A DNA stretch of 64,000 nucleotides. Source: Coleofasciculus chthonoplastes F2-STO-03 (GTDB lineage: Bacteria > Cyanobacteriota > Cyanobacteriia > Cyanobacteriales > Coleofasciculaceae). A program made the translations under genes and the position numbers. Of the stretch, positions 1 through 64,000 are shown piece by piece (within the stretch, counting starts at the first letter, position 1; the number at the start of each line of letters is the position of its first letter). The notes below the pieces were generated by a model. That model was given only the letters and a program-made list of their open reading frames with translations. It was not told the origin of the DNA and searched no databases. The stretch lies in NCBI GenBank assembly GCA_040222015.1, contig JAVJWO010000018.1:1-64000 (forward strand), read 5' to 3'.

Positions 1-1
1 A

Positions 2-124
2 GCCTTTCTGAATCAGCGTTTGCAGGGAACTCAAATTGAATCACTTTTACAAGGAGGTGGCTGTGATCTGTTCGAGTACACCATTATGGGTGAAATCAAC
101 AGGAATGTTCGTGCTGAACTCTAA
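2..124 (+). CDS. 3' end of a CDS running in from the left edge (...AFLNQRLQGTQIESLLQGGGCDLFEYTIMGEINRNVRAEL*), possibly a V4R-like small-ligand-binding domain
   Basis: Open frame from 2 to TAA at 122-124, translated by hand. The Q-I-E-S...G-C-D-L-F-E-Y pattern resembles V4R C-termini. It lies directly upstream of a Roadblock gene. Confidence 0.45.
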   Translation, partial: AFLNQRLQGTQIESLLQGGGCDLFEYTIMGEINRNVRAEL

Positions 125-213
125 GAGTAACAGCGTCGGGGGAATACGAGAAATCTCAGCTTTGAGTATCTATTACTGCAAAGACTGTTGGAAATTAAAC
201 AAGGAGTATCCAA

Positions 214-585
214 ATGGCGATTAACGCCGAAAAACTAGGAATGATCATCAAAGAGTTTGCTGCTGCCGCCTCTGATGTAGAAGGGGCTGCGGTTGTCACC
301 CCCGATGGTTTACCTCTGGCGACGACTTTACCCAGTGGTATGGATGACGAACGAGTTTCTGCGATGTCAGCGGCGATGCTTTCCTTAGGGGAACGGATTG
401 GTAAAGAATTAGTTCGCGGTACCATTGAACGTATTTATGTTGAGGGTGATAAAGGTTTGAGTATCCTCACCAGTTGTGGTGAAGATACCGTCTTTTTGGT
501 TCTGGCGACTAAAACGGCGAAGCAAGGACTGTTGATGTTGGACATCAAGCGCACCCTAGGTGAATTGCGGATGGTTCTGTCTTAA
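214..585 (+). CDS. Roadblock/LC7 (MglB-like) protein
   Basis: VEGAAVVTPDGLPLA and RVSAMSAAMLSLGERIG motifs; AGGAG RBS upstream. Confidence 0.92.
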   Translation: MAINAEKLGMIIKEFAAAASDVEGAAVVTPDGLPLATTLPSGMDDERVSAMSAAMLSLGERIGKELVRGTIERIYVEGDKGLSILTSCGEDTVFLVLATKTAKQGLLMLDIKRTLGELRMVLS

Positions 586-637
586 TGGATTGACCTATCT
601 AGTGCAAGAAAGCAGAAATAACTGAACAGCTAATATC

Positions 638-676
638 TCCCCCAGCTTCCCCAGCTCCCTCTGCTCCCCCTGCTTC
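638..676. repeat. CCCCAGCT(T/C)-type short tandem repeat; related tracts at ~45570-45650, ~57567-57645 and ~61941-62010
   Basis: Direct reading of ctcccccagcttccccagctcccctgctccccctgct. Confidence 0.8.
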
Positions 677-732
677 ATCGTATCTACGAAGCTGCTCAAG
701 TATTTTTGCCGCGCTGCACTAGGTAGATATAC

Positions 733-765
733 AGATCCCCGACTTCTTGAAGAAGTCGGGGATCT
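733..765. repeat. Perfect 16-bp-arm palindrome (dispersed REP-like element)
   Basis: agatccccgacttctt-g-aagaagtcggggatct. Confidence 0.85.
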
Positions 766-1229
766 TGCTTAGGTGGACAGGGGGGAAGTGGACGCTCATT
801 AACATTTCTTAGTAAAGTGAACAGAATTGTATGTCCAGATACTTATTTTGAAGTTAGCCGAGAATTTATGAGAAGCATGGCATAAAAGTATAAGAAATGT
901 TAACACTGTTTATCTAGAGGATGGGTCATAGTCAAAATATGAAGGCGCCAAGGGCTTACCATTGAAGGGTTTAGAGGCTAAACAGCTCAGCATCTATCTA
1001 TCTATAGGTAGAGATGAACTAGAATCAAGGCTTGAACTCAATTGTCGGTCTGACCTTCTCAGCGATCCATAAAGGGTCTCCCTTGATTGTAAATTTTTTT
1101 AAAAAAAGCTCATTTCTCCGGAGAAGTTCACTATACTGGGTTTTACCTTCGTAATTTCTTACATTACAGAAATTGATTAAAGGTTTGTTACATAAAGACC
1201 ATTTTTTATCCCCGATAGGAGGAACGTCC

Positions 1230-1613
1230 ATGGAAATGACAACCCGTGAAAACTTAACCAAGACTTATTCACTCAACGAAAAGGTCACAGGCTTCTTAAT
1301 TTGGACATTTACCCTAACGGTAAGTCTCTTAGTGGCAGGGTTTCCGCTGATTGTGTTAATGGTGGCGCTTGGAGCAATTATGGCGATTTCTTTGCAATCG
1401 CTTTTGCCGATTAGTGCCGTTTTGCTCGTCGCCGTTGGTTTGATTGGTGCGAATGTTTTGGGAATTGTATTCGGCGCTGCCGTTTTAACCTTCAAGGGCG
1501 TCAATCCGAAGGAAGTCCGTTGGTTGAGCTGGTTACATGGTGAGCAGAATATTCTGCATAAGTCAATTTTTGCAGCTTGCCCACTCACCTGTGATTATGA
1601 AGCTACAAAGTAG
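1230..1613 (+). CDS. Hypothetical integral membrane protein with several TM helices and a C-terminal ACPLTC motif
   Basis: AGGAGG RBS before ATG at 1230; long hydrophobic segments. Confidence 0.8.
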   Translation: MEMTTRENLTKTYSLNEKVTGFLIWTFTLTVSLLVAGFPLIVLMVALGAIMAISLQSLLPISAVLLVAVGLIGANVLGIVFGAAVLTFKGVNPKEVRWLSWLHGEQNILHKSIFAACPLTCDYEATK

Positions 1614-1688
1614 TACTCAACTGGATGTTTAACAATTTATCAACATAGCTGAATACACGGAGTAAGTTTTTCATCAAACGGTAGTGTG

Positions 1689-1712
1689 GCCCGGTTTTAA
1701 CCGGGTTTTTTC
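1689..1712 (+). terminator. Intrinsic terminator
   Basis: cccggtt-tt-aaccggg hairpin followed by a T-tract. Confidence 0.65.
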
Positions 1713-1751
1713 ATGTCTAAGAGTAATGTAGAGACAAGGCAACAAGCGTCT

Positions 1752-1857
1752 TATAGCAACCGCCATAGCTGTTAGGACACATCATTTATGTAGAGACTAG
1801 GCATGCTTAGTCTCTACAAGGGTGACGAAAGTCCTAATCGATGTGTCTACTGCTATA
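1752..1857. mobile_element. MITE-like element with TATAGC...GCTATA termini and an internal GTAGAGAC...GTCTCTAC palindrome
   Basis: Terminal inverted repeats visible; a related left end (tatagctgtcgccat...ttaggaca) recurs near 7550. Confidence 0.6.
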
Positions 1858-2064
1858 GTTTTACATCTCAAATGTAAACGCTATAGTAGCGAGCAAGATG
1901 CTCGCACTACCAGGATGAGAGCAATTACTGGCATTCAGCTTTAAAAGCCGAACAGCTTAAAGGTATAGAATGTCAATGATAAATAAAAAATTTTTCTGGC
2001 TTGACGTTAAAAACAAATACTTAACTACGTTGGCAATTCTCTAGCGATCGCATTAGACTTTAGC

Positions 2065-2377
2065 TTATCCGGCGATAGGTTCCCCACGCTCTAATCTTCG
2101 ATTGAGCGTGGGATGAATCGCCAGTTTATTAGCTTACAACTTGCTTGTTGTAAGCTAATATTAAGGGTAAATTGTTTTTGTATTTCATTGACAAAGCTGT
2201 AAAAGCTGGTAAATTGACAGCAAAAACTAAATTACATAACTACAGTTTCTCTTGCGATAAGCAAGAAGTGGGCTCTTGCTTATTCCCCACTATAAAACGC
2301 CGGAAGCGTCGTTCTGAAACGGAACCCCAAAGGAAGCCTACAACCTTACCCGTAGGGTCGGTGTAGGAGGACGTCAC
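2065..2377 (+). mobile_element. Non-autonomous IS200/IS605-derived element (left-end hairpin plus tnpB-type right end, no transposase or TnpB ORF)
   Basis: Left hairpin ggcgat...cccacgctc taatcttcgatt gagcgtggg...atcgcc. Right end gaagcctacaacc...ggtgtaggaggacgTCAC resembles cyanobacterial IS605 termini. Confidence 0.6.
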
Positions 2378-2544
2378 AAACCATACAGCTTGTTAGAGAC
2401 ATACCCGGTATGTCTCTACTTGTCAGGTAAGAAAATTTTCTGGCTAGTGCAAATTTGCCAATATTGGCTAAGGGATAAAGGGGGTTTCAAACGCGGATTT
2501 GGTATGACAAGGACTTCGCAATTCTTGTCATTAAGATTACAATA

Positions 2545-2648
2545 TATAGCGATCCTAAATAGATTGTGGCAATTTTCACGCACTGAGATCCTCGCTATAC
2601 ATGGGTTTCGAGCAGTTCACTTGTTGCATCCTATTTAGGATTGCTATA
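2545..2648. mobile_element. MITE-like element with 18-bp terminal inverted repeats
   Basis: tatagcgatcctaaatag ... ctatttaggattgctata. Confidence 0.7.
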
Positions 2649-2980
2649 GCGCTCTATTGTCATTCTGGCAAAAGAACGATCAAAGCTGATTGCTGAAAGC
2701 TATAGCTGCCAAGCATTTTGGCGTTAAGAAACTGATAGAAACTCATTAAATAGGGACTTCTATATTTAGTAATTAAAGATACTAAGTATAGGATGTTGCT
2801 GACTTCTATAACTTCTAATTTATTTTTCATATCTTCAATGAAACTTTATCAAAAGATGCCGGATATTATCTTACTTGGACAGAAAGGTTAATTGAAGCAA
2901 ACAGATAATGCTTGTTTGATTAGTCTCGGGCTACCAAGTGACTGAATCTGAATCCATTAAAATGTATTAGGAGCAAAAAA

Positions 2981-3352
2981 ATGCCGATTGACTCTGACAA
3001 AATGACCCGTATTCTCCACAACTTTGTCTCTAAGGTCTCTGATGTTGAGGGAGCTGCCGTGGTAACTCCAGATGGTTTGCCACTTGCATCCAGTTTACCC
3101 GGTGGTATAGATGATGTGCGGATATCTGCCATGTCAGCTACGATGCTGTCTCTGGGCGAGAAAGTTGGAGCTGAACTTGCTAAAGGTAGCATGGATCAAA
3201 TCAGCGTTGCCAGTGGTGAAGGGTTTAGCATTTTGACCAATTGTGGTAACGATGCTGTTTTAATCGTACTCGCTGGAAAAGATGCCAAACAGGGTGTTTT
3301 ACAGTTAGAGATCCAGCGTATCGTTAATGACTTGAAAGTGGCGATGAGGTAG
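2981..3352 (+). CDS. Roadblock/LC7 (MglB-like) protein, paralogue of 214..585
   Basis: SDVEGAAVVTPDGLPLA is identical to the first copy; same length (123 aa); AGGAG RBS. Confidence 0.92.
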   Translation: MPIDSDKMTRILHNFVSKVSDVEGAAVVTPDGLPLASSLPGGIDDVRISAMSATMLSLGEKVGAELAKGSMDQISVASGEGFSILTNCGNDAVLIVLAGKDAKQGVLQLEIQRIVNDLKVAMR

Positions 3353-3802
3353 TCTATTTAGCCAATTTATAAATTGACCAATTTGCGAAACAAATTGTAA
3401 TTTTTATCACCCAAATCTCATAATAAGATGTAGCCAAAGTTTGTCTATAAACTCAGTGAATAAGTGGGGCTGCATGAAAATTACAGTAAGTTTCTAGTAA
3501 ATGGGTACAGTCTTTTTAAGAGGACAGACTCAAGTCTCTATCGTCTCTCTTGTTAATCATCAAGAAGGGGAAGGATATTCCCTTTTCTGTAAAGTCTGAA
3601 TCAATCCAGTTTCAAGCTTCAGACGATGAGTTTTAACCTGAGTTGGACATTGGTTAACCAACTCAGTTAAAAAACAATCAAGGTATGGCATCTCCAATAC
3701 AGGGACATCCATCAAAAAACATCTAGGACTGGACTCGTTAGTAGCCTTAAATCAAACCAACGTTTATCAACCAGTCAACTGACACGATGTACTGTAGGAG
3801 AA

Positions 3803-4477
3803 ATGACAGCGATGAAATGGAAAGCGTTCATTGCCGAATTTATTGGTACGTTTGCCTTAATCTTCATTGGAGTCGGCGCAATCGCGGCAAACCATATTAC
3901 CAAAGGAGGCGCCGGACTAACGGGTATCGCTCTCGCCCATGGATTAACGATTGCGGTTATGGTGAGCGCCACAGCCGCCGTCAGTGGTGGACATCTGAAT
4001 CCCGCTGTGACATTTGGAGCATTGCTCACCGGTAAAATTGATCCCAAAAATGCGGGTGGATATGTTCTATTCCAGTGTTTAGGCGCAATTTTTGCCGCTA
4101 GTCTGATTAAACTGAGTATTCCCATTCAGGTTTTAAATGCCGTCAGTATGGGTACGCCAGCATTGGGATCAGGAATTAGTCCTATTGCTGGAGTGGCGAT
4201 GGAGTTTTTTCTGACATTCTTCTTAGTTTTCGTTATCTTCGGTACCGCCATTGATCCCCGCGCTCCCCAAGTTGGGGGCTTGTTTATTGGCTTAACCGTA
4301 GCCCTAGATATCCTTGCTGGAGGTCCTATCAGTGGAGGGGCGATGAATCCAGCACGGCATTTAGGACCCGCTTTATTAGGTGGAGGACTTGGTAATATTT
4401 GGGTGTATTGGGTGGGTCCCTTATTAGGGGGAGCTGCTGCGGCTTTACTGTACGAACTCACTTTGGCAAAATCTTAA
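3803..4477 (+). CDS. MIP-family aquaporin
   Basis: Two NPA boxes (GHLNPAVT, GAMNPAR), AEFIGTF start, WVYWVGP, six TM helices. Confidence 0.95.
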   Translation: MTAMKWKAFIAEFIGTFALIFIGVGAIAANHITKGGAGLTGIALAHGLTIAVMVSATAAVSGGHLNPAVTFGALLTGKIDPKNAGGYVLFQCLGAIFAASLIKLSIPIQVLNAVSMGTPALGSGISPIAGVAMEFFLTFFLVFVIFGTAIDPRAPQVGGLFIGLTVALDILAGGPISGGAMNPARHLGPALLGGGLGNIWVYWVGPLLGGAAAALLYELTLAKS

Positions 4478-4678
4478 AACTTGTCAATAGCCAAGGGGTT
4501 AGATCCCGGGTTGATTGACTAACAGTATGCTCTAGTATCGGGCGACCCGAGTTAATTGAGTGGACTTGCGTTTTTATTAATCTCAGCGGGTCGCCCCTAC
4601 AGGAGTCTAAATACACGTTATTAGACAAGCAACTGAACCATTGAATGAATTACGCTGTGTTGTTATGGAGTAAAATGA

Positions 4679-5221
4679 ATGAAATTTTTACGGGTGATTG
4701 TTGCCGGTCCTGTTAGTTCGGGGAAATCTACATTCGTGAAAACGGCTAGTGACACTGGCGTCATTGAAACCGAACGTTTCGCCACTGATTCCACATCTTT
4801 GTTGAAGCCTCAAACGACTGTTGCCTTTGACTTTAGTCGCCTGATCCTCAGTCCGGAAATGGAACTGCATCTCTACGGGACTCCTGGTCAATCCCGCTTT
4901 GAATTTATGTGGGATTTATTAATTCAAAGAGCTGATGCTTACATTTTGTTAGTAGCAGCCCATCGTGGGGATGATTTTTCCTCAGCTCGTGAAATTCTTG
5001 CCTATATGCACCAGCGTGTACAACTGCCGATGATCATTGGTCTTACTCATACCGATTGTCCAGACAGTAAGTCTGCAGAAGACGTGATCAGGGAATTAGG
5101 TTGTCTCGATGACGAAACATGTCCAAGCATCGTGACAGTTAATCCAATGGATAAAACCTCGGTGCTGAATATCCTAATGATGATAAAATCTCATATCCTT
5201 AAAGAGGTTGACATTAGCTAA
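4679..5221 (+). CDS. Small Ras-like GTPase (MglA group/CvnD-like ATP/GTP-binding protein)
   Basis: G1 GPVSSGKST, G2 TTVAFDF, G3 LYGTPGQ, RFEFMW, G4-like THTD. Confidence 0.9.
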   Translation: MKFLRVIVAGPVSSGKSTFVKTASDTGVIETERFATDSTSLLKPQTTVAFDFSRLILSPEMELHLYGTPGQSRFEFMWDLLIQRADAYILLVAAHRGDDFSSAREILAYMHQRVQLPMIIGLTHTDCPDSKSAEDVIRELGCLDDETCPSIVTVNPMDKTSVLNILMMIKSHILKEVDIS

Positions 5222-5411
5222 TTTTATGTCGTGACAGATAAAAATCAAGCTATTTTGAGTGGATTTTACGCTTATAGCTGGCGTTTTATAAAAACTTGTA
5301 GACAACCCTCAAACTCTTACAAATGACTAATGACAGATGACTAATGACAATCCCCACCTACTTAAGCGCGAGTGATGATGATCGTTTGGCGATAAACCAT
5401 TGGAGCAATCG

Positions 5412-7406
5412 ATGAGTGAAAATCAATCACGGTATGAATTACACTTTCATGGTCTAGTACAAGATGCGGTGACAGTTGAACCCAGTCAAGCGCAACAGAT
5501 TTATCAAAATAGTTTGACGCAACCGACGTCCAGCTATCAGTTACCTCTGCAACTGGCTGATTTTACGGGGCGTCAAGGGGAACTGGAACGCCTCACTGGG
5601 GTGTTAAAGCAGGCAATATCAAGTCCAGAACTCCAGGCGGCGATCGCACTGATTACAGGTGTCGCGGGAGTGGGCAAATCGGCTTTAGCGGTGCAAGTTG
5701 CTCACCAGCTACAATCTGAGTTTCCTGATGCTCAACTTTATGTCAACCTGCGCGGGAGTGAAGGACAACCTCTCGACCCCTTAGACGTACTTGCCGGGTT
5801 GCTGCGGGTTTGGGGGGTAGAGGATCAGTCAATACCTCAAAGTTTGAGTGAACGGTCTCAACTGTATCATTCTGTGATGGCAGGGAAACGGGTATTACTT
5901 ATCCTGGACAATGCCCGCGATGAGTTTCAGATTCGTCCTTTACTCCCTGAATGTTCCACTTGTGCTGTTCTAATTACTACTCGCCGCCAAATTAATGGGT
6001 TGGAAGAAGCGACGATTGTCGAGTTACCGGTGATGAGTGAACCCGAAGCGCGATCGCTCCTGGAAAATATTATTGGCGCAGAGGTAATCGCGGCTGAACC
6101 AGACGCTACTCAACACATTATTACTCAGTGCGATTATCTGCCGTTGGCGCTACGGATTACAGGCGGTTTTCTGCGCCAATCCCCCCACTGGAAACTGGCT
6201 GATTACGCCAGCAAGCTGGAACATGAACGACAGCGACTGGCACAAATGCACCTGAGTGATTTGTCGGTGCGCCCTAGCCTGGTGCTGAGTTATCAGTCAT
6301 TGGATGAAGCCTCGGCGCGTTTGTTCCGGTTACTGGGACTTTTAGTCGGTGTGAATTTTAAGGCGGAAGTCGCGCCGAGGTTGTTGGAGGTGGAACCTGC
6401 GATCGCGCAGCAAGCTTTTGATACGTTAGTAGCGTGGCAGCTTGTCACGCCGGTGAGTCAAGGGCGCTACCATTTCCATGATGTGGTGCGCCTGTTTGCC
6501 CGGGGACAGTTGGCGCAGCAGGAACCGGCTGATGTTCGCCAAGCGGCGCGATTGCGGCTAAGTCGTTGGTATCTGGAAACGGCGAAGGTTGTGGATTTGG
6601 CGATTAATCCAGAAACTCGCCGCTCCTTTGTCCAATCTGTGGTTAAGGGAAAAGATCAAGCGCCGACAGAGCGTCGTTGGCTGTTGACGGCTCTCTACTG
6701 GTTTGAAATCGAGCGCCCGAATATATTAGCGTCGGTGGAGTGGGCGCATCAAGCGGAGGCGTGGGATGTGGTGGTGTCTCTAGCTCAGAATTTGGTTAAT
6801 TTCTTTAATACCCATGGGTATTGGGGAGATTGGGAACGCACTCATGGATTAGCGTTGGAAGCCAGCCGAGAATTAGGCGATCGCGACAAAGAGGCGCAGA
6901 CGCTGATTAATTTGGGGAATGTGTATTCCTTAGAGGGTCAATGGGAGAAGGCAAACCAATGTTATCAGCAGAGTTTGGGTATTTTTAACGAGTTGAGCGA
7001 TCGCCCCGGAATGGCAAAGACGTTAAGTAATCTGGGAAATGTCTACTTTCAGCAGCAGCAGAACCAGAACGCGATCGATTGCTATCAGCAGAGTCTGTCC
7101 ATGTTCCAGGAGTTACGCGATCGCTACCGAGAAGGTCAGACGTTAGCCAATATGGGTATTTTCTCTGCTCAAAATAATCAGCCAGAACAAGCTATTCAGT
7201 TGTGGCAAGACTCGCTAACAAAACTTCATCCAAACTTGCCTAAGTTTCAACGAGTCGCTGAATGGTTACAGTCGATTAAAGGACAAAGCCTTGAAACCTC
7301 TTCTCCCACTCAGACGCCTCAGCCTCAGCGTCTCATTCTTTATTGGGGGGGCGTATTTATCCTGGTGATGAGTTTAATTCTGTCTATCATTATGTTAACG
7401 GGGTGA
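5412..7406 (+). CDS. NB-ARC (AfsR-like STAND) ATPase with TPR repeats and a C-terminal TM helix
   Basis: DFTGR, Walker A GVAGVGKS, Walker B LLILDNA, LITTR, LPLAL, FHD; TPR repeats (LGNVY...YQQSL); hydrophobic tail LILYWGGVFILVMSLILSIIML; GGAG RBS before ATG 5412. Confidence 0.9.
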   Translation: MSENQSRYELHFHGLVQDAVTVEPSQAQQIYQNSLTQPTSSYQLPLQLADFTGRQGELERLTGVLKQAISSPELQAAIALITGVAGVGKSALAVQVAHQLQSEFPDAQLYVNLRGSEGQPLDPLDVLAGLLRVWGVEDQSIPQSLSERSQLYHSVMAGKRVLLILDNARDEFQIRPLLPECSTCAVLITTRRQINGLEEATIVELPVMSEPEARSLLENIIGAEVIAAEPDATQHIITQCDYLPLALRITGGFLRQSPHWKLADYASKLEHERQRLAQMHLSDLSVRPSLVLSYQSLDEASARLFRLLGLLVGVNFKAEVAPRLLEVEPAIAQQAFDTLVAWQLVTPVSQGRYHFHDVVRLFARGQLAQQEPADVRQAARLRLSRWYLETAKVVDLAINPETRRSFVQSVVKGKDQAPTERRWLLTALYWFEIERPNILASVEWAHQAEAWDVVVSLAQNLVNFFNTHGYWGDWERTHGLALEASRELGDRDKEAQTLINLGNVYSLEGQWEKANQCYQQSLGIFNELSDRPGMAKTLSNLGNVYFQQQQNQNAIDCYQQSLSMFQELRDRYREGQTLANMGIFSAQNNQPEQAIQLWQDSLTKLHPNLPKFQRVAEWLQSIKGQSLETSSPTQTPQPQRLILYWGGVFILVMSLILSIIMLTG

Positions 7407-7762
7407 AACATCTAATCCACTGGCTCGTTTTTAGAGCTACACAAATCGATAAATTAACTTTATAAAACTATACATAATTGGCTACAAAAAAATTACCAGA
7501 TGTTCCGGATTCTGGAGGCAATTAGGGAAAAGCTTGAATAGCCTTAATGGTATAGCTGTCGCCATAAAGGTTAGGACAGATTGAAAGGCTGAAACAACCA
7601 TGTACACATAATAAACCTTCCTTATGCCCTCTGCCTTTTCCCATTCCTTCAAAATATTCATACTTTTATCATAAAACAAGCAGACAATACTCTAGAAAAA
7701 TTGCTAAAACTAAAGAAGACTCTATTTTGAGACTTACCCTAAAATCCAGATCAGAGAAAAAT

Positions 7763-8044
7763 ATGACCCTGAACGCTTATGATTTTTTGCAAAAAATGCA
7801 AGATCGGATTCATTTCACTGAAACCAATAAATCCCTCTTGAAATCCCAGGCTGATTGGGGAAAAGAAATTGCACCAGAGGTAGCCGAACAGTTCTACGCC
7901 TACTTAGGCAGCGATCCAGAAATGAATGCAATTTTAAATCACACACCTGATCGCATCCATCGGCTCCGGGAAACCTTTGTTCAGTGGTTTTACGAAATGT
8001 TTACGGGTATGGAGTCTAAATGGTTAGACAACACTAAGGGTTAG
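7763..8044 (+). pseudogene. Truncated protoglobin/globin-coupled-sensor-type globin (N-terminal half only)
   Basis: AEQFYAYL...PEMNAIL...RLRETFVQWFYEMFTG matches the sensor-globin B-E helices. The frame stops at 93 aa, before any proximal His helix. Confidence 0.7.
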
Positions 8045-8176
8045 CTAATTAATTTCGGGTGTAGTGCAATTCCGGGTAATTTTATATTTTTTTACAGTAG
8101 TGTGCTGTAAATAAGTTACTCGCTTAACGGATCTGACATTCATAAACTTAGGTGAAATACTGCGGAGAAAAATATA

Positions 8177-8824
8177 ATGGAAACAATGCGTCTTGTCGTA
8201 ACCGGAACAGTGGGTGCTGGTAAATCAACTTTTGTACGAACCTTTAGTCAAACGACAGTAATTGACACAGAACGCAAAGCGACAGATAACACATCGTTAA
8301 TCAAGAAACGCACAACTGTTGCTTTCGATTTCGGTACGCGCCTTTTAGGTCGGGAGATGGAGTTACAAGTTTATGGGACTCCCGGTCAATCGCGCTTTGA
8401 TTTTATGTGGGATTTATTGATTCGTCGCGCTCATGCCTATATTTTACTGGTGGCAGCCAATCGTTCTAGCTCTTTTAATGATGCTCGCGAAATTATCTCG
8501 TTTATGAACAGCCGAGTCCAAATTCCGATGATGATTGGTCTAACTTGTATGGATTTACCTGGCGCTTTGGGACAAGAGCATATTGCCTTTGCTCTCGGCT
8601 TTATGAATGACAAAAACCGACCGCCCATTGTTACAGTAAATCCTAATGAAAAAACGTCGGTGTTTGAAGCATTAATGGTGTTAATGGCTCACCAGTTGTT
8701 ACAAAGTAGTAAGAGTAAAGGAAATGCCGCCTTGGGAAATGTGGGAGGTAGTCGTCAAGCTGAACCCCTGAAGTCAAGAACGAAGTATCAGTGGCCCAAG
8801 CAACAGTTTTCATCAGGGCTATAG
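8177..8824 (+). CDS. Small Ras-like GTPase (MglA group/CvnD-like), paralogue of 4679..5221, with a basic C-terminal extension
   Basis: GTVGAGKST, TTVAFDFG, VYGTPGQSRFDFMW. Confidence 0.9.
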   Translation: METMRLVVTGTVGAGKSTFVRTFSQTTVIDTERKATDNTSLIKKRTTVAFDFGTRLLGREMELQVYGTPGQSRFDFMWDLLIRRAHAYILLVAANRSSSFNDAREIISFMNSRVQIPMMIGLTCMDLPGALGQEHIAFALGFMNDKNRPPIVTVNPNEKTSVFEALMVLMAHQLLQSSKSKGNAALGNVGGSRQAEPLKSRTKYQWPKQQFSSGL

Positions 8825-8918
8825 GATTTGATCCCAAGTTGCGTTGGTTCTAACCTGTCTGATGAGAGCGAAGCGAAGAATCTGGTCTGAACCATCAACG
8901 GTGAAGACAGTACAAAAT

Positions 8919-8968
8919 GGCTATCCTTACTACCCCAGCCAAGACGGTGGGAGGGATAGCCGCTTTTG
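8919..8968 (+). terminator. Hairpin, possible terminator after the second GTPase
   Basis: ggctatcc...ggatagcc stem followed by gctttt. Confidence 0.45.
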
Positions 8969-9180
8969 GGTGATTTCCCAGAAAGCTAGACTGAGGTATG
9001 ATAAAGAGTAGACTTATCTTAGCAAGGGTTAGCTGACTTATGCGATCGCAGTTGCTTCTTCTCCCGTCGGCAAAATTTGGCTAGTGCCGTGGGGCGGTCA
9101 GTACTGACCCGCGCAAATCTCCTAATCTATAAAGATGACAAAATTTTAATACTTTAATTATTGTCAGTATTTTTTTGATC

Positions 9181-11316
9181 ATGATGGGGCGCATCTTACC
9201 AGAAGGCGAACAATTGAATTTATCAGGTGAGGACATTTCTGAGTCTGACTTCAATATTCAGCAGGCTCAAGAGGTTATTTATCAATTTTTGCTCAAAATT
9301 GTTCATCACAATCCCCCAGAAACTGTATTACAAGAGTTTCGCCAATTATTTATATTTGGTAAAGAGCCGATTGAGCCTCATGTAAAAACGGCACTTGATA
9401 CAATTATTGCCAGCAAAAATGACAAAGAATTCAGAAATACTTTAAAACGATCTTGTTATATTTTAATTAATAACTGGTCTTCAAAACGCCGTTATGATTT
9501 TATTCAAAACCTGATTCAGTTAGTTGGTGATCCTCCGCTCAAGCCAACAACTCTATCCCCTCCACTGAGTCGGCTAAAAGGGTATGTTGCTAATTTTGTT
9601 GATAGCCACGATTATCAAGAACTTAAATTATTTTCGGCTCCCTATACGGCTGAATATGAAGCTGAAAAACAGCACTGGAGTCATCGGTATACATCTTATT
9701 TATTAGTTCCCCAATATCTGGACTCTCGCAATCCAATTGAACAGCGAGAAACTGCAAAAAATTTGTCTAGACGGCTGAGGAAAAAATTTAAGTTCGATCT
9801 AGCCATGTATACGGCTCGATATGATTCTTCTAATTTCAACTCCGAGAAAAAAATTATTAATCCAACTCGTCTAGGTTCTCATGTCATCCAACTGATTAAA
9901 AAAATAAGCTCTCGGCAACTGTTAGTTAATTGTCGTAGTTATGCGGAGCAGTTAAGTAAAAATATTAACCAGAAAAAGTATTGTGACTTTAAGCAAGATT
10001 TTAAAAAATATTTATTGTTTTTAATAAATGTACCCCTTTATTCAGGAATCATAAATGATTATTTATTTTCTAGATTAGATACTCTTTATGAAAATCATCA
10101 TGAAAGTCCGATTAGTGGTGACTTGCTGCTACGAACATGTCGGCGAATGATTGAAGTACTAACAACTGAAAATGGTCGAGAACCTTCAACTCTATTTATT
10201 TTGTTAACCAATCGTGGCAACCCTTTGACGATAGTCGTGATTCTCCTCAAAATTATTTTACTTTGTAAATATGCTCAAACGCATTTGGATGTTTGTATTG
10301 CCCAATTAATTCAATATTACGAGAATTCTACAGAAAAAGAATGTCAGTGGTTGATTAATTTCTTGGAAGTTTTCAAGATTGTTTTTGCCATTTGTACCGA
10401 AGACACTCAATATAACCTGGTTAAGCTCAGTGATAATGACGGTGAGCCAGATGCTTGTGTTATGGATCTTGAAGAGTATCGCGTCTTTTCCCAGTTGAAA
10501 GGAACGGATCTGCGGAGCGCTGATTTAAGAGGAACAGATATCCGTTATATGGATCTCAGAGCCGCAGATTTACGGGAGGCTGATTTGGCGGGGGCTGATT
10601 TGAGCAAAGCCGACTTGAGTCTTGCCAAACTCAGTCAGACAAACTTAAGCGGTGCCATGCTTGATCGCACTGAGTTAAGCGGTGCGATGCTTCAAGATGC
10701 TAATTTGAGCGGTGCGAGTCTCAGTGAAGCCAATCTACGTTGTGCTGACCTGCGACAAGCTAATCTATGCTGTGCAATTTTAAAGAGCGCTAAACTGCGC
10801 CGTGCTAATCTCCAGCAAGCCGATCTGAGTGGTGCTGACTTAAGTAATGCTAGCTTGAATTCTGCGAATCTAGTGAATGCCAACCTGCGCTATGCTGATC
10901 TGAGCAATGCCGATCTCAGTGAAGCCAATCTTAAGGATGTAGATCTCAGGGATGCTAATCTTAGATGCGCTCAACTCAATTGGACTCAGCTAAACCACGC
11001 CAATTTAAGTAGTGCTAACTTGGATCGGGCTGACCTCAGTTATGCCAGTTTGTGTCATGCTAATCTTCAGAAAACGGACTTAACTCGCACAGATTTGAGC
11101 AATAGTAACCTCAGTAGAAGCGATATGAGCAAAGCTTTGCTACGTCACGTTAATTTGACGGGGGCAAATCTCAATCATGCTAATCTTATTGGTGCCAACC
11201 TGTTTAATGCAAATCTCACGGATGTGAAGGTTAAGGGAACTCGATTTGGAAATAATTCTGGACTCTCTGAGCCAATGAAGCGAGAACTCAAACAACAGGG
11301 TGCAATTATTGGGTAA
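9181..11316 (+). CDS. Uncharacterised ~430-aa N-terminal domain fused to C-terminal pentapeptide repeats
   Basis: A(D/N)Lxx repeats from about residue 440 to the end; the N-terminal region is homologous to the next gene. Confidence 0.9.
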   Translation: MMGRILPEGEQLNLSGEDISESDFNIQQAQEVIYQFLLKIVHHNPPETVLQEFRQLFIFGKEPIEPHVKTALDTIIASKNDKEFRNTLKRSCYILINNWSSKRRYDFIQNLIQLVGDPPLKPTTLSPPLSRLKGYVANFVDSHDYQELKLFSAPYTAEYEAEKQHWSHRYTSYLLVPQYLDSRNPIEQRETAKNLSRRLRKKFKFDLAMYTARYDSSNFNSEKKIINPTRLGSHVIQLIKKISSRQLLVNCRSYAEQLSKNINQKKYCDFKQDFKKYLLFLINVPLYSGIINDYLFSRLDTLYENHHESPISGDLLLRTCRRMIEVLTTENGREPSTLFILLTNRGNPLTIVVILLKIILLCKYAQTHLDVCIAQLIQYYENSTEKECQWLINFLEVFKIVFAICTEDTQYNLVKLSDNDGEPDACVMDLEEYRVFSQLKGTDLRSADLRGTDIRYMDLRAADLREADLAGADLSKADLSLAKLSQTNLSGAMLDRTELSGAMLQDANLSGASLSEANLRCADLRQANLCCAILKSAKLRRANLQQADLSGADLSNASLNSANLVNANLRYADLSNADLSEANLKDVDLRDANLRCAQLNWTQLNHANLSSANLDRADLSYASLCHANLQKTDLTRTDLSNSNLSRSDMSKALLRHVNLTGANLNHANLIGANLFNANLTDVKVKGTRFGNNSGLSEPMKRELKQQGAIIG

Positions 11317-11616
11317 AGAGTCCTCAGTTATCAGTTATCAGTTATCAGAGATTAGACAGTGATGCTTCTCGCCGATAAAGCTAAACCCGCCTCCATCTCC
11401 CAGATACGCCATAGCACGTCTGGACTATTGCTCCCCCATCTCTTTTATCTCCCTGGCATCCCCGCTCCCCAAGATGCTACGGATTTTGGTTAGAATAAAT
11501 GTTTCCGATAAAGGATATTTTGGGAAAAGGTTAAACTAGAGGCAGAGACTGTCGCCGCTATGGAGCAGTAGAGACAGATAACCACCAGGATTAGCCAACT
11601 CAGATTTTGCCTATTT

Positions 11617-13923
11617 ATGGAGGGGAGCATCATACCAGACAATCAGCAAATCGATTCTTCGGCTGATGGAGAATCAAAGCAGCAACGGATTCAGCAAGCT
11701 CAGGAGGTTATTTTTCAATTCCTCATCGATCGAGTGGAAAATGACCCTCCAGAAGCTGTTTTGCAGGACTTTAAGCAGTTATTTTTTTCCAGTGAGTGTA
11801 CACAAAATCCAGACGTCGCTCGCTCAATGTATGAGCTGCTTGAGCAAAAGAATGAGCAAGAATTCAGAAATACTCTGAAGCGGTCTTGCTATATTTTAAT
11901 TAACAATTGGTTGGCAAGTCGGCGCTCAGACTCGATAGAGGAGTTGATTCAAACGCTGGCTAAGGCGAACCTACTTAAATCTACTGTATCTCAGACCCTG
12001 AATCGTTTGAGAACGTGGATTGCTAATTTTATTGAAAGCCAGGACTATCAAGAACTTAAAGTCTTTACCTCAAGCCGTACCGAACGTCGAGGGTGGAGTC
12101 ATCGCTATGCTTATTATTTATTATTACCGCAATATTTAGATTCTCAAAACCCAGTTGAGCAGCGGGAATTAGCTAAGAAAACGGCAAAACGGTTAAAAGA
12201 AAAGTTTAAATTTGAGCTAGCAATGTACACCGTGCATTGTAATTCGCCAACCTTTAAAAAGGAACCGCCCCCGAATCCCACTCGACTGGGCAATGGAATC
12301 ATTCGTCTGCTCAAACAACTGATATCGCGTAAGTTTCTGCACAGTTATTCCCATACTGCTGATGTGTTTGTTCAGCAAAGTAAAACGCTGACTTATCGAG
12401 ACTTTAAGCAGAAATTACTCGACTATTTACTCTTTTCAACGAGTCCTCACCAGTCGATTGATTTTTTCAAAAAGACCCTGACCGAAAAACTAGAGATGCT
12501 CTATGAGTCATACAATGAGGAAACGACGACCATGGAGTTATTACTGCGGACGTGTCGGCGCACCTTGGAATTTTTAACCACAGAAAATGGGCAGGAACCC
12601 TCCCCGCTCTTTATCACTCTCACCAGCCAAGGCAGTCCTCTGACAATTGTAATTCTCCTGCTAAAAATTATTTTATTGTGTAATTATGTTCGCACTCATT
12701 TAGATAATTGTATTGCCAATCTAATTCGCTATTACGAAAAATATTCGGAAACAGAATGTCGGTTGTTTATTAATTTTTTGGACATTTTTAATGTTGTCTT
12801 TGCCATTTATACCGAGAATGTGCAGTTTGATATCGTCAAAATTAAGAAGGGCGAATCAGCGGTTTCTGAGTTGGAGGCATACCGCATTTTTTGCCAATTG
12901 AAAGGCGCTGATCTACGCGGGAGCGATCTCAAGGGGGCTGACATTCGCAATAGTGATTTGAGTGCTGCCGATTTGCGGGAAGCAAATCTCAGCAGTGCTG
13001 ATCTGAGTGAGGCGAATTTGAGTCTGGCTAAATTGGGGGGCGCTAATTTAAGTAGTGCCATACTCATGGGGGCTGATTTAACGGTTACTGACTTGAATTC
13101 TGCCAATCTCAATGGCGCTAACCTAAATAACGCCAATCTGAGTCGTTCAAACTTGCAAAACATTAATCTGCGTCGCGCCAGTTTGATTGGGGCGAAACTG
13201 CGACATACCAACCTTCAACAGGCGGATCTCAGCCATGGGAATTTGAATCAGGCAATTCTCACGGGTGCCAATCTCAAGAATGCCAATTTACGACAAACTA
13301 GCCTCCAGTACGGGGATTTAAGTGAGGTTGACTTGAGTGAGGCGAACCTGAGTCAGGCTAACTTAACAGGTGCAGACTTACAGCGCAGCAAATTGGATCA
13401 AGCGACTTTAGAGGGGGCAATTTTAGAACAGGCAAATCTGAGCGGAGCCAGTCTATTCAGAGCCGATTTGAGCCAAGCGAATCTGAGCAATGCTCAACTG
13501 AATCAGGCGATGTTAAGGGGAGCTAATTTAAAGGAGGTGCGATTGCGTCGTGCTATCCTCAGTCATGCCAATTTAGAAGGGGCAAATCTAAGTCGCGCTG
13601 ATTTGAGTCGTGCTGATTTAAGTCATTTAAATCTCAGGGGAGCTGATTTGAGTCATACGTTTCTGCGTCATGTCAACTTGACGAATGCGGATTTGAGACA
13701 AGCCAATCTCACAGGCGCGAATCTTTTCAATGCTAATCTGAGTGGTGTGAAGGTTGAGGGAGCTATATTTAAGCAAAATGCGGGATTATCTGCGGCTCAG
13801 GGGCGAGAATTAGAACAGCGAGGGGCTACGGTTGAGTTGAGTAAGCTAGAATCTCGCGATCGCAATGTCTGGCGAAATCCCGTTCCTCCACATCCCCTAT
13901 TGCCGAACCAATCTGAAAATTAG
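11617..13923 (+). CDS. Tandem paralogue: uncharacterised N-terminal domain plus a longer pentapeptide-repeat tract
   Basis: Shared motifs QQAQEVI.QFL, EFRNTLKRSCYILINNW, WSHRY, LLLRTCRR, TTENG.EPS; pentapeptide C-terminus. Confidence 0.9.
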   Translation: MEGSIIPDNQQIDSSADGESKQQRIQQAQEVIFQFLIDRVENDPPEAVLQDFKQLFFSSECTQNPDVARSMYELLEQKNEQEFRNTLKRSCYILINNWLASRRSDSIEELIQTLAKANLLKSTVSQTLNRLRTWIANFIESQDYQELKVFTSSRTERRGWSHRYAYYLLLPQYLDSQNPVEQRELAKKTAKRLKEKFKFELAMYTVHCNSPTFKKEPPPNPTRLGNGIIRLLKQLISRKFLHSYSHTADVFVQQSKTLTYRDFKQKLLDYLLFSTSPHQSIDFFKKTLTEKLEMLYESYNEETTTMELLLRTCRRTLEFLTTENGQEPSPLFITLTSQGSPLTIVILLLKIILLCNYVRTHLDNCIANLIRYYEKYSETECRLFINFLDIFNVVFAIYTENVQFDIVKIKKGESAVSELEAYRIFCQLKGADLRGSDLKGADIRNSDLSAADLREANLSSADLSEANLSLAKLGGANLSSAILMGADLTVTDLNSANLNGANLNNANLSRSNLQNINLRRASLIGAKLRHTNLQQADLSHGNLNQAILTGANLKNANLRQTSLQYGDLSEVDLSEANLSQANLTGADLQRSKLDQATLEGAILEQANLSGASLFRADLSQANLSNAQLNQAMLRGANLKEVRLRRAILSHANLEGANLSRADLSRADLSHLNLRGADLSHTFLRHVNLTNADLRQANLTGANLFNANLSGVKVEGAIFKQNAGLSAAQGRELEQRGATVELSKLESRDRNVWRNPVPPHPLLPNQSEN

Positions 13924-13993
13924 TCATTTGTCATTTGTCATTTGTCATTTGTCCTTTGTCATTTGTCATTTGTCATTCGTCATTTGTCCTTTG
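13924..13993. repeat. STRR heptamer tract (TCATTTG)n
   Basis: About 10 copies directly after the stop codon. Confidence 0.9.
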
Positions 13994-14322
13994 TTAGGGA
14001 GCTGCGTAAAAATAAAGTACCAGTATTTGTAGGGTGGGTTAGGCGGGAACTAAATGATGGCACATAGCCGTTCAATGAACTATCCGCCGTAACCCACCAC
14101 ATTGAGTGGAGGACAACCCGACTAAATTGAGTGAATTTTCTCATTAATCAGGAGATTAAATAAAGGAATTGTGAACCCGTTTAAGTCAGAACCCTTCTGG
14201 AATCAGCTTAAAGCCACGCAACGCGATCGCGTTTATATTTTCGACTAATGTAGCGAGCAAGATGCTCGCACTACGGCAAGGATTTCGTCATTATTGACAT
14301 TAAGGTTTAAATACCAAACAGA

Positions 14323-15684
14323 TTAACCAGGATTGAGGACTTCATTGCTAGAGGTTTTATTAGCTCGTTCGGGATTGGGTTGTAAGGGTTCAGGTAATGA
14401 TTGAACGGCTCCCCACTGGCTAGTAAAACTTTGCAGCAGTGCTTCTTGTTGGGCGCGAAAGCCTTCTAGGTTGTAACCCCTATTCATCGTCGAAAACCAG
14501 ATAATTCCCTGCTGCTGCGTGGGTAAAGCTCCGCCTAAAGCGCTGACATTATTTAAACTTCCGGATTTAACAATGGCGAATGGGGGAAGCGGACGTTCAT
14601 TTAAAATCCCTTCATCTTGTCCAACAACCGCCAATATATCACCAAGGGTCATGTTATAGGGCTGAAGATATCGGGCAATGGCGAGAAATAAACCAGAAGC
14701 CGCACGGGGAGAAATCTTGTTTTGATCGCTTAATCCAGAACCATTAACTAACGTAATTTCCGCTTGAGGAACGCCTGTGGCGGCGGCGGCTTGTTGGGCG
14801 ACAACATTTGCTCCCCCGACGGAGTTGGCGAGCATTTCTGCCATTTTATTATTGCTATATTGATTCATTTTTTTGATCAGTTCAGCCAGGGGAAAGGAAT
14901 AGTGGCGAATCAGGGGTTGGACGTTGCTAGGAGGGGTGGGGGAGACTTGTACCGAACCCGCGATCGCAACTTGAGGTTTGGGGGTGTCTGGGGGTAGGGT
15001 TTGATACTGGGTTTGGGCTTCAGGAGTCCAGAGTTGATGATTTAACCCTTGTCTGAGGAGTGTCCCGGATTTGAGGGGATCAAACTCAAAGTTCATGTAA
15101 AATTTGCCTGTGATGATTAAATTCCCAGCTACCTGCTGAATACCCATCTGATTGAGGAGATTACCGATCGCGATCGCTTCTTCCCACACAAAGAATGGAT
15201 CTTCTCCCCCTTCAATCACTAAGTCTCCCTGGAGAACGCCGTTTTCTACTACACCCGTTGCGCCGATGAGGGTGATGAACTGGTGATCGGGACCAAAGGT
15301 TTGCAAAGCGGCGAGGGAGGTGGCGATTTTGGTGATAGAAGCCGCAGGTAAGGGAACGGTACCTTGATAATTCGCTAGCAGAGTATTTCCCGCTTGAATC
15401 CAGATCCCATGATTTTCCTTGGCAAATCCTTTGGCGGCTAAACCATTCATGTACTGCTCGATTTGCGCCTGGATCGCCGGATCGGGATTATCTGGAGAAG
15501 CGAGTGAGGGAATGGTTGGTTTTTGCGTCAATTCCGCTGCTGCTGGACTTTCAGCCACTGAGACACTATCGATCTCGTTTTCGTTGGCAGAAGGTTGGGA
15601 GGGATTAGATTGAGGGGAACATCCAACGGTAAAGGTTAGGAGAGTTAGGGATAGTACAGTTGTCCAAGAAAGGGGTTTGATCAT
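14323..15684 (-). CDS. dacB: D-alanyl-D-alanine carboxypeptidase/endopeptidase (peptidase S13, PBP4-like), lipoprotein
   Basis: SxxK (ASITK), SNN, KSG motifs; GGEDP; NGSGLS; lipobox-like TVGC. Confidence 0.85.
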   Translation of the reverse strand: MIKPLSWTTVLSLTLLTFTVGCSPQSNPSQPSANENEIDSVSVAESPAAAELTQKPTIPSLASPDNPDPAIQAQIEQYMNGLAAKGFAKENHGIWIQAGNTLLANYQGTVPLPAASITKIATSLAALQTFGPDHQFITLIGATGVVENGVLQGDLVIEGGEDPFFVWEEAIAIGNLLNQMGIQQVAGNLIITGKFYMNFEFDPLKSGTLLRQGLNHQLWTPEAQTQYQTLPPDTPKPQVAIAGSVQVSPTPPSNVQPLIRHYSFPLAELIKKMNQYSNNKMAEMLANSVGGANVVAQQAAAATGVPQAEITLVNGSGLSDQNKISPRAASGLFLAIARYLQPYNMTLGDILAVVGQDEGILNERPLPPFAIVKSGSLNNVSALGGALPTQQQGIIWFSTMNRGYNLEGFRAQQEALLQSFTSQWGAVQSLPEPLQPNPERANKTSSNEVLNPG

Positions 15685-15805
15685 TTTATATAAAAATTAG
15701 GAGTTCTTAATTATAGCTTCCTAATTTAACCTCTACTACACTCCCGTACAAGATTTATCCCTGCAACTATCAGAACTCATCTAGCTGACTGTTGGCGAAC
15801 AACGA

Positions 15806-15856
15806 ATGACTAATGACTAATGACTAATGACTAATGACTAATGACTAATGACTAAT
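15806..15856. repeat. STRR heptamer tract (AATGACT)n
   Basis: About 7 tandem copies. Confidence 0.9.
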
Positions 15857-16743
15857 CAAGCAATTTGACTTCCCCACACTTGGTTTTCTCGCTCAATTTC
15901 CCCTAAAAAGTTACAAAATGTTTTTTCGTGGTTTTGCTCCCAGCGCTGAATGATATGGAGAATCTCTCGTAATAAATAGCCGGAACCACAGGCAACATAA
16001 TCGACAACATATTCAGATTCTAGACTGAGAGACGCCAGAGAATTGCCATGAAAATCAACCAGATAACCACCGGCTGCTTTTAAAATTGGATAGGCGAGCA
16101 AATTATAATTTTCCGAAGCATGACGACATTCGACCATAAAATCAGCAGCGCCTCGGGCGATTTCACAAAATTCCATGGCTGAGTTATCGATCGAGCGAAT
16201 ATCCCGACAGCATAACCACAAGGGGAAACTGCCGCTCAAAGCTTCTTTTGCCCGATTATAGCCGGGACGTAAGTATGCGATCGCGTCTTCTAGGGAGACT
16301 TGAGAGTGACAGTAAATCTGAGTGTAGTCTTGACTGTGATCGCTTCTGAAATAGGCAGCGCTCAGGGTTCCATAATAGCAGTTTCCTGTGCGTAATCCTT
16401 GTACGTAAGCAAATTCTAAATCTCCTAAAGTCACATCCAATGTTTTTGACGTGATGGCAATCACTAAAGACGGGTCACCCACTTGACGTAACCAGTTAGA
16501 TATCCCGTCGATTGGATCGACAAATATAGAATAGCTAGCGTAAGGATTTAGCTTCGGGTGTTCTCCTTTGAGATAAAGGTTGATGGGATAGTCGGCTAAA
16601 CAAGAACGGACAATTTCACCGGCTTGGCAATCAATTTCATGTTTCGCTTTTCCATTGATGATTGACTGATGTTGGTAAGGGAGATTGTCTAAAAAAGTTG
16701 CTAGATTTGCGGCAATTGATGAACAGATGGGTAAGTAATCCAT
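15856..16743 (-). CDS. Inositol monophosphatase/FBPase (FIG superfamily) protein, divergent
   Basis: FVDPIDG.SN motif, IARGAAD, ILKAAGG.LVDF.G. Confidence 0.8.
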   Translation of the reverse strand: MDYLPICSSIAANLATFLDNLPYQHQSIINGKAKHEIDCQAGEIVRSCLADYPINLYLKGEHPKLNPYASYSIFVDPIDGISNWLRQVGDPSLVIAITSKTLDVTLGDLEFAYVQGLRTGNCYYGTLSAAYFRSDHSQDYTQIYCHSQVSLEDAIAYLRPGYNRAKEALSGSFPLWLCCRDIRSIDNSAMEFCEIARGAADFMVECRHASENYNLLAYPILKAAGGYLVDFHGNSLASLSLESEYVVDYVACGSGYLLREILHIIQRWEQNHEKTFCNFLGEIERENQVWGSQIA

Positions 16744-16851
16744 AATTCAAGAACTCCTCTGCGGAGATCTATACCATTAATGTTTCCCGGCAATACGCCA
16801 TGAACGGTACATATTACCTGGACTGATGGGCATAAAATCAGTAAATATGTA

Positions 16852-17046
16852 CTACAGGTGACTGACTAATTTAGTCTTAATGGAGACAGTCGGCAGATTA
16901 AATAGCCGCTCTAGTTCTTGGACAGGTTGACGACGAGTGGTATCAACGGTGGGCATTTCCTGCCAGCAGTGTGAACAGAACCAGTAGAGGCGATGGTGGC
17001 TAATGTGCCGAAGTAAGGAATGGGAGCAGCAGGGACAAGTATTCAT
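16852..17046 (-). CDS. Small Zn-ribbon-like cyanobacterial protein
   Basis: CPCCS...LLRH...YWFCSHCWQEMP with two CxxC pairs. Confidence 0.75.
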   Translation of the reverse strand: MNTCPCCSHSLLRHISHHRLYWFCSHCWQEMPTVDTTRRQPVQELERLFNLPTVSIKTKLVSHL

Positions 17047-17210
17047 GAATCTTGCAGATTTTTTCTTTTGATGTTTTTTTATGTATAAATATTATTTTTA
17101 CGTAAAAATGTTTACTAAATCTTGATCGATATCTCTGAGAGCTTGTGATAATCAAGATAAATAAATGTGATTCAGTTTACATAAATTGAGTGATCACTAT
17201 CATATTAAAG

Positions 17211-17474
17211 TAATACCAAACGGCAATCGAGTGTCATCAGCAGTCTCTGAGATTTGATAAAGTCGTTGATTTGCCTTTCTTAGGTGAACCGAATGATATA
17301 GCAGTAACGGTGCAAAGCATTAAATCTCTTCCAAAGGGATGGAATGTTTCTCCCTTTATCCAAGAAGTTGCTTGTGATCAATTAACGTATTTCAATCATC
17401 CAGAAGGTTTAAAAGCTTTGCTGACGGCTTTGACGCAAGAGTCTAAATCTACATCAAGGGTAAGCCAGAGGTAG
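17211..17474 (+). pseudogene. Gene relic: TPR-like fragment (YQTAIECHQQSL) in frame with an unknown C-terminal piece
   Basis: The frame upstream of the TTG ORF reads *YQTAIECHQQSLRFDKVVD; no ATG or RBS. Confidence 0.4.
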
Positions 17475-17980
17475 CAAAATGTAACCAAATGTAGTGGACT
17501 GACACAGCTAAAATTGTAGGATGGATTTTGGCGATTTTCTGAGCGCACAACCTGCGCCCCTACAATTCTAATCCACCAATTAAGGTGTGCCACGCCGCCA
17601 TCGTGCGTTAGCTAAGCGTAACGCACCGTTCCCGGACTCAGAATAACAGGTTAGGACGCAACTTGGTATTCAGTAGAGGGCGACCCGATCAAATTGAGTG
17701 GAATGGAGTTGTTAATTAGTGCAAGCGGGTCGCCCCTACACAGATATTACAGGTGTTTATTTTATCCTTAATGGGTGTGATATCCGTGGTCAAATCTTAA
17801 TTTATTTGCATTCTTATCAGAGGGGTATTACCATGCCTATCCGTTGACCAATCCCTTAAGCCAACTCGTCACGATTGAGCCAGGTTCTCGTTCCGGTTAT
17901 GGCTATGATTTTTTGACACTCCCCGCCCTATCAGATGTTTTATCATCGGAAAGCTCAAGTTTTTTTGATAACCACCAGTT

Positions 17981-18406
17981 ATGTCTACCTCAAACTCTAC
18001 CCCTCTCACCCTCTCAGACGCTCAAGCACTCCTCGCCCCCTTTAACTGCATTGAGACTCAGCCTGTGGTTTCAGATGCCGAAAAAGAGAAACTGCGGCAA
18101 GCCTTAGGGTTACTTGCCGAGCAGTCAGATTATCAAATCTTTGGGATTTGCGCGGATACAGCCGCTCAAGGCTTATCAGCGCTCAAAACCTATGCTCAAG
18201 CGTTAGGGTATCAACCGAATCTCGATCTCACTCCGATTGAGGGCGCTGTCTATATCAAATATAACGGCAATTCCGGATTGTGTTATATCGATTCCTATAC
18301 GGGTGAGCATCGCGGTGTTTTAGTATCTTGTCAATCTTCCTTTGAAGGGGGAATTAATGAAATGTATGGTCATCTTCCCCTCGATTTATTTGCGTCGTCG
18401 GATTAG
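17981..18406 (+). CDS. DUF1824-family protein
   Basis: FGICAD, GAVYIKYN, Y.GEHRGVLVSCQS, YGHLPLDLF. Confidence 0.8.
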   Translation: MSTSNSTPLTLSDAQALLAPFNCIETQPVVSDAEKEKLRQALGLLAEQSDYQIFGICADTAAQGLSALKTYAQALGYQPNLDLTPIEGAVYIKYNGNSGLCYIDSYTGEHRGVLVSCQSSFEGGINEMYGHLPLDLFASSD

Positions 18407-18461
18407 TTTTTTGTACCAACCCCCTAAGAGACGTTGCATGCAACGTCTCTACATTTGTTGA

Positions 18462-19436
18462 TCACCGAGGCAATCGATACTTAAAATCGCGTTTTCCTTG
18501 GTAGTTGGTTAAATCTGCCAGTTCTTCCAAACTCCGAACCCCAGGATACAACTGACCATTAATTTCCCAAGTTGGATACCCTTGTATTCCTACCTCTTGG
18601 CACACTTGAGGCTGCGGATTTTTTCCCGCCGGATTACACTCGATATAATCGATTTCGCTAAAGGCTTCCTTGCCAAATAACTCCTTTTGATCGTGGCAAT
18701 GGGGACAAGTATACGCACCATATTTTTTGGCACCAACGGCGGTAAGATGACGAGCGAGTTCTATTTCCGCTTCGCCAGATGTGGTGGTTATTTTCCAGCC
18801 GTAGGGGGCTGTGGGCGCTGTGGTTATCGGGGGAATCACGCCGCTGTCTACTCCGCCAGCCGTTGTCTGTTCACCACTCATGCCATAGACACCCAAGGTG
18901 CCAATCAGCGCTACCATACCGACAACAATACCTGTGAAAAACAGTTGTCCCACATCTTCCCACTCACGCCCAATAATCGTCAGCACAAATAAGGCGATTG
19001 AGCAGAAGGCGGATACCAGGCAATAGATACAAAATGCCCCAATGACAACGGACATGAGATAGACAAGGTAGCCGCTGAAGATAACCATGGCGGTTGCGCC
19101 AGCAAACATCAGCAGCCAACTCAAATCGTCTACTTGTCGGCGAAAGTCTTTGTTATCGGAGGATTTAACCAGTTGGGGGGCAAAGGCAAATACCGCGATC
19201 GCAGTATAGGCTAAAAAGCCAAACAAGCTTAGGGGTACACCCAAGAGGAAAGCATAACTACTACTTAAGACAGCTTGACAGTTGATTACACCGCCTGTGG
19301 GACATACGGCTTCTTTAAATACCCCAGTTTCCACCAAGGTAAGGTAAGCCGTATCTAAAGCACCAAGAATTGCGATCGCACCAATGATTGGGCGGGATTG
19401 GCGATGAATCCAGGGAGTAGAACGTCGGCGTCTCAT
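18462..19436 (-). CDS. Vitamin K epoxide reductase (VKOR)-thioredoxin fusion, disulfide bond formation
   Basis: C..VL.S.YA, CIYC in the TM region; Trx-like CPHC...GYPTW. Confidence 0.92.
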   Translation of the reverse strand: MRRRRSTPWIHRQSRPIIGAIAILGALDTAYLTLVETGVFKEAVCPTGGVINCQAVLSSSYAFLLGVPLSLFGFLAYTAIAVFAFAPQLVKSSDNKDFRRQVDDLSWLLMFAGATAMVIFSGYLVYLMSVVIGAFCIYCLVSAFCSIALFVLTIIGREWEDVGQLFFTGIVVGMVALIGTLGVYGMSGEQTTAGGVDSGVIPPITTAPTAPYGWKITTTSGEAEIELARHLTAVGAKKYGAYTCPHCHDQKELFGKEAFSEIDYIECNPAGKNPQPQVCQEVGIQGYPTWEINGQLYPGVRSLEELADLTNYQGKRDFKYRLPR

Positions 19437-19492
19437 ATTTATCAATCAGCGCTAGGAATTTCAGGAGCAATCGAAAACGTTACGATTCACTC

Positions 19493-20344
19493 TTACTTAG
19501 AATGTAACTTGACCGAAGACATGGGTTGCGGCGATGCTGTCGTGTTAACACCCCGTCGTACCGCTTCCACAAATTGACTGACGCGAATCGGGTCAATGGG
19601 TTGCTCAATTCGCCCCCGTCGTTTCAGGGAACTGGACACAATCACCCCGTCGGCGGCTTGCATTAAGGTGGGAATATTTTCCCAGTTGGCACCGCTGCCG
19701 ATAAATACAGGCGTTCCATTGGCGGCGGCTGATGCTAATTCTAAGTCTTCTAGACTGGGAGGACTACCTGTTGCCCATCCAGAGAGGATGACGCCATCGG
19801 CTAACCCTCGTTCGATGGTTTCTTGTACCGCCGTGGTCAAATTCGGTGATCCCAAGGGGCGTCCATGCTTGACTAGGACATCGGCTAAAATTTGCACATC
19901 ACTATTGAGTTCTCGGCGATACCGCAACAGTTCGTAAGCTTGTCCTTCGATCAGCCCTTGATCCGTTGCCATGACGCCGGTGAGAACATTCACCCGGATA
20001 AACTGGGCTTGGACACAACTGGCGATCGCGATCGCGCTTTGGGCATCATTGCGTAACACGTTGATCCCCACAGGTAATGTGAGCAAATTCATCAACCGTC
20101 CCACAATTAAGGTCATCGCACTGACGACGGCGGGATCGACTTGGTTTTTGGTGAAGGGAGCATCAAAAAAATTCTCCACGATTACCCCATCAACTCCCCC
20201 TGATGCCAGTGCTGTCGCCTCTTGTTCGGCTCGATTAATCACCGCTTTTAAACTCCCTCCCCAACGGGGAGACGTTGGCAGGGGTAACAGATGCACAACG
20301 CCAATGATGGGATTGGGTGTCTTGAAAATTTGTTGTAAGTTCAC
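19493..20344 (-). CDS. btpA: Photosystem I biogenesis protein BtpA
   Basis: IGVVHLLPLP, ENFFDAPF, GINVLRND, ADVLVKH. Confidence 0.93.
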   Translation of the reverse strand: MNLQQIFKTPNPIIGVVHLLPLPTSPRWGGSLKAVINRAEQEATALASGGVDGVIVENFFDAPFTKNQVDPAVVSAMTLIVGRLMNLLTLPVGINVLRNDAQSAIAIASCVQAQFIRVNVLTGVMATDQGLIEGQAYELLRYRRELNSDVQILADVLVKHGRPLGSPNLTTAVQETIERGLADGVILSGWATGSPPSLEDLELASAAANGTPVFIGSGANWENIPTLMQAADGVIVSSSLKRRGRIEQPIDPIRVSQFVEAVRRGVNTTASPQPMSSVKLHSK

Positions 20345-20881
20345 GTATCTACCTGAAAACCGTTCACAAGAATTTGAATATACTCAGGTTTGACAACCAC
20401 AGAGACTCTCTATCTAACTAATTCGATGGATTGACAAATGGGGTATACCATGGTAAATGACAGCATAAATCTCTCAGAATCCTAACCATCGCCTAATTCT
20501 TAAGCACTAACCGCTAAGCAGGGTAACGTCAGCCGACGCTCGCTAATAGTCGCCCTTCCCCCAGTCAAGCGTCAAGTTAGATTAAGTTACCGAGTGTATT
20601 GCATATATTAATAAAATTTTATATAAATAAGTAACGGGGTTAAACTAGAGCAACCAAAGAACATCCGGACTGGTGGAGCGTGGGTAAACTCTAAGACTAT
20701 GCCCCTATGAATCAAGTAAAGCTGGGAACAAATCAAGTGATCAGGATTGAATCAGCCTGAACTCTGGAGACATTCTCTCCAGAACGGTTACAGGGAACTG
20801 CTCACGACTCATGCTTACTGATTAGGAGCGCTGGAAATCAAGCGCTACTCCACTCTAGTGCCGATTGTAGTAGATAACCGC

Positions 20882-22219
20882 ATGGGCAACAAGCCAACCA
20901 TTGCCATTTCTCATTTAGGCTGTGAAAAAAATCGCATTGATACAGAGCATATCCTGGGTCTGCTGGTTCAAGCGGGCTACCCAGTCGATAGCAACGAAGA
21001 TTTAGCCGACTATGTTATTGTAAATACCTGTAGCTTCATAGAGGCAGCGCGAACAGAATCGGTTCGCACATTAGTTGAGCTAGCAGAAGCCAATAAGAAA
21101 ATTGTTATTGCTGGCTGCATGGCACAACATTTCCAAGAGAAATTGTTGGCAGAATTGCCAGAAGCTGTAGCTGTAGTCGGAACGGGCGATTATCAGAACA
21201 TCGTCGAAGTGATAGAACGGGTAGAAGCAGGAGAACGGGTCAAAGCCGTTTCAGCCGAACCCACCTATATTGCGGATGAAACAACGCCGCGCTATCGCAC
21301 AACCTCAGAAGGAGTCGCTTACCTGCGAGTAGCAGAAGGATGTAACTATCGGTGCGCCTTCTGCATTATTCCGTATCTGAGGGGAAACCAGCGATCGCGA
21401 AGGATTGAATCAATTGTGGCGGAAGCTGAACAATTGGCGTCCCAAGGCGTGCAGGAATTAATCCTCATTTCTCAAATCACAACCAACTATGGCGTCGATC
21501 TGTATGGAGAACCCAAGTTAGCTGAACTGTTGCGGGCATTAGGTAAGGTGGATATCCCCTGGATTCGGATGCACTATGCCTATCCCACCGGTTTAACCGA
21601 GCCAGTGATGGCAGCAATTCAGGAAATGCCTAATGTTCTGCCTTACTTGGATTTACCCCTACAGCATTCCCATCCAGAAGTCCTGCGTGCCATGAACCGT
21701 CCTTGGCAAGGGCGAGTGAATGATCAGATTATTGATCACATTAAAGCCGCCTTGCCGAATGCGGTGCTGAGGACTACCTTTATCGTCGGGTTTCCTGGCG
21801 AGACAGAGCAGCACTTTAACCATTTGCTGCAATTTGTCCAGCATCACGAGTTTGACCACGTTGGTGTCTTTACTTTTTCTCCCGAAGAGGGTACACCAGC
21901 CTACAACTTGCCCAATCGGGTCCCCCAAGCCGTCATGGAGGAGCGTCGCCAGACGCTGATGGCAGTTCAACAGCCGATTACGTTGAAGAAAAACCAAGGT
22001 GAAGTGGGCAAGATCGTTGACGTTCTGATTGAGCAAGAGAACCCCTCAACCGGAAAACAGATCGGTCGCTCAGCTCGATTTGCCCCCGAGGTCGATGGAT
22101 TAGTCTACGTCCAAGGCGAAGCCCCCTTGGGGACCATCGTGGAAGTAGAAATCACCGATGCTGGCATCTATGACCTCTATGGTTCTGTAGTCCCTAGTCC
22201 ACTGTTAGTTGTTGGTTAA
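20882..22219 (+). CDS. rimO: Ribosomal protein S12 methylthiotransferase RimO
   Basis: LGCEKN, NTCSFI, radical [15 protein letters not shown] domain with APEVDG. Confidence 0.95.
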
Positions 22220-22334
22220 CTAGAGTCGATTCAGGGTAAGGGAGTATTGGCGATTGCTAAGTCCTTAACCCAGACTCTTGATCACTGACGACTGACCTTA
22301 ACCATCACGAAAAACTCACAACAACCGTTAAATT

Positions 22335-23729
22335 ATGACCCTTTCATTCAATAATCTGGGCTTATCTGAAGAGTGCCTCCATCAACTGGAAAAATTAGGT
22401 TTTGATACACCAACGGACATTCAATCTCAAGCCATTCCGGAACTGTTGGCAGGGCAAGATGTGGTCGCTCAATCTCAAACAGGTACAGGGAAAACCGCTG
22501 CCTTTTCTTTGCCGATTTTGGAACAGATTGATCCCAATGTCCGAGGGGTACAAGCCTTAATTCTTGCCCCAACACGGGAATTAGCCCGACAAGTGGCAGA
22601 TGCGATTCGGGACTTGACCAGCAATCGCCGTGTCGGTATAGTCACCGTCTACGGCGGACAATCTATTGATCGCCAAATTCGTCTCTTACAACGTAATGCC
22701 CAAATGGTTGTCGGGACGCCAGGACGAGTGATCGATTTGCTGGATCGAGGAGATCTGAAATTAGATCAAGTCCAATGGGTGGTCTTAGATGAAGCCGATG
22801 AAATGTTGAGCATGGGCTTTATCGATGATGTCAAGAAAATCCTCAAGCAAGCCCCCAAAGAACGCCAGACTGCCTGTTTTTCGGCAACAATGCCGAAGGC
22901 AATTCGGGATTTAGTTAACCAGTTCCTCAAATCCCCGGTGACGGTAACCGTGGAACTACCCAAAGCCACCCCAGCACGGATTGAGCAACGGGTTTATATG
23001 ATCCCCCGTGGCTGTTCAAAGTCCAAAGCCCTACAGCCGATTTTGGCGCTGGAAGACCCCGAAGCCGCCCTAATTTTTGTGCGGACGCGGCGGTCAGCAG
23101 CGGAACTCACTAGCCAGTTACAAGCGGCTGGTCATAGTGTGGATGAGTATCACGGCGACCTCAGCCAAAGCCAACGGGAGCGCTTGTTGTCCCGATTCCG
23201 CCAAAGTCAGGTGCGCTGGGTGGTGGCAACGGATATTGCCGCACGGGGTCTGGATGTGGATCATCTCACTCATGTGATTAATTATGATCTGCCGGATCAG
23301 GTGGAAAGTTATATTCACCGAATCGGTCGTACCGGACGTGCCGGGAAAACCGGAACCGCGATTTCCTTGATTCAACCCTTTGAACGGCGCAAACTTCACC
23401 AGATTGAACGGAAAGTGCGGCAGAACTTACAAGTGTCCCGGATTCCCACGCGATCGCAAATCGAAGCGCGGTGCTTGGAGAAATTGCAAGATGAGTTACG
23501 AGAGGCACTCACCGGGGAACGTATGGCATCATTCCTGCCGATCGTGCGGGAGTTGAGTGAAGAATACGACCCCCACGCGATCGCTGCCGCCGCCTTGCAA
23601 ATGGTCTATGACCACACGCAACCGGAGTTAGCCGCCATCGAGGTGGATAACAAAGTAGAACGTCCGAAACTGGTGAAGCGTCGTAATAACCAATCCAAAG
23701 AATCGGTCACTCATAACCGTTCTCGGTAA
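22335..23729 (+). CDS. crhR: DEAD-box RNA helicase CrhR
   Basis: QTGTGKT, PTRELA, DEAD, SAT, HRIGRTGRAG; located downstream of rimO as in other cyanobacteria. Confidence 0.9.
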   Translation: MTLSFNNLGLSEECLHQLEKLGFDTPTDIQSQAIPELLAGQDVVAQSQTGTGKTAAFSLPILEQIDPNVRGVQALILAPTRELARQVADAIRDLTSNRRVGIVTVYGGQSIDRQIRLLQRNAQMVVGTPGRVIDLLDRGDLKLDQVQWVVLDEADEMLSMGFIDDVKKILKQAPKERQTACFSATMPKAIRDLVNQFLKSPVTVTVELPKATPARIEQRVYMIPRGCSKSKALQPILALEDPEAALIFVRTRRSAAELTSQLQAAGHSVDEYHGDLSQSQRERLLSRFRQSQVRWVVATDIAARGLDVDHLTHVINYDLPDQVESYIHRIGRTGRAGKTGTAISLIQPFERRKLHQIERKVRQNLQVSRIPTRSQIEARCLEKLQDELREALTGERMASFLPIVRELSEEYDPHAIAAAALQMVYDHTQPELAAIEVDNKVERPKLVKRRNNQSKESVTHNRSR

Positions 23730-23737
23730 TTGATTGA

Positions 23738-23772
23738 GTTCATCCCATGACCAATAGGCGTGGGATGAATTT
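23738..23772 (+). terminator. Hairpin after crhR
   Basis: ttcatccca...tgggatgaa stem followed by ttt. Confidence 0.5.
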
Positions 23773-23782
23773 GTCTTATGTT

Positions 23783-23872
23783 ATTCGTCATTCGTCTTAT
23801 GTCATTCGTCATTTGTCATTCGTCATTTGTCATTCGTCATTCGTCATTCGTCATTTGTCATTCGTCATTTGT
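23783..23872. repeat. STRR heptamer tract (TCATT(C/T)G)n
   Basis: Direct reading. Confidence 0.9.
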
Positions 23873-24031
23873 CGAAGAGTTCTTGCACTTAGTTAGGGCG
23901 GGTTTAGTGACATCTGGGTGGCAAGCAGCGATAATGGTGAAACCCGCCCCTACAGATGTGCGATCGCATGTCTGGTCACTCAAAAGTTTTTTCGGGTCAT
24001 TTGTCATGACCCAAATTCAGTAAGAAATCAC

Positions 24032-25153
24032 ATGACTCTGTCTGCTACCAATAATATCCCTCAAACTACAGATACCAATGCCTTGCCTTGTCAATGGTCG
24101 GGTCTAATTGAGACCTATCGGTCTTATTTACCCGTCACCGCCTCAACTCCCATAGTGACTCTCTTGGAGGGAAATACTCCTCTGATCCCTACCCCTGCCC
24201 TTTCAGAAGCGGTGGGTAAGGGAGTCAAGGTATTGGTTAAATATGATGGTCTTAATCCGACGGGTAGCTTTAAAGACCGGGGTATGACTATGGCGATTTC
24301 TAAGGCAAAGGAAGCCGGAGCGAAAGCCGTGATTTGTGCCAGTACCGGGAATACCTCTGCCTCGGCTGCGGCTTATGCGACTCGGGGGGATATGCAAGCG
24401 TTTGTGTTAATTCCGGATGGGTATGTTGCCCTGGGGAAGTTGGCGCAGGCATTGGTTTATGGGGCGCAGGTATTGGCAATTGAGGGAAATTTTGACGACT
24501 GTTTGCGGATTGTCCAGGAGTTAGCGGCAAATTATCCGGTAACGTTGGTGAATTCGGTCAATCCCTATCGATTGGAAGGTCAAAAAACGGGCGCGTTTGA
24601 AATTGTTGATAATTTAGGGAATGCCCCAGATTGGCTGTGTATTCCGGTGGGAAATGCCGGGAATATTACCGCGTATTGGATGGGCTTTTGCCAGTATCAT
24701 CAACATGGGTTGTGCGATCGCTTACCTCGGATGATGGGATTCCAGGCGGCTGGCGCGTCGCCGTTGATTCTGGGTGAACCCGTGGCGCATCCGGAAACAA
24801 TTGCCACCGCGATTCGGATTGGCAATCCAGCCAGTTGGCAGAAAGCTGTTGCGGTAAAAGATGCCAGTCAGGGACAGTTTAATAGCGTTACCGATGCGGA
24901 AATTCTGGCAGCTTATCGCCTTTTAGCATCAAAAGAAGGAATATTTTGTGAACCCGCTAGCGCTGCATCGGTGGCGGGGTTATTGAAAGTGAAAGATCAC
25001 GTTCCCACGGGAGCAACGGTGGTTTGTGTGCTGACAGGGAATGGGTTAAAAGATCCGGATACGGCGATTCAACACTGCAACAATCAATTACAGCGAGGAA
25101 TTGAGCCAACCACCACCGCCGTCGCTGAGGTGATGGGATTCAGTTCAACCTGA
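24032..25153 (+). CDS. thrC: Threonine synthase
   Basis: [10 protein letters not shown] (PLP lysine), [21 protein letters not shown]. Confidence 0.95.
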
Positions 25154-25399
25154 GTAAGCGATTGAAATCGCGGCTACACAAACAAAGTCCGCCTGCGCGG
25201 ACTGGATTATAACGGGGGTAGCTAACCCTGATTTGTTACTATATCATGTCCGCCGAAATAACCGTAATATCCTTCTTCCTTGCAACCTTACTCCTTCCCT
25301 TGGAGCCCTGGAGCCTGGTTGGTGAGCCTGTCGAACCACTGCCTTGTCTCCACCTAAATGTGAGTATTCAACCGGACATAATATTATATCGTGTCTGGG

Positions 25400-26173
25400 T
25401 CAAGGAACTAAATCCCCCACTCCTGGCAAAATATAGTGGGGACGATAGGCAAAATGGATTAAATCCTCTTGGCGGGTGACTCCGGATAAAACCAACACCG
25501 TCTCGATTTCTGACTCAATCCCGGCAATGATATCCGTATCCATGCGATCGCCAATGATGGCGGTATCCTCGCGACGACAGCCTAACTTCTTGAGAGCATG
25601 GCGCATCATTAGGGGATTTGGCTTGCCAACAAAATAGGCTTTTGCCCCCGTCGTCAGTTCCAAGGGTGCAATTAACGCCCCTGTCGCTGGCACAATTCCT
25701 TTCTCACTCGGTCCAGTTAAGTCAGGATTTGTGCCAATTAACTTTGCCCCTTTAATCACTAATTGCGCCGCATGTTCTAATTTCTCAAAGCTATAACTGC
25801 GCGTCTCACCTACCACCACATAATCGGGGTTGGTATCATTCATGGAAAACCCATCATTATACAGCGCATTTGTCAACCCCGCTTCCCCAATCACAAAGGC
25901 ACTTCCTCCGGGACATTGTTGAGCTAAAAATGCCGCCGTTGCCAAGGCGCTGGTGTAGAAATTCTCCTCCGGGACTTCTACGCCCAACCGTTTTAGCTTC
26001 TCCCGCAACTCCCGAGGCGATCGCTCGCTACTATTAGTCAGGAACAGAAATTTTTTTTCCGACACCTTCAACCAGTCCAAAAATGCCTCCACTCCTGGCA
26101 GTAAGCGGTTGCCGTGGTAAATCACGCCATCCATATCACAGATAAATGCTTGTTTGCCGCGTAGCTCATTCAT
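25400..26173 (-). CDS. nagD: HAD-IIA family hydrolase (NagD-like)
   Basis: CDMDGV, LTN, GKPN, IGDRMDTDI; the ATG at 26173 fits family length. Confidence 0.85.
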   Translation of the reverse strand: MNELRGKQAFICDMDGVIYHGNRLLPGVEAFLDWLKVSEKKFLFLTNSSERSPRELREKLKRLGVEVPEENFYTSALATAAFLAQQCPGGSAFVIGEAGLTNALYNDGFSMNDTNPDYVVVGETRSYSFEKLEHAAQLVIKGAKLIGTNPDLTGPSEKGIVPATGALIAPLELTTGAKAYFVGKPNPLMMRHALKKLGCRREDTAIIGDRMDTDIIAGIESEIETVLVLSGVTRQEDLIHFAYRPHYILPGVGDLVP

Positions 26174-26291
26174 GGAAACCAGGGACTCAAAAGCCTTGAC
26201 GTCAGAATCAACAATGATGATACCAGCCTGGGTGGAGAAAAGATATTGGTCTTGCCCATCACCAATCACGACTTCTCAATCAGCATTTTCT

Positions 26292-26357
26292 AAAGCCGCA
26301 GTGCTGCTTGATACTCTCAGATCAAAGAAAATTGGCTATCTTGGACTAGATGTTTAC
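26292..26357 (+). pseudogene. Tiny relic of a D-lactate/2-hydroxyacid dehydrogenase gene
   Basis: KAAVLLDTLRSKKIGYLGLDVY resembles the conserved A.I..LK..KIG.LGLDVY segment of D-LDH; no flanking homology in frame. Confidence 0.5.
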
Positions 26358-26689
26358 AGACCAGCAAGGGTTGAGGTTTTTTGCCATGAGGGGATCTAGA
26401 ACCATGTTTGCCAACAGGGGTTGAGGCTGACTACCCTAGACTTACCGCTGATCAAGCGTTTTTGAGGCAAACGACTCTCAAAAGACGAGTGCCACAACTG
26501 CATCACTCAATCGGACTTGCGCTCAATCCTAATTCAGCTTGCTTGATCCTCATTCCGTAAAGGCAAAACCGTAGTTGTGGTTTCAGGGTGCTGTCAGACT
26601 GTCTGGGGAGTAAATCTGGATTTGATGTATCAAACAGCCTTCGTTCAAACCATCCACATCTACAATAGAACACAACTTGAGATCGACCT

Positions 26690-27766
26690 ATGGAAACTCG
26701 CAAACGGATTGGTCTACTCACCAGTGGCGGTGACTGTCCCGGATTAAACGCGGTCATTCGCGCTGCGGTTAGACATGCTACCCTGAGCTATGATTGGGAA
26801 GTTTTAGGTATTCCCTATGCCACCCAAGGTTTATTGGAAGGCAAAGCAGTCTCACTGAATGTTCATGGTTTAGATAGTCGGGGAATCGACCCACTCCTGA
26901 GTACTGGTGGTACTATCCTTGGTTCAATTAATAAAGGGGATACCGAGGCTCAAGCCGATCAGATTATCGCTGGTTATCAGAAATTAGGTCTAGACGCCCT
27001 AATTGTTATTGGTGGTGACGGGAGTCTGGCGATTATGAACCAGCTTGCCCATAAAGGGAATATGAATATTGTGGGCGTCCCCAAAACGATTGATAATGAT
27101 GTGGCGTTCACGAATTTAGCCGTTGGCTTTGATACGGCGGTTAACACCATTGTTGATGCCCTATCTCGCCTCTCCTATACAGCCGCCAGTCACGATCGCG
27201 TGATGGTGGTTGAGGTGATGGGGCGCGAAGCCGGACATCTAGCCCTAAATGCCGGGATTGCTGGCGGTGCTGATGTGATCCTGATTCCGGAAATTCCCTA
27301 TTCCATTAGTGGTGTTTGTAAACATATCACCGAACTGCGCGATCGCTGGAATCGCCGCTTTGCGATCGTGGTTGTGGCTGAGGGGGCGAAAACCATTGAG
27401 GGTCAAGAACGCTACTACACAGACTCCCAGGGTGAGATTCGATTACGGGGGATTGGAGATTATGTCGCGGATCAGATTTCTCACTTCAGTGGGGATACGA
27501 TTGAAGCGCGGGTGACGGTTTTAGGTCATGTTCAACGGGGTGGTGCGCCCTCGGCGTTAGACCGTTTGCTGGCTACCTCTTTTGGCAAAGCGGCTGTCGA
27601 TTTAATTGCCAAGGATGACTATCAAAAAATGGTTGCTTGGCAAAATGGAGTGGTTGTGAGTATTCCCATTGATGAGGTTACCAGCAACAGTCCGATTTTA
27701 GTGGATAGTCATCATCCTCTCGTGGAAACCGCTAAAGCCCTCGATACCTACATTGGTGATTTGTAA
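26690..27766 (+). CDS. pfkA: ATP-dependent 6-phosphofructokinase
   Basis: TSGGDCPGLN, GGDGS, PKTIDND, EVMGR, LGHVQRGG. Confidence 0.93.
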   Translation: METRKRIGLLTSGGDCPGLNAVIRAAVRHATLSYDWEVLGIPYATQGLLEGKAVSLNVHGLDSRGIDPLLSTGGTILGSINKGDTEAQADQIIAGYQKLGLDALIVIGGDGSLAIMNQLAHKGNMNIVGVPKTIDNDVAFTNLAVGFDTAVNTIVDALSRLSYTAASHDRVMVVEVMGREAGHLALNAGIAGGADVILIPEIPYSISGVCKHITELRDRWNRRFAIVVVAEGAKTIEGQERYYTDSQGEIRLRGIGDYVADQISHFSGDTIEARVTVLGHVQRGGAPSALDRLLATSFGKAAVDLIAKDDYQKMVAWQNGVVVSIPIDEVTSNSPILVDSHHPLVETAKALDTYIGDL

Positions 27767-28326
27767 TTGACACCCTCACGGCGGTACTTAGACAGTTTCT
27801 GGCACAATTTTTACCTTATTTTTTGTCTAAGTACCGTTAAAGGAAGCAGGGGAAGATGAGGAAGCGATGTAGAGACGCGCCATGGCGCGTCTGGGAGCAG
27901 AGGGAGTAAACGAATGACGAATGACAATCTCCACCGTTAACTTTTATTGTCTCCACCTACTTAACTCAAATGGGATTGCTCTGTTCTTAAGTAAACATCA
28001 AGATTTAATTGATTGTTTTTTTGCGATCGCGCGTATCCAATCAACGACATTTGCGATTAGCTGATTTGATACAAAATAGTGTAGAGCATTCCGCAGCAAA
28101 TCGCCCACATACTAGAAGTCTGGGGCTATACAAACCAAGTCCGCCTGCGCGGACTCAATCAATTCAGCCTGCGGAGGCAGGCTTTGTTTGTGTAGCAGCG
28201 ATTTCAATCGCCTCCTCAAAAGGGGGTAAGAAAAGCTCATCTGGCTTACCAGGTTTAGGTGAGCTGGATGGTGTGTCAATCTCCAAGAGAAGTTTATAAT
28301 AGTCCCACTATTAATAATACAGAATA

Positions 28327-29052
28327 ATGAAAGCGTTTATTAGTCATAGCAGTATCGACAAACCCTTTGTTGAGCGTCTGGCAACGGATTTACGCAGCCG
28401 CGAAGGGATTGATGCTTGGTTAGATAAATGGGAGATTCTCCCCGGTGATAGAATACCGGATAAGTTAGAAGAAGGGTTATCTAATGCAGGTATTCTGGTT
28501 CTGGTTCTCTCCCCCGATAGTGTTAATTCCCAGTGGGTGAGTTATGAAAAAGACGCATGGCTAATGGCACAAGTTGAGGAGGAAAAACGGGCTAAACTTG
28601 AGTCACGGACTCCCAGCCGTCGCCTGATTTCGGTTCTCTATAAAGACTGCAAAAAGCCATTTTTTCTCCAATCTTTTCCCCACATTAGTATTAATGACGA
28701 TAACTATGAGGCAGAATTTCAACAACTGGTGAATGGGATGCGGGGAGAGTCAGGGAAGCCGCCACTGAAGGGTGAGACGACGCCTGCACCTGTTCCGGCT
28801 TCACCCCCAGCCCAGGTGTCATCCGGCGTTGCACCGAGAATCCTGGCGTTTAAGCTGCTCAAATGCCTCCTTCAGGCTCAGTTTGATGAGGTGATTTTTT
28901 ACTATGAAATAGATGAATCTCAACTGCCAATGAATGTGGCACAGGTGCAAAAAGCCAAGGAGATTATTAAATTGGCGAGTCAAAAAGACGGCGAGTCGCT
29001 GTCTGGACTGCTAGACTCGATTTATCAAGCGGCTCCACATTTGAAGAGGTAA
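28327..29052 (+). CDS. TIR-domain protein with a Pro-rich linker and a C-terminal helical adaptor-like domain
   Basis: AFISHSSIDK, WLDKWEILPGD, LSPDSVNSQWVSYE (putative catalytic Glu retained). Confidence 0.88.
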   Translation: MKAFISHSSIDKPFVERLATDLRSREGIDAWLDKWEILPGDRIPDKLEEGLSNAGILVLVLSPDSVNSQWVSYEKDAWLMAQVEEEKRAKLESRTPSRRLISVLYKDCKKPFFLQSFPHISINDDNYEAEFQQLVNGMRGESGKPPLKGETTPAPVPASPPAQVSSGVAPRILAFKLLKCLLQAQFDEVIFYYEIDESQLPMNVAQVQKAKEIIKLASQKDGESLSGLLDSIYQAAPHLKR

Positions 29053-29645
29053 GCTGTCATGCATTTAAATTGGGTATTAGTAGCGAGCAAGATGCAAAGC
29101 CTGCGGCATGGCTTCGCTTAACGCACTACAAGGATTTCGTCATTATTGACATGAAGGTTTAAATGCCGAACAGCTTAGGATGATGTCATGTCCGGTTGAA
29201 TACTTAGGACTTACTAATAGTCTCTATCTGTAGGGTGTGTTAGCGTAGCATAACGCACCATTTCAACGATAGATAGATGGTGTAGCTGCGTAAGTCCTAA
29301 TACTTACAGTTGGATAGTGCTGTCTAAGGTGAATGGTACGACACAGCTAAAATTGTGGAATAGATTTGACCGTGAAATTGGGCGCACGTCGGTGCGCCCC
29401 TACGGTTTCCGGGCTAATGGTTAATTCATCAATTAAGGTGTGTCACGCCAGTAGTGGACTGACCCAGCTAAAATAGGACTTTGTTTGTAGTGAGAACTTT
29501 AGTTCTCTAACGCCTAGCTGTAGAGGGCTAAAGCCCTCACTACGTACCCAATCTATTGCACCATTTTAGCTGGGTCACGCCAGTAGTGCGAGCATCTTGC
29601 TCGCTACTCATTCCCAATTGCTCGCTACCCATTCCCAATTTAAAT
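29050..29645. mobile_element. Dense nest of MITE/REP elements (TAAGCTGT...ACAGCTTA; taggacttac...gtaagtccta; gacacagctaaaat...gtgtcacgcca)
   Basis: Several terminal inverted repeats, each enclosing GTAG-type palindromes; related copies at ~1885-1958, ~14250-14320 and ~17495-17600. Confidence 0.65.
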
Positions 29646-29647
29646 GC

Positions 29648-29749
29648 ATGACATGATAGAACGCCCAAAATGACAGGATAGAACACCCAGAATGACAGCT
29701 TAGAACACTCAGCATGACAGCTTAGAACACTCAGCATGACATGATAGAA
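29648..29749. repeat. 22-bp tandem repeat, ~4.6 copies (ATGACAgcTTAGAACACTCAGC consensus)
   Basis: Units start at 29648, 29670, 29692, 29714 and 29736. Confidence 0.9.
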
Positions 29750-29779
29750 GGTAAGTTGGTATCAGGTGGATAGGGTTGA

Positions 29780-30109
29780 ATGGATGGTCGAGGCGAACTA
29801 CTACAGCGTCTGAAAAGGCTGAATCCGGCTCAATTTGAGGAAGTGCTGTTCCGGTTGGGAATTGACCCGGCGATTATTCCTAGCCCGTTTGCCGAGCAAT
29901 CGCTGCGAGCTATCCGAGTTATTCAACGGCTGGAGCAAGAGCCAGAGGGATTGGAACGCCTCAATCAAACCCTGGCTGAATCGGCTATTTCCATTATTGG
30001 TGAGCAGTATATCGGCTACGAGATAGAAGCTCAAGTTAAGGGAATTGTTAATGAGTATCTCCAGCAATATGCTGAGGCGTTGGCGGCGATTGTGGGAGTG
30101 GAGGAATGA
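29780..30109 (+). CDS. Short protein whose N-terminal helical domain is homologous to the TIR protein C-terminus; possibly a deleted remnant of a larger gene
   Basis: LKRLNPAQFEEVLFRLGID aligns with LKCLLQAQFDEVIFYYEID. Confidence 0.7.
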   Translation: MDGRGELLQRLKRLNPAQFEEVLFRLGIDPAIIPSPFAEQSLRAIRVIQRLEQEPEGLERLNQTLAESAISIIGEQYIGYEIEAQVKGIVNEYLQQYAEALAAIVGVEE

Positions 30110-30803
30110 GAGATGGGGTTGTAGAGGTTTTTCGATATTTTCCCCCTCATTCCCTAACCCCTTCTCCACCCCCCTCGTTCCCCCCTGCTACAAGAGGGGG
30201 GAGGACAGAGGATGCTTCGCTTTTGTTTCCTTGGAGAAGGGGAATTGGAACAATTAATGATAAAAAATGTAGGTGGCTACGCGTGCAATATACCACCTTT
30301 GTGGCTCCCATCCCCCCGGGGTGGGAGTGGGGGTGGGGGTGTGGGTTTAAGCGTTTATTTTAATCGCAAGCGTAAGGGGACGTTATGAGGGCTGTTAAGG
30401 GATTTTTTAGGTTGGCTTACCCTGGTTTAAACCACTAAAGCTAGGCGTTGAAGCACTAAAGTGCTTACTACAAACAAAGCCCTTTTTTTGCGTGCGGTAA
30501 AAGGGCGCACGTCGGTGCGCCCCTACGATTCTAATCCACCACCCGGTATCTTATTCAAGAATAGATTTGAGCCGAAAATACCCAATCTGGCAGGCTGAAT
30601 AATCGCATTGATTCAAGTAACCTAACGGATGCCATTCATTATGGCTCCCTACCGCTTTTTTCTTCCTTCTTGCTCCCCTCTCCCCTCGTGGGAGAGGGGC
30701 TGGGGGAGAGGGGGTTTTGGCTTAGCACGTCTGGAACGTTGTTACAAAAAAAAGACAGCGTATGCTGACGCTGCCTTAAACATTATTATTACCGACCTGA
30801 GGA

Positions 30804-32642
30804 TTAAACGATCGCGGCCATCTTCACATCGTTTTCGGCTAACAGTTCTTGCAGTTCTTCTGCATCGACGGTTTCTTTCTCAATCAGCATGGCAGATAAT
30901 TTGTCCAAGATGTGTTTGTTACCCACCAAGACATCTTTCGCCCGATGATAGGCTTCATCCACCAACTGACGCACCTCTTGATCAATCGTCGCGGCGGTGG
31001 TGTCGGAGAAATCGCGATCGGAGGCAATGTCCCGTCCTAGGAACATATTGCCATTTTGCCGTCCTAATGCCACAGGACCCAAGCGATCGCTCATTCCGAA
31101 GCGGGTGATCATTTGGCGGGCGACGCGGGCGACTTGCTGTAAGTCATTCGACGCCCCTGTCGTCACTTCTTCTTCACCGAAGATAATTTCCTCAGCGATT
31201 CGTCCCCCCAACGCAACCGCCATTTGATTTTGCAGGTAGGAACGGGAATACAACCCAGAATCCATCCGGTCTTCACTGGGCGTAAACCAAGTTAATCCAC
31301 CCGCCCGACCGCGTGGGATAATACTAACTTTCTGCACCGGGTCATAATCGGGCATTAACGCACCCACCAAAGCGTGACCCGCTTCATGATACGCGACTAA
31401 CCGCTTGCGCTTCTCGCTCATCACCCGGTCTTTCTTCTCTGGTCCCGCTAATACCCGGTCGATGGCGTCATTTACCTCATCCATGGAGATTTCGGTGAGG
31501 TTGCGCCGTGCGGCTAAGATCGCGGCTTCGTTGAGCAAGTTGGATAAATCGGCACCCGTGAAGCCAGGAGTCCGACGGGCAATTTTCTCTAAGTCTACAT
31601 CCTTAGATAAGGTCTTGCCGCGAGCGTGAACGTTGAGAATTTCCAAACGTCCGGCGTAGTCGGGGCGATCCACGACCACCTGACGGTCAAACCGACCAGG
31701 GCGCAATAATGCTGAATCCAGAACATCAGGACGGTTGGTGGCGGCAATAATAATAATACCCGTATTGCCTTCAAACCCATCCATTTCCGTCAGCAACTGG
31801 TTCAGGGTTTGTTCCCGCTCATCGTTACCGCCGCCTAAGCCAGCACCCCGTTGACGACCTACGGCGTCAATTTCATCGATAAATACGATACAAGGGGCAC
31901 TATTCTTGGCTTGCTCGAATAAGTCACGGACACGAGACGCACCCACACCCACGAACATTTCCACGAATTCAGACCCGGAAATGGAGAAGAAGGGTACACC
32001 AGCTTCCCCAGCAACAGCACGCGCTAAGAGGGTTTTACCCGTTCCCGGAGGTCCAACAAGCAGCACCCCTTTGGGAATTTTTGCACCAATGGCGGTGAAG
32101 CGATCGGCGTTTTTGAGGAAGTCAACCACTTCGTTGAGTTCCAGCTTGGCTTGCTCAATCCCCGCCACATCGCCAAACGTGACCTGGGTTTGCGGTTCCA
32201 TCTGGACTCGGGCTTTAGATTTGCCGAAGTTCATCGCTTGAGAACCCGGACCATTTTGCGCCCGCCGCAGTAAGAAAAATAAACCCACCAGAAGCAGGAT
32301 CGGGAAGAAGAGTCCGCTCAGGGTTCTGAACCAGAACCCATCATCACTCTGAGGGCGAACTTTAATATCTACGTTATTGTTGGTGAGAATACTGATTAGT
32401 TCTGGATCGTTAGGCAGGTTGACCTGGTACTGGGTACCGTCTTGAGCGGTTACCATTGCCTGAGTGCGGTCAGAACTTAGTTGAACGATCTCGACCTTCT
32501 TGCTATTAACGTTATCAATGAACTGGTCGTATCTCCAGGTTTCCCGCGTTTGGGACGGTTGGTCTAAAAATGCTGTTGCTAAGGCGATGACTACTATCGC
32601 TAGTAGTGCATAAAGCCCCGCATTTCTCCATTTTTTATTCAC
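30804..32642 (-). CDS. ftsH: ATP-dependent zinc metalloprotease FtsH (FtsH3-like N-terminus)
   Basis: [17 protein letters not shown] region, HEAGH zinc motif. Confidence 0.97.
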
Positions 32643-32805
32643 TACTGATTTCCTCCTAAGACTTAGGATGTGATGTGATGGCGTCGAATCTGCTGATTAT
32701 ATTAACTAATGTTAACGTCTATCAGATTATTTGGCGAAGTTGGTTCTTGTCAAACCGGGAAAATTAGCTAATTTTCTCTTGATGTAGTATAATTAAGAGT
32801 TGTAA

Positions 32806-33621
32806 TTATTTTTTAGACGCTGCAAATAAACGCTGCAACGGTGCTAAACCACCGGAAAGGGAACGATACTCAAACCGTTGATCTGCGGTGAGAACGGTGT
32901 GAATTGGGATGATTTCCATAACACTATTGGTATAAGCGATCGCGTCAAACTCCTGCACTAATTTCTGATTCCAGGGAACTTGGCAAATTTTTAATCCTTG
33001 TTGTTCAAGGCGACTAATCAGGTGCGATCGCGCCACTCCCGGTAATATCCCCCCATCAATCGGTGGAGTCCACCAGCAGCCGTCTTTAGCGCCCCAAAGA
33101 TTCCCTGTACTCGTTTCCAACCAATTCCCCTGATCATCAACTAATATAGCCTCCTGAGCGCCGAGTTGTTGTGCCGTTTGCAGCGCCAGCCATCCGCCCA
33201 GATAGTTTCCAGTTTTATAGGTGGGTAAAGAACGGCGCAAGTGTGACGCTTCAGCTAACCAGGCGATTATTCCATGCTGTTGGCGTTCGCTTAAATCAGC
33301 GGGTAGAGGACGCCCCGTAATCCATTCTCGCCCATCCGGGAAAACCACAATTCTCAGTACCGGAAATGAGGGGAGTAATTGTTCTGCACCGTGGCGGATG
33401 CGTTCCCAGTCGGGGAATTGCCAGCCAAACACCTGCAAGCTGTGACGTAAACGCGCACAATGGGCGTCCCAATGAGTTAAGGGGTGGGCGAGGGAGTGGT
33501 GGTAAACACGCAGGGTGGTAAAGGTTGTCGCCCCGTAAATTAAGCCTGGATCAGTGATGGCGAGTTCGATCCGATCGCCTAGAATAAGTTGACCGTTATA
33601 CCAATAACTGACTTTAGTCAT
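32806..33621 (-). CDS. Class IV aminotransferase/4-amino-4-deoxychorismate lyase-like protein
   Basis: YKTGNY (PLP Lys), E.STGN, ILPGVAR, TNS. Confidence 0.85.
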   Translation of the reverse strand: MTKVSYWYNGQLILGDRIELAITDPGLIYGATTFTTLRVYHHSLAHPLTHWDAHCARLRHSLQVFGWQFPDWERIRHGAEQLLPSFPVLRIVVFPDGREWITGRPLPADLSERQQHGIIAWLAEASHLRRSLPTYKTGNYLGGWLALQTAQQLGAQEAILVDDQGNWLETSTGNLWGAKDGCWWTPPIDGGILPGVARSHLISRLEQQGLKICQVPWNQKLVQEFDAIAYTNSVMEIIPIHTVLTADQRFEYRSLSGGLAPLQRLFAASKK

Positions 33622-33796
33622 TTGTCATTTGTCATTTGTCATTTGTCATTTGTCATTTGTCATTTGTCATTTGTCATTCGTCATTTGTCATTTGTCATTC
33701 GTCATTTGTCATTTGTCATTTGTCATTTGTCATTTGTCATTCGTCATTTGTCATTTGTCATTTGTCATTTGTCATTTGTCATTCGTCATTTGTCAT
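33617..33796. repeat. Long STRR heptamer tract (GTCATTT/GTCATTC)n, ~25 copies
   Basis: Direct reading. Confidence 0.95.
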
Positions 33797-33982
33797 ACTC
33801 GCTTCGCGAGAAGCAAGCTACGTCATTTGTAAGGTAGGGCGGGTTTTGTTGTTCATTTATTTGTGAATAGCCGAATTTAGTCCCTAAACCCGCCCCTACA
33901 GTATTTCCGCCACGCTGTAGTCTGGGTTATGAGGGCGGTAGTTAACCGGGATTTAGTATTATACATTATACCAAGAAACGCC

Positions 33983-35569
33983 CTATTGTAATTTCGCGAT
34001 CGCGCCTTTTTCTACTAACAGTTTCCCCGTCTGTAAATCCTTAACTGTCGCCACTAGCACCCGTCGTTCATCTACCTCAAATTGAACTGAAATTCGGTCA
34101 ACTCCCACCTGTCCCGGTGGATCTAAATGTGCCACACAAACCTGTTCGCGATCGCTATCCAAGGAACGATACGCCGCTTGCTTGAATAACTGACTACTGG
34201 TCATCCGTCCCAAGCTATCATAGGTCACTTCAGATTGTGCCATTTCTGCCACTTCGCCAATATCCAAACGTATTTCCCGTTGTCCTTCAATGGCGACTTG
34301 TAAGGTTAACGGTTCGCCCCGTTCACAGGGATATTGTATCCCTTTTTCAAATAATGTGAAATAGGAATAACTTTTAGCATACGGTTCCCATAAGCGAATG
34401 GCATAACTGTGGCGCAAATAATCATCCACACTCGCCACTTGATTTAACGCTAACGCCCCGTATGCCACGGCTTCAAAGGGCTTATCTAGCTTAACCTTTG
34501 TCTTGCCAAAATAGGATCGGATCAACTGCTGGACAGCCGGAATTAAACAACTCCCCCCCACTAACAACACCTGTTCAATATCACTCTTACTAATTCCTTT
34601 ACCTAGGGCAATCGTCAATACTTCATCCAACGCTTCCCGCAACTGTTCCAAAAACTGGCGATTTTCCAGAATCTCTTCTAACTTATCCCGATCTAGGTAC
34701 AAGTTATATGAGGTAAATGTCTCCTCATCTAACCAACTCTCCTTCGCTTCCTGAGTATTGGATAAGCGAATTTTCAATCGTTCAGCTAACTCTAATAAAT
34801 TCTGCCACCCCACCTCACCAATCTCTTCCCTTGACCATCCTTGCTGATGCAAATAGTCTTCAACAATCCAACTATCCACATCTTCCCCCCCGATGTATGC
34901 ATCGGATTTCGCTAACACTTCTGCCCGTAATACCGTTTCGCCATCGCGCTTGGCTGCATCCAGTTGCGGTGCGGTGCGAACTAAACTTAAATCCAGTGTC
35001 CCGCCACCAAAATCCACCACCAATACCAAGGAATTCGGACGCTGTACCGCATAGCCTAACGCCGCTGCTGTGGATTCATCCACCAGCTTAATTTGCTCCA
35101 CATCCAGGCGACGTGCCACCTCACGAAACCAATCTAAATAGCGCTCGAATGCGCCCACAGGTACAGTTAAAATAAGCTGAGAGGGGTTAATTTTTTGGGC
35201 TTTGAGTTGCTGCCAGATAGATTGGATAAATTGTTCGGAAACCGATTCAGCCGTGTAGGCTTCACCATTAATTATACGCGGAGGCGGTTGAAAATCAGCC
35301 GCTAAATCTCGTTTAAAGCCTTTGAAAAAGCGAGTCGGTTGGGATTGTCCTAATCGCTGGGAACGAACTTGTTCTCCTAGGAGTATTTGGTTATTGTCTT
35401 TGATAAAAACTAAGGTAGGAATAACGGGGATATCTGGCTCACTTGAGTTCGTTTTAAACAGGCGAGAGAGTGAACCGAGTCGGAGGGTTTTAGGACTATT
35501 GGTATCGGCTTCAAGTATACTGACAACTGTGTTGCTTGTACCGAAGTCAATTGCAACTGTATTGGTCAT
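33983..35569 (-). CDS. Hsp70-family (DnaK-like) protein, divergent and short
   Basis: AIDFGTSNT, E.TAAALGY, VDFGGGTLD, LLVGGS, AVAYGA. Confidence 0.88.
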   Translation of the reverse strand: MTNTVAIDFGTSNTVVSILEADTNSPKTLRLGSLSRLFKTNSSEPDIPVIPTLVFIKDNNQILLGEQVRSQRLGQSQPTRFFKGFKRDLAADFQPPPRIINGEAYTAESVSEQFIQSIWQQLKAQKINPSQLILTVPVGAFERYLDWFREVARRLDVEQIKLVDESTAAALGYAVQRPNSLVLVVDFGGGTLDLSLVRTAPQLDAAKRDGETVLRAEVLAKSDAYIGGEDVDSWIVEDYLHQQGWSREEIGEVGWQNLLELAERLKIRLSNTQEAKESWLDEETFTSYNLYLDRDKLEEILENRQFLEQLREALDEVLTIALGKGISKSDIEQVLLVGGSCLIPAVQQLIRSYFGKTKVKLDKPFEAVAYGALALNQVASVDDYLRHSYAIRLWEPYAKSYSYFTLFEKGIQYPCERGEPLTLQVAIEGQREIRLDIGEVAEMAQSEVTYDSLGRMTSSQLFKQAAYRSLDSDREQVCVAHLDPPGQVGVDRISVQFEVDERRVLVATVKDLQTGKLLVEKGAIAKLQ

Positions 35570-35694
35570 TGTTCATTCGTCATTCGTCAAATAGTTATCG
35601 CACTCAAAAGGTAGTCAGGGCGGGTTTTGCACAAAAGTTATTATTAACAGCTAAACAAAAGTCCCTAAACCCGCCCCTACACACTCAACACTCA

Positions 35695-36237
35695 CTAATG
35701 TGACACTCCCCTCGGTAAGGTACGACTGACTTTAGCGGGACAAAGTATTCGATCATGATCTCGATAACCGACAAATCGAATATAAACGAGTTCTCCTTCT
35801 GTGATATCGTCAACATCAGGTTGGTGCAGTTGAGAATTATAAGGAACCTGTTCCCAGGGTTGACCAATGGGTTCATACCCCCAAGTTTGGATCAGATTCT
35901 CTAGGGGAGTAAAGAGTGCGACTAAATTTTTAGCTGGTAAATCCGGGCGGGCTTCGATCATCCGGCAAGCGGTGGGATAATTGGTCAGTAGGGGGCGTAG
36001 TTCTTCAAAGGTGGTATCTTGGATATCTGTGGATAATTGCTGCGATCGCGCTTCGAGTTCATACCGTAGCCGCTGACATTGTGCCTCTAATTCCTTGATT
36101 TGAGTGGAGTCAGCAACGGAGACTAAGGCAGAATGGTTTTCAGGTCTTTTTTTCGGACCAAAACGACTAATGAGTAAAGTGGTGAAGACAAACCACAGCA
36201 GTAAACCAAGCCCCAAGAGGTTAGGATCATGAGCCAT
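35695..36237 (-). CDS. GrpE-like protein with an N-terminal TM helix
   Basis: Coiled coil followed by PIG...Y...LHQ...GY....ILCPAKV (GrpE head-like). Confidence 0.65.
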   Translation of the reverse strand: MAHDPNLLGLGLLLWFVFTTLLISRFGPKKRPENHSALVSVADSTQIKELEAQCQRLRYELEARSQQLSTDIQDTTFEELRPLLTNYPTACRMIEARPDLPAKNLVALFTPLENLIQTWGYEPIGQPWEQVPYNSQLHQPDVDDITEGELVYIRFVGYRDHDRILCPAKVSRTLPRGVSH

Positions 36238-36250
36238 GTTACCACTCCTC

Positions 36251-36463
36251 TTAATATTGATTTAGGCTCGTGGTTTGATCTGTCGTTATGGTTTCGTCAC
36301 CTTCATAGTATTCTGGCAGCAATTCTTTGGTTTCTACGTCTCCGAGATCCGCTTCAATCCCTTTAGTGGTTTCGGTACAACTTGATCCAGTAGCACCGAT
36401 GACGGTTTCAGTGATTTTGCCATCTTTGCCAATGCGATATTCGATCTTTTGATACTCTGCCAT
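36251..36463 (-). CDS. DUF2997-family protein
   Basis: IEYRIGKDGKITETVIG..G.SC...T..IE..LG.V......PEYY. Confidence 0.8.
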   Translation of the reverse strand: MAEYQKIEYRIGKDGKITETVIGATGSSCTETTKGIEADLGDVETKELLPEYYEGDETITTDQTTSLNQY

Positions 36464-36580
36464 ATTTCTTTCCGAACCCAATAATTAACTACAGTTTAAA
36501 GGACTGAGACGGAGCAACTAGAGCGGGTTTAGTCAAGTTATCAGTTTGTGTTGTGGCAAAACGTTATCGGTAAAACCCAC

Positions 36581-36650
36581 CCCTACACCCCATACCCTAC
36601 ACCCTACACCCCATACCCTACACCCCATACCCTACACCCCACACCCGACA
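36581..36650. repeat. STRR heptamer tract (CCCTACA/CCCCATA)n
   Basis: Direct reading. Confidence 0.85.
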
Positions 36651-37940
36651 TCATGGCAAGGGTGGAGTATTGGCACGATACCAGGCATCAAGTGCTAGTT
36701 GATGCACCTCCCGCCAGGATAAATTATAGTCTCGTGCGATCGCGGCACAGTCTTCATATTCGGGTTGAACGTTGGCGATGGCGTTTTGAACTCCGGAAGC
36801 ACGACTGGCAACTTTTACCCGCACCGTGCCATACTTGGTCTCGACTCGCTCGATTACCCGTTGCAGAATCGTGCGTTGCTGGGTAAAGTGGCGAATACCC
36901 AGGGTTGTCGTTTCTCTAAATAAAATATCTTCACAAACGGTTAATTTTTCCGGTGGGCAAATCACGGTGAGTAATACCCCAGGACGAGATTTTTTCATGC
37001 CAATGGCTTGGGTAAATACATCCAACGCCCCAGCATTAAATAGCACCTCGAAGACATACCCAATCACTTGGGGATTTAAGTCATCAATTTGGGTTTCTAT
37101 CACACAAACTGTTTCTTGGCAAGGGTAATCACTGATAAAATTAGCGCCGTCTTGTCCTCGAAACTGAATCCCCAACTCTGAAGCTTCTCCAATCCAAAGT
37201 CGCAGGATATTCGGAATCGCCAATTCACTGGTTCCTGCACCATGACCAATCTTATGAATAATCATTGCCGGAGGAGATCCAAATTGAGTAGCAAGGGTGA
37301 CAGCAATCGCTGCACCCGTGGGCGTGACCAATTCGCGATCGATACCGTTACTATAAATAGGGACTTGCCGAGATTCCCATAGTTTTAAAACGGCTGGAAC
37401 CGGAACAGGCAATCGACCATGGGCAGCTTGTACTGTACCGCCTCCTGTGGGTAAGGGAGAACAGTAGAGTCGGTCAATGCCCAACCAATCCAACCCCAAA
37501 CAAGTGCCGACAATATCCACTAAGGCATCTGTAGCACCCACTTCATGGAAATGCACGGCTTCGGGTGCCATCCCGTGAACAGCCCCTTCTGCCTCTGCTA
37601 AGTTGCGAAAGATTGCCAAACTCCAATCCACAACTTGTGAGGGTAATCCAGCGGTTGTAATCAGATGTTCAACATCTGCTAAGTGTCGGCTATGCTCATG
37701 GTTTGACGGTTCAGCATGATCATGGTGATCCGTTTGATGGAGCAAATTCACATGGACTTTAGTAGCTAATTGACCTTGGCGGTGGACTGATTCTGCCCCT
37801 AACCGATACTCATGGTCAATTCCCAACCCTTTTAACTTTTCACTTAAATACTCTAACGGCACTCCTGCTGCCACGAGTGCTCCCAAGCACATATCACCAG
37901 CAATTCCACTCTGACAGTCTAGGTAGGCGAGTTTTGGCAT
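36651..37940 (-). CDS. larC: Nickel pincer cofactor biosynthesis protein LarC (TIGR00299-like)
   Basis: GIAGDM.LGAL, His-rich insert, VHFHEVGATDA, AHG.LPVP.PA, ETTTLG.R, PEYEDC. Confidence 0.9.
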   Translation of the reverse strand: MPKLAYLDCQSGIAGDMCLGALVAAGVPLEYLSEKLKGLGIDHEYRLGAESVHRQGQLATKVHVNLLHQTDHHDHAEPSNHEHSRHLADVEHLITTAGLPSQVVDWSLAIFRNLAEAEGAVHGMAPEAVHFHEVGATDALVDIVGTCLGLDWLGIDRLYCSPLPTGGGTVQAAHGRLPVPVPAVLKLWESRQVPIYSNGIDRELVTPTGAAIAVTLATQFGSPPAMIIHKIGHGAGTSELAIPNILRLWIGEASELGIQFRGQDGANFISDYPCQETVCVIETQIDDLNPQVIGYVFEVLFNAGALDVFTQAIGMKKSRPGVLLTVICPPEKLTVCEDILFRETTTLGIRHFTQQRTILQRVIERVETKYGTVRVKVASRASGVQNAIANVQPEYEDCAAIARDYNLSWREVHQLALDAWYRANTPPLP

Positions 37941-38115
37941 TACGTTTTGAATCCTGAAGGGTGATTAGCTGTAACCAAAAGGCTGGAAACCTTTACCCAT
38001 TATTGCCCAAAATTGGGTAGAGATTTGTTCTGAGAGAATGGGTCTGCCAAGAGTATGTATACTTTATTGGTATACCTATCCAGCCAAAAACCACAGCTAG
38101 GTAGGTGAGAGAGAT

Positions 38116-38238
38116 AGCCGCCAGTTAGGTGGTGTTAGCCTGTGGACTGGGAAGGTGCCGACACCGCCAGAGTGAAGCAGGAAGTAAGTTCCAGATGTGT
38201 CCATAAGTGGACAGATTTGGGTAGATCTTATGTAACGG
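38116..38238 (+). ncRNA. Orphan TnpB-type omegaRNA/IS607-like right end without a tnpB ORF
   Basis: gccgccagttaggtggt stem, GCCTGTGGA...GAAGCAGGAA core, tgtccataagtggaca hairpin, terminal gtagatcttatgtaacGG. Confidence 0.55.
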
Positions 38239-38508
38239 TCTACATCTATTGTAGGGAAAGGAGAATGGGGGGTGGGGGATTGGGGAGATAGGGAAGATGA
38301 GGGAGATGGGGTTGTAGGGGTTTGGTCTCCAAACCCCATTTCTTATGTAGGGGGAGATGGGCAAGGAAAGGACGAATGACGAATGACCAATGACCAATGA
38401 CCAATAACGATTAAAAATACTTTAAGTATTGTTACTTTGGCATGGTATGATCGCCTATGGCTAGATGCGATCCAGCCAATTTTGATGGACTAGCGTTTGC
38501 TGCTGCCT

Positions 38509-38952
38509 GTGAACTTGTCAGACAACTCTGTACAACCCAAGCCCACACCGGAGGAAAGTCCACCAGGGAGTTCTCAGACTTCCCCTGAAAATTCCTCAAT
38601 GCAAGAGTACTACCAACTTAAACAAGCGTTGTTGTCGGTCACTCTGGCAATGACAGGGGTGGTTTTTGTCTCTGTCTGGATTTTCTACTCACTCAACATC
38701 GCCTTGAATTATTTGATCGGGGCGTGCGTTGGTGTGGTTTACTTGAGAATGTTGGCGAAAGACGTTGAGCGGTTAGGTGTCCAAAAGAGGCGTCCGAGTT
38801 CAACTCGGTTGGCTTTATTGATTGGACTATTAGTCGTTGCCAGTCAATGGCAGAGTTTACGCATTCTGCCCATATTTTTAGGATTTCTGACGTATAAAGC
38901 TGCGCTTATCGCTTATATGCTGCAAAGCACCTTGTTGCCTACGTCAAAGTAA
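38509..38952 (+). CDS. atp1: ATP synthase protein I (Atp1/UncI)
   Basis: [32 protein letters not shown]; first gene of the atp operon; start codon uncertain (GTG 38509 or ATG 38599). Confidence 0.88.
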
Positions 38953-38987
38953 GTTCCCATGGTCAGGGCAGCCAACGCATCCAAACA

Positions 38988-39054
38988 GTAGGGTAGGCTA
39001 CACCCGAACTTAACGCCTGTGGACAGGAGATAACTCCCTTGGATGAAGCAGGAA
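38988..39054 (+). ncRNA. Second TnpB-type omegaRNA core remnant, between atp1 and the subunit a gene
   Basis: gggtaggctacaccc stem, aacGCCTGTGGA, ggagataactcc stem, GATGAAGCAGGAA. Confidence 0.5.
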
Positions 39055-39147
39055 ACAGACTGGGCAATTGTTCAATGGACAATTGTCAATCCTTTCTGTG
39101 TAGTCGTTTCAACCAAAGGATAGAAGATAGCTGGGGAAATCTCCGGA

Positions 39148-39888
39148 ATGGAAATGATAGATGGTTTGGCGTTCTATAATGCTTTCCCCCTTGCTGAACT
39201 AGAAGTTGGTCAGCATCTGTATTGGCATATCGGAAATTTAAAGGTTCATGGTCAGGTATTTATTACCTCCTGGGTCGTGATTGCCATTCTGATTATTGCC
39301 TCGATTGCTGGTACTCGTAACATTCAGCGCATTCCTAGTGGTCTCCAAAATTTTATGGAGTATGCCCTGGAATTTTTGCGGGATTTAGCCAAAAATCAAA
39401 TCGGGGAAAAAGAATATCGTCCCTGGGTGCCCTTTGTGGGGACGTTATTTTTGTTCATTTTTGTGGCAAATTGGTCTGGGGCACTTGTTCCCTGGAAGCT
39501 GATTGAGCTGCCCGAAGGTGAATTAGCGGCACCAACCAGTGATATTAATACTACAGTGGCGTTTGCGCTGCTGACCTCCTTAGCGTATTTTTACGCGGGT
39601 CTGAGCAAGAAAGGCTTGGGGTATTTTGCTGGTTATGCCCAACCAACTCCCATCCTGCTGCCGTTTAAGGTTCTGGAAGATTTTACCAAACCTCTCTCCC
39701 TCAGTTTCCGTCTGTTTGGCAACATTTTGGCAGATGAACTGGTGGTGGCAGTATTGGTGCTGTTGGTTCCGCTGTTCGTACCTCTCCCGGTGATGGCATT
39801 GGGTTTATTTACCAGTGCGATTCAGGCGCTGATCTTTGCTACCCTAGCAGCGGCTTATATTGGGGAGGCGATGGAAGACCATCATTAG
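39148..39888 (+). CDS. atpI: F0 subunit a
   Basis: [33 protein letters not shown]. Confidence 0.97.
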
Positions 39889-39972
39889 CGATTTGAGGCT
39901 AGTGATTAAGATTTGCCACTTCCGTCTTGTGAACAATCAAAAAATTCGGCTGTGTCTAGCGAATTGGTTTAG

Positions 39973-40281
<309 letters not shown>

Positions 40282-40297
40282 CACTTGATGCCACAAG

Positions 40298-40332
40298 AGC
40301 ATTCAGACCCCAATGACTGAGGTCTGGATGCT
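40298..40332 (+). promoter_or_regulatory. Stem-loop after subunit c (possible mRNA-stabilising or attenuating hairpin)
   Basis: agcattcagacc...ggtctggatgct. Confidence 0.45.
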
Positions 40333-40427
40333 ATTGATCTGGAGGACTATTGAAATCTAAAACGCTATCCCATCCCAACTAAAAAGCTAACAATTTTGTT
40401 TGTGCGCTGTGGGATTACCAAAACATC

Positions 40428-40919
40428 ATGATACATTGGACAATTTTACTAGCTGTTGAAGCAGCAGAAGAGGCAGCCGAAGGAGGGTTATTTGATTTTG
40501 ATGCCACCCTACCTCTGATGGCATTGCAATTTTTAATTTTGGTGGCGATATTGAATGCGGTTTTTTATAAGCCACTCAGTAACGCCATTGATGGACGGGA
40601 TGACTACATCCGCCAGAACCGATTAGAAGCACGGGAACGCTTAGAAAAAGCTCAGAATCTGGCGAAACAGTATGAGCAAGAACTAGCAGAAACTCGTCGC
40701 AAGTCACAAGCAACGATTGCCGCTGCTCAAGCTGATGCTCAGAAAATAGCGGCTGATAAAATGGCTCAAGCTCAAGCGGAAGCCCAGGCACAACGAGAGC
40801 AAGCCCAAAAAGAAATTGACCAACAAAAAGCTGAAGCGATGACATCCTTAGAACAAGAAGTGGATTCGCTTTCGCGTCAGATTCTGGAAAAACTTGTTGG
40901 ACCAGAGTTGGTTAAGTAA
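40428..40919 (+). CDS. atpG: F0 subunit b'
   Basis: [22 protein letters not shown]. Confidence 0.95.
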
Positions 40920-41087
40920 TGTCGGCTTTATCCGGGTAGCGAAGCAGGGGTTTGCGAGAGTTTGACCCCTAGTCTTTTGTCTGTGGTGTGATCAAAAATA
41001 ACGCCGGACAAAAATTCCAGCCCGTTTAAACGTTACCCAGCGTTAGCGGTAAAGCCGCATAGCAGTTTTCAATTAAAGCAGGTGTAT

Positions 41088-41618
41088 ATGGCTATTATGG
41101 GTAGTTTTTCAATGTTAGCTACCGCCGAAAGAGGATTTGGTCTCAACCTCGATATTTTAGAAACCAATGTGATTAATTTGGTGATTATTATCGGGGTACT
41201 GATTTACTTTGGGCGATCATTTTTAGGGAATACCCTATCGGAGCGACGTTCCAGTATTGAAAACGCCATTAGCGATGCCGAAAAGCAGAAGAAAGACGCC
41301 GCCGCCGCCTTAGCGGATGCCCAGCAAAAGCTGGCACAAGCCCAAGCGGAAGCTGAAAAGATTCGGGCAAAGGCAGAAGAAAATGCCAACGTCGCTAGAG
41401 AATCAATTTTGGCAGCGTCGGCTAAAGATGTGGAACGGATGAAAGCGTCAGCCGTTCAGGATTTAAACTCAGAACGGGAACGTGCGATCGCACAACTTCG
41501 CCAACAGGTAGTTGCCTTAGCTATGGAGCGTGTCGAGTCGCAACTCAAAAGTCAGTTAGACGAATCGGCACAGCATACCTTAGTTGACCGCAGCATTGAG
41601 CGAGTAGGAGCGAGATAA
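41088..41618 (+). CDS. atpF: F0 subunit b
   Basis: FGLNLDILETNVINL. Confidence 0.95.
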   Translation: MAIMGSFSMLATAERGFGLNLDILETNVINLVIIIGVLIYFGRSFLGNTLSERRSSIENAISDAEKQKKDAAAALADAQQKLAQAQAEAEKIRAKAEENANVARESILAASAKDVERMKASAVQDLNSERERAIAQLRQQVVALAMERVESQLKSQLDESAQHTLVDRSIERVGAR

Positions 41619-41620
41619 TT

Positions 41621-42178
41621 ATGAAAGGAAGTTCATTTAGTGCTGAGGTAGTTGAGCCTTATGCAGAGGCGTTGATGTCTGTGGCTCAAGAACATAACCT
41701 CGTGGATAAATTCGGTGAAGATGTTGCCGCGTTGCTCGATACGTTAAAAGAATCAGAGGAATTGCAGCAATTTTTAGGCAATCCGATTGTCAAAGCCGAG
41801 GACAAAAAAGCCGTCTTAGAACAAATCAGCGGGGATCAAATTCACCCCTACATGGTGAATTTTTTAAAGATTCTCGTAGAGCGGCGGCGCATTCTGTTTT
41901 TGAGAGACGTATGTAAGCAGTATCAAGCACTTTTGCGAGAGTTAAAACAAGCGGTTTTAGCTGAAGTCGTCTCCGCCGTTGAACTCAATGACGACCAAAA
42001 GCAGGCGGTGCGCCAGAAAGTTCTCACCATGACCAATGCCCAAGATGTAGAACTAGATACCCAAATTGACGCCGATTTACTCGGTGGTGTGATTATTAAA
42101 GTGGAGTCTCAAGTTGTTGATGCCAGTCTGCGTGGACAACTGCGTCGTATTGGTGTGAGCTTGAGTCGTTCGACTTAA
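41621..42178 (+). CDS. atpD: F1 subunit delta
   Basis: PYAEAL, LLGGVIIKV, VDASLRGQL. Confidence 0.95.
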   Translation: MKGSSFSAEVVEPYAEALMSVAQEHNLVDKFGEDVAALLDTLKESEELQQFLGNPIVKAEDKKAVLEQISGDQIHPYMVNFLKILVERRRILFLRDVCKQYQALLRELKQAVLAEVVSAVELNDDQKQAVRQKVLTMTNAQDVELDTQIDADLLGGVIIKVESQVVDASLRGQLRRIGVSLSRST

Positions 42179-42312
42179 ATGTCAAACGTCATGTTCCAGA
42201 TGTAGCAGTCTACGTCTGTGATAAGTCATAAGCTAAATTCACGAGGCAAATGACGAATGACCAATGACATAAGACCAATGACATAAGACAAAAAAGTAGA
42301 GGGATTAGTTGA

Positions 42313-43830
<1,518 letters not shown>

Positions 43831-43909
43831 CGTTCCTCGTTCAGAGTTCAGGGTTCATGGGTAACAAGTCCTGAACCCTGGACAATCAAGACTTAACCAT
43901 AAACAGACT

Positions 43910-44860
43910 ATGCCTAATTTAAAAGCGATTCGCGATCGCATAAAATCCGTCAAAAATACTCAGAAAATTACCGAAGCGATGCGTCTGGTGGCAGCCGCCA
44001 AGGTGCGTCGCGCCCAACAACAGGTGACATCGACTCGTCCCTTTGCTGATCGCTTGGCGCAGGTTCTCTATGGGTTGCAGAACCGTCTCCAATTTGAAGA
44101 CGTCGACTTACCCTTGCTCAAACAACGGGACGTCAAGTCTGTTGGCATACTCGTCGTATCTGGCGATCGCGGTTTGTGTGGCGGTTACAATAACAACGTG
44201 ATCCGCCGTGCCGAAAACCGCGCCAAGGAACTCCACAAAGAAGGCATCGACTACAAATATGTCTTAATCGGACGCAAAGCGATCCAGTATTTTGAGCGCC
44301 GGGAGCAGCCAATTGACGCCAAATACACAGGCTTAGAACAAATTCCCACGGCACCTGAAGCCTCAATGATTGCCGATGAATTGCTCTCCTTGTTCCTATC
44401 GGAAGAAGTGGATCGGGTTGAACTGGTTTACACCAAGTTTGTCTCCTTAATTAGTTCTCGCCCGGTGGTACAAACATTATTACCCTTAACCGCCCAAGGA
44501 TTAGAGGCACAAGATGATGAAATCTTCCGCCTCACTACTCGCGGCGGTAACTTTGAGGTACAACGGGAAAAAGTGACGACAGAAAACCGTGCTTTATCCC
44601 GTGACATGATCTTTGAACAAGATCCAGTCCAAATTCTGGATGCCTTACTACCGTTGTATTTGAACAACCAGCTTCTGCGGGCATTACAAGAGTCAGCCGC
44701 TAGCGAATTAGCCGCCCGGATGACGTCGATGAACAACGCTAGTGATAATGCCACTGAATTGATTGGCACCCTTAGTCTGTCTTACAACAAAGCGCGACAA
44801 GCTTCCATTACTCAAGAACTTCTGGAAGTAGTTGGCGGCGCCAGCGCTCTTGGGGGCTAG
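43910..44860 (+). CDS. atpC: F1 subunit gamma
   Basis: [28 protein letters not shown]. Confidence 0.97.
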
Positions 44861-44884
44861 TATTGCTTCCTGGGAATTCAATGT

Positions 44885-44913
44885 GAGCGTCTGGGTTAAC
44901 TCAGGCGCTTTTT
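44885..44913 (+). terminator. Intrinsic terminator of the atp operon
   Basis: agcgtctgggtt-aactcaggcgct followed by a T-tract. Confidence 0.7.
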
Positions 44914-45040
44914 ATCTCTTGTGAGGGTTAGAAGCTGTTTGCTAATTTATAGACACACCCAAGAATTAACCCACCCCAAACAACCAACCAACATTGTAGA
45001 GACGTAGCATGCTACGTCTCTACAGTGTGACGGATCTGAA

Positions 45041-45373
45041 TTACCAACCCGCTTCAGCTTGCTCTAACACATAAGCCGCAACGTTTTCAATTTGGTCAGC
45101 CTTTAAGCTTCCGCCAAAAGCAGGCATAGCCCCTTTTCCGTTTGTTACCTGGTAGACAATTGCATCCATGGAGTCCATGCCATACTTCTCCAAGGCATCT
45201 TTTTTCAGGGTCTTCTGTGCCATAACAATGTTGTTGCCCCCTATATGGCAAGCATTACAGTTAGCACTAAAAATTTTGGCGCCATTTACCGTGTCAGCAG
45301 CGAGAGCCGGACGGCTGAATGCCAAACCAAACACAGCGACGGCAAGTAAAATGATGGACAGAATTTTCTTCAA
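45041..45373 (-). CDS. petJ: Cytochrome c6
   Basis: Signal peptide, CNACH haem motif, [12 protein letters not shown] start with GAGG RBS. Confidence 0.92.
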
Positions 45374-45920
45374 TGTAGTTCTCCTCTTCTCAAAACAGAC
45401 AGTAAGTATTATTGCTCAATTATCAATTGCAGCAATGTGGGACAGAATTGACCTAATCCATCAATCCGATGCTATAGGCATGATGCAATAGTGTCTGCCT
45501 TTCTACAAATTTTACCAGGATACGCGCCTAATCCAGAGTTTCGTCCCAAAGTCAAATAGCCGAGACACCGGGAAGCTGGGGAAGCTGGGGGAGCTGGGGA
45601 AGCTGGGGAAGCCAATGTAGAGACGTGCCATGGCACGTCTGGGAGCCGGGGGAGAAAAAATTCAATTAGAGCTTGAACGATGAATCATCAACCCGGAAGA
45701 TTGATTAAATTTTAAGGAAAGATTAAGTTTGCAAACGGTTTGTAATAAATCCCATACTATTTGATACAAAACTCAAATATTCCCAATTTTTTTTAGGATT
45801 AATATCCCCAATTGGTGAACTAAATCACACATCGATGATTGGAAAACAAATAAAATATCCTCAAAGCGGCGGTTGATCTGTAAAGCTAAATATATTTACT
45901 TAAGTAAAGGGAAACCTAAA

Positions 45921-47381
45921 ATGACAGCCAAAAAGCTTCATCAGCAAGAGAGTTCTTATAATTATCAAACCAATGGACGGATAAATACAGGATTCAAAGA
46001 CGCTGTAGGTATAGAGACTTTAGCGAATCTAGGGATTGGGCAGCAAAACTTTGTGAATAGGAATTTGGAGCGAACACTTAAGGAATTATCCGATTTAGAA
46101 TTTGCGTTAGATAGAGCCGCAATTGTGGCGCTTACCGATAAACAGGGCGTGATTCACTATGTCAATGATAAATTTTGCGAAATATCACAATATCGTCGAG
46201 AAGAGTTAATTGGCAAAACCCATCGCCTGATCAAATCGGGTCATCATCCGCCAGCATTTTTTAAAGAATTCTGGACGACGATCGCATCGGGCAAAGTCTG
46301 GAAAGGCGAAATTAAGAATAAAGCCAAGGATGGAACCTATTATTGGGTAGATACCACAGTCGTTCCCTTTTTGAATGAGCAGGGGGAAATCTACCAATAT
46401 TTAGCGATTCGCTTTGATATCACCGAGCGCAAGCAGGTAGAAGAAGCCTTGCAACGATCAGAACAGAAGGCGCGACAACAAGCACAACAACTCGAAGAGG
46501 CATTGGAGAAGCTTAAACAAACCCAAAGTCAACTGATTCAAAGCGAAAAAATGTCAAGCGTGGGTCAACTGCTGGCTGGAATTGCCCACGAAATTAATAA
46601 TCCGGTCAATTTTATCTACGGCAATCTGGTTCATACTCGCGAGTATGTTAATAGTGTGTTACAAGTTTTGGCGCTTTACCAGAAACATTGTCCCGTGGAA
46701 ATACCTGAGATTGAAGCCGTTATCGAGGACGAGGATATCGAGTTTATTGTTGAAGATTTACCCAAAATGGTGTCGTCTATGCAAATCGGAGCCAACCGCA
46801 TCCGAGACATTGTGCTGTCGTTGCGGAACTTCTCACGTCTGGATGAGCAACAGATGCAACCGGTTGATATTCATCAAGGGTTAGAGAGTACATTATTGAT
46901 TCTGCACAATCGATTAAAAGCTAAAGCTGAACGCCCGGAAATTCAGGTGATTAAAAACTATGGGGAGTTGCCACCTGTAATATGTTATGGCAGTCAGCTT
47001 AATCAAGTGTTTATGAATCTGATTGCTAATGCAATTGACGCCTTTGAGAATCAGCCGGAACCGCGACAAATTACGATTTATACAGCCGTACAAAGCGGGG
47101 AATATTGGCAGAAGCAGGGGATACTTTCAGAGTGCGATCGCGCTTCTCAGACGCCGTGGGTGGTGATTACCATTGCCGATAATGGACCCGGAATGCCAAA
47201 AGCGACTCAGGATCACTTATTTGATCCCTTCTTTACCACCAAACCCACGGGGAAGGGGACAGGGTTAGGGTTATCCATCGCCCATAATATCATCGTCGAA
47301 AAGCACCAGGGTCAAATCCGATGTATTTCCCAGGATGGAAAGGGAACTCAGTTTATCGTGGCGATTCCCTTGGTGCAGTAG
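45921..47381 (+). CDS. PAS-domain sensor histidine kinase (NtrB-like HisKA)
   Basis: PAS (VNDKFCEISQY...WKGEIKN), AHEINNP, NLIANAIDA, DNGPG, PFFTTK, GTGLGL. Confidence 0.93.
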   Translation: MTAKKLHQQESSYNYQTNGRINTGFKDAVGIETLANLGIGQQNFVNRNLERTLKELSDLEFALDRAAIVALTDKQGVIHYVNDKFCEISQYRREELIGKTHRLIKSGHHPPAFFKEFWTTIASGKVWKGEIKNKAKDGTYYWVDTTVVPFLNEQGEIYQYLAIRFDITERKQVEEALQRSEQKARQQAQQLEEALEKLKQTQSQLIQSEKMSSVGQLLAGIAHEINNPVNFIYGNLVHTREYVNSVLQVLALYQKHCPVEIPEIEAVIEDEDIEFIVEDLPKMVSSMQIGANRIRDIVLSLRNFSRLDEQQMQPVDIHQGLESTLLILHNRLKAKAERPEIQVIKNYGELPPVICYGSQLNQVFMNLIANAIDAFENQPEPRQITIYTAVQSGEYWQKQGILSECDRASQTPWVVITIADNGPGMPKATQDHLFDPFFTTKPTGKGTGLGLSIAHNIIVEKHQGQIRCISQDGKGTQFIVAIPLVQ

Positions 47382-47514
47382 GGATGGAGGAGATGGGGAA
47401 GCTTGTAGAGACGTAGCATGCTACGTCTGGGAGATGGGGGAAACGAATAACGAATGACAAATAACGAATAATAAATCTGCCAAAATAGGAACAAAGGGTT
47501 TAAATGCACAGGCG

Positions 47515-48531
47515 ATGGCGTGGACAATAGGGCAGAAACTACACAATGGTCAATACACCATTGAGAAAACATTAGGCAAGGCGGGTTTCAGTATTACCTA
47601 CCTAGCGACAGACGCACAAGGAAACGAACTGGTTATCAAAACGCTGAATGAGGATCGACTCAAAAAGCTAACTCCTTTACGTCGGGAAAGTCTCAAATGT
47701 AAGTTTGTCAATGAGGCGCGGCGGCTAGAAGGCTGTCGGCATCCTCATGTCGTCAAGGTGTACAAGACGTTCGTTGAAGGACAGTTTTTTTGTCTGGCGA
47801 TGGAGTACATTCGGGGAAAGACTCTAGGGAACCTGTCTCAACGAGTGTTACCCGAAAAGGAAGCGTTGAGTTATATCCAGCAGATGGGGGAAGCGCTGAT
47901 TGCCGCCCATCAGCAGGGATTGCTGCATCAGAATGTAAAACCTGCCAATATTATGGTGAGGGCGGGTCAATATCAGGCGGTACTGATTGATTTTGACCTG
48001 GGCGGGAAATTTGAGTATCCCTTAACCTTGGGATGGCAAGATGAAGTCTTTGCCCCGATTGAACTCAAGTCGAAGACGCGATCGCGCGGCACCTTTACGG
48101 ATGTCTATTCTCTGGCTGCAACGCTGTATGTACTCTTAACCGGGAAGCTACCCGCCACCTCTAGCGATCGCCAAAAGGGTAAGGCGGATTTAATTCCCCC
48201 AAAACAGATTAATTCTCAAATTTCTAAGCGCGTTAATAAAGCGATTTTGGCGGGAATGAAACTTGAACCCGAAGCACGTCCCAAGTCGGTGCTGGATTGG
48301 TTGAAATTGTTGGGGCTACACAAAGGTGGTGTGATTTCTGGGTTAGGCAAACAACCCCGTTGGGCGATGGTTGTTGGAATTTTAGGGGTAGCTGGCATCG
48401 TCGCTGGCGTGGTATCTGCCAGTCTTGAAAGAACAGAATTTTGGGAAAGGGTTATTCCTGAATTCTCTCCAGAAGTCAACCCCTCCGTCTCATCCCCCTT
48501 ATACTTAAAATCACCAGAAACCGAAGAATAG
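47515..48531 (+). CDS. Hanks-type Ser/Thr kinase homologue with degenerate catalytic motifs (probable pseudokinase) and a C-terminal TM helix
   Basis: VIK and KPANI retained, but HRD is HQN, DFG is DFD and the Gly loop is GKAGFS. Confidence 0.8.
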   Translation: MAWTIGQKLHNGQYTIEKTLGKAGFSITYLATDAQGNELVIKTLNEDRLKKLTPLRRESLKCKFVNEARRLEGCRHPHVVKVYKTFVEGQFFCLAMEYIRGKTLGNLSQRVLPEKEALSYIQQMGEALIAAHQQGLLHQNVKPANIMVRAGQYQAVLIDFDLGGKFEYPLTLGWQDEVFAPIELKSKTRSRGTFTDVYSLAATLYVLLTGKLPATSSDRQKGKADLIPPKQINSQISKRVNKAILAGMKLEPEARPKSVLDWLKLLGLHKGGVISGLGKQPRWAMVVGILGVAGIVAGVVSASLERTEFWERVIPEFSPEVNPSVSSPLYLKSPETEE

Positions 48532-48577
48532 CTCTGCGATCGCGCGATTGCTCCGATGACCCCCGGACAAGTGACAA

Positions 48578-49246
48578 ATGACGAATAACAAAATTCTCAG
48601 TTGGCAAGACATTCGCCAACACCTAAAGCACCCCTTGATTTTAGCAACTCCGGTAACCTTACACGTATGCCGCCATGCTCAAAGCACCGTCAATGCCCAA
48701 AAGCGAATTGCGGGTTCTCAAGACGTAGACTTAACGCCTGAAGGCGAAGCACAAGCTAGAGTATTAGGAACTCAACTTGATCCGGAGTACAGTTTAGCCT
48801 TTGCCTCTGGGTTAAAACGTGCCTATAAAACGTTAGATATTGCTATAACTAGCGGCAATATCAGTGTGGGTAGTATCCGCAAAGATAAGCGACTGAATGA
48901 ACGGAACTTAGGCGTATTAGAATGCGGTAAACTGCGATTTATTCCCGAATATGCCGCTGGTGATTTAAACTATGCCCCCGAAAATGGCGAAAGTTATGCC
49001 CAATTAGCTCAACGTATTTTCTCTTTTTTGATTGATTTGGCTCAGGTGACACAAACGAGCGACGTGAATAAAGTGCTAATTTTTAGTCACATTGGTTCAA
49101 TCCGGATTCTGGTTAGTATTATTACGGAAAATACCAGTTCTGTGGATGTATTGAGTCAGAGATTTGGGAATACGGAGTTAATAAAATTAGATTGGCATCG
49201 TTTAATTATCCCAGAATTTATAGAGAAAGGTGGAATTTTTCAATAA
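48578..49246 (+). CDS. Histidine phosphatase (phosphoglycerate mutase-like) protein
   Basis: CRHAQS, D.DLT..G..QA, RA..T, LNER..G, GES, FSH. Confidence 0.85.
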   Translation: MTNNKILSWQDIRQHLKHPLILATPVTLHVCRHAQSTVNAQKRIAGSQDVDLTPEGEAQARVLGTQLDPEYSLAFASGLKRAYKTLDIAITSGNISVGSIRKDKRLNERNLGVLECGKLRFIPEYAAGDLNYAPENGESYAQLAQRIFSFLIDLAQVTQTSDVNKVLIFSHIGSIRILVSIITENTSSVDVLSQRFGNTELIKLDWHRLIIPEFIEKGGIFQ

Positions 49247-49254
49247 ATGAATAA

Positions 49255-49552
49255 GTAGGGGCGGGTTTAGGGGCAAAATAGATGGGGAAACCAATAACAT
49301 TCAGACAAAAACCGCCCAGCGTCACCAATAACATTCGATTAATCTGTAGGGGCGGGTTTAGGGGCAAAATTGATGGGAAAACTAATAACATTCAGACAAA
49401 ACCCGCCCAGCGTCACCAATAACATTCGATTAATGGATGCGATCGCGTGAAATATTAGGCGGTATTTCGTGGTTTAGCGGTGGGGATAGGGCGGGTTTCG
49501 TTGTTTGGTTTGAGGTGTTGTCTCATGATTTAATCCCTAAACCCGCCCCTAC
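49255..49552. repeat. REP/REPIN cluster (GGGCGGGTTT...AAACCCGCCC, three pairs); left copy of a ~295-bp direct repeat
   Basis: Direct reading; near-identical to 50148..50442. Confidence 0.9.
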
Positions 49553-49588
49553 ACGTTTTGCCAAAGGAAAACCTCGTGCAATCTGATC

Positions 49589-50140
49589 ATGAAATACAAT
49601 CCAGATCAACATCATCGACGTTCAATTCGCCTGAAAGACTATGATTATACACAGCCTGGAGCCTATTTTATTACCATTTGTACTTGGCAACGCCAAACCC
49701 TGTTAGGTGAAATCATCGATAGTCAAATGCAGTTAAGCGATTCCGGCAAATTTGTCTATTTACATTGGCAAAATTTGCTTCACCATCATCCTAATTTAAA
49801 ATTAGATGAATTTATGATTATGCCCAATCATCTCCATGGCATCCTGATATTGACAGCGGATACTACCAGTCAAAAACACCATGGCTTGCCAGAGATTATC
49901 CGGGGATTCAAAACCTTTTCAGCACGCCGCATTAATAAAAATCGTCGCCAGAGTGGTGTCCCTGTGTGGCAACGTGGCTATTATGAACATATTATCCGCA
50001 ATGAACAATCATTAACCGCGATTCGTGAATACATTGTGAATAATCCCATAGCCTGGGAAGAAGACGAATTGCACCCTAGTGGTTCTCAAGAATGGGATGG
50101 AACCATTAAAAAATTAGCTTTGCATAAGAATCGAAGATAA
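49589..50140 (+). CDS. REP-associated tyrosine transposase (RAYT/TnpA-REP)
   Basis: RRSIRL..YDY...G.YFITIC, HUH motif MPNHLHGI, WQRGYYEHIIR, catalytic YI.NNP. Confidence 0.92.
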   Translation: MKYNPDQHHRRSIRLKDYDYTQPGAYFITICTWQRQTLLGEIIDSQMQLSDSGKFVYLHWQNLLHHHPNLKLDEFMIMPNHLHGILILTADTTSQKHHGLPEIIRGFKTFSARRINKNRRQSGVPVWQRGYYEHIIRNEQSLTAIREYIVNNPIAWEEDELHPSGSQEWDGTIKKLALHKNRR

Positions 50141-50147
50141 ATCCGAT

Positions 50148-50442
50148 GTAGGGGCGGGTTTAGGAACAAAATTGACTGGAAAACCAATAACATTCATACA
50201 AAACCCGCCCGTTCCCACCAATAACATTCGATTAATCTGTAGGGGCGGGTTTAGGGACAAAATTGATGGGGAAACTAATAACATTCAGACAAAACTCGCC
50301 CAGCGTTACCGAAAACATTCGATTAATGGATGCGATCGCGTGAAATATTAGGCGGTATTTCGTGGTTTAGTGGGGATAGGGCGGGTTTCGTTGTTTAGTT
50401 TGAGGTGTTGTCTCATGATTTAATCCCTAAACCCGCCCCTAC
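50148..50442. repeat. REP/REPIN cluster; right copy of the ~295-bp direct repeat
   Basis: Direct reading. Confidence 0.9.
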
Positions 50443-50477
50443 AATTACCGTTAACTAGGATTACAGCAACAACCATT

Positions 50478-51806
50478 TTAACTGTTTTCTCTCAACCAAT
50501 TTTGAAACTTCTGTGTCTCTTCCAGCGCCGGATTGATGGAAAACCAATTCCCGTTGCGATCGCGGTATTCATAGACGAACATACTACGCAGCAGAGTGGT
50601 GTATTCCACGTCTCCTTTAACTGTCTGTTGTTGCACCACCTGAAACAGCAACTCCCACTCCTCATCATCAATGGATGAGGTGAGGTAATCCCGACTTTCA
50701 CGAATTACGCCTTCTAGACAATCCCGCGAAATCGGCGGGTCTATTTGTCGCAAACAGCCAAACAGGAGTCCCAGTAAGTTTCGCAGATGACCCCCGCTGA
50801 TTTGACAGAGACGATCTAAGGTTTCAGTATTATCAAAGACTTCGGGAAGTAAGGCGAATCGTTGTGCTGGGGTATGGTGGGGAAATGCTCTCACTAAGAC
50901 CATTTGCCGCAACAAATTCATCCCTTCTTTACATTCTGACCCATCCCGTTCGCGCACAGGAACCATGGGTAAAATAGTTGGCGGTAATCCACCCCCTAAG
51001 CGATTTTTTAGAATTTCCACATCATTGGAAAACGTTAATGATAACGGAAGGGTATAAACAACGTGACAATTCAGTTTTCGTAATTGGTCACCTCGGTCAA
51101 TAAATAAGTACTCGGGTTGTAAGCGTTCCGAGGGAAGTGGACGATTATCTACCCGATCCAAATTATCGACAATCACCACCAGCCCCGCTTTTCCCCGTCG
51201 CCGCAGTTCCGTGGTTGCCCGTCCTAATAGTTCGGTGTTAATCGATTCTAAAATACCACTGGTACGGGGTTCTAGATATTCCCGTAAGCGGCGGCGGAGT
51301 TTGGGACTTTCTTTGGTTTTGGCGGTAATTTTACCAATGCCAATCGAGAGTTCGGCTTCGGCATTTAGTTCAATCGGCGTTTGCAGGAAGTCGGCAATTT
51401 CACTAAACAAATTGGCAAAATAACCCGGATTGAGTTTAATTCTAATCGATTCTAAACTTTCACTGACTCGACCCGCTACACTCAGGAGAATATCCGTAAT
51501 ATCGACATCTGCCATATCTAAGTCTTGGGAGGACTCAAAGTAAACCACATAGTATCCCTGCTTTTCTAACTCGGCTTTGAGTCGCAGCAATTCGGTGGAT
51601 TTCCCACAGCCAATATGACCCGTAAACAGTTGGCAGGTGGGTTCATCGGGTGAAATTAAGGCAATGGTGCGTTGCAATGACTGAATAATTCGATTGCCTC
51701 TCACCGGGGAAAAATCAATATAATACTGCTGATCTTCAACTTCCCCCACGGTTAAGGGCTTGCTTGGATTGCACGCTTTATAAAATCTCGGTAGATCTAG
51801 TCCCAT
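50478..51806 (-). CDS. Cyanobacterial P-loop NTPase (AAA+/STAND-like ATP-binding protein)
   Basis: Walker A GHIGCGKSTEL, Walker B VVIVDNLD, SGGHLR. Confidence 0.85.
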   Translation of the reverse strand: MGLDLPRFYKACNPSKPLTVGEVEDQQYYIDFSPVRGNRIIQSLQRTIALISPDEPTCQLFTGHIGCGKSTELLRLKAELEKQGYYVVYFESSQDLDMADVDITDILLSVAGRVSESLESIRIKLNPGYFANLFSEIADFLQTPIELNAEAELSIGIGKITAKTKESPKLRRRLREYLEPRTSGILESINTELLGRATTELRRRGKAGLVVIVDNLDRVDNRPLPSERLQPEYLFIDRGDQLRKLNCHVVYTLPLSLTFSNDVEILKNRLGGGLPPTILPMVPVRERDGSECKEGMNLLRQMVLVRAFPHHTPAQRFALLPEVFDNTETLDRLCQISGGHLRNLLGLLFGCLRQIDPPISRDCLEGVIRESRDYLTSSIDDEEWELLFQVVQQQTVKGDVEYTTLLRSMFVYEYRDRNGNWFSINPALEETQKFQNWLRENS

Positions 51807-52122
51807 GAGTCATTATCGTCCTTATGCTATTGTCGTTGAAAGACATGCCATCTCGCCACGCGATCGCACTAGTCGCATTATCTTGGTTATCCTCGTCGTC
51901 ACAATAACCCGCCCACCGACAGGTTTTGGGTTTTTCTTTCCTAGCAGCAAGGAAAAATGGGGGAGACTCTTGCCTATCGAGTTTAACCTGAGACGTTCTC
52001 GGGCGAGATCTGGAAAATACCAACGCTTGATTTGCTGTGCTTCCAGAATGCGCTAAACTGTGACCTGCCTCAAGGAGTAAAATAGGGAACAGGAGGCTGA
52101 CACTTAATAGTCGTTTATTCAT
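51778..52122 (-). CDS. Hypothetical secreted protein
   Basis: Signal-peptide-like N-terminus, AGGA RBS; overlaps the start of the NTPase gene. Confidence 0.5.
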   Translation of the reverse strand: MNKRLLSVSLLFPILLLEAGHSLAHSGSTANQALVFSRSRPRTSQVKLDRQESPPFFLAARKEKPKTCRWAGYCDDEDNQDNATSAIAWRDGMSFNDNSIRTIMTHGTRSTEIL

Positions 52123-52405
52123 TTTTTCCTACAAATTGCTAGATCGATGTGAGGATTGCGATCACTCTTCCATCCGTTTTCTATTCACTATTCTGGACGC
52201 CTCACCCGCAATCAGGATACTATAGGTGTCTTGTTGTCAAGAAATTATCAGGATTGGGAACAGGTGAAGTTGGTTAAGAAATGTAACAACACTTGCGATC
52301 GCGCATACAATCCAAGACCAAATCTTGAGTAATAGACAGAGACTCACCTCCAGTTTGGCTTTGGGTTAAACCGTCCCCTAATCATCACGAGTTAAAATAG
52401 TAATC

Positions 52406-53425
52406 ATGAAAAATTCTTTAGCAGCGGCTATGGGTACGCCACGTCGAACGTTCCGCCAATTTACTCCCGTGCTTCTCAGTGTAGCGCTTTGTTGGACAAC
52501 ACTGGCTTGTCAGGATTCAACCAACTATTCTCAGTCTGTAGGACAGCAAAACACCAACACTGTATCGTCTCAGACTCGACTCACAGATGGGAAGTATCCT
52601 CTTCAGCAAGTGACCTACAATGACGCCAATGGGCAGTACACTTTATTTTTAATGAATTATACAGGCGCGGCGTACAGTACCACAAACCCGCAAATGATAC
52701 CCCTGACGCCAGAGGAACTTAATAGTGGGGAACAAAGTTATCTAAAAATGCAAAATAACCAAGCGGTTTTGCATTTGAGTCCAGAGTTTCAGATTGAATA
52801 TATCCACGCGGTTACTGAACCAGCCAGTAACAATGAAATGGTAATTGTGCGTGAGGAATCAACCTACTGGCAACCCTTTGAGAGTGACGGGGAGATTGAG
52901 ATTGAACTGGAGTTTCATTCCCCTCGCTATTATATTCCACCCCCCTATCAATCGGGGGCAGTGCTGCATAGTGGTTATCATGCCTCAAGTTATGACCAAG
53001 CGGTAGCGAAATATCAAAGCAGCCACGACACACCACCGCCTGCAGTACGGAACAATCAGTTACGTACATCGGGAGTCTTGCGGAAGTCAACCACGAGTCA
53101 AACCACAACTCCGAGAACCTCACCCGCATCCACGAATTCATCCAGTACAACCCCATCAACGCCAACGGATAAATCAACAACGCCTAACGTTTCACCGGGA
53201 ACAACGAATTCAGCTACAACCACTAAATCTGCTCCAACATCGACAGGTTCCTCAACAAGTTCCTCCCCGTCTTCATCAAGTAGCAAAACCACGGGTTCAG
53301 GTTACGGGAGTAGTAATTTAAGACAGTCTAGCCAATCGAAACCTAAATCGAGTTCATCCAGAAATAGTTCCTCTAGTTTTGGTAGTAGTAGCAGCAGATC
53401 TTCTGGGTCTAAGAAGAAACGTTGA
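52406..53425 (+). CDS. Hypothetical lipoprotein with a Ser/Thr-rich disordered C-terminus
   Basis: Lipobox-like TLAC; Y.LQQ.TY.DA.G.Y.L and YYIPPPYQSG segments; low-complexity tail. Confidence 0.8.
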   Translation: MKNSLAAAMGTPRRTFRQFTPVLLSVALCWTTLACQDSTNYSQSVGQQNTNTVSSQTRLTDGKYPLQQVTYNDANGQYTLFLMNYTGAAYSTTNPQMIPLTPEELNSGEQSYLKMQNNQAVLHLSPEFQIEYIHAVTEPASNNEMVIVREESTYWQPFESDGEIEIELEFHSPRYYIPPPYQSGAVLHSGYHASSYDQAVAKYQSSHDTPPPAVRNNQLRTSGVLRKSTTSQTTTPRTSPASTNSSSTTPSTPTDKSTTPNVSPGTTNSATTTKSAPTSTGSSTSSSPSSSSSKTTGSGYGSSNLRQSSQSKPKSSSSRNSSSSFGSSSSRSSGSKKKR

Positions 53426-53563
53426 ATAATTTTATTGGAGAAGTTACATCTACATAAGTATAGCGGTTCTCAATTACTAATGGCACACCAAAATGTAGGG
53501 GTACTATCCTTGCGCCCTTAGGCAATTAAGGACTCATTTAATTTAACGATCTAGGTTCCAATT

Positions 53564-53671
53564 ATGGATAATGATTTAGTTCTTTTTCTAGCAGGTGTTA
53601 GCGGTCTCATCCTCTATTTAGTCTTCTCAGCGCTAACGGAGATGGGGACAAAGCTTCCCTGGAAAAAATAA
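53564..53671 (+). CDS. 35-aa single-pass membrane microprotein (MDNDLVLFLAGVSGLILYLVFSALTEMGTKLPWKK)
   Basis: ATG...TAA translated by hand; clean TM helix and basic tail; below the ORF-track cutoff. Confidence 0.55.
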   Translation: MDNDLVLFLAGVSGLILYLVFSALTEMGTKLPWKK

Positions 53672-53778
53672 CGGGAGTCCTGGCGACTGGAAGTCGCTGC
53701 TACACAAAAAAAAGTCCGCCTGCGCGGACTGGATTATCTGGATTATAAAGTCAATATAGTTTCATCAATGGTAAGCTA

Positions 53779-53937
53779 ATACCAAGTTGCAGTCTAAGGT
53801 AGAATCTGTCATTCTGAGTAGAATGCAGTGAAACGGAATGACGCTCGTGCATCTGTCCAGATTCTCGTATCTCGTTCCTCGCTATAGCTTCGCTTCACGC
53901 TTCGCTCAGAATGACATAATAGAACGCAACTTAGTAT
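53779..53937. mobile_element. MITE-like element (ataccaagttgc...gcaacttagtat) with an internal gtcattctgag...ctcagaatgac palindrome
   Basis: Terminal inverted repeats visible; a related end occurs at ~17650-17670. Confidence 0.6.
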
Positions 53938-54025
53938 AATACAAAGTTTCAGGACTTTATCTAGATTTTTGATCTTGTTTTTTTCTGGTTGTAAGAATCA
54001 ATTTAATTATCAATACAACATTTAT

Positions 54026-54658
54026 TCAACAATCCTTAATTACAATTTGACTTAAGCGCTTCAAAATTTTGAGAACGCTGTACAAATCTCCAGGGTTGCG
54101 AGTAGCTAACAAGTTTGATGTCGCGTATTTGGGATAGTCTTCCTGAACACATTTGACAAATATGAACGTTCCTCCACTGGTAATCATGCCATAGCTAGGT
54201 TTTTCTGGATTGGGATTTCCTAGCATATACGCCAACATTTGGGCAAGTCCAGCTTCAATGGAATATGAGGCTCGTTTCGACTCGATAACCATGACCCAAA
54301 GCTGGTTTTTTAAGACTAATGTATCAATTCTTCCCCTGATAATTACGCCATCATCTTCCTCGACAATATCAATGGATTGTTCTGATTTAACGTAAAAGGG
54401 AGCCAGATAAAAATCACCGATGAAGAGAATAGGGTCTAAGACAGCCATTCTCACCACATCCTCTAATAAGGGTGGATAGTTAAGCAGATTGAGATAACCC
54501 GCTTTTACTTTGTCTAATTGTTGTTTTTCGGAATCAGATAGATCGGGTAAATCTTCCTGCCACTCTGAAAAAAATAGGTTATATTCAACCAGTTGGAGTC
54601 CATGGTTTTCGATGAGATAACGTAAGTCTATATCTTGGGCTTGAATGATTTGTACCAT
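54026..54658 (-). CDS. Stand-alone PD-(D/E)XK nuclease-fold protein (type I restriction R-subunit N-terminal-like family)
   Basis: GRIDTLV...VIESKR...QMLAYM...GMITSG; no methylase nearby. Confidence 0.75.
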   Translation of the reverse strand: MVQIIQAQDIDLRYLIENHGLQLVEYNLFFSEWQEDLPDLSDSEKQQLDKVKAGYLNLLNYPPLLEDVVRMAVLDPILFIGDFYLAPFYVKSEQSIDIVEEDDGVIIRGRIDTLVLKNQLWVMVIESKRASYSIEAGLAQMLAYMLGNPNPEKPSYGMITSGGTFIFVKCVQEDYPKYATSNLLATRNPGDLYSVLKILKRLSQIVIKDC

Positions 54659-54751
54659 AACGAGTTGGTGACATTTATTTGTTGACAAGATATTAATGTC
54701 GATCAAAGCCTAATTTTCAAGGGTTTCAGACGGTTTGTCACCCCTTATGCC

Positions 54752-57376
54752 TTATGTCACGCTGCGAACTAAAATAACGGTACTCTTAACCCGCCGCGCG
54801 ATCGCTTCAGGAATATTCCCCTGAATCATAAGCTGTAATAGCCCTTCCTGGCTTGCCCCTAAAACCACAACATCGCATAATTGGTCATTGGCTAAATGAG
54901 CTACTGCATCAGATACCTCACTAGCGCGAATGGGAATCCGGCGAATCCGACCAATCCGACCATCCATTTGCCCTTTTAAAAAGTCGCTAGCTTTTTCCAT
55001 GGCGGTTGTATCGGTAACTGTATCTTCTGGATCAAAGACTTGGCATAATCGAATATCGGGTGGCTTACTACTTAAGGAAATTAACGCGGGCAGAAATTCC
55101 AAAGCGCGTTGCGAATTAGGACCACCTGCGATGGGAATCAACCAACGCTGAAAGAAGGGAGGGATATAAGGCGGATGCATCATTTCACCCAATTTAACCA
55201 CCATTACATCACAGGGCGCTTGTCGAATCACTGCATCCACTACCCCGCCAAAAATGCGTCCAGGGGTTGAGGTTGATCCTTTCCACCCCATCATCATCAA
55301 ATTAATATGTCGCTCTTTAATGGTGTCTAGAATCGCTTGAGTAATATCCTGACTCACCCGTATTTGAGTGTGAACGGGTATATTCCAATCTCGTCCCCAC
55401 TTTTCCGCCTGACGTAATAACCGACGACTTTTTGTGGTTTGTACTGGCGTTTCTGCAGGAGACGTGCTGCGGGAGACAATAATTACTTGTAGACATTCCA
55501 ATTCATAGTCGCGATCGCGGGCGATGGCGGCGGCGAGTTTAACTAATATGGGGGCGGTTTGGGGATTAGCGATGGGGACTAATAACCGTCCTCGTCCCGT
55601 TTCTGGCGATCGGGTTTGATAAACGACATAAGAGGGTTCTAATTGTGATCTAGTCTGAGTTGTCTTACTATCAAGCTGATCCAATTCCGCCCGAATAATA
55701 TCGCTGCGGGTAATAATTCCCAATAACTTACGCCCTTCAGTGACTGGGAGGCGACTGAGGTGGTAACGGTTGAGCAGATAAAGCACATCGACTAAACTCG
55801 CTGTCGGCTTCACCGTTATCGGGTGCGATGTCATAATCTCTGCTAGGGGTGTGGTTCCGGGGAACGGACAACGGGGCGGATTGCCTTGCATTTTTGTCGT
55901 CTGTGTAAGATCTGATTGACTAATAATCCCCACTAGCGTCCCTTCATCTACCACAGGAAACCCTTGGTGCGTCGAACGAGATACCATCTGCAAGGCGTCA
56001 TCCAGACTCATGTGCAGCGATAAGGTTTCCACCCGTCGTTGCATCAAATCCTCTGCGGTTAACCCAACCAATGAACCCTTGTCTACTTTTTGAGTGGGGG
56101 AGATATACCCTCTCCATTCCAACAGACGCTGATAAAGTGAGCCTTTGGAGAGTTGATCGGCAATCAGGTAAGATACCACACAGGTGATCATTAACGGTAA
56201 AACCAGATTGAAATCCGCCGTAATCTCAAATATGATCACAATCGCGGTTATAGGAACCTTAGATACAGCACTAAAAAACGCCCCCATCCCTGCCAAGGCG
56301 TAAGTCGTCGGTTCCCCAACCCCTAAAAACGATAATTTAGCAACGCCCACCAGATAACCCAAGGCAGAACCCAAAACCAGTGACGGGTGAAATAAACCCC
56401 CAGGAGCGCCTGATCCATAAGAAACTAGGGTGAGAAAAAAGTAGGTTACTAAAGCGAGGCTAGTGAATTGCCAACTTTCTGCGCCTGTAATTAACAACTC
56501 CCGCAACCCACGATTATTGCGAAAATCCGGGGGTAACAGAGAAACCACACAACCACAGATTAATCCCGCTAGCCCCATTTTTACCGCCAAAGAGACATGA
56601 AAGCGGCGTTGTAGCGTCAATGAAAACAGAATCCCACGATTAAATAAGGTTGCCAGTAATCCGGCTAAAAGACCCAGGATTAAATAAAAGGGAATCTCCG
56701 GAGCAGAAAAACTACTGGTTGTTTGAGTTAGTTCCAGGTTCAGGTCGAGACTACGACCCCCTAAAATCCGGGAAATTACCGCACCGATAAACGAGGCGAG
56801 AATCGCTGTTCCTAGCGTTAAGCCGGAAAAATCATGGATTAATTCCTCAACCACAAACAAAATACCCGCAATTGGGGTATTAAACCCTGCCGCTAAACCC
56901 GCCGCTGAACCCGCCGCAATGAGCTGGCGTCGATGGCTCGGAGAAGTGGGAAACCAACGGCTAAACTGAGCCGCCAACGCTGCACCAATATGAACTGTGG
57001 GTCCTTGACGTCCCAGGGTCAGTCCTGCCGCGATCGCTAAAATACTACTGACGAGTTTAACCAGCGCTACACGCAAATCTAGAGCGATGGGATATTGAGC
57101 AAGTGCGGCTTTAATCTGAGGAATACCACTCCCAGAAGCATCGGGTGCCAAATACTCAACCAAGAATCCAGACAGCGCTCCCAATACCAGTCCGAACGCG
57201 GGTAAAACTAAAAATGGTGGATATTGTTCAGAAGTTTGAACCCGCCATGAACCGAGCCAACCAATACTGTGTTGGAGTAACACGGCGGATAGCGCAGAAA
57301 CCACCCCAATTAAACAAGCTTCTGCGATCGCCAAACGTCGCTTGGGCAGTAACCATTGACGTATGGGATTGATCAT
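54752..57376 (-). CDS. CLC-family chloride transporter with CBS pair and USP domains
   Basis: GSGIP, GRQGP, GLFHP, CBS (GFPVVD, LPVTE..KLLGIITRSD), USP-like (LLVPIANP, GGPNS). Confidence 0.93.
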   Translation of the reverse strand: MINPIRQWLLPKRRLAIAEACLIGVVSALSAVLLQHSIGWLGSWRVQTSEQYPPFLVLPAFGLVLGALSGFLVEYLAPDASGSGIPQIKAALAQYPIALDLRVALVKLVSSILAIAAGLTLGRQGPTVHIGAALAAQFSRWFPTSPSHRRQLIAAGSAAGLAAGFNTPIAGILFVVEELIHDFSGLTLGTAILASFIGAVISRILGGRSLDLNLELTQTTSSFSAPEIPFYLILGLLAGLLATLFNRGILFSLTLQRRFHVSLAVKMGLAGLICGCVVSLLPPDFRNNRGLRELLITGAESWQFTSLALVTYFFLTLVSYGSGAPGGLFHPSLVLGSALGYLVGVAKLSFLGVGEPTTYALAGMGAFFSAVSKVPITAIVIIFEITADFNLVLPLMITCVVSYLIADQLSKGSLYQRLLEWRGYISPTQKVDKGSLVGLTAEDLMQRRVETLSLHMSLDDALQMVSRSTHQGFPVVDEGTLVGIISQSDLTQTTKMQGNPPRCPFPGTTPLAEIMTSHPITVKPTASLVDVLYLLNRYHLSRLPVTEGRKLLGIITRSDIIRAELDQLDSKTTQTRSQLEPSYVVYQTRSPETGRGRLLVPIANPQTAPILVKLAAAIARDRDYELECLQVIIVSRSTSPAETPVQTTKSRRLLRQAEKWGRDWNIPVHTQIRVSQDITQAILDTIKERHINLMMMGWKGSTSTPGRIFGGVVDAVIRQAPCDVMVVKLGEMMHPPYIPPFFQRWLIPIAGGPNSQRALEFLPALISLSSKPPDIRLCQVFDPEDTVTDTTAMEKASDFLKGQMDGRIGRIRRIPIRASEVSDAVAHLANDQLCDVVVLGASQEGLLQLMIQGNIPEAIARRVKSTVILVRSVT

Positions 57377-57407
57377 TGGTCATTGGTCATTGGTCATTGG
57401 TCATTCG
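57374..57407. repeat. STRR heptamer tract (TCATTGG)n
   Basis: Direct reading. Confidence 0.85.
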
Positions 57408-57658
57408 TTGAAGAATTCTTGCACTCCATTGGGGCGGGTTTAGTGACATCAGGGTGAAAACCAAACGCCAACGGTAAAACCCGCCCCTACAAACAGGACA
57501 GGTTTTGCAGCCAATCTAGGGATAACAATCAATATTAGTCCCTAAACTTGAAACTTGCCCCTACTCTCCCCCAGCTTCCCCAGCGTTCGACTGAGCGCTC
57601 ACGCCGAAGTCTTCCCCAGCTCCCCCTGCTCCCCCTGCTCCCTCTCTCTCCTAACGAG

Positions 57659-58987
57659 CTAAATCAAAATAGAGGTTTGCTCAGATGCGGTAACTGAGAG
57701 TCCTTCTAAAATTAAAGAGGGGGTATAACACGGACCATTCCATTCTGCATCTTCACCCAGGGCAACAATCTGCTTGAGGGCAGTGTAGACGTTACCCGCA
57801 ACCATGGTGTCTTTTACCCGACCGATGATCATACCGTTGCAGACGCGATACCCTAAATCTACATTGACAGAAAAGTCTCCAGATATGCCAGCTCCACCAC
57901 CGAGGATTTGGTCGATCACCAATCCATCATCCAGTTGACGCAATAAGTCTCTTAAGGAGCCTTTACCGGGTTGTACCATGATATTGACTAAGCCTGGGGT
58001 GGGATAACTGCCTAAGCTGGGGCGAAATCCATTGCCTGTACTGCCAACTCCCAGTAATCGCCCAATGGTGCGATCGCCATAAAATTGTTGCAACTGTCCT
58101 TCGCGAATTAATAATAGGGGTCGAGTCGGAGTCCCTTCGTCGTCAAAAGGACAGCTATAGGGACCCGTATTCGGTTGTTGAGATAGGGTAAGGTTGAGGG
58201 AACTGACCACTTGACCCAAGCGATCGCTCCAAGGGGAAGCGCTTTCCCACACCTGTTTCCCATTTAATGCGGTTTGGACGGTATCCCAGAGTAAATCAGC
58301 GGCTTTGGCGGTGAGCAAAATCGGGACTTGACCGATAGGGGGATAAACATTATTCTGCGCCCAGTTGAGGCGTTGTAAAATTGATTGTACGACTTTATCG
58401 GAATTAAGCTGTTCCCGTTGGGTTTGACCATCAGATACGCATAAAAAGTCATCGCCGCGCACCCATTCCACCGAAAAAAAACAGTTGAGTGTGGTGTCGG
58501 TGTAATGACAATCCAAGCCTTGAGAGTTGATCAAGCGGGTGGTTTCGGCTTCACATTCCCATTCTGCCGTACAGAGGACGTCTGGATTCGCGTCCCGAAT
58601 TTTAGTGATCGCTTCTTTGCCCATGACGACCAATTCTTCTACCGCCACGGACTTGCCCAAGTCGGGATAACCTTCGGTACGTCCCGGTGTGAGTTCCACC
58701 GATTCCGATTCATTCAGAGTGCTAATGGCGATGGCTCGATCCACTAAGTCTTGGGGATTCACTGCACCATAAGCAACCGCCAATCCGGGACGACCGTTTT
58801 TCCATAAGCGTAGCGCCACCCCTTCTGATTGACTACTTTCTAGCCGCTTAAGGCGATTCGCTTCAAAGAGTACAGGGCGAGACAGCGATTGCGACTGATA
58901 GACCTCAGCATCCTTGGCTCCGGCTTTGAGTGCCAGATCTAAGAGTTGTTCGCAGGGCAGGGCGGGTGACAAATTCGGAGACTCCAT
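57659..58987 (-). CDS. pmbA: TldD/PmbA family protein (PmbA/TldE-like)
   Basis: PFDDEGTP, GNGFR, SGDFS, M.AGN; lacks HExxH. Confidence 0.85.
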   Translation of the reverse strand: MESPNLSPALPCEQLLDLALKAGAKDAEVYQSQSLSRPVLFEANRLKRLESSQSEGVALRLWKNGRPGLAVAYGAVNPQDLVDRAIAISTLNESESVELTPGRTEGYPDLGKSVAVEELVVMGKEAITKIRDANPDVLCTAEWECEAETTRLINSQGLDCHYTDTTLNCFFSVEWVRGDDFLCVSDGQTQREQLNSDKVVQSILQRLNWAQNNVYPPIGQVPILLTAKAADLLWDTVQTALNGKQVWESASPWSDRLGQVVSSLNLTLSQQPNTGPYSCPFDDEGTPTRPLLLIREGQLQQFYGDRTIGRLLGVGSTGNGFRPSLGSYPTPGLVNIMVQPGKGSLRDLLRQLDDGLVIDQILGGGAGISGDFSVNVDLGYRVCNGMIIGRVKDTMVAGNVYTALKQIVALGEDAEWNGPCYTPSLILEGLSVTASEQTSILI

Positions 58988-59055
58988 AATGTTTAGGGTT
59001 AATTATTCTGTTTATAGTTCCGGCTCATGGTGATAAACCCCGAACCCATTCAGGG

Positions 59056-59919
59056 CTACGTTAATTCTTGCAACAACCAAAATCCAGCAAAGGTTTCTGA
59101 GGTTGGCGTTGACTGCACTGCAAGAAAATGTATGGACTGGGCGTTTTCTTTGGCAGATTCAAAGCCTTCAGCTTCCGCTAGGGTTTGAGCATCGGTTAGG
59201 TTGGCTAAAGCCCAGCTATCACTAGCACCCGTTTCCAGTAATAGCCGGGGAGTGGCACCTCCCTGAAATTTAACAAACGCTAGTTCTAAACCTGACATCC
59301 ATGCGGCTAAGGCTTTGGCGCGATCAGAGAAAATAATCATGCCCGGAATGCGCGTATCTGGAGCCAGATCCATCATTGACAGGGGAAAAGCTTCGCCAAA
59401 GTCAATGTCCCACTCATCCATATCAGCAAATGCTTCGGCTTCCAAACTAACCAATGCCCATTTTTGTCCCTGGATGGCATCGGGTAAGGGTTGAGGAACC
59501 TGAGGTTGGTAGCGCACAGAGGCAGAGGCGGCGGCTGAGGACTGATATCCGGGTTGATGGGGATAAACGTCCTTGATCCGGTGGTTTAGCCAGTGATCAA
59601 GCCTGTATGTCCGACGACTGGCGATCGCGGGAATGCCTAACTCTTGGCAGGCTTTAGTAATCATGTTGTTCATCTGACGCCGGAAAAAGCGAATTTTTGT
59701 CGGTGTTTGTCCCGATGCCGCGATCGCTTCTTCTAGGGATTGCCGCAACCATAAGGAGTTGACCTCCTGGTTGGAACAAAACTGCGCGTACTGAAATAAT
59801 TTGTCCGTGGATTGGTGGATGTTTAAAGGACTCTGACAGATTAAGACTTCCCAGAGCTTCTTCTGATTGTCATCCAATATTGGACGTGAATAGAAATCGA
59901 GTTCCCAAATAATCGTCAT
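59056..59919 (-). CDS. Tab2/Atab2 family RNA-binding protein (DUF1092)
   Basis: WELDFYSRP.LD..KK.WE, RFFR.QM, LAAWMSGLE, HFLAVQ, FAGFWLL. Confidence 0.9.
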   Translation of the reverse strand: MTIIWELDFYSRPILDDNQKKLWEVLICQSPLNIHQSTDKLFQYAQFCSNQEVNSLWLRQSLEEAIAASGQTPTKIRFFRRQMNNMITKACQELGIPAIASRRTYRLDHWLNHRIKDVYPHQPGYQSSAAASASVRYQPQVPQPLPDAIQGQKWALVSLEAEAFADMDEWDIDFGEAFPLSMMDLAPDTRIPGMIIFSDRAKALAAWMSGLELAFVKFQGGATPRLLLETGASDSWALANLTDAQTLAEAEGFESAKENAQSIHFLAVQSTPTSETFAGFWLLQELT

Positions 59920-60039
59920 CTCATTCGATGTATTGCGTTCACATGAAAGTCTGGGCAATTACAGACTCGTGCTTTCAACACCTCGACTTCGCTCGGTGTT
60001 GACCCTGAGCGAAGCCGAAGGGTCAACCTGTACGCATAG

Positions 60040-60286
60040 GGGTTGCTTAATTGGGCTTGCGCCCCTCCCGGAAACGGGGTAACGTTTGCCTCGCATAAGT
60101 TATGCCTCGGTACTTTCTCTAACACACGCTGTTTAACCCTTTAAGCCTTTTTAATGCTGGAGTAGGTACAGACGTAGCATGCTACGTCTCTACAACGCTT
60201 AGACATAACGTAGACCGCGTAGGTCTTAGGCTGGTCAGGTTGCGGCTCAATTCCAAGCCCCCGCCTTTAGGCGTGGGGTTCCTGAC
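60040..60286 (-). ncRNA. HEARO/IscB-type omegaRNA scaffold without an iscB ORF
   Basis: Minus strand: GTCAggaACCCCACGCCTAAAGGCGGGGGCTTG...CTGACCAGCCTAAG...CTACGTT...TTAAACAG...GCGAGGCAAACGTTACCCC...GGGAGG, then an ATG that stops after 4 codons. Confidence 0.7.
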
Positions 60287-60303
60287 GCCAAGATGTAATC
60301 TAA

Positions 60304-60440
60304 CCGCTTCTAAAAACCTGATCAGATCTATACAAAGATCGTCACATCTAGGCAAAACACAGCGGTGTATGTTTATACGAGCGTTCGTCCCAAGTGCGTC
60401 AAGAGCTTCCCTGTTGAGGGTTGACCAAGGACTCCCAGTT
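60304..60440 (-). ncRNA. Predicted omegaRNA/IS607-like right end of the TnpB-related gene, overlapping its 3' end
   Basis: Minus strand ends ...gatctttgtatagatctgatcaggtttttagaagcGG, similar in layout to the 38116..38238 end. Confidence 0.5.
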
Positions 60441-61853
60441 AGAGATACCATAATAGGTGTGCCTACTATGAATAGAACACTTGAGTCTATTATTCAGTTG
60501 ATGCCAATAGCTCCATACGTGCTTGCTATCGTTCACCGATAGATAGGCGGTTATGGAGCCTGGTAATTTTTCCCCTAATCTCATCCCACGACGGGCGATC
60601 ACCAGTGCCGCCGCTTCATCACTAGCTAATCCATACATCCGGGCATATTTGACGCCTCCAATCAGACTGCTATAGGCTGGATTGACTGTTTTCACTTCTA
60701 TGCCGCGATTATTCAATATGGCGGTCAATAACTTGGAGAAACGACTATAGGCCCATCCAGACAGCATTCGGGCATATTTGCGTCTGTTTTCCCTGAGTTG
60801 GGTTTTCTTGCCCGAAAAGTCTAATTCTTCACACACAATCGGGCATTGGTAGGCAATTGCCATATCCAGTAGCCGGAAACAGACCTGTCTAATCGCAGCA
60901 TCCTGTTTACCCCGTGGCTGTCCCATCTCAATGGGGATTTGACCATGATGCTTGAGATTGCCATCCCTGTCCACATAAGACCATCCTACTGAACCGGGAT
61001 TGAGGTCTATCCCAATACACCCATAATGGATTGACCTGGATACCTGCTTAACAGGTGCTCTTGTAAACTGTACTGCTACACACCACTTGTTATCCTTTCG
61101 GTAAAAATACCATGTTTTAGCACCATCTTCTGGTAGTCGATTGACATTTCTCTGGAAGTCCCCTATCTGGGATGAGACATACTTCCCGAACTTTTCCTCT
61201 AAACAATAGGGAACACGCCACCTGATTGTTTGCCCATCCCACTGGCAAGCCTGATTCCCAAATGATTCGTCTTTGGCTCCCACTACATAAACTTGTCCTT
61301 TGGGGATAGTTACCCGAATGGGAGCCGCTTTTAGGTACTCAACCTGCTTCTGGTAGTGGTTTAGCTTGCGCTTTTTGTTGTGCAGTTGAAAACGTAAGTT
61401 TTGCCAATTGCTCTGCCGATACTCGATAGAGCAAGCTAATGGCAATACACACCCCGACTTACTGGCTTGCCAGTTTTTCTGGCGGTAAAACTTACGGGCA
61501 TTCTTAAGAGAGCGTTGAGCCTTTTTAATCCATGCTGCACAGGATTTCGTTTTAGCCGTCAGTACCTTAATGTGCCGTTTACGGTTCTCTCTTGCCGCAT
61601 CTACCGCGCCTTGGGCAAAAACTATCACACCATTAGCGTGACGTTTGTTTATACCGTAACTCTGCTGTAGATATCTGTTCCACCTGGACTTGTTGAATTT
61701 TTCACTTGAGAGGAGATGATTGGCTGTCTCACACCCGCAGACATGGAAAATAGCTGAATATTCCGATAGAAACATTTCTAGTCGGGTTTTCCCTAATGGG
61801 TTAAGCTCCCAAGCTGGTGTAGGTAATCCCTTGCAGTATGTAAGTGTAACCAT
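60399..61853 (-). CDS. tnpB: TnpB-related RuvC protein (IS200/IS605/IS607 accessory, Cas12-ancestral; no zinc finger; no adjacent transposase)
   Basis: RuvC-I GIDLNP, RuvC-II VCEELDF, VNPAYSS, RuvC-III SDEAAALVIARRG; likely start is ATG 61853 (the ORF extends to TTG 61877). Confidence 0.85.
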   Translation of the reverse strand: MVTLTYCKGLPTPAWELNPLGKTRLEMFLSEYSAIFHVCGCETANHLLSSEKFNKSRWNRYLQQSYGINKRHANGVIVFAQGAVDAARENRKRHIKVLTAKTKSCAAWIKKAQRSLKNARKFYRQKNWQASKSGCVLPLACSIEYRQSNWQNLRFQLHNKKRKLNHYQKQVEYLKAAPIRVTIPKGQVYVVGAKDESFGNQACQWDGQTIRWRVPYCLEEKFGKYVSSQIGDFQRNVNRLPEDGAKTWYFYRKDNKWCVAVQFTRAPVKQVSRSIHYGCIGIDLNPGSVGWSYVDRDGNLKHHGQIPIEMGQPRGKQDAAIRQVCFRLLDMAIAYQCPIVCEELDFSGKKTQLRENRRKYARMLSGWAYSRFSKLLTAILNNRGIEVKTVNPAYSSLIGGVKYARMYGLASDEAAALVIARRGMRLGEKLPGSITAYLSVNDSKHVWSYWHQLNNRLKCSIHSRHTYYGISNWESLVNPQQGSS

Positions 61854-62090
61854 TGATTCGACCGGGTCAATGTTCAATTATTGCTTTATTGTATATCGGT
61901 TTTGACGCTTCCTTGCTGCGGATGAAATACTTATTCATTAGGGAAGCTGGGGAAGCTGGGGAAGATGGGGAAGCTGGGGGAGCTGGGGGAGCTGGGGAAG
62001 CAGGGGGAGATGGGCAAGATAACGGATCAGATGTTAAGAACGCGGTAAGTTAGAGGTAAGGGCTCTATCCATACCTGTAAATCACTAATC

Positions 62091-62870
62091 ATGCCTGTGA
62101 ATCGAATTGTCCTATTATGCTTGGTTGGAGGCGGACTGGCTATATTTGTTTTGTCAAATTTGTCAGCCCCCGTCAAGTCTCTCGTATTTTTGGGAATGCA
62201 AACGGTTGCATTGCCGCTGACGGTATGGATAGGATTGGCGATCGCACTCGGCATACTCACCAGTTTAGTCTTACAGTTGCTCAGTTTTCGACCCAGGAGG
62301 GTTCAGAGGTTTGATCGCGCCGCCCAACCATCGCCTCCAAATCGCTGGCGATCAGATGTTGAGTTTGAGGAGGAGGAACCTGAACCCGAGCAAACTGAAC
62401 CAGAAATGCCACCTCCATCACCCCCTCCATCACCCCCACCCCCACCCCCACCCAAATCTTCCCCCTCTGCTTCCGGTTCGGATTGGGATCAAGCTGTTGC
62501 TCCAGAGTGGAACTTTGAAGGAGAATCGGCAACATCCATAGAGGACGAGTTTGACTGGGATGAGTTGGAGAGTCAGCCAGAGGAAGAGGTGTCAGAGGAA
62601 ACAGAGCGCAGTATCGGAAGCGATTGCAGTAGTTATGAACCAAGTCAAGAACCCAGCCGCCGTTCTCAACCCGACTCGGTTTATTCCTACAGTTACCGGG
62701 AATCCAATCAGTCTAAATCGAGGATTGGCAAATCTGAGGCTGTGTATGATGCTAACTATCGAGTAATTACCCCGCCGTACCGCCAACCCCCACCTCAAGC
62801 GGAACCGGAGGATGAGGATGAAGATGAAGACTGGGGATTTGAGTTTGATGATCAAGGCAGAGGTTCGTAG
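62091..62870 (+). CDS. LapA-like membrane protein with an acidic, Pro-rich tail
   Basis: N.....LVFLG.....LPL..W between two TM helices; VYDANYRVITPPY; DEDWGF. Confidence 0.75.
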   Translation: MPVNRIVLLCLVGGGLAIFVLSNLSAPVKSLVFLGMQTVALPLTVWIGLAIALGILTSLVLQLLSFRPRRVQRFDRAAQPSPPNRWRSDVEFEEEEPEPEQTEPEMPPPSPPPSPPPPPPPKSSPSASGSDWDQAVAPEWNFEGESATSIEDEFDWDELESQPEEEVSEETERSIGSDCSSYEPSQEPSRRSQPDSVYSYSYRESNQSKSRIGKSEAVYDANYRVITPPYRQPPPQAEPEDEDEDEDWGFEFDDQGRGS

Positions 62871-63066
62871 CTGAAACTCGATCAATGAGCTATTGATTGT
62901 TACCCAGCTTGTAAATGGTAAACTTGGTCACAAATTTGGTCAACAAATCAATAAAAAATTAATCCCATTGTAAATTTATCGGCAAATTCTTGGTATGCTG
63001 AAAAGTATAATCAGTCTCAACAGTCGATAGCAAGTTTCCAACACTATCAAATCAGGGAGAGCGCTC

Positions 63067-63438
63067 ATGAGACGCTACACACTCGTTGTTTTAAGCATCA
63101 CTACTGCGGTCTTTGGCTTAGTCCCCCTTGTCCAAGCTCAGTCCGACTCACCGTTTAGCACTAATGACAATTCGGTTACGTTATCCGGTGAATCCCTACG
63201 GACTGTACAACGTCGCAGTCTATCCAACGATTACCGTTCTTTCTTTAATACCAACTCGCCCATTTCTCCAGATGCAGTCGGAGTGAATTCTGCGGATTCA
63301 CGCTTTGCCATTAGCGATCGCCTACGCATTGTCGTTGGAGATACCCTCAACTCTGGTGATCCCCTTGACCTATTTCCGGCTGTGGGAGAAGAGGGAGATG
63401 TTCAGCGACTCAAGTTACAAGTGCCGCTCAGGGAATAA
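63067..63438 (+). CDS. Hypothetical secreted protein
   Basis: Signal peptide ending VQA; GGAG RBS. Confidence 0.7.
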   Translation: MRRYTLVVLSITTAVFGLVPLVQAQSDSPFSTNDNSVTLSGESLRTVQRRSLSNDYRSFFNTNSPISPDAVGVNSADSRFAISDRLRIVVGDTLNSGDPLDLFPAVGEEGDVQRLKLQVPLRE

Positions 63439-63866
63439 TTAGTCATAATTATTCTCAAATGACATCCGCAAAGTCGCGCAAAATTATTTGATAACTATTG
63501 CCGATGTCATAGCCGTAAAAAATAGAAGACAATTAAGAAACAACTCCAACACAAACAACTAATCTGGGCTAGTACGGTGAGAAATGATCCTGATTTCTCA
63601 AGTCTACTAGCCTATTCTCTTGGGCAAAAGGTAAAGGGTAAAAGGAAATAAGTAGTCGGACAAAAGAAAGTTGACGGTTGAAATTAGGGGACTCTTAACA
63701 GGGATCAGTAATAATTTGAGGCTTGTTAAGATTTCTTAGTACAGCGGGCAGAATTTATGTCCAGGTACTTACAAGATTTAGTTTCTAAATGATACCCAAT
63801 CCCATGACAGCGGTTTTCAAGTTCGTGAAGTACGTTATTTTTATCATTTTTTATTATTCATGAGAT

Positions 63867-64000
63867 ATGCCAAATATTTTTAATCTCCCTTCCCAACTGT
63901 CTAATGAAGAACAATTTGAGGCATTAGTCTCTAGTGATAGCGTGTTAATTGAGCGAATTATCTCCACAGGGCAAACTACACCAACCGGAGAATGGTATGA
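63867..64000 (+). CDS. Cupin-domain protein, 5' part (runs off the window edge)
   Basis: MPNIFNLP...EEQFEAL...IERIISTGQTTP.GEWY, translated by hand. Confidence 0.7.
   Translation, partial: MPNIFNLPSQLSNEEQFEALVSSDSVLIERIISTGQTTPTGEWY

Follow-up and report, generated by a model that had tools for sequence, protein, structure and literature searches.

The start of the window (the whole 64,000-nt stretch of DNA from Coleofasciculus chthonoplastes F2-STO-03 analysed here) carries Roadblock/LC7 and small GTPase genes together with a gene for an AfsR-like NB-ARC-TPR protein. Across genomes, gene neighbourhoods and trees suggest that this NLR-like protein has its fixed partner in the Roadblock and less so in the GTPase. 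We suggest, giving the idea an even chance, that the locus is a sensor-fed Roadblock platform that serves GTPases and is coupled to an NLR-like switch, not to the usual PATAN output.

The tail of a Roadblock/GTPase island

All eleven credible genes in positions 1-13,923 lie on the + strand (Table 1). The gene set of the initial annotation was confirmed, namely a V4R tail, two Roadblocks, a membrane protein, an aquaporin, two GTPases, a globin, an NB-ARC-TPR protein and twin large proteins. The longer - strand ORFs in this range run antisense over + strand genes and are shadow-like. The hairpin at 1688-1707, together with two intergenic stretches of 644 nt and 1,367 nt, speaks against one single transcript. 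Promoter and terminator pattern scans stayed at chance level (14 terminator-like sites versus 13.1 in shuffles), and an Rfam search of positions 1-15,000 gave no match.

Table 1. Features of the island in the first 13,923 nt of the window
Feature	Position	Strand	Remarks
V4R (Bet3/PoxR-fold) gene, 3' end	2..124	+	Core component; final unit of a [V4R-Roadblock] tandem array
RB1, Roadblock/LC7, MglB-like	214..585	+	Pfam Robl_LC7; core component
Small membrane protein, widespread unnamed cyanobacterial family	1230..1613	+	Likely passenger, sited here only in the genus
Terminator-like hairpin 3' of the membrane-protein gene	1688..1707	+	Pattern match only
RB2, divergent Roadblock	2981..3352	+	Pfam Robl_LC7; first gene of the RB2-aquaporin-GTP1 block
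Aquaporin	3803..4477	+	Pfam MIP; genus-restricted, likely passenger
GTP1, MglA-family small GTPase	4679..5221	+	Pfam ATP_bind_1/Ras-like; G2 TT, G3 GTPGQ, G4 THTD
AfsR-like STAND ATPase (NB-ARC-TPR)	5412..7406	+	Pfam NB-ARC and TPR; conserved partner of the Roadblock/GTPase module
Sensor globin, single-domain, broken, Tlr1989 family	7763..8044	+	Pfam Protoglobin; C-terminal half deleted
GTP2, MglA-family small GTPase with C-terminal tail	8177..8824	+	Pfam ATP_bind_1/Ras-like
Sll1247_N/C domain and pentapeptide repeats, copy 1	9175..11316	+	Pfam pentapeptide repeats; likely passenger
Sll1247_N/C domain and pentapeptide repeats, copy 2	11617..13923	+	Pfam pentapeptide repeats; likely passenger; all-helical domain

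A contig end coincides with the first position of the window, which shows only the tail of a larger, tandemly expanded Roadblock/small-GTPase island. Same-genus relatives carry up to six V4R, seven Roadblock, three GTPase and two globin genes; this assembly lacks the island's upstream half, and a 1.5-kb contig of it (C19) holds a further unit of V4R tail, Roadblock and V4R start. Locus comparison across relatives supports the proposal of a duplicated cyanobacterial G-protein module with V4R and globin partners. The suspected V4R tail proved real, with a 92.5% match to residues 132-171 of a full gene in the same-genus genome G002. The model of a neighbouring full-length G002 paralogue (pLDDT 88) has a V4R fold, with helices against a four-stranded sheet and two nearly invariant GxxxG pairs (G45/G49 and G124/G128). 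Foldseek matched it to the PoxR/MopR/Bet3 fold (E 2e-6 to 4e-6, probability 1.00) and also to TRAPP chains, and the Pfam V4R profile misses it despite the modelled fold. Among 1,401 longer candidates we found no V4R-Roadblock or V4R-GTPase fusion, only three PATAN-V4R fusions.

The island globin is a close relative of the solved Tlr1989 (E 9e-79). In the window it is a deletion remnant of 93 residues versus 184 in relatives, with 298 nt missing relative to G002. It ends at residue 93, the conserved His-bearing half being deleted, and we reject it as a functional sensor because it has neither a complete fold nor the haem-binding His. Globin copies are intact in most relatives, and a natural globin-Roadblock fusion, HGbRL, has been published (PMC4476040).

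GTP1 (180 aa) and GTP2 (215 aa) are single P-loop domains within 240 aa, whose P-loops GPVSSGKS and GTVGAGKS, respectively, fit GxxxxGK[ST]. Both carry TTVAFDF, with Thr for the Arg finger in G2, and YGTPGQ, with GTPGQ in G3, and are of the catalytic type of MglA groups 2-5 as defined in PMC4316618. Group 5 is the only MglA group listed there for cyanobacteria; we do not formally file the window GTPases in it because their G4 motifs, THTD and TCMD, depart from its [NT]KxD. The G4 Lys is also missing in PATAN-linked cyanobacterial GTPase copies. GTP2 is the orthologue of the GTPase in globin-Roadblock-GTPase units of G016, G024 and G029. GTP1 was rejected as the ancestral NB-ARC partner, since it is not orthologous to the NB-ARC-preceding GTPase of other genera in a tree built from relatives; an example of the ancestral upstream GTPase lies at L057:11473-12039. 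In a quick tree, RB1 falls in the clade holding the Roadblocks directly upstream of NB-ARC in G024 and G029 (SH-aLRT 98). Genome G000 has a PATAN locus on contig C139, and the island of the window has no PATAN.

The NB-ARC-TPR protein and its neighbours

The NB-ARC-TPR protein consists of a short N-terminal segment, NB-ARC, TPR repeats and a C-terminal hydrophobic membrane helix. Ahead of the TPRs it carries the STAND strings GVAGVGKS, LLILDNA, ITTR, YLPLAL and FHDVV, which we take to be Walker A, Walker B, the sensor-1 Arg, the GLPL-like motif and the MHD-type motif; the first four are kept in all 17 displayed copies, and the MHD-type His-Asp in 15 of them. R380 and R384, in the numbering used for these copies, are among the residues specific to the linked clade described below. 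The best solved relative over NB-ARC and TPR is AfsR (E 3e-80 with a single sequence, 2e-123 with a profile). Membership of the AfsR/SARP regulator class was rejected, as the match begins at AfsR residue 280 and the NF053617 score is 380 against a cut-off of 1430, and domain searches found no SARP, enzyme or pore-type effector domain. We likewise rejected a known anti-phage STAND system, PADLOC 2.0.0 yielding a generic TPR model only. The short N-terminal segment is present, but inspection by eye showed no BASS-type motif shared between it and the C-terminus of an adjacent gene product; the neighbours are Roadblock/GTPase genes. The gene evolves under purifying selection (dN/dS 0.13-0.19 in five of five genus comparisons).

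A single NB-ARC orthologue was matched in each of 26 of 61 genomes. The neighbourhood survey that the initial annotation had proposed upheld its linkage: 25 of the 26 orthologues lie within 5 kb of a GTPase, 21 have a GTPase on the same strand within 700 nt upstream, and nine linked loci occur outside the family. Family-level synteny alone proves little because unrelated neighbours stay syntenic too, such as a saccharopine-dehydrogenase-like gene upstream of the locus in 12 of 17 mapped non-genus family genomes. Outside the family, at 36-42% identity, seven loci read Roadblock>NB-ARC and two globin-RB-RB-GTP-GTP>NB-ARC, with gaps before NB-ARC of about 70-260 nt and with most flanking genes varying between lineages. 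A Roadblock lies directly upstream of NB-ARC in G024 and L077 as well; in the window, RB1 is 4.8 kb away. None of the NB-ARC loci mapped contains a PATAN gene.

In a 47-row NB-ARC tree, a branch with SH-aLRT 99.8 separates all 29 linked copies from the rest, which are six unlinked cyanobacterial and 12 actinobacterial copies. Judging from this tree, the linkage arose once, and the linked kin are not independent. No Roadblock/GTPase neighbour was detected at 70 actinobacterial loci searched with cyanobacterial profiles. A phylum-wide search found the protein in three of 401 genomes, all within the family, though it was insensitive, scoring three candidates per genome.

Two genomes, each assembled as one contig of about genome size (G487 and G454), have a single Roadblock (PF03259), directly upstream of NB-ARC. 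Both genes are intact, with a Roadblock identity of about 70%, and protein, family and alignment searches found no GTPase in either genome, whereas the protein query picked up matches in G452, G472 and G513. In these three, a canonical Roadblock-GTPase-PATAN locus exists in addition to a Roadblock-NB-ARC pair that stands apart from it. The missing GTPase of G447 and G448 counts little, since these assemblies are incomplete. NB-ARC itself is dispensable: of the 35 family genomes having the GTPase, 11 gave no match to it, and it is split in G028 and truncated in G029.

Modelling of two RB1 chains with NB-ARC residues 1-624 gave a complex score of 0.52, against 0.00 for the best control; runs agreed in at least 38% of contacts, with partner pLDDT of at least 82. 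Of 157 solved pairs, 116 reached the mark used for this score, as did two of 215 mismatches. Among those that reached it, only 18 of the solved pairs, but both mismatches, did so with a score of 0.60 or less; the modelling tool rates a value of this grade as wrong more often than right unless the pairing was likely beforehand. The model thus weakly supports the predicted binding of a Roadblock dimer to NB-ARC-TPR.

Readings of the locus

The Roadblock family is ancient, and its members have been proposed as regulators of NTPases. To our knowledge, the tested bacterial cases concern small GTPases, and for most bacterial NB-ARC-TPR proteins no partner that activates them is known. In our preferred reading, Roadblock dimers are the likely hub and would take input from V4R and globin sensors, as gene order, the tandem co-duplication of V4R and Roadblock, and the published globin-Roadblock fusion suggest. 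By analogy with MglB and MfpD, they would likely act as GAP-like regulators of the nucleotide state in the MglA-type GTPases. The predicted docking on the AfsR-like NB-ARC-TPR ATPase, likely the output switch of the locus, would shift this STAND protein from a closed ADP state to an ATP state, at the membrane in most copies. More tentatively, and with less than an even chance, we propose that Roadblock/LC7 dimers directly bind and control an NLR-type STAND, in a pair working even without a GTPase and fed by haem-globin and V4R sensors. As cellular output, a change in oxygen or redox state might alter surface behaviour (control of gliding or of pili); this is a guess, by analogy with the PATAN protein that is the alternative output of the same module, and a doubtful one.

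NB-ARC-TPR could instead be the effector of the GTP-bound GTPase, Roadblock-NB-ARC pairs being leftovers of deletion. The GTPase stands directly before NB-ARC in the 21 relatives counted above and in G471 and G486, NB-ARC occupies the slot that PATAN has in canonical loci, and in Myxococcus the TPR protein SgmX is an effector of MglA. We regard this as unlikely, because it is the Roadblock that lies directly upstream at the seven non-family loci and in G024 and L077, because the two single-contig genomes keep Roadblock and NB-ARC with no GTPase found, and because, within the genus, the allele classes of NB-ARC do not travel with those of GTP1 (G001).

Binding of a Roadblock would also be expected if NB-ARC-TPR were an immune-type guard. 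It would then watch over the Roadblock/GTPase module, or detect a phage product, and set off growth arrest, so that the module would be what is guarded and not the upstream input. NB-ARC/TPR proteins of filamentous bacteria have been proposed as immune receptors (10.1101/2020.01.06.895854), and the GTP1-NB-ARC segment shows patchy loss and allele exchange (dS 0.4-0.7 versus mostly 0.1-0.4 for its neighbours). Against such a role, which we think quite unlikely, stand the lack of an enzyme or pore-type effector domain in the searches above, the merely generic PADLOC match, and a single copy in fixed position under purifying selection.

A very unlikely alternative is that no functional link exists: a single event would have placed the AfsR-like gene next to the module, and passive synteny or block transfer would have kept it there. 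The gene's single origin and frequent loss would fit, as would the unrelated upstream genes that the family also keeps and the presence of crtO at 3.5 kb from the locus in G452; yet the adjacency persists where proteins have diverged by about 60% and most other neighbours are gone, all 29 clade rows are linked, and the complex score is weakly positive where its controls are null.

Three gene sets, which the initial annotation had tied to the module, came apart from it when judged by the refuting criterion set there, and are likely passengers, inserted later. Close homologues of the aquaporin, whose best solved relative is plant TIP2;1, occur only in seven of nine genus genomes; G004 and G008 lack it, as they do the entire RB2-aquaporin-GTP1 block. 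The small membrane protein family is present in 51 of 61 genomes and sits in the island in all nine genus genomes, but near a GTPase in none of 32 non-genus genomes having both genes. The pentapeptide twins are near a GTPase in one of 20 non-genus genomes and are paired away from GTPases in G024 and G029. The 430-aa domain of the twins is a known but uncharacterised Sll1247_N/Sll1247_C pair (PF27130/PF27138), modelled as all-helical (pLDDT 85); we rejected a recognisable GEF/GAP or enzyme, Foldseek finding nothing at E up to 0.001, and a wide VIA search gave generic helical-bundle matches only (best Z 8.3 over 116 residues), so that the domain was assigned no fold. That these genes take part, as solute sensor and effectors, in one system newly assembled in the genus is highly improbable given their unlinking outside it, even if they all share one orientation and their dN/dS of 0.02-0.29 indicates purifying selection, the aquaporin lies between RB2 and GTP1, GTPase>Sll1247-pentapeptide order recurs in G016, and in mycobacteria a conservon GTPase is a binding partner of the pentapeptide protein MfpA (PMC4316618). 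Eye-catching as they are, the three sets can be put aside.

Relation to known systems

The initial annotation knew of no described system with this combination. This does not hold for the core of globin/V4R, Roadblock and MglA-type GTPase: cyanobacterial MglB-MglA-PATAN modules, such as the tlr1990 operon and Cyan7425_5249, were catalogued in 2015 (Wuichet and Sogaard-Andersen; PMC4316618 Table S2). It may hold for the Roadblock-NB-ARC pairing, as we found no publication on NB-ARC together with roadblock LC7 in a literature that excluded most subscription journals. V4R, protoglobin and NB-ARC gave no match in three supplementary files of PMC4316618. Like the Group 5 modules, the island combines a Roadblock with a cyanobacterial small GTPase that has Thr for the Arg finger and GTPGQ in G3, and Tlr1989, the solved relative of its globin, is numbered just before the tlr1990 operon. 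Unlike them, it has NB-ARC-TPR instead of PATAN, tandem V4R-Roadblock arrays, and the divergent G4. NB-ARC-TPR is a candidate second output of a catalogued, unstudied G-protein module.

With AfsR, a SARP-NOD-TPR protein of Streptomyces (PDB 8JKE/8K60; PMC10936776, 10.64898/2026.09.02.748808), the protein shares the P-loop and MHD-type latch, and AfsR is a STAND serving signalling, not immunity. It differs in its C-terminal membrane helix in most copies and its pairing with Roadblock/GTPase genes, and, having no N-terminal SARP domain, it cannot activate transcription in AfsR's way. If true, the Roadblock-NLR pair would join two signalling devices studied apart, the MglB/Ragulator-type platform and the NLR-type switch, and its persistence without a GTPase would give a bacterial NLR that has no effector domain a small, soluble and testable candidate activator, or a guardee.

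The actinobacterial conservons (CvnA-D, Mfp; MglA Group 2) also combine a Roadblock with a GTPGQ-type GTPase in repeated operons; the Roadblock MfpD has been proposed as a GAP (PMC13015309), and a pentapeptide gene follows the mycobacterial conservon. We rejected membership because the island has no histidine kinase CvnA, no CvnC, and no NxFD G4 or DAR G5. Its pentapeptide twins are unlinked outside the genus. The polarity switch MglA/MglB of Myxococcus and Thermus (Group 1) likewise pairs a Roadblock dimer with a Ras-like GTPase, but the intrinsic Arg finger and TVPGQ are absent from the island GTPases, which excludes them from that group. Finally, V4R/Bet3, a longin-related Roadblock and a small GTPase recall the eukaryotic TRAPP core (Bet3-fold, longin and Rab) and its Asgard components (PMC2253512, PMC10933270), whose joint encoding, as V4R/Bet3, Roadblock/longin and GTPase genes, is uncommon in MK-D1 (PMC10933270). 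The island differs in having a Roadblock and not a longin, an MglA-type GTPase and not a Rab, and a V4R equally close to the phenol sensors PoxR/MopR. With V4R (Bet3-fold), Roadblock and GTPase in one locus, a bacterial TRAPP-like arrangement becomes directly testable.

The island in this genome and in its relatives

The window opens contig C18, as its first 64 kb, in a genome of 7.7 Mb, and the eleven plus-strand genes that the initial annotation read in positions 1-13,923 were all confirmed (see table). The first is indeed a V4R tail, matching residues 132-171 of the full gene in the relative G002 at 92.5%. Contig C19 (1,522 nt) carries the V4R tail and Roadblock gene again (95%) and then the start of a further V4R gene, and thus the assembly breaks inside a tandem array; the upstream half of the island, running from RsbW to the third GTPase in relatives, is absent from it. 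A 7.78-Mb contig already in the databases encodes an identical NB-ARC protein, so there is probably a closed assembly.

Features of the island and of loci compared with it
Feature	Location
V4R tail	2-124
Roadblock RB1	214-585
Membrane gene	1230-1613
Roadblock RB2	2981-3352
Aquaporin	3803-4477
GTPase GTP1	4679-5221
NB-ARC-TPR	5412-7406
Second globin	7763-8044
GTPase GTP2	8177-8824
Sll1247-pentapeptide twins	9175-11316; 11617-13923
Small dispersed repeats	586-780; 1714-1960; 2014-2400; 4528-4620; 5272-5370
Segment with two allele classes	4679-7406
Last V4R class of the array	2-124; L037:201-713; L002 (C19)
Second globin deleted or decayed, G001 and G008	L038:9530-9847; L046 near 10,200
NB-ARC broken, G028 and G029	L066:6339-7923; L050:11963-12424
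Stand-alone GTP1-clade gene, G007:C70	L055:11078-11716
902-aa Sll1247 fusion, G000:C155	L005:3661-6366
Pentapeptide-repeat protein after a Roadblock-NB-ARC pair	L104:3178-4419
Small gene and unlinked NB-ARC-TPR, Nodosilinea	L081:7280-10001

We mapped the surroundings of GTPase matches in 40 regions, each up to 20 kb long, and clustered their open reading frames. Named relatives, 92-96% identical at the protein level, are Coleofasciculus. Within the genus, the island begins with a saccharopine-dehydrogenase-like gene, V4R, a reversed GNAT gene, V4R, Roadblock, globin, Roadblock and GTPase, and continues with two to four V4R-Roadblock units, the membrane gene, the RB2-aquaporin-GTP1 block, NB-ARC, globin, GTP2 and the twins; G002 has six V4R, seven Roadblock, three GTPase and two globin genes. 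Other genera of the family Coleofasciculaceae carry a shorter form, typically globin-Roadblock-GTPase-V4R-Roadblock-GTPase-NB-ARC. A GTPase of this type turned up in 42 of the 61 genomes, among them 35 of the 36 from the family and 6 of the 24 from other families. The source genome has a separate canonical locus, Roadblock-PATAN-GTPase-PATAN, on contig C139. Three natural PATAN (DUF4388)-V4R fusions (P0241-P0243) hint that V4R and PATAN may act in one pathway.

The neighbouring full-length V4R paralogue of G002, modelled from a 63-row alignment (pLDDT 88), matches PoxR, MopR and Bet3 in Foldseek (E about 1e-6), and V4R has been linked to Bet3 (PMC2253512). In the last V4R class of the array, two cysteines conserved elsewhere have become Asp and Ser and one cysteine was gained close to the C-terminus, changes that suggest an altered ligand, metal or redox site. 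Compared with G002, the window globin gene has lost 298 nt, so that its product ends at 93 aa instead of the 184 aa of full-length globins, which match the solved Tlr1989 (E 9e-79). G001 and G008 also have a deleted or decayed second globin, and G028 and G029 a broken NB-ARC, pointing to fast turnover of the island tail. The small repeats in the intergenic gaps have ~20-110 matches in the genome, and the one at 2014-2400 may be an IS200/IS605-type end remnant.

The NB-ARC-TPR protein and its partner

The NB-ARC-TPR protein is an AfsR-like STAND: AfsR is its best solved relative across NB-ARC and TPR, and it retains the switch motifs but lacks the SARP domain of AfsR. Most copies end in a C-terminal membrane helix. 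Orthologues occur once each in 26 of 61 genomes; of the 35 family genomes that have the GTPase, 11 lack one and two carry a broken copy. As the initial annotation supposed, the gene keeps company with the GTPase: 25 of the 26 orthologues lie within 5 kb of one, 21 directly downstream. GTP1 and NB-ARC together form two allele classes in the genus (dS 0.4-0.7 versus mostly 0.1-0.4 for neighbours) that are mixed in G001, indicating allele exchange.

Given this order, the protein might be an effector of the GTPase, which we consider unlikely; the evidence favours Roadblock as its partner. G487 and G454 (single contigs of about genome size) each have one Roadblock gene, directly upstream of NB-ARC, and three kinds of search found no GTPase of this type in either, so that the pair persists independently of it; both keep a globin elsewhere, and G454 also a V4R. 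In the GTPase tree, GTP1 groups (100/100) with a stand-alone copy of G007 and is not orthologous to the GTPase that stands before NB-ARC in other genera. That copy has no Roadblock nearby, and the G007 island is without GTP1. RB1 falls, in a quick tree, within the clade that includes the Roadblocks immediately preceding NB-ARC in G024 and G029, and we therefore folded two copies of RB1 with NB-ARC residues 1-624. The complex scored 0.52 versus 0.00 for the best control; its runs agreed in at least 38% of contacts, and partner pLDDT was 82 or higher. Of 157 solved complexes, 116 attain the score mark, as do 2 of 215 mismatches, but with a score of 0.60 or under only 18 of the 157 and both mismatches attain it. 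These counts are only rough for the present alignments. Solved-structure searches returned AfsR for the NB-ARC side and Roadblock entries for the other. The model lends weak support to the predicted binding of an RB1 dimer to NB-ARC-TPR.

A role as an immune guard appears rather improbable. The text available of a preprint on amyloid NLRs (10.1101/2020.01.06.895854) does not mention Roadblock or GTPase. In Nodosilinea, an unlinked NB-ARC-TPR gene stands behind a small gene; the G/N/Q-rich stretch at the C-terminal end of the small gene's product looks, by eye, like the NLR N-terminus, and the two are a possible amyloid-signalling pair. The N-terminal segment of the Roadblock-linked clade is different.

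Passive synteny has still less to recommend it. Conserved order within the family is by itself weak evidence, since genes upstream with no relation to the module (crtO, RsbW/PP2C/STAS, dehydrogenase) persist too; the linkage evidence is stronger outside the family. A scan of 6 of 64 parts of the species collection gave 80 NB-ARC loci, 70 of them actinobacterial; Roadblock lies directly upstream in two of the six non-family cyanobacterial loci, and cyanobacterial profiles, which may miss divergent proteins, found no Roadblock or GTPase neighbour at any of the 70. Around those two genomes, in two partly overlapping sets of 61, seven of eight further copies are linked. Outside the family, seven loci read Roadblock>NB-ARC and two globin-Roadblock-Roadblock-GTPase-GTPase>NB-ARC, with proteins 36-42% identical to that of the window. 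A quick tree of 47 rows, built without five near-identical genus rows, the partial L124 and the broken copies of G028 and G029, has a branch (SH-aLRT 99.8) that sets all 29 linked NB-ARCs apart from six unlinked cyanobacterial copies and from the 12 actinobacterial copies, out of the 70, that it includes. The Roadblock-NB-ARC pair is separate from the canonical PATAN locus in G452, G472 and G513, and no mapped locus combines PATAN with NB-ARC.

In many genomes of the family, the module is preceded by a partner-switching trio (RsbW, receiver-PP2C, STAS), crtO and the saccharopine-dehydrogenase-like gene, one or other of them at L036, L057, L059, L063 and L166; crtO is also close to the G452 locus.

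Probable passenger genes

That all these genes form one system, as initially proposed, deserves very little credence: the duplicated G-protein module and its NB-ARC link stand, and the aquaporin, membrane gene and twins drop out. The membrane gene, present in 51 of 61 genomes, belongs to the island in all 9 genus genomes, but in none of the 32 others having both genes does it lie near the GTPase. Close aquaporin homologues are confined to 7 of the 9 genus genomes; five genus genomes have an unlinked 76% paralogue, other genera reach at most 42%, and the RB2-aquaporin-GTP1 block is missing from G004 and G008. The long Sll1247-pentapeptide form lies within 10 kb of the GTPase in 1 of 20 non-genus genomes (G016). 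Many of these assemblies are fragmented; in the best resolved ones the distances are 56 kb, 419 kb and 1.45 Mb. All these genes are under purifying selection and thus functional, though not evidently for this module.

The best solved relative of the aquaporin is plant TIP2;1 (E 1e-39). The His, Ile, Gly and Arg of the TIP2;1 selectivity filter align with aquaporin residues, and its loop-C His does not; ammonia or peroxide may be what this genus-restricted channel lets through. The twins have Sll1247_N/C as their N-terminal domain, from a widespread family whose paralogues (L003, L004 and, in the source genome, L005) include stand-alone forms and a fusion with the Sll1247 part behind an AAA_35 ATPase domain. 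The pentapeptide-repeat protein of L104 has an N-terminus unrelated to Sll1247.

Proposed mechanism and known systems

We infer that a Roadblock dimer would be the hub of the locus and, by analogy with MglB, a GAP-like regulator of its GTPase (PMC10933270), and MfpD, a proposed GAP (PMC13015309), might offer the GTPases a GAP-like platform. V4R and globin would provide its input, because V4R and Roadblock have been duplicated together and globin also occurs fused to Roadblock (PMC4476040). Roadblock would then bind the STAND and free its ADP latch, much as NOD-TPR inhibition in AfsR is relieved by ATP binding (PMC10936776, 10.64898/2026.09.02.748808). Against this Roadblock-STAND model, a distance of 4.8 kb separates RB1 from NB-ARC in this genome, and NB-ARC is absent or broken in part of the GTPase-bearing family. 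The output might be a pilus or gliding response, a guess from work on PATAN. A preprint (10.1101/2021.06.11.447907) reportedly ties PATAN to pilus control.

Our literature search found no publication joining 'NB-ARC' and 'roadblock LC7', and the Roadblock-coupled, effector-less STAND is a conserved component apparently unreported. The claim that no described system has this combination does not hold for the core: cyanobacterial MglB-MglA-PATAN modules are already catalogued as MglA Group 5, with a row for tlr1990, in the portion of PMC4316618 available. The window GTPases show the G1-G3 features of that group but lack the G4 Lys, and we therefore term them MglA-family, groups 2-5 type. The island is thus a catalogued module, expanded at the level of the genus and joined by three passenger elements.

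What the first reader, a model, noticed from the sequence alone, without database searches (positions are those of the whole stretch)
60040..60440. Back-to-back OMEGA RNAs: a TnpB-type end and an IscB-type scaffold flank the same 17-nt candidate guide
Seen on the minus strand: TnpB-related ORF, structured end ...tttttagaagcGG (60304), TTAGATTACATCTTGGC (60303-60287), then the GTCA-initiated HEARO scaffold (from 60286). Known: TnpB omegaRNAs take their guide 3' of the scaffold, IscB omegaRNAs take it 5', and guides are about 15-20 nt. Inference: one transcript could read scaffold-guide-scaffold and program a Cas12-ancestor and a Cas9-ancestor with the same spacer. The mundane alternative is two independent insertions 17 bp apart. 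I found no second copy of the 17-mer in this window by eye.
Basis: partly seen in the sequence, partly recalled or inferred. Interest (0 to 1): 0.8.

Follow-up and report, generated by a model that had tools for sequence, protein, structure and literature searches.

The report
Two jumping-gene insertions flanking host DNA
Two unrelated mobile elements, one carrying a Cas12-ancestor gene and one carrying only a Cas9-ancestor guide-RNA scaffold, landed 16-17 bases apart in front of a photosynthesis gene, and the short stretch between them is leftover host DNA rather than a purpose-built shared guide.

Summary
A HEARO/IscB omegaRNA scaffold (RF02033, 95.3 bits, window 60286-60079, minus strand) starts 16-17 nt after the sharply defined right end of a TnpB-like element (end at 60303/60304).

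In seven of eight congeners the match to this locus starts at the Tab2 start codon with no HEARO. In the five whose upstream sequence I read, the 5'UTR is uninterrupted and contains the "guide". A sixth genome (G004) has the HEARO element at the same site without the TnpB-like element.

So the spacer is residual Tab2 5'UTR caught between two insertions. The more parsimonious order is HEARO first. The later arrival is an IS607-type TnpB element, now without tnpA and with a truncated left end.

The arrangement does not recur: 0 of 30 other HEAROs and 0 of 15 other TnpB-like ends examined, 0 real hits among 46 metagenome pattern matches, and only a chance hit in 300 other genomes of the order.

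Both element types take their guide from right-end-flanking DNA, so both RNAs would carry this spacer by construction. No RNA data cover the junction. The case is ordinary in kind, a tidy natural curiosity.

The parts
60303..61938 (-). IS607-type TnpB-like element. It has no tnpA and its left end is truncated: about 52 nt of the left end and about 85 nt of ancestral flank are missing. The right end is intact.
   Evidence: The right end is shared by 13 copies. IS607 transposase (NF033518, about 212 bits) lies directly upstream of paralogues at C60 and C25.
60399..61877 (-). TnpB-like ORF of 492 aa from TTG. The probable true start is the ATG at 61853, which gives 484 aa. The candidate RuvC triad is D291/E350/D420.
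   Evidence: the called protein P0003 is 484 aa; triad invariant in 32 of 32 sequences; TnpB/Cas12 fold.
60303..60470 (-). Conserved 3' region, made of the ORF tail plus 96 nt of non-coding sequence, ending at the right end. Candidate TnpB-type guide-RNA (omegaRNA/reRNA) scaffold.
   Evidence: Conserved among paralogues with 59-80% protein identity. The RNAalifold consensus has 20 pairs, 98% paired, but only 2 pairs show compensatory change, a count reached by 36 of 500 shuffles. The single-sequence fold has z = -1.49.
60287..60302 (-). 16-nt spacer (17 nt if T 60303 is counted). It is a remnant of the ancestral Tab2 5'UTR and lacks 4 nt relative to G004.
   Evidence: Empty-site alleles in G001, G002, G003, G007 and G008 and the intermediate allele in G004. 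An environmental RNA contig has the same empty-site sequence. The spacer is unique in the genome.
60079..60286 (-). HEARO RNA, the IscB-type omegaRNA scaffold, with no iscB gene downstream.
   Evidence: RF02033 at 95.3 bits. The next gene is Tab2.
59920..60286 (-). Protein-less HEARO element of 367 nt. Four copies in this genome share both its head and its tail. The last 4 nt before the Tab2 ATG are also present in G004.
59056..59919 (-). Tab2/Atab2-type RNA-binding protein gene. Its start codon directly abuts the HEARO element.
   Evidence: Pfam Tab2-like_N (E 1.6e-41) and Tab2-like_C (E 2.8e-58). Synteny with 8 congeners.

Best explanation
Two independent insertions of known kinds of mobile element lie right end to right end in the 5'UTR of a Tab2 gene.

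**First insertion (by parsimony).** A protein-less HEARO element, a deletion derivative of an IscB insertion sequence, inserted exactly between the 5'UTR and the Tab2 start codon. This happened in the common ancestor of this genome and G004.

**Second insertion.** An IS607-type element carrying a divergent TnpB-like nuclease gene integrated at a GG within GAGGGG, about 21 nt upstream. A further deletion then removed the element's first ~52 nt and ~85 nt of upstream host DNA.

**Consequence for the spacer.** The 16-17 nt between the two ends is leftover host sequence. Both IscB and TnpB guide RNAs read their guide from the DNA flanking the transposon right end. Transcripts leaving either scaffold would therefore carry this same spacer by construction, not by design.

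**Shown:** the boundaries, the host origin of the spacer, the uniqueness of the arrangement, and the IS607 affiliation.

**Inferred:** the order of the two insertions, that the conserved 3' region is a guide-RNA scaffold, and that either RNA is made here.
For: **Empty sites.**
- In 7 of 8 congeners, similarity to the window starts at the Tab2 ATG (59919).
- In the five whose upstream sequence I read, the uninterrupted 5'UTR ends ...GAGGGG-TTAGATTA-(2-3 nt)-CAGTCTTGGC|ATG.
- Contigs in two environmental metatranscriptome runs show the same empty allele.

**Intermediate allele.**
- G004 has the HEARO element at the identical point and shares the far junction.
- Its ancestral upstream DNA is intact and it has no TnpB-like element.

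**Ends.**
- 13 of 13 copies end at GAAGCG(G/A)T.
- HEARO homology starts at GTCA.
- Four copies share the element's tail.

**IS607 type.**
- NF033518 scores 211.7 and 212.9 bits (cut-off 110) directly upstream of paralogues in this genome, and 131.7 bits for a partial copy in L131.
- 7 of 7 readable left flanks end in GGG followed by T.
- The right end finishes in GG.
- The ancestral target is GAGGGG.
- These match published IS607 behaviour: crossover at GG, a GGG TAM, and a fixed right-flank nucleotide (PMC10711439, passages).

**No recurrence.**
- 0 of 30 other HEARO flanks in this genome carry the motif.
- 0 HEARO at gathering score in 15 other loci, 14 of them TnpB-like.
- 0 of 46 metagenome pattern matches are real.
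- 1 further match in 300 other genomes of the order, against 3 reversed-pattern controls, and it is unrelated.

**Decay.**
- The left end is truncated.
- G004's orthologous HEARO has lost about 146 nt of its core.
- This HEARO scores 22nd of the 26 copies above cut-off and carries an inserted 28-nt palindrome.
Against: - The spacing equals a working guide length, and such a close juxtaposition is improbable under uniform placement (my rough estimate is about 4e-4 for this genome).
- The TnpB-like ORF is intact and keeps its catalytic triad, so the nuclease may still be active.
- Tab2 has lost its ancestral upstream region. No promoter-like or terminator-like site was found on the minus strand between the ORF and Tab2. 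A read-through transcript across the junction is therefore plausible.
- The ancestral target resembles the element's joined ends on both sides of the GG. I cannot explain this.
- The order of events assumes that G004 never had the IS607-type element. Precise excision there cannot be excluded.
- No RNA data exist for this strain.
Confidence: 0.85

Rival explanations
1. Functional dual-guide transcript. One minus-strand RNA runs TnpB-type scaffold, spacer, HEARO scaffold. It supplies both a TnpB-like nuclease and an IscB, made in trans, with the same guide.
For: - Both scaffolds and the spacer are on one strand in the right order.
- The TnpB-like ORF is intact.
- The genome has 18 RRXRR/IscB matches, 11 of them with open frames of 350 aa or more.
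- No terminator-like site lies between the ORF and HEARO.
- Tab2 needs an upstream promoter.
Against: - The spacer is host DNA with no other target in the genome at 2 mismatches or fewer.
- The arrangement is unique.
- The TnpB-like element cannot excise because its left end is truncated, so its cognate donor joint cannot form.
- HEAROs of this GTCAGG subtype sit only beside decayed IscB fragments. The nearest intact IscB is 66% identical over 199 aa and has a different HEARO subtype.
- The orthologous HEARO in G004 is decaying.
- One RNA molecule has only one copy of the guide, so the two proteins would compete for it (inference).
Confidence: 0.07
2. Non-random adjacency. One element was directed next to the other, for example by nuclease-induced breaks at the spacer or by the recombinase choosing a site beside HEARO.
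For: - The distance matches guide length.
- The ancestral site resembles the IS607-type element's joined ends.
- The spacer carries a 4-nt deletion relative to G004.
Against: - The target features (GG, GGG) lie in the host 5'UTR and are present in genomes that have no HEARO.
- 0 of 15 other TnpB-like ends examined lie next to a HEARO.
- The flanks of one other insertion (C69) do not resemble the joined ends, by eye.
- The indel lies in a stretch that also varies among the empty-site alleles.
Confidence: 0.05
3. A single composite mobile element that carries both the TnpB-like gene and HEARO.
For: The two are contiguous on one strand.
Against: - G004 has HEARO alone at this site.
- All the other TnpB-like copies examined lack HEARO.
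- All 30 other HEARO flanks read lack the right-end motif.
- The DNA between the two is host 5'UTR.
Confidence: 0.01

Closest known systems
Protein-less (PATE-like) derivatives of IscB insertion sequences that keep only the HEARO/omegaRNA (Meers et al., preprint 10.1101/2023.03.14.532601, passages seen)
   Same: - A HEARO scaffold is bounded by a transposon end, with a variable flank where the guide sits.
- No nuclease gene is present in the element.
- There are many copies per genome, alongside full IscB elements and Y1 TnpA genes.
   Different: - This copy sits directly against a host start codon and against another element's right end.
- No intact IscB is linked to this HEARO subtype in the genome.
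- Its transposition motif (TAM) could not be defined here.
IS607-family TnpB elements with right-end guide RNA, for example ISXfa1, and the cyanobacterial IS607 TnpB clade (Yoon et al. 2023, PMC10711439, passages seen)
   Same: - A serine-recombinase TnpA lies directly upstream of paralogues.
- GG is present at the right end, and GGG at the left flanks and at the ancestral target.
- A nearly fixed nucleotide follows the right end.
- The host is a cyanobacterium.
- The fold is TnpB/Cas12.
   Different: - The protein is about 490 aa and shows no zinc-finger cysteines in the alignment.
- It scores below cut-off for NF040570 and the Pfam TnpB domains.
- I did not test whether it belongs to the published 'pro-Fanzor' clade.
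- Its 3' RNA matches no Rfam family at E up to 10.
Adjacent or nested insertions of IscB- and TnpB-type elements noted earlier in this scan (e1-2911338, e1-5484340)
   Same: Known element kinds that have collided or decayed. A HEARO survives without its nuclease.
   Different: Here the two elements do not interrupt each other. They face each other right end to right end across 16-17 nt, so both guide positions fall on the same host bases.

Membership tests
HEARO / IscB omegaRNA (RF02033) | Covariance-model score at or above the gathering threshold over the full model | tested here: met
   95.3 bits against 83, model positions 1-211 of 211
HEARO / IscB omegaRNA (RF02033) | Lies directly upstream of an iscB (RRXRR + HNH) gene | tested here: not met
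   The next gene is Tab2. The copy is an orphan. IscB genes exist elsewhere in the genome.
HEARO / IscB omegaRNA (RF02033) | The 5' end coincides with a transposon end, with a variable flank (guide) upstream | tested here: met
   Homology among copies starts at GTCA. The 31 upstream flanks read differ by eye, apart from two near-identical contig-end copies.
HEARO / IscB omegaRNA (RF02033) | Expressed as an RNA and bound by IscB | tested here: inconclusive
   Related HEARO copies appear in metatranscriptome contigs, but nothing specific to this copy or its junction does. Binding is not testable here.
IS607-type TnpB element | TnpB/Cas12 RuvC fold with a D-E-D triad | tested here: met
   Foldseek top hits are Cas12f, Cas12k, Cas12g, TnpB and Fanzor2 at E 1e-8 to 1e-5. 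D291, E350 and D420 are invariant in 32 of 32 sequences. TIGR01766 scores 34.2 against a cut-off of 32.
IS607-type TnpB element | Zinc-finger/TNB domain between RuvC-II and RuvC-III | tested here: not met
   Pfam TNB scores 15.5 bits (cut-off 26.3) and covers only its first 28 positions. The alignment has no invariant Cys after C345.
IS607-type TnpB element | Serine-recombinase TnpA in the same element | tested here: met
   Met for paralogues at C60 and C25 and for L131: NF033518 scores 211.7, 212.9 and 131.7 bits. It is absent from the window copy, which is non-autonomous.
IS607-type TnpB element | GG crossover dinucleotide at the ends and a G-rich TAM at the left flank | tested here: met
   The right end finishes in ...GCGG. 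7 of 7 left flanks end in GGG followed by T. The ancestral target is GAGGGG. The published rule was read in PMC10711439 passages.
IS607-type TnpB element | Structured guide RNA spanning the ORF 3' end to the right end, with the guide taken from the flank | tested here: inconclusive
   Sequence is conserved up to a sharp end. The predicted structure is 98% paired, but covariation is weak. No Rfam match. No RNA cover.
Dedicated dual-guide (scaffold-guide-scaffold) system | Recurs as a unit in other loci or genomes | tested here: not met
   no second instance found in what was searched.
Dedicated dual-guide (scaffold-guide-scaffold) system | A transcript spans both scaffolds and the spacer | tested here: inconclusive
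   No contig of 4 metatranscriptome runs covers 60296-60388. No data exist for this strain.

The most novel reading that the evidence does not exclude
Tab2 has lost its ancestral upstream region here. Its mRNA may therefore start in or upstream of the TnpB-like gene and read through the right end, the 16-17 nt spacer and HEARO. Different molecules of that one transcript species could then be processed into a TnpB-type RNP and an IscB-type RNP carrying the same guide. That would be a natural case of one spacer serving a Cas12-ancestor and a Cas9-ancestor, with the HEARO also acting as the 5' leader of an essential-looking host gene.
Probability: 0.07. Interest if true: 0.55.

Novelty: new member of a known kind. 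Interest (0 to 1): 0.25.

Why it matters
**As it stands.** It matters little. The locus is a well-resolved example of how OMEGA-type elements accumulate, with three allelic states preserved in one genus: empty, HEARO only, and HEARO plus an IS607-type TnpB element. It also shows that what looks like a shared guide can arise trivially, because both nuclease families read their guide from right-end-flanking DNA.

**As a caution.** Short-spacer juxtapositions of omegaRNA scaffolds should be checked against empty-site alleles before they are read as systems.

**If the junction transcript exists and both proteins load it.** It would be a natural experiment in cross-family guide sharing, and in a host gene transcribed through a guide-RNA scaffold.

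Tried and rejected
- **RNA evidence.** Of 12 runs listed, I laid 4 (X1, X2, X4, X6).
  - No contig covers 60296-60388.
  - X1 and X2 hold exact low-depth contigs of the ORF 3' part only (60400-60580 and 60548-60700).
  - All four are assembled contigs, so this says nothing about absence.
- **Covariation in the TnpB-like 3' region.**
  - Only 2 of 20 pairs show compensatory change, a count reached by 36 of 500 shuffles.
  - The single-sequence fold has z = -1.49, and 15 of 200 shuffles fold at least as well.
  - A hand reading of the terminal hairpin suggests the window copy keeps it in a shifted register. I did not test this formally.
- **Known RNA family for the TnpB-like 3' region.** An Rfam scan at E up to 10 over 59800-62200 gave only HEARO and a noise hit.
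- **PDB sequence search with the protein.** 0 hits at E up to 1.
- **Metagenome pattern scan.**
  - It returned 46 matches, about what I calculate for chance.
  - 0 of them resemble the TnpB-like 3' region or the HEARO body.
  - The scan needs the exact right-end motif, so only close relatives could have been found.
- **Close-relative search in genome contigs.** Only 4 loci were returned, none with HEARO.
- **Promoter and terminator scan.** Counts are at background (5 against 3.1 +/- 1.5, and 3 against 1.9 +/- 1.5), with none on the minus strand between 59900 and 60400.
- **TAM of the HEARO element.** The 3' flanks of the four full copies give no consensus.
- **Junction-like targets as a general rule.** I considered whether the ancestral target's resemblance to the joined element ends is general. 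The one other insertion whose flanks I compared by eye (C69) does not show it.
- **Earlier scan notes near this place.** None.
- I corrected it.

Full report
**1. What is at the coordinates**

On the minus strand the window reads, in order:
- a 492-aa ORF (61877-60399);
- 96 nt of non-coding sequence ending ...GAAGCGGT at 60303;
- 16 nt (60302-60287);
- a full-length HEARO RNA (RF02033, 60286-60079, 95.3 bits against a gathering score of 83);
- 160 more nt that belong to the same repeated element;
- directly after that, the ATG (59919) of a Tab2/Atab2-type gene.

**2. The upstream gene is a TnpB relative of the IS607 kind**

Sequence evidence is weak:
- TIGR01766 scores 34.2 bits, just over its cut-off of 32.
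- NF040570 and the Pfam TNB domain score below cut-off.
- There are no sequence hits to solved structures.

Fold and family evidence is clear:
- An AlphaFold2 model built on 32 homologues (pLDDT 71.2, pTM 0.53) finds Cas12f, Cas12k, Cas12g, CasX, ISDra2 TnpB and Fanzor2 by Foldseek. In all, 76 matches have E of 0.001 or less, and the best is 1e-8.
- D291, E350 and D420 are invariant in all 32 sequences.
- The family has 662 hits, almost all from filamentous cyanobacteria. Sources name them 'IS605 OrfB family transposase', 'TnpB-related protein' or hypothetical protein.

The IS607 link comes from the window's own genome (7.72 Mb, 219 contigs):
- Paralogues at C60 and C25 lie directly behind a serine recombinase that scores 211.7 and 212.9 bits for NF033518, 'IS607 family transposase' (cut-off 110).
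- A partial copy of that recombinase lies upstream of a relative in another genome (L131).

**3. Where the TnpB-like element ends**
- Thirteen distinct copies from five genomes of the genus share the 3' region and all end ...GAAGCG(G/A)T. After that point their sequences are unrelated.
- Three more distant copies were read. One ends ...GCGGT and two end ...GCGG followed by A.
- The right end is therefore at 60303 or 60304.

Left ends of intact copies begin GGGT..ACTGTAAC and then carry an inverted repeat.
- In 7 of 7 copies read, the flank-to-element transition is GGG followed by T.
- The window copy begins only at the distal half of that inverted repeat (61938). It lacks about 52 nt of left end.

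These features match what Yoon et al. 2023 report for IS607 TnpB elements (PMC10711439; I read passages only):
- integration by crossover between GG dinucleotides;
- a GGG TAM for ISXfa1;
- a fixed right-flanking nucleotide that belongs to the RNA scaffold.

A 2026 review gives AGGAG or GAGGG as the usual IS607 TAMs (PMC13565253, passages).

**4. Is the 3' region a guide RNA?**
- It is conserved among paralogues whose proteins are only 59-80% identical.
- RNAalifold predicts a closing stem between an invariant ACCG(U/C) and the terminal GCGGU, plus inner helices.
- On 13 sequences, 98.1% of cells are paired. Only 2 of 20 pairs show compensatory change, a count that 36 of 500 shuffles reach.
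- The single-sequence fold is not exceptional (z = -1.49).
- No Rfam family matches.

I treat it as a probable TnpB-type scaffold by position and conservation. This is not shown.

**5. The HEARO side**

The genome holds 35 HEARO matches, 26 of them above cut-off.
- Homology to the window copy begins at the GTCA.
- The upstream flanks of the 31 copies I printed differ by eye, apart from two near-identical contig-end copies. That is the expected picture when the guide is simply the flank.
- Four copies (C18, C215, C165, C48) share both head and tail, which defines a roughly 320-370-nt protein-less element.

IscB genes in the same genome:
- There are 18 RRXRR/IscB matches, 11 of them with open frames of 350 aa or more. 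Several lie directly 3' of a HEARO.
- There are also 17 Y1 TnpA matches.
- HEAROs of the window's subtype (GTCAGG...) are linked only to decayed IscB fragments. The nearest intact IscB is 66% identical over 199 aa and has a GTCAAC-type HEARO.

[quoted passage not shown] The two elements here therefore face each other right end to right end.

**6. Origin of the spacer (the decisive result)**

Synteny around the locus is conserved in eight congeners.

Empty sites:
- In seven of the eight, similarity to the window resumes exactly at the Tab2 ATG.
- I read the upstream sequence of five (G001, G002, G003, G007, G008). The native 5'UTR runs uninterrupted...TTAGAAGAGGGG, then TTAGATTA, 2-3 variable bases, and CAGTCTTGGC, straight into ATG.
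- For G005 and G006 I saw only that no HEARO aligns. I did not read their upstream sequence.
- Contigs in two environmental metatranscriptome runs carry the same empty allele (loose end at 59919).

Intermediate allele:
- G004 has the HEARO element at the identical point and shares the far junction and an internal inserted repeat.
- It keeps the whole ancestral upstream sequence and has no TnpB-like element.

The window's 16-17 nt is therefore the residue of the Tab2 5'UTR. The IS607-type element integrated at the GG of GAGGGG, immediately before TTAGATTA. Its left end and about 85 nt of host DNA were lost afterwards. That DNA is found nowhere else in the genome. The spacer also lacks 4 nt relative to G004, in a stretch that varies among the empty alleles too.

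**7. Does the arrangement recur?**

No second instance was found in what I searched.

| Search | Result |
|---|---|
| Other HEARO flanks in this genome | 0 of 30 carry the right-end motif |
| Other TnpB-like ends read | 0 of 15 are followed by a HEARO start |
| Rfam scan of 15 loci (14 TnpB-like plus G004's allele) | 0 HEARO at gathering score |
| Metagenome pattern scan | 46 matches; 0 resemble either element |
| 301 genomes of the order, window's own included | 1 other match (3-nt gap, unrelated sequence) against 3 reversed-pattern control matches |

The pattern scans need the exact right-end motif, so they reach only close relatives.

**8. How it most likely works**

Each element behaves as its kind does.
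- The HEARO element, if still mobile through a TnpA in trans, would be protected by IscB cutting the empty joint that its flank-derived guide matches.
- The IS607-type copy can no longer excise, so its guide has no cognate target.
- The 17-mer has no other match in the genome at 2 mismatches or fewer.
- A shared spacer follows from geometry. Both guide positions are the right-end flank, and here the two right ends share one flank.
- Whether any RNA crosses the junction is unknown. No laid contig covers it.
- There is no promoter-like or terminator-like site between the ORF and Tab2 on the minus strand. Tab2 must get its transcript from somewhere upstream. Read-through is therefore plausible but not shown.

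**9. Comparison and verdict**
- All parts belong to known kinds: a protein-less IscB omegaRNA element, and a non-autonomous IS607-type TnpB element.
- The juxtaposition is a one-off.
- Earlier notes of this scan describe similar orphan HEAROs and IscB/TnpB collisions on other DNA (e1-5484340, e1-2911338). I did not test those.
- I searched the paper library for HEARO+IscB+TnpB (12 papers), for IS607+TnpB+cyanobacteria+Fanzor2 (3 papers) and for IscB+TnpB+PATE+guide+'in trans' (53 papers, 12 listed). I read passages of three papers. I saw no description of a spacer shared between the two scaffold types, but I did not search for that specifically.

Interest is low to moderate. The value lies in the clean three-state allelic series and in the caution it gives for reading such juxtapositions.

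Noticed in passing
window 59917-59923 (junction of the HEARO element and the Tab2 start codon): The HEARO element sits exactly between the Tab2 5'UTR and its ATG, both here and in G004. Tab2 must therefore be translated from an mRNA whose leader is the HEARO element. In this genome the ancestral upstream region is also gone. A distant Tab2 paralogue (33% identity) exists at C211.
   Followed up: partly
window 60166-60193: A 28-nt palindromic repeat is inserted inside the HEARO. The same unit occurs at more than 20 other places in the genome, including window 44994-45024 and 47399-47429. It is very abundant in environmental RNA contigs.
   Followed up: no
window 59976-60024: A roughly 50-nt repeat with internal inverted symmetry lies inside the HEARO element's tail region. 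It is absent from the sister copy at C215. It is dispersed in this genome and in congeners and has high depth in metatranscriptome contigs. It may be a miniature mobile repeat.
   Followed up: no
window 61941-62020: A 9-nt tandem repeat (unit GGGAAGCTG on the + strand, 8.7 copies) lies upstream of the element. The array differs in length and unit among congeners. It resembles the short tandem repeats known from filamentous cyanobacteria; that name is recalled, not tested.
   Followed up: partly
window 60303-61938, compared with loci L091-L094 and L097: The ancestral target (…TTAGAAGAGGGG then TTAGATTA…) resembles the element's own right end (…TTAGAAGCGG) on one side. On the other side it resembles the left-end start of some copies (GGGGTTAGA…). 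This may be chance, target preference of the serine recombinase, or something else. The flanks of one other insertion (C69) do not show it.
   Followed up: partly
protein P0001 (window 60399-61877, minus strand), residues about 400-420: This TnpB-like family has only about 14 residues between the NPAY(S/T)S motif and the third catalytic Asp, and no conserved cysteines there. The zinc-finger/TNB module typical of TnpB appears to be missing. The C-terminal 60 residues are modelled with low confidence.
   Followed up: partly
locus L090 (G004), positions about 1421-1760: The orthologous HEARO in G004 lacks about 146 nt of the scaffold core (window 60087-60232). It falls below the Rfam gathering score. 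This suggests that this insertion is not under selection as an RNA.
   Followed up: partly
window 49787-50044 (+): A weak match to the Y1 transposase family (PF01797, 34.6 bits, partial) lies inside the window. I did not examine it.
   Followed up: no
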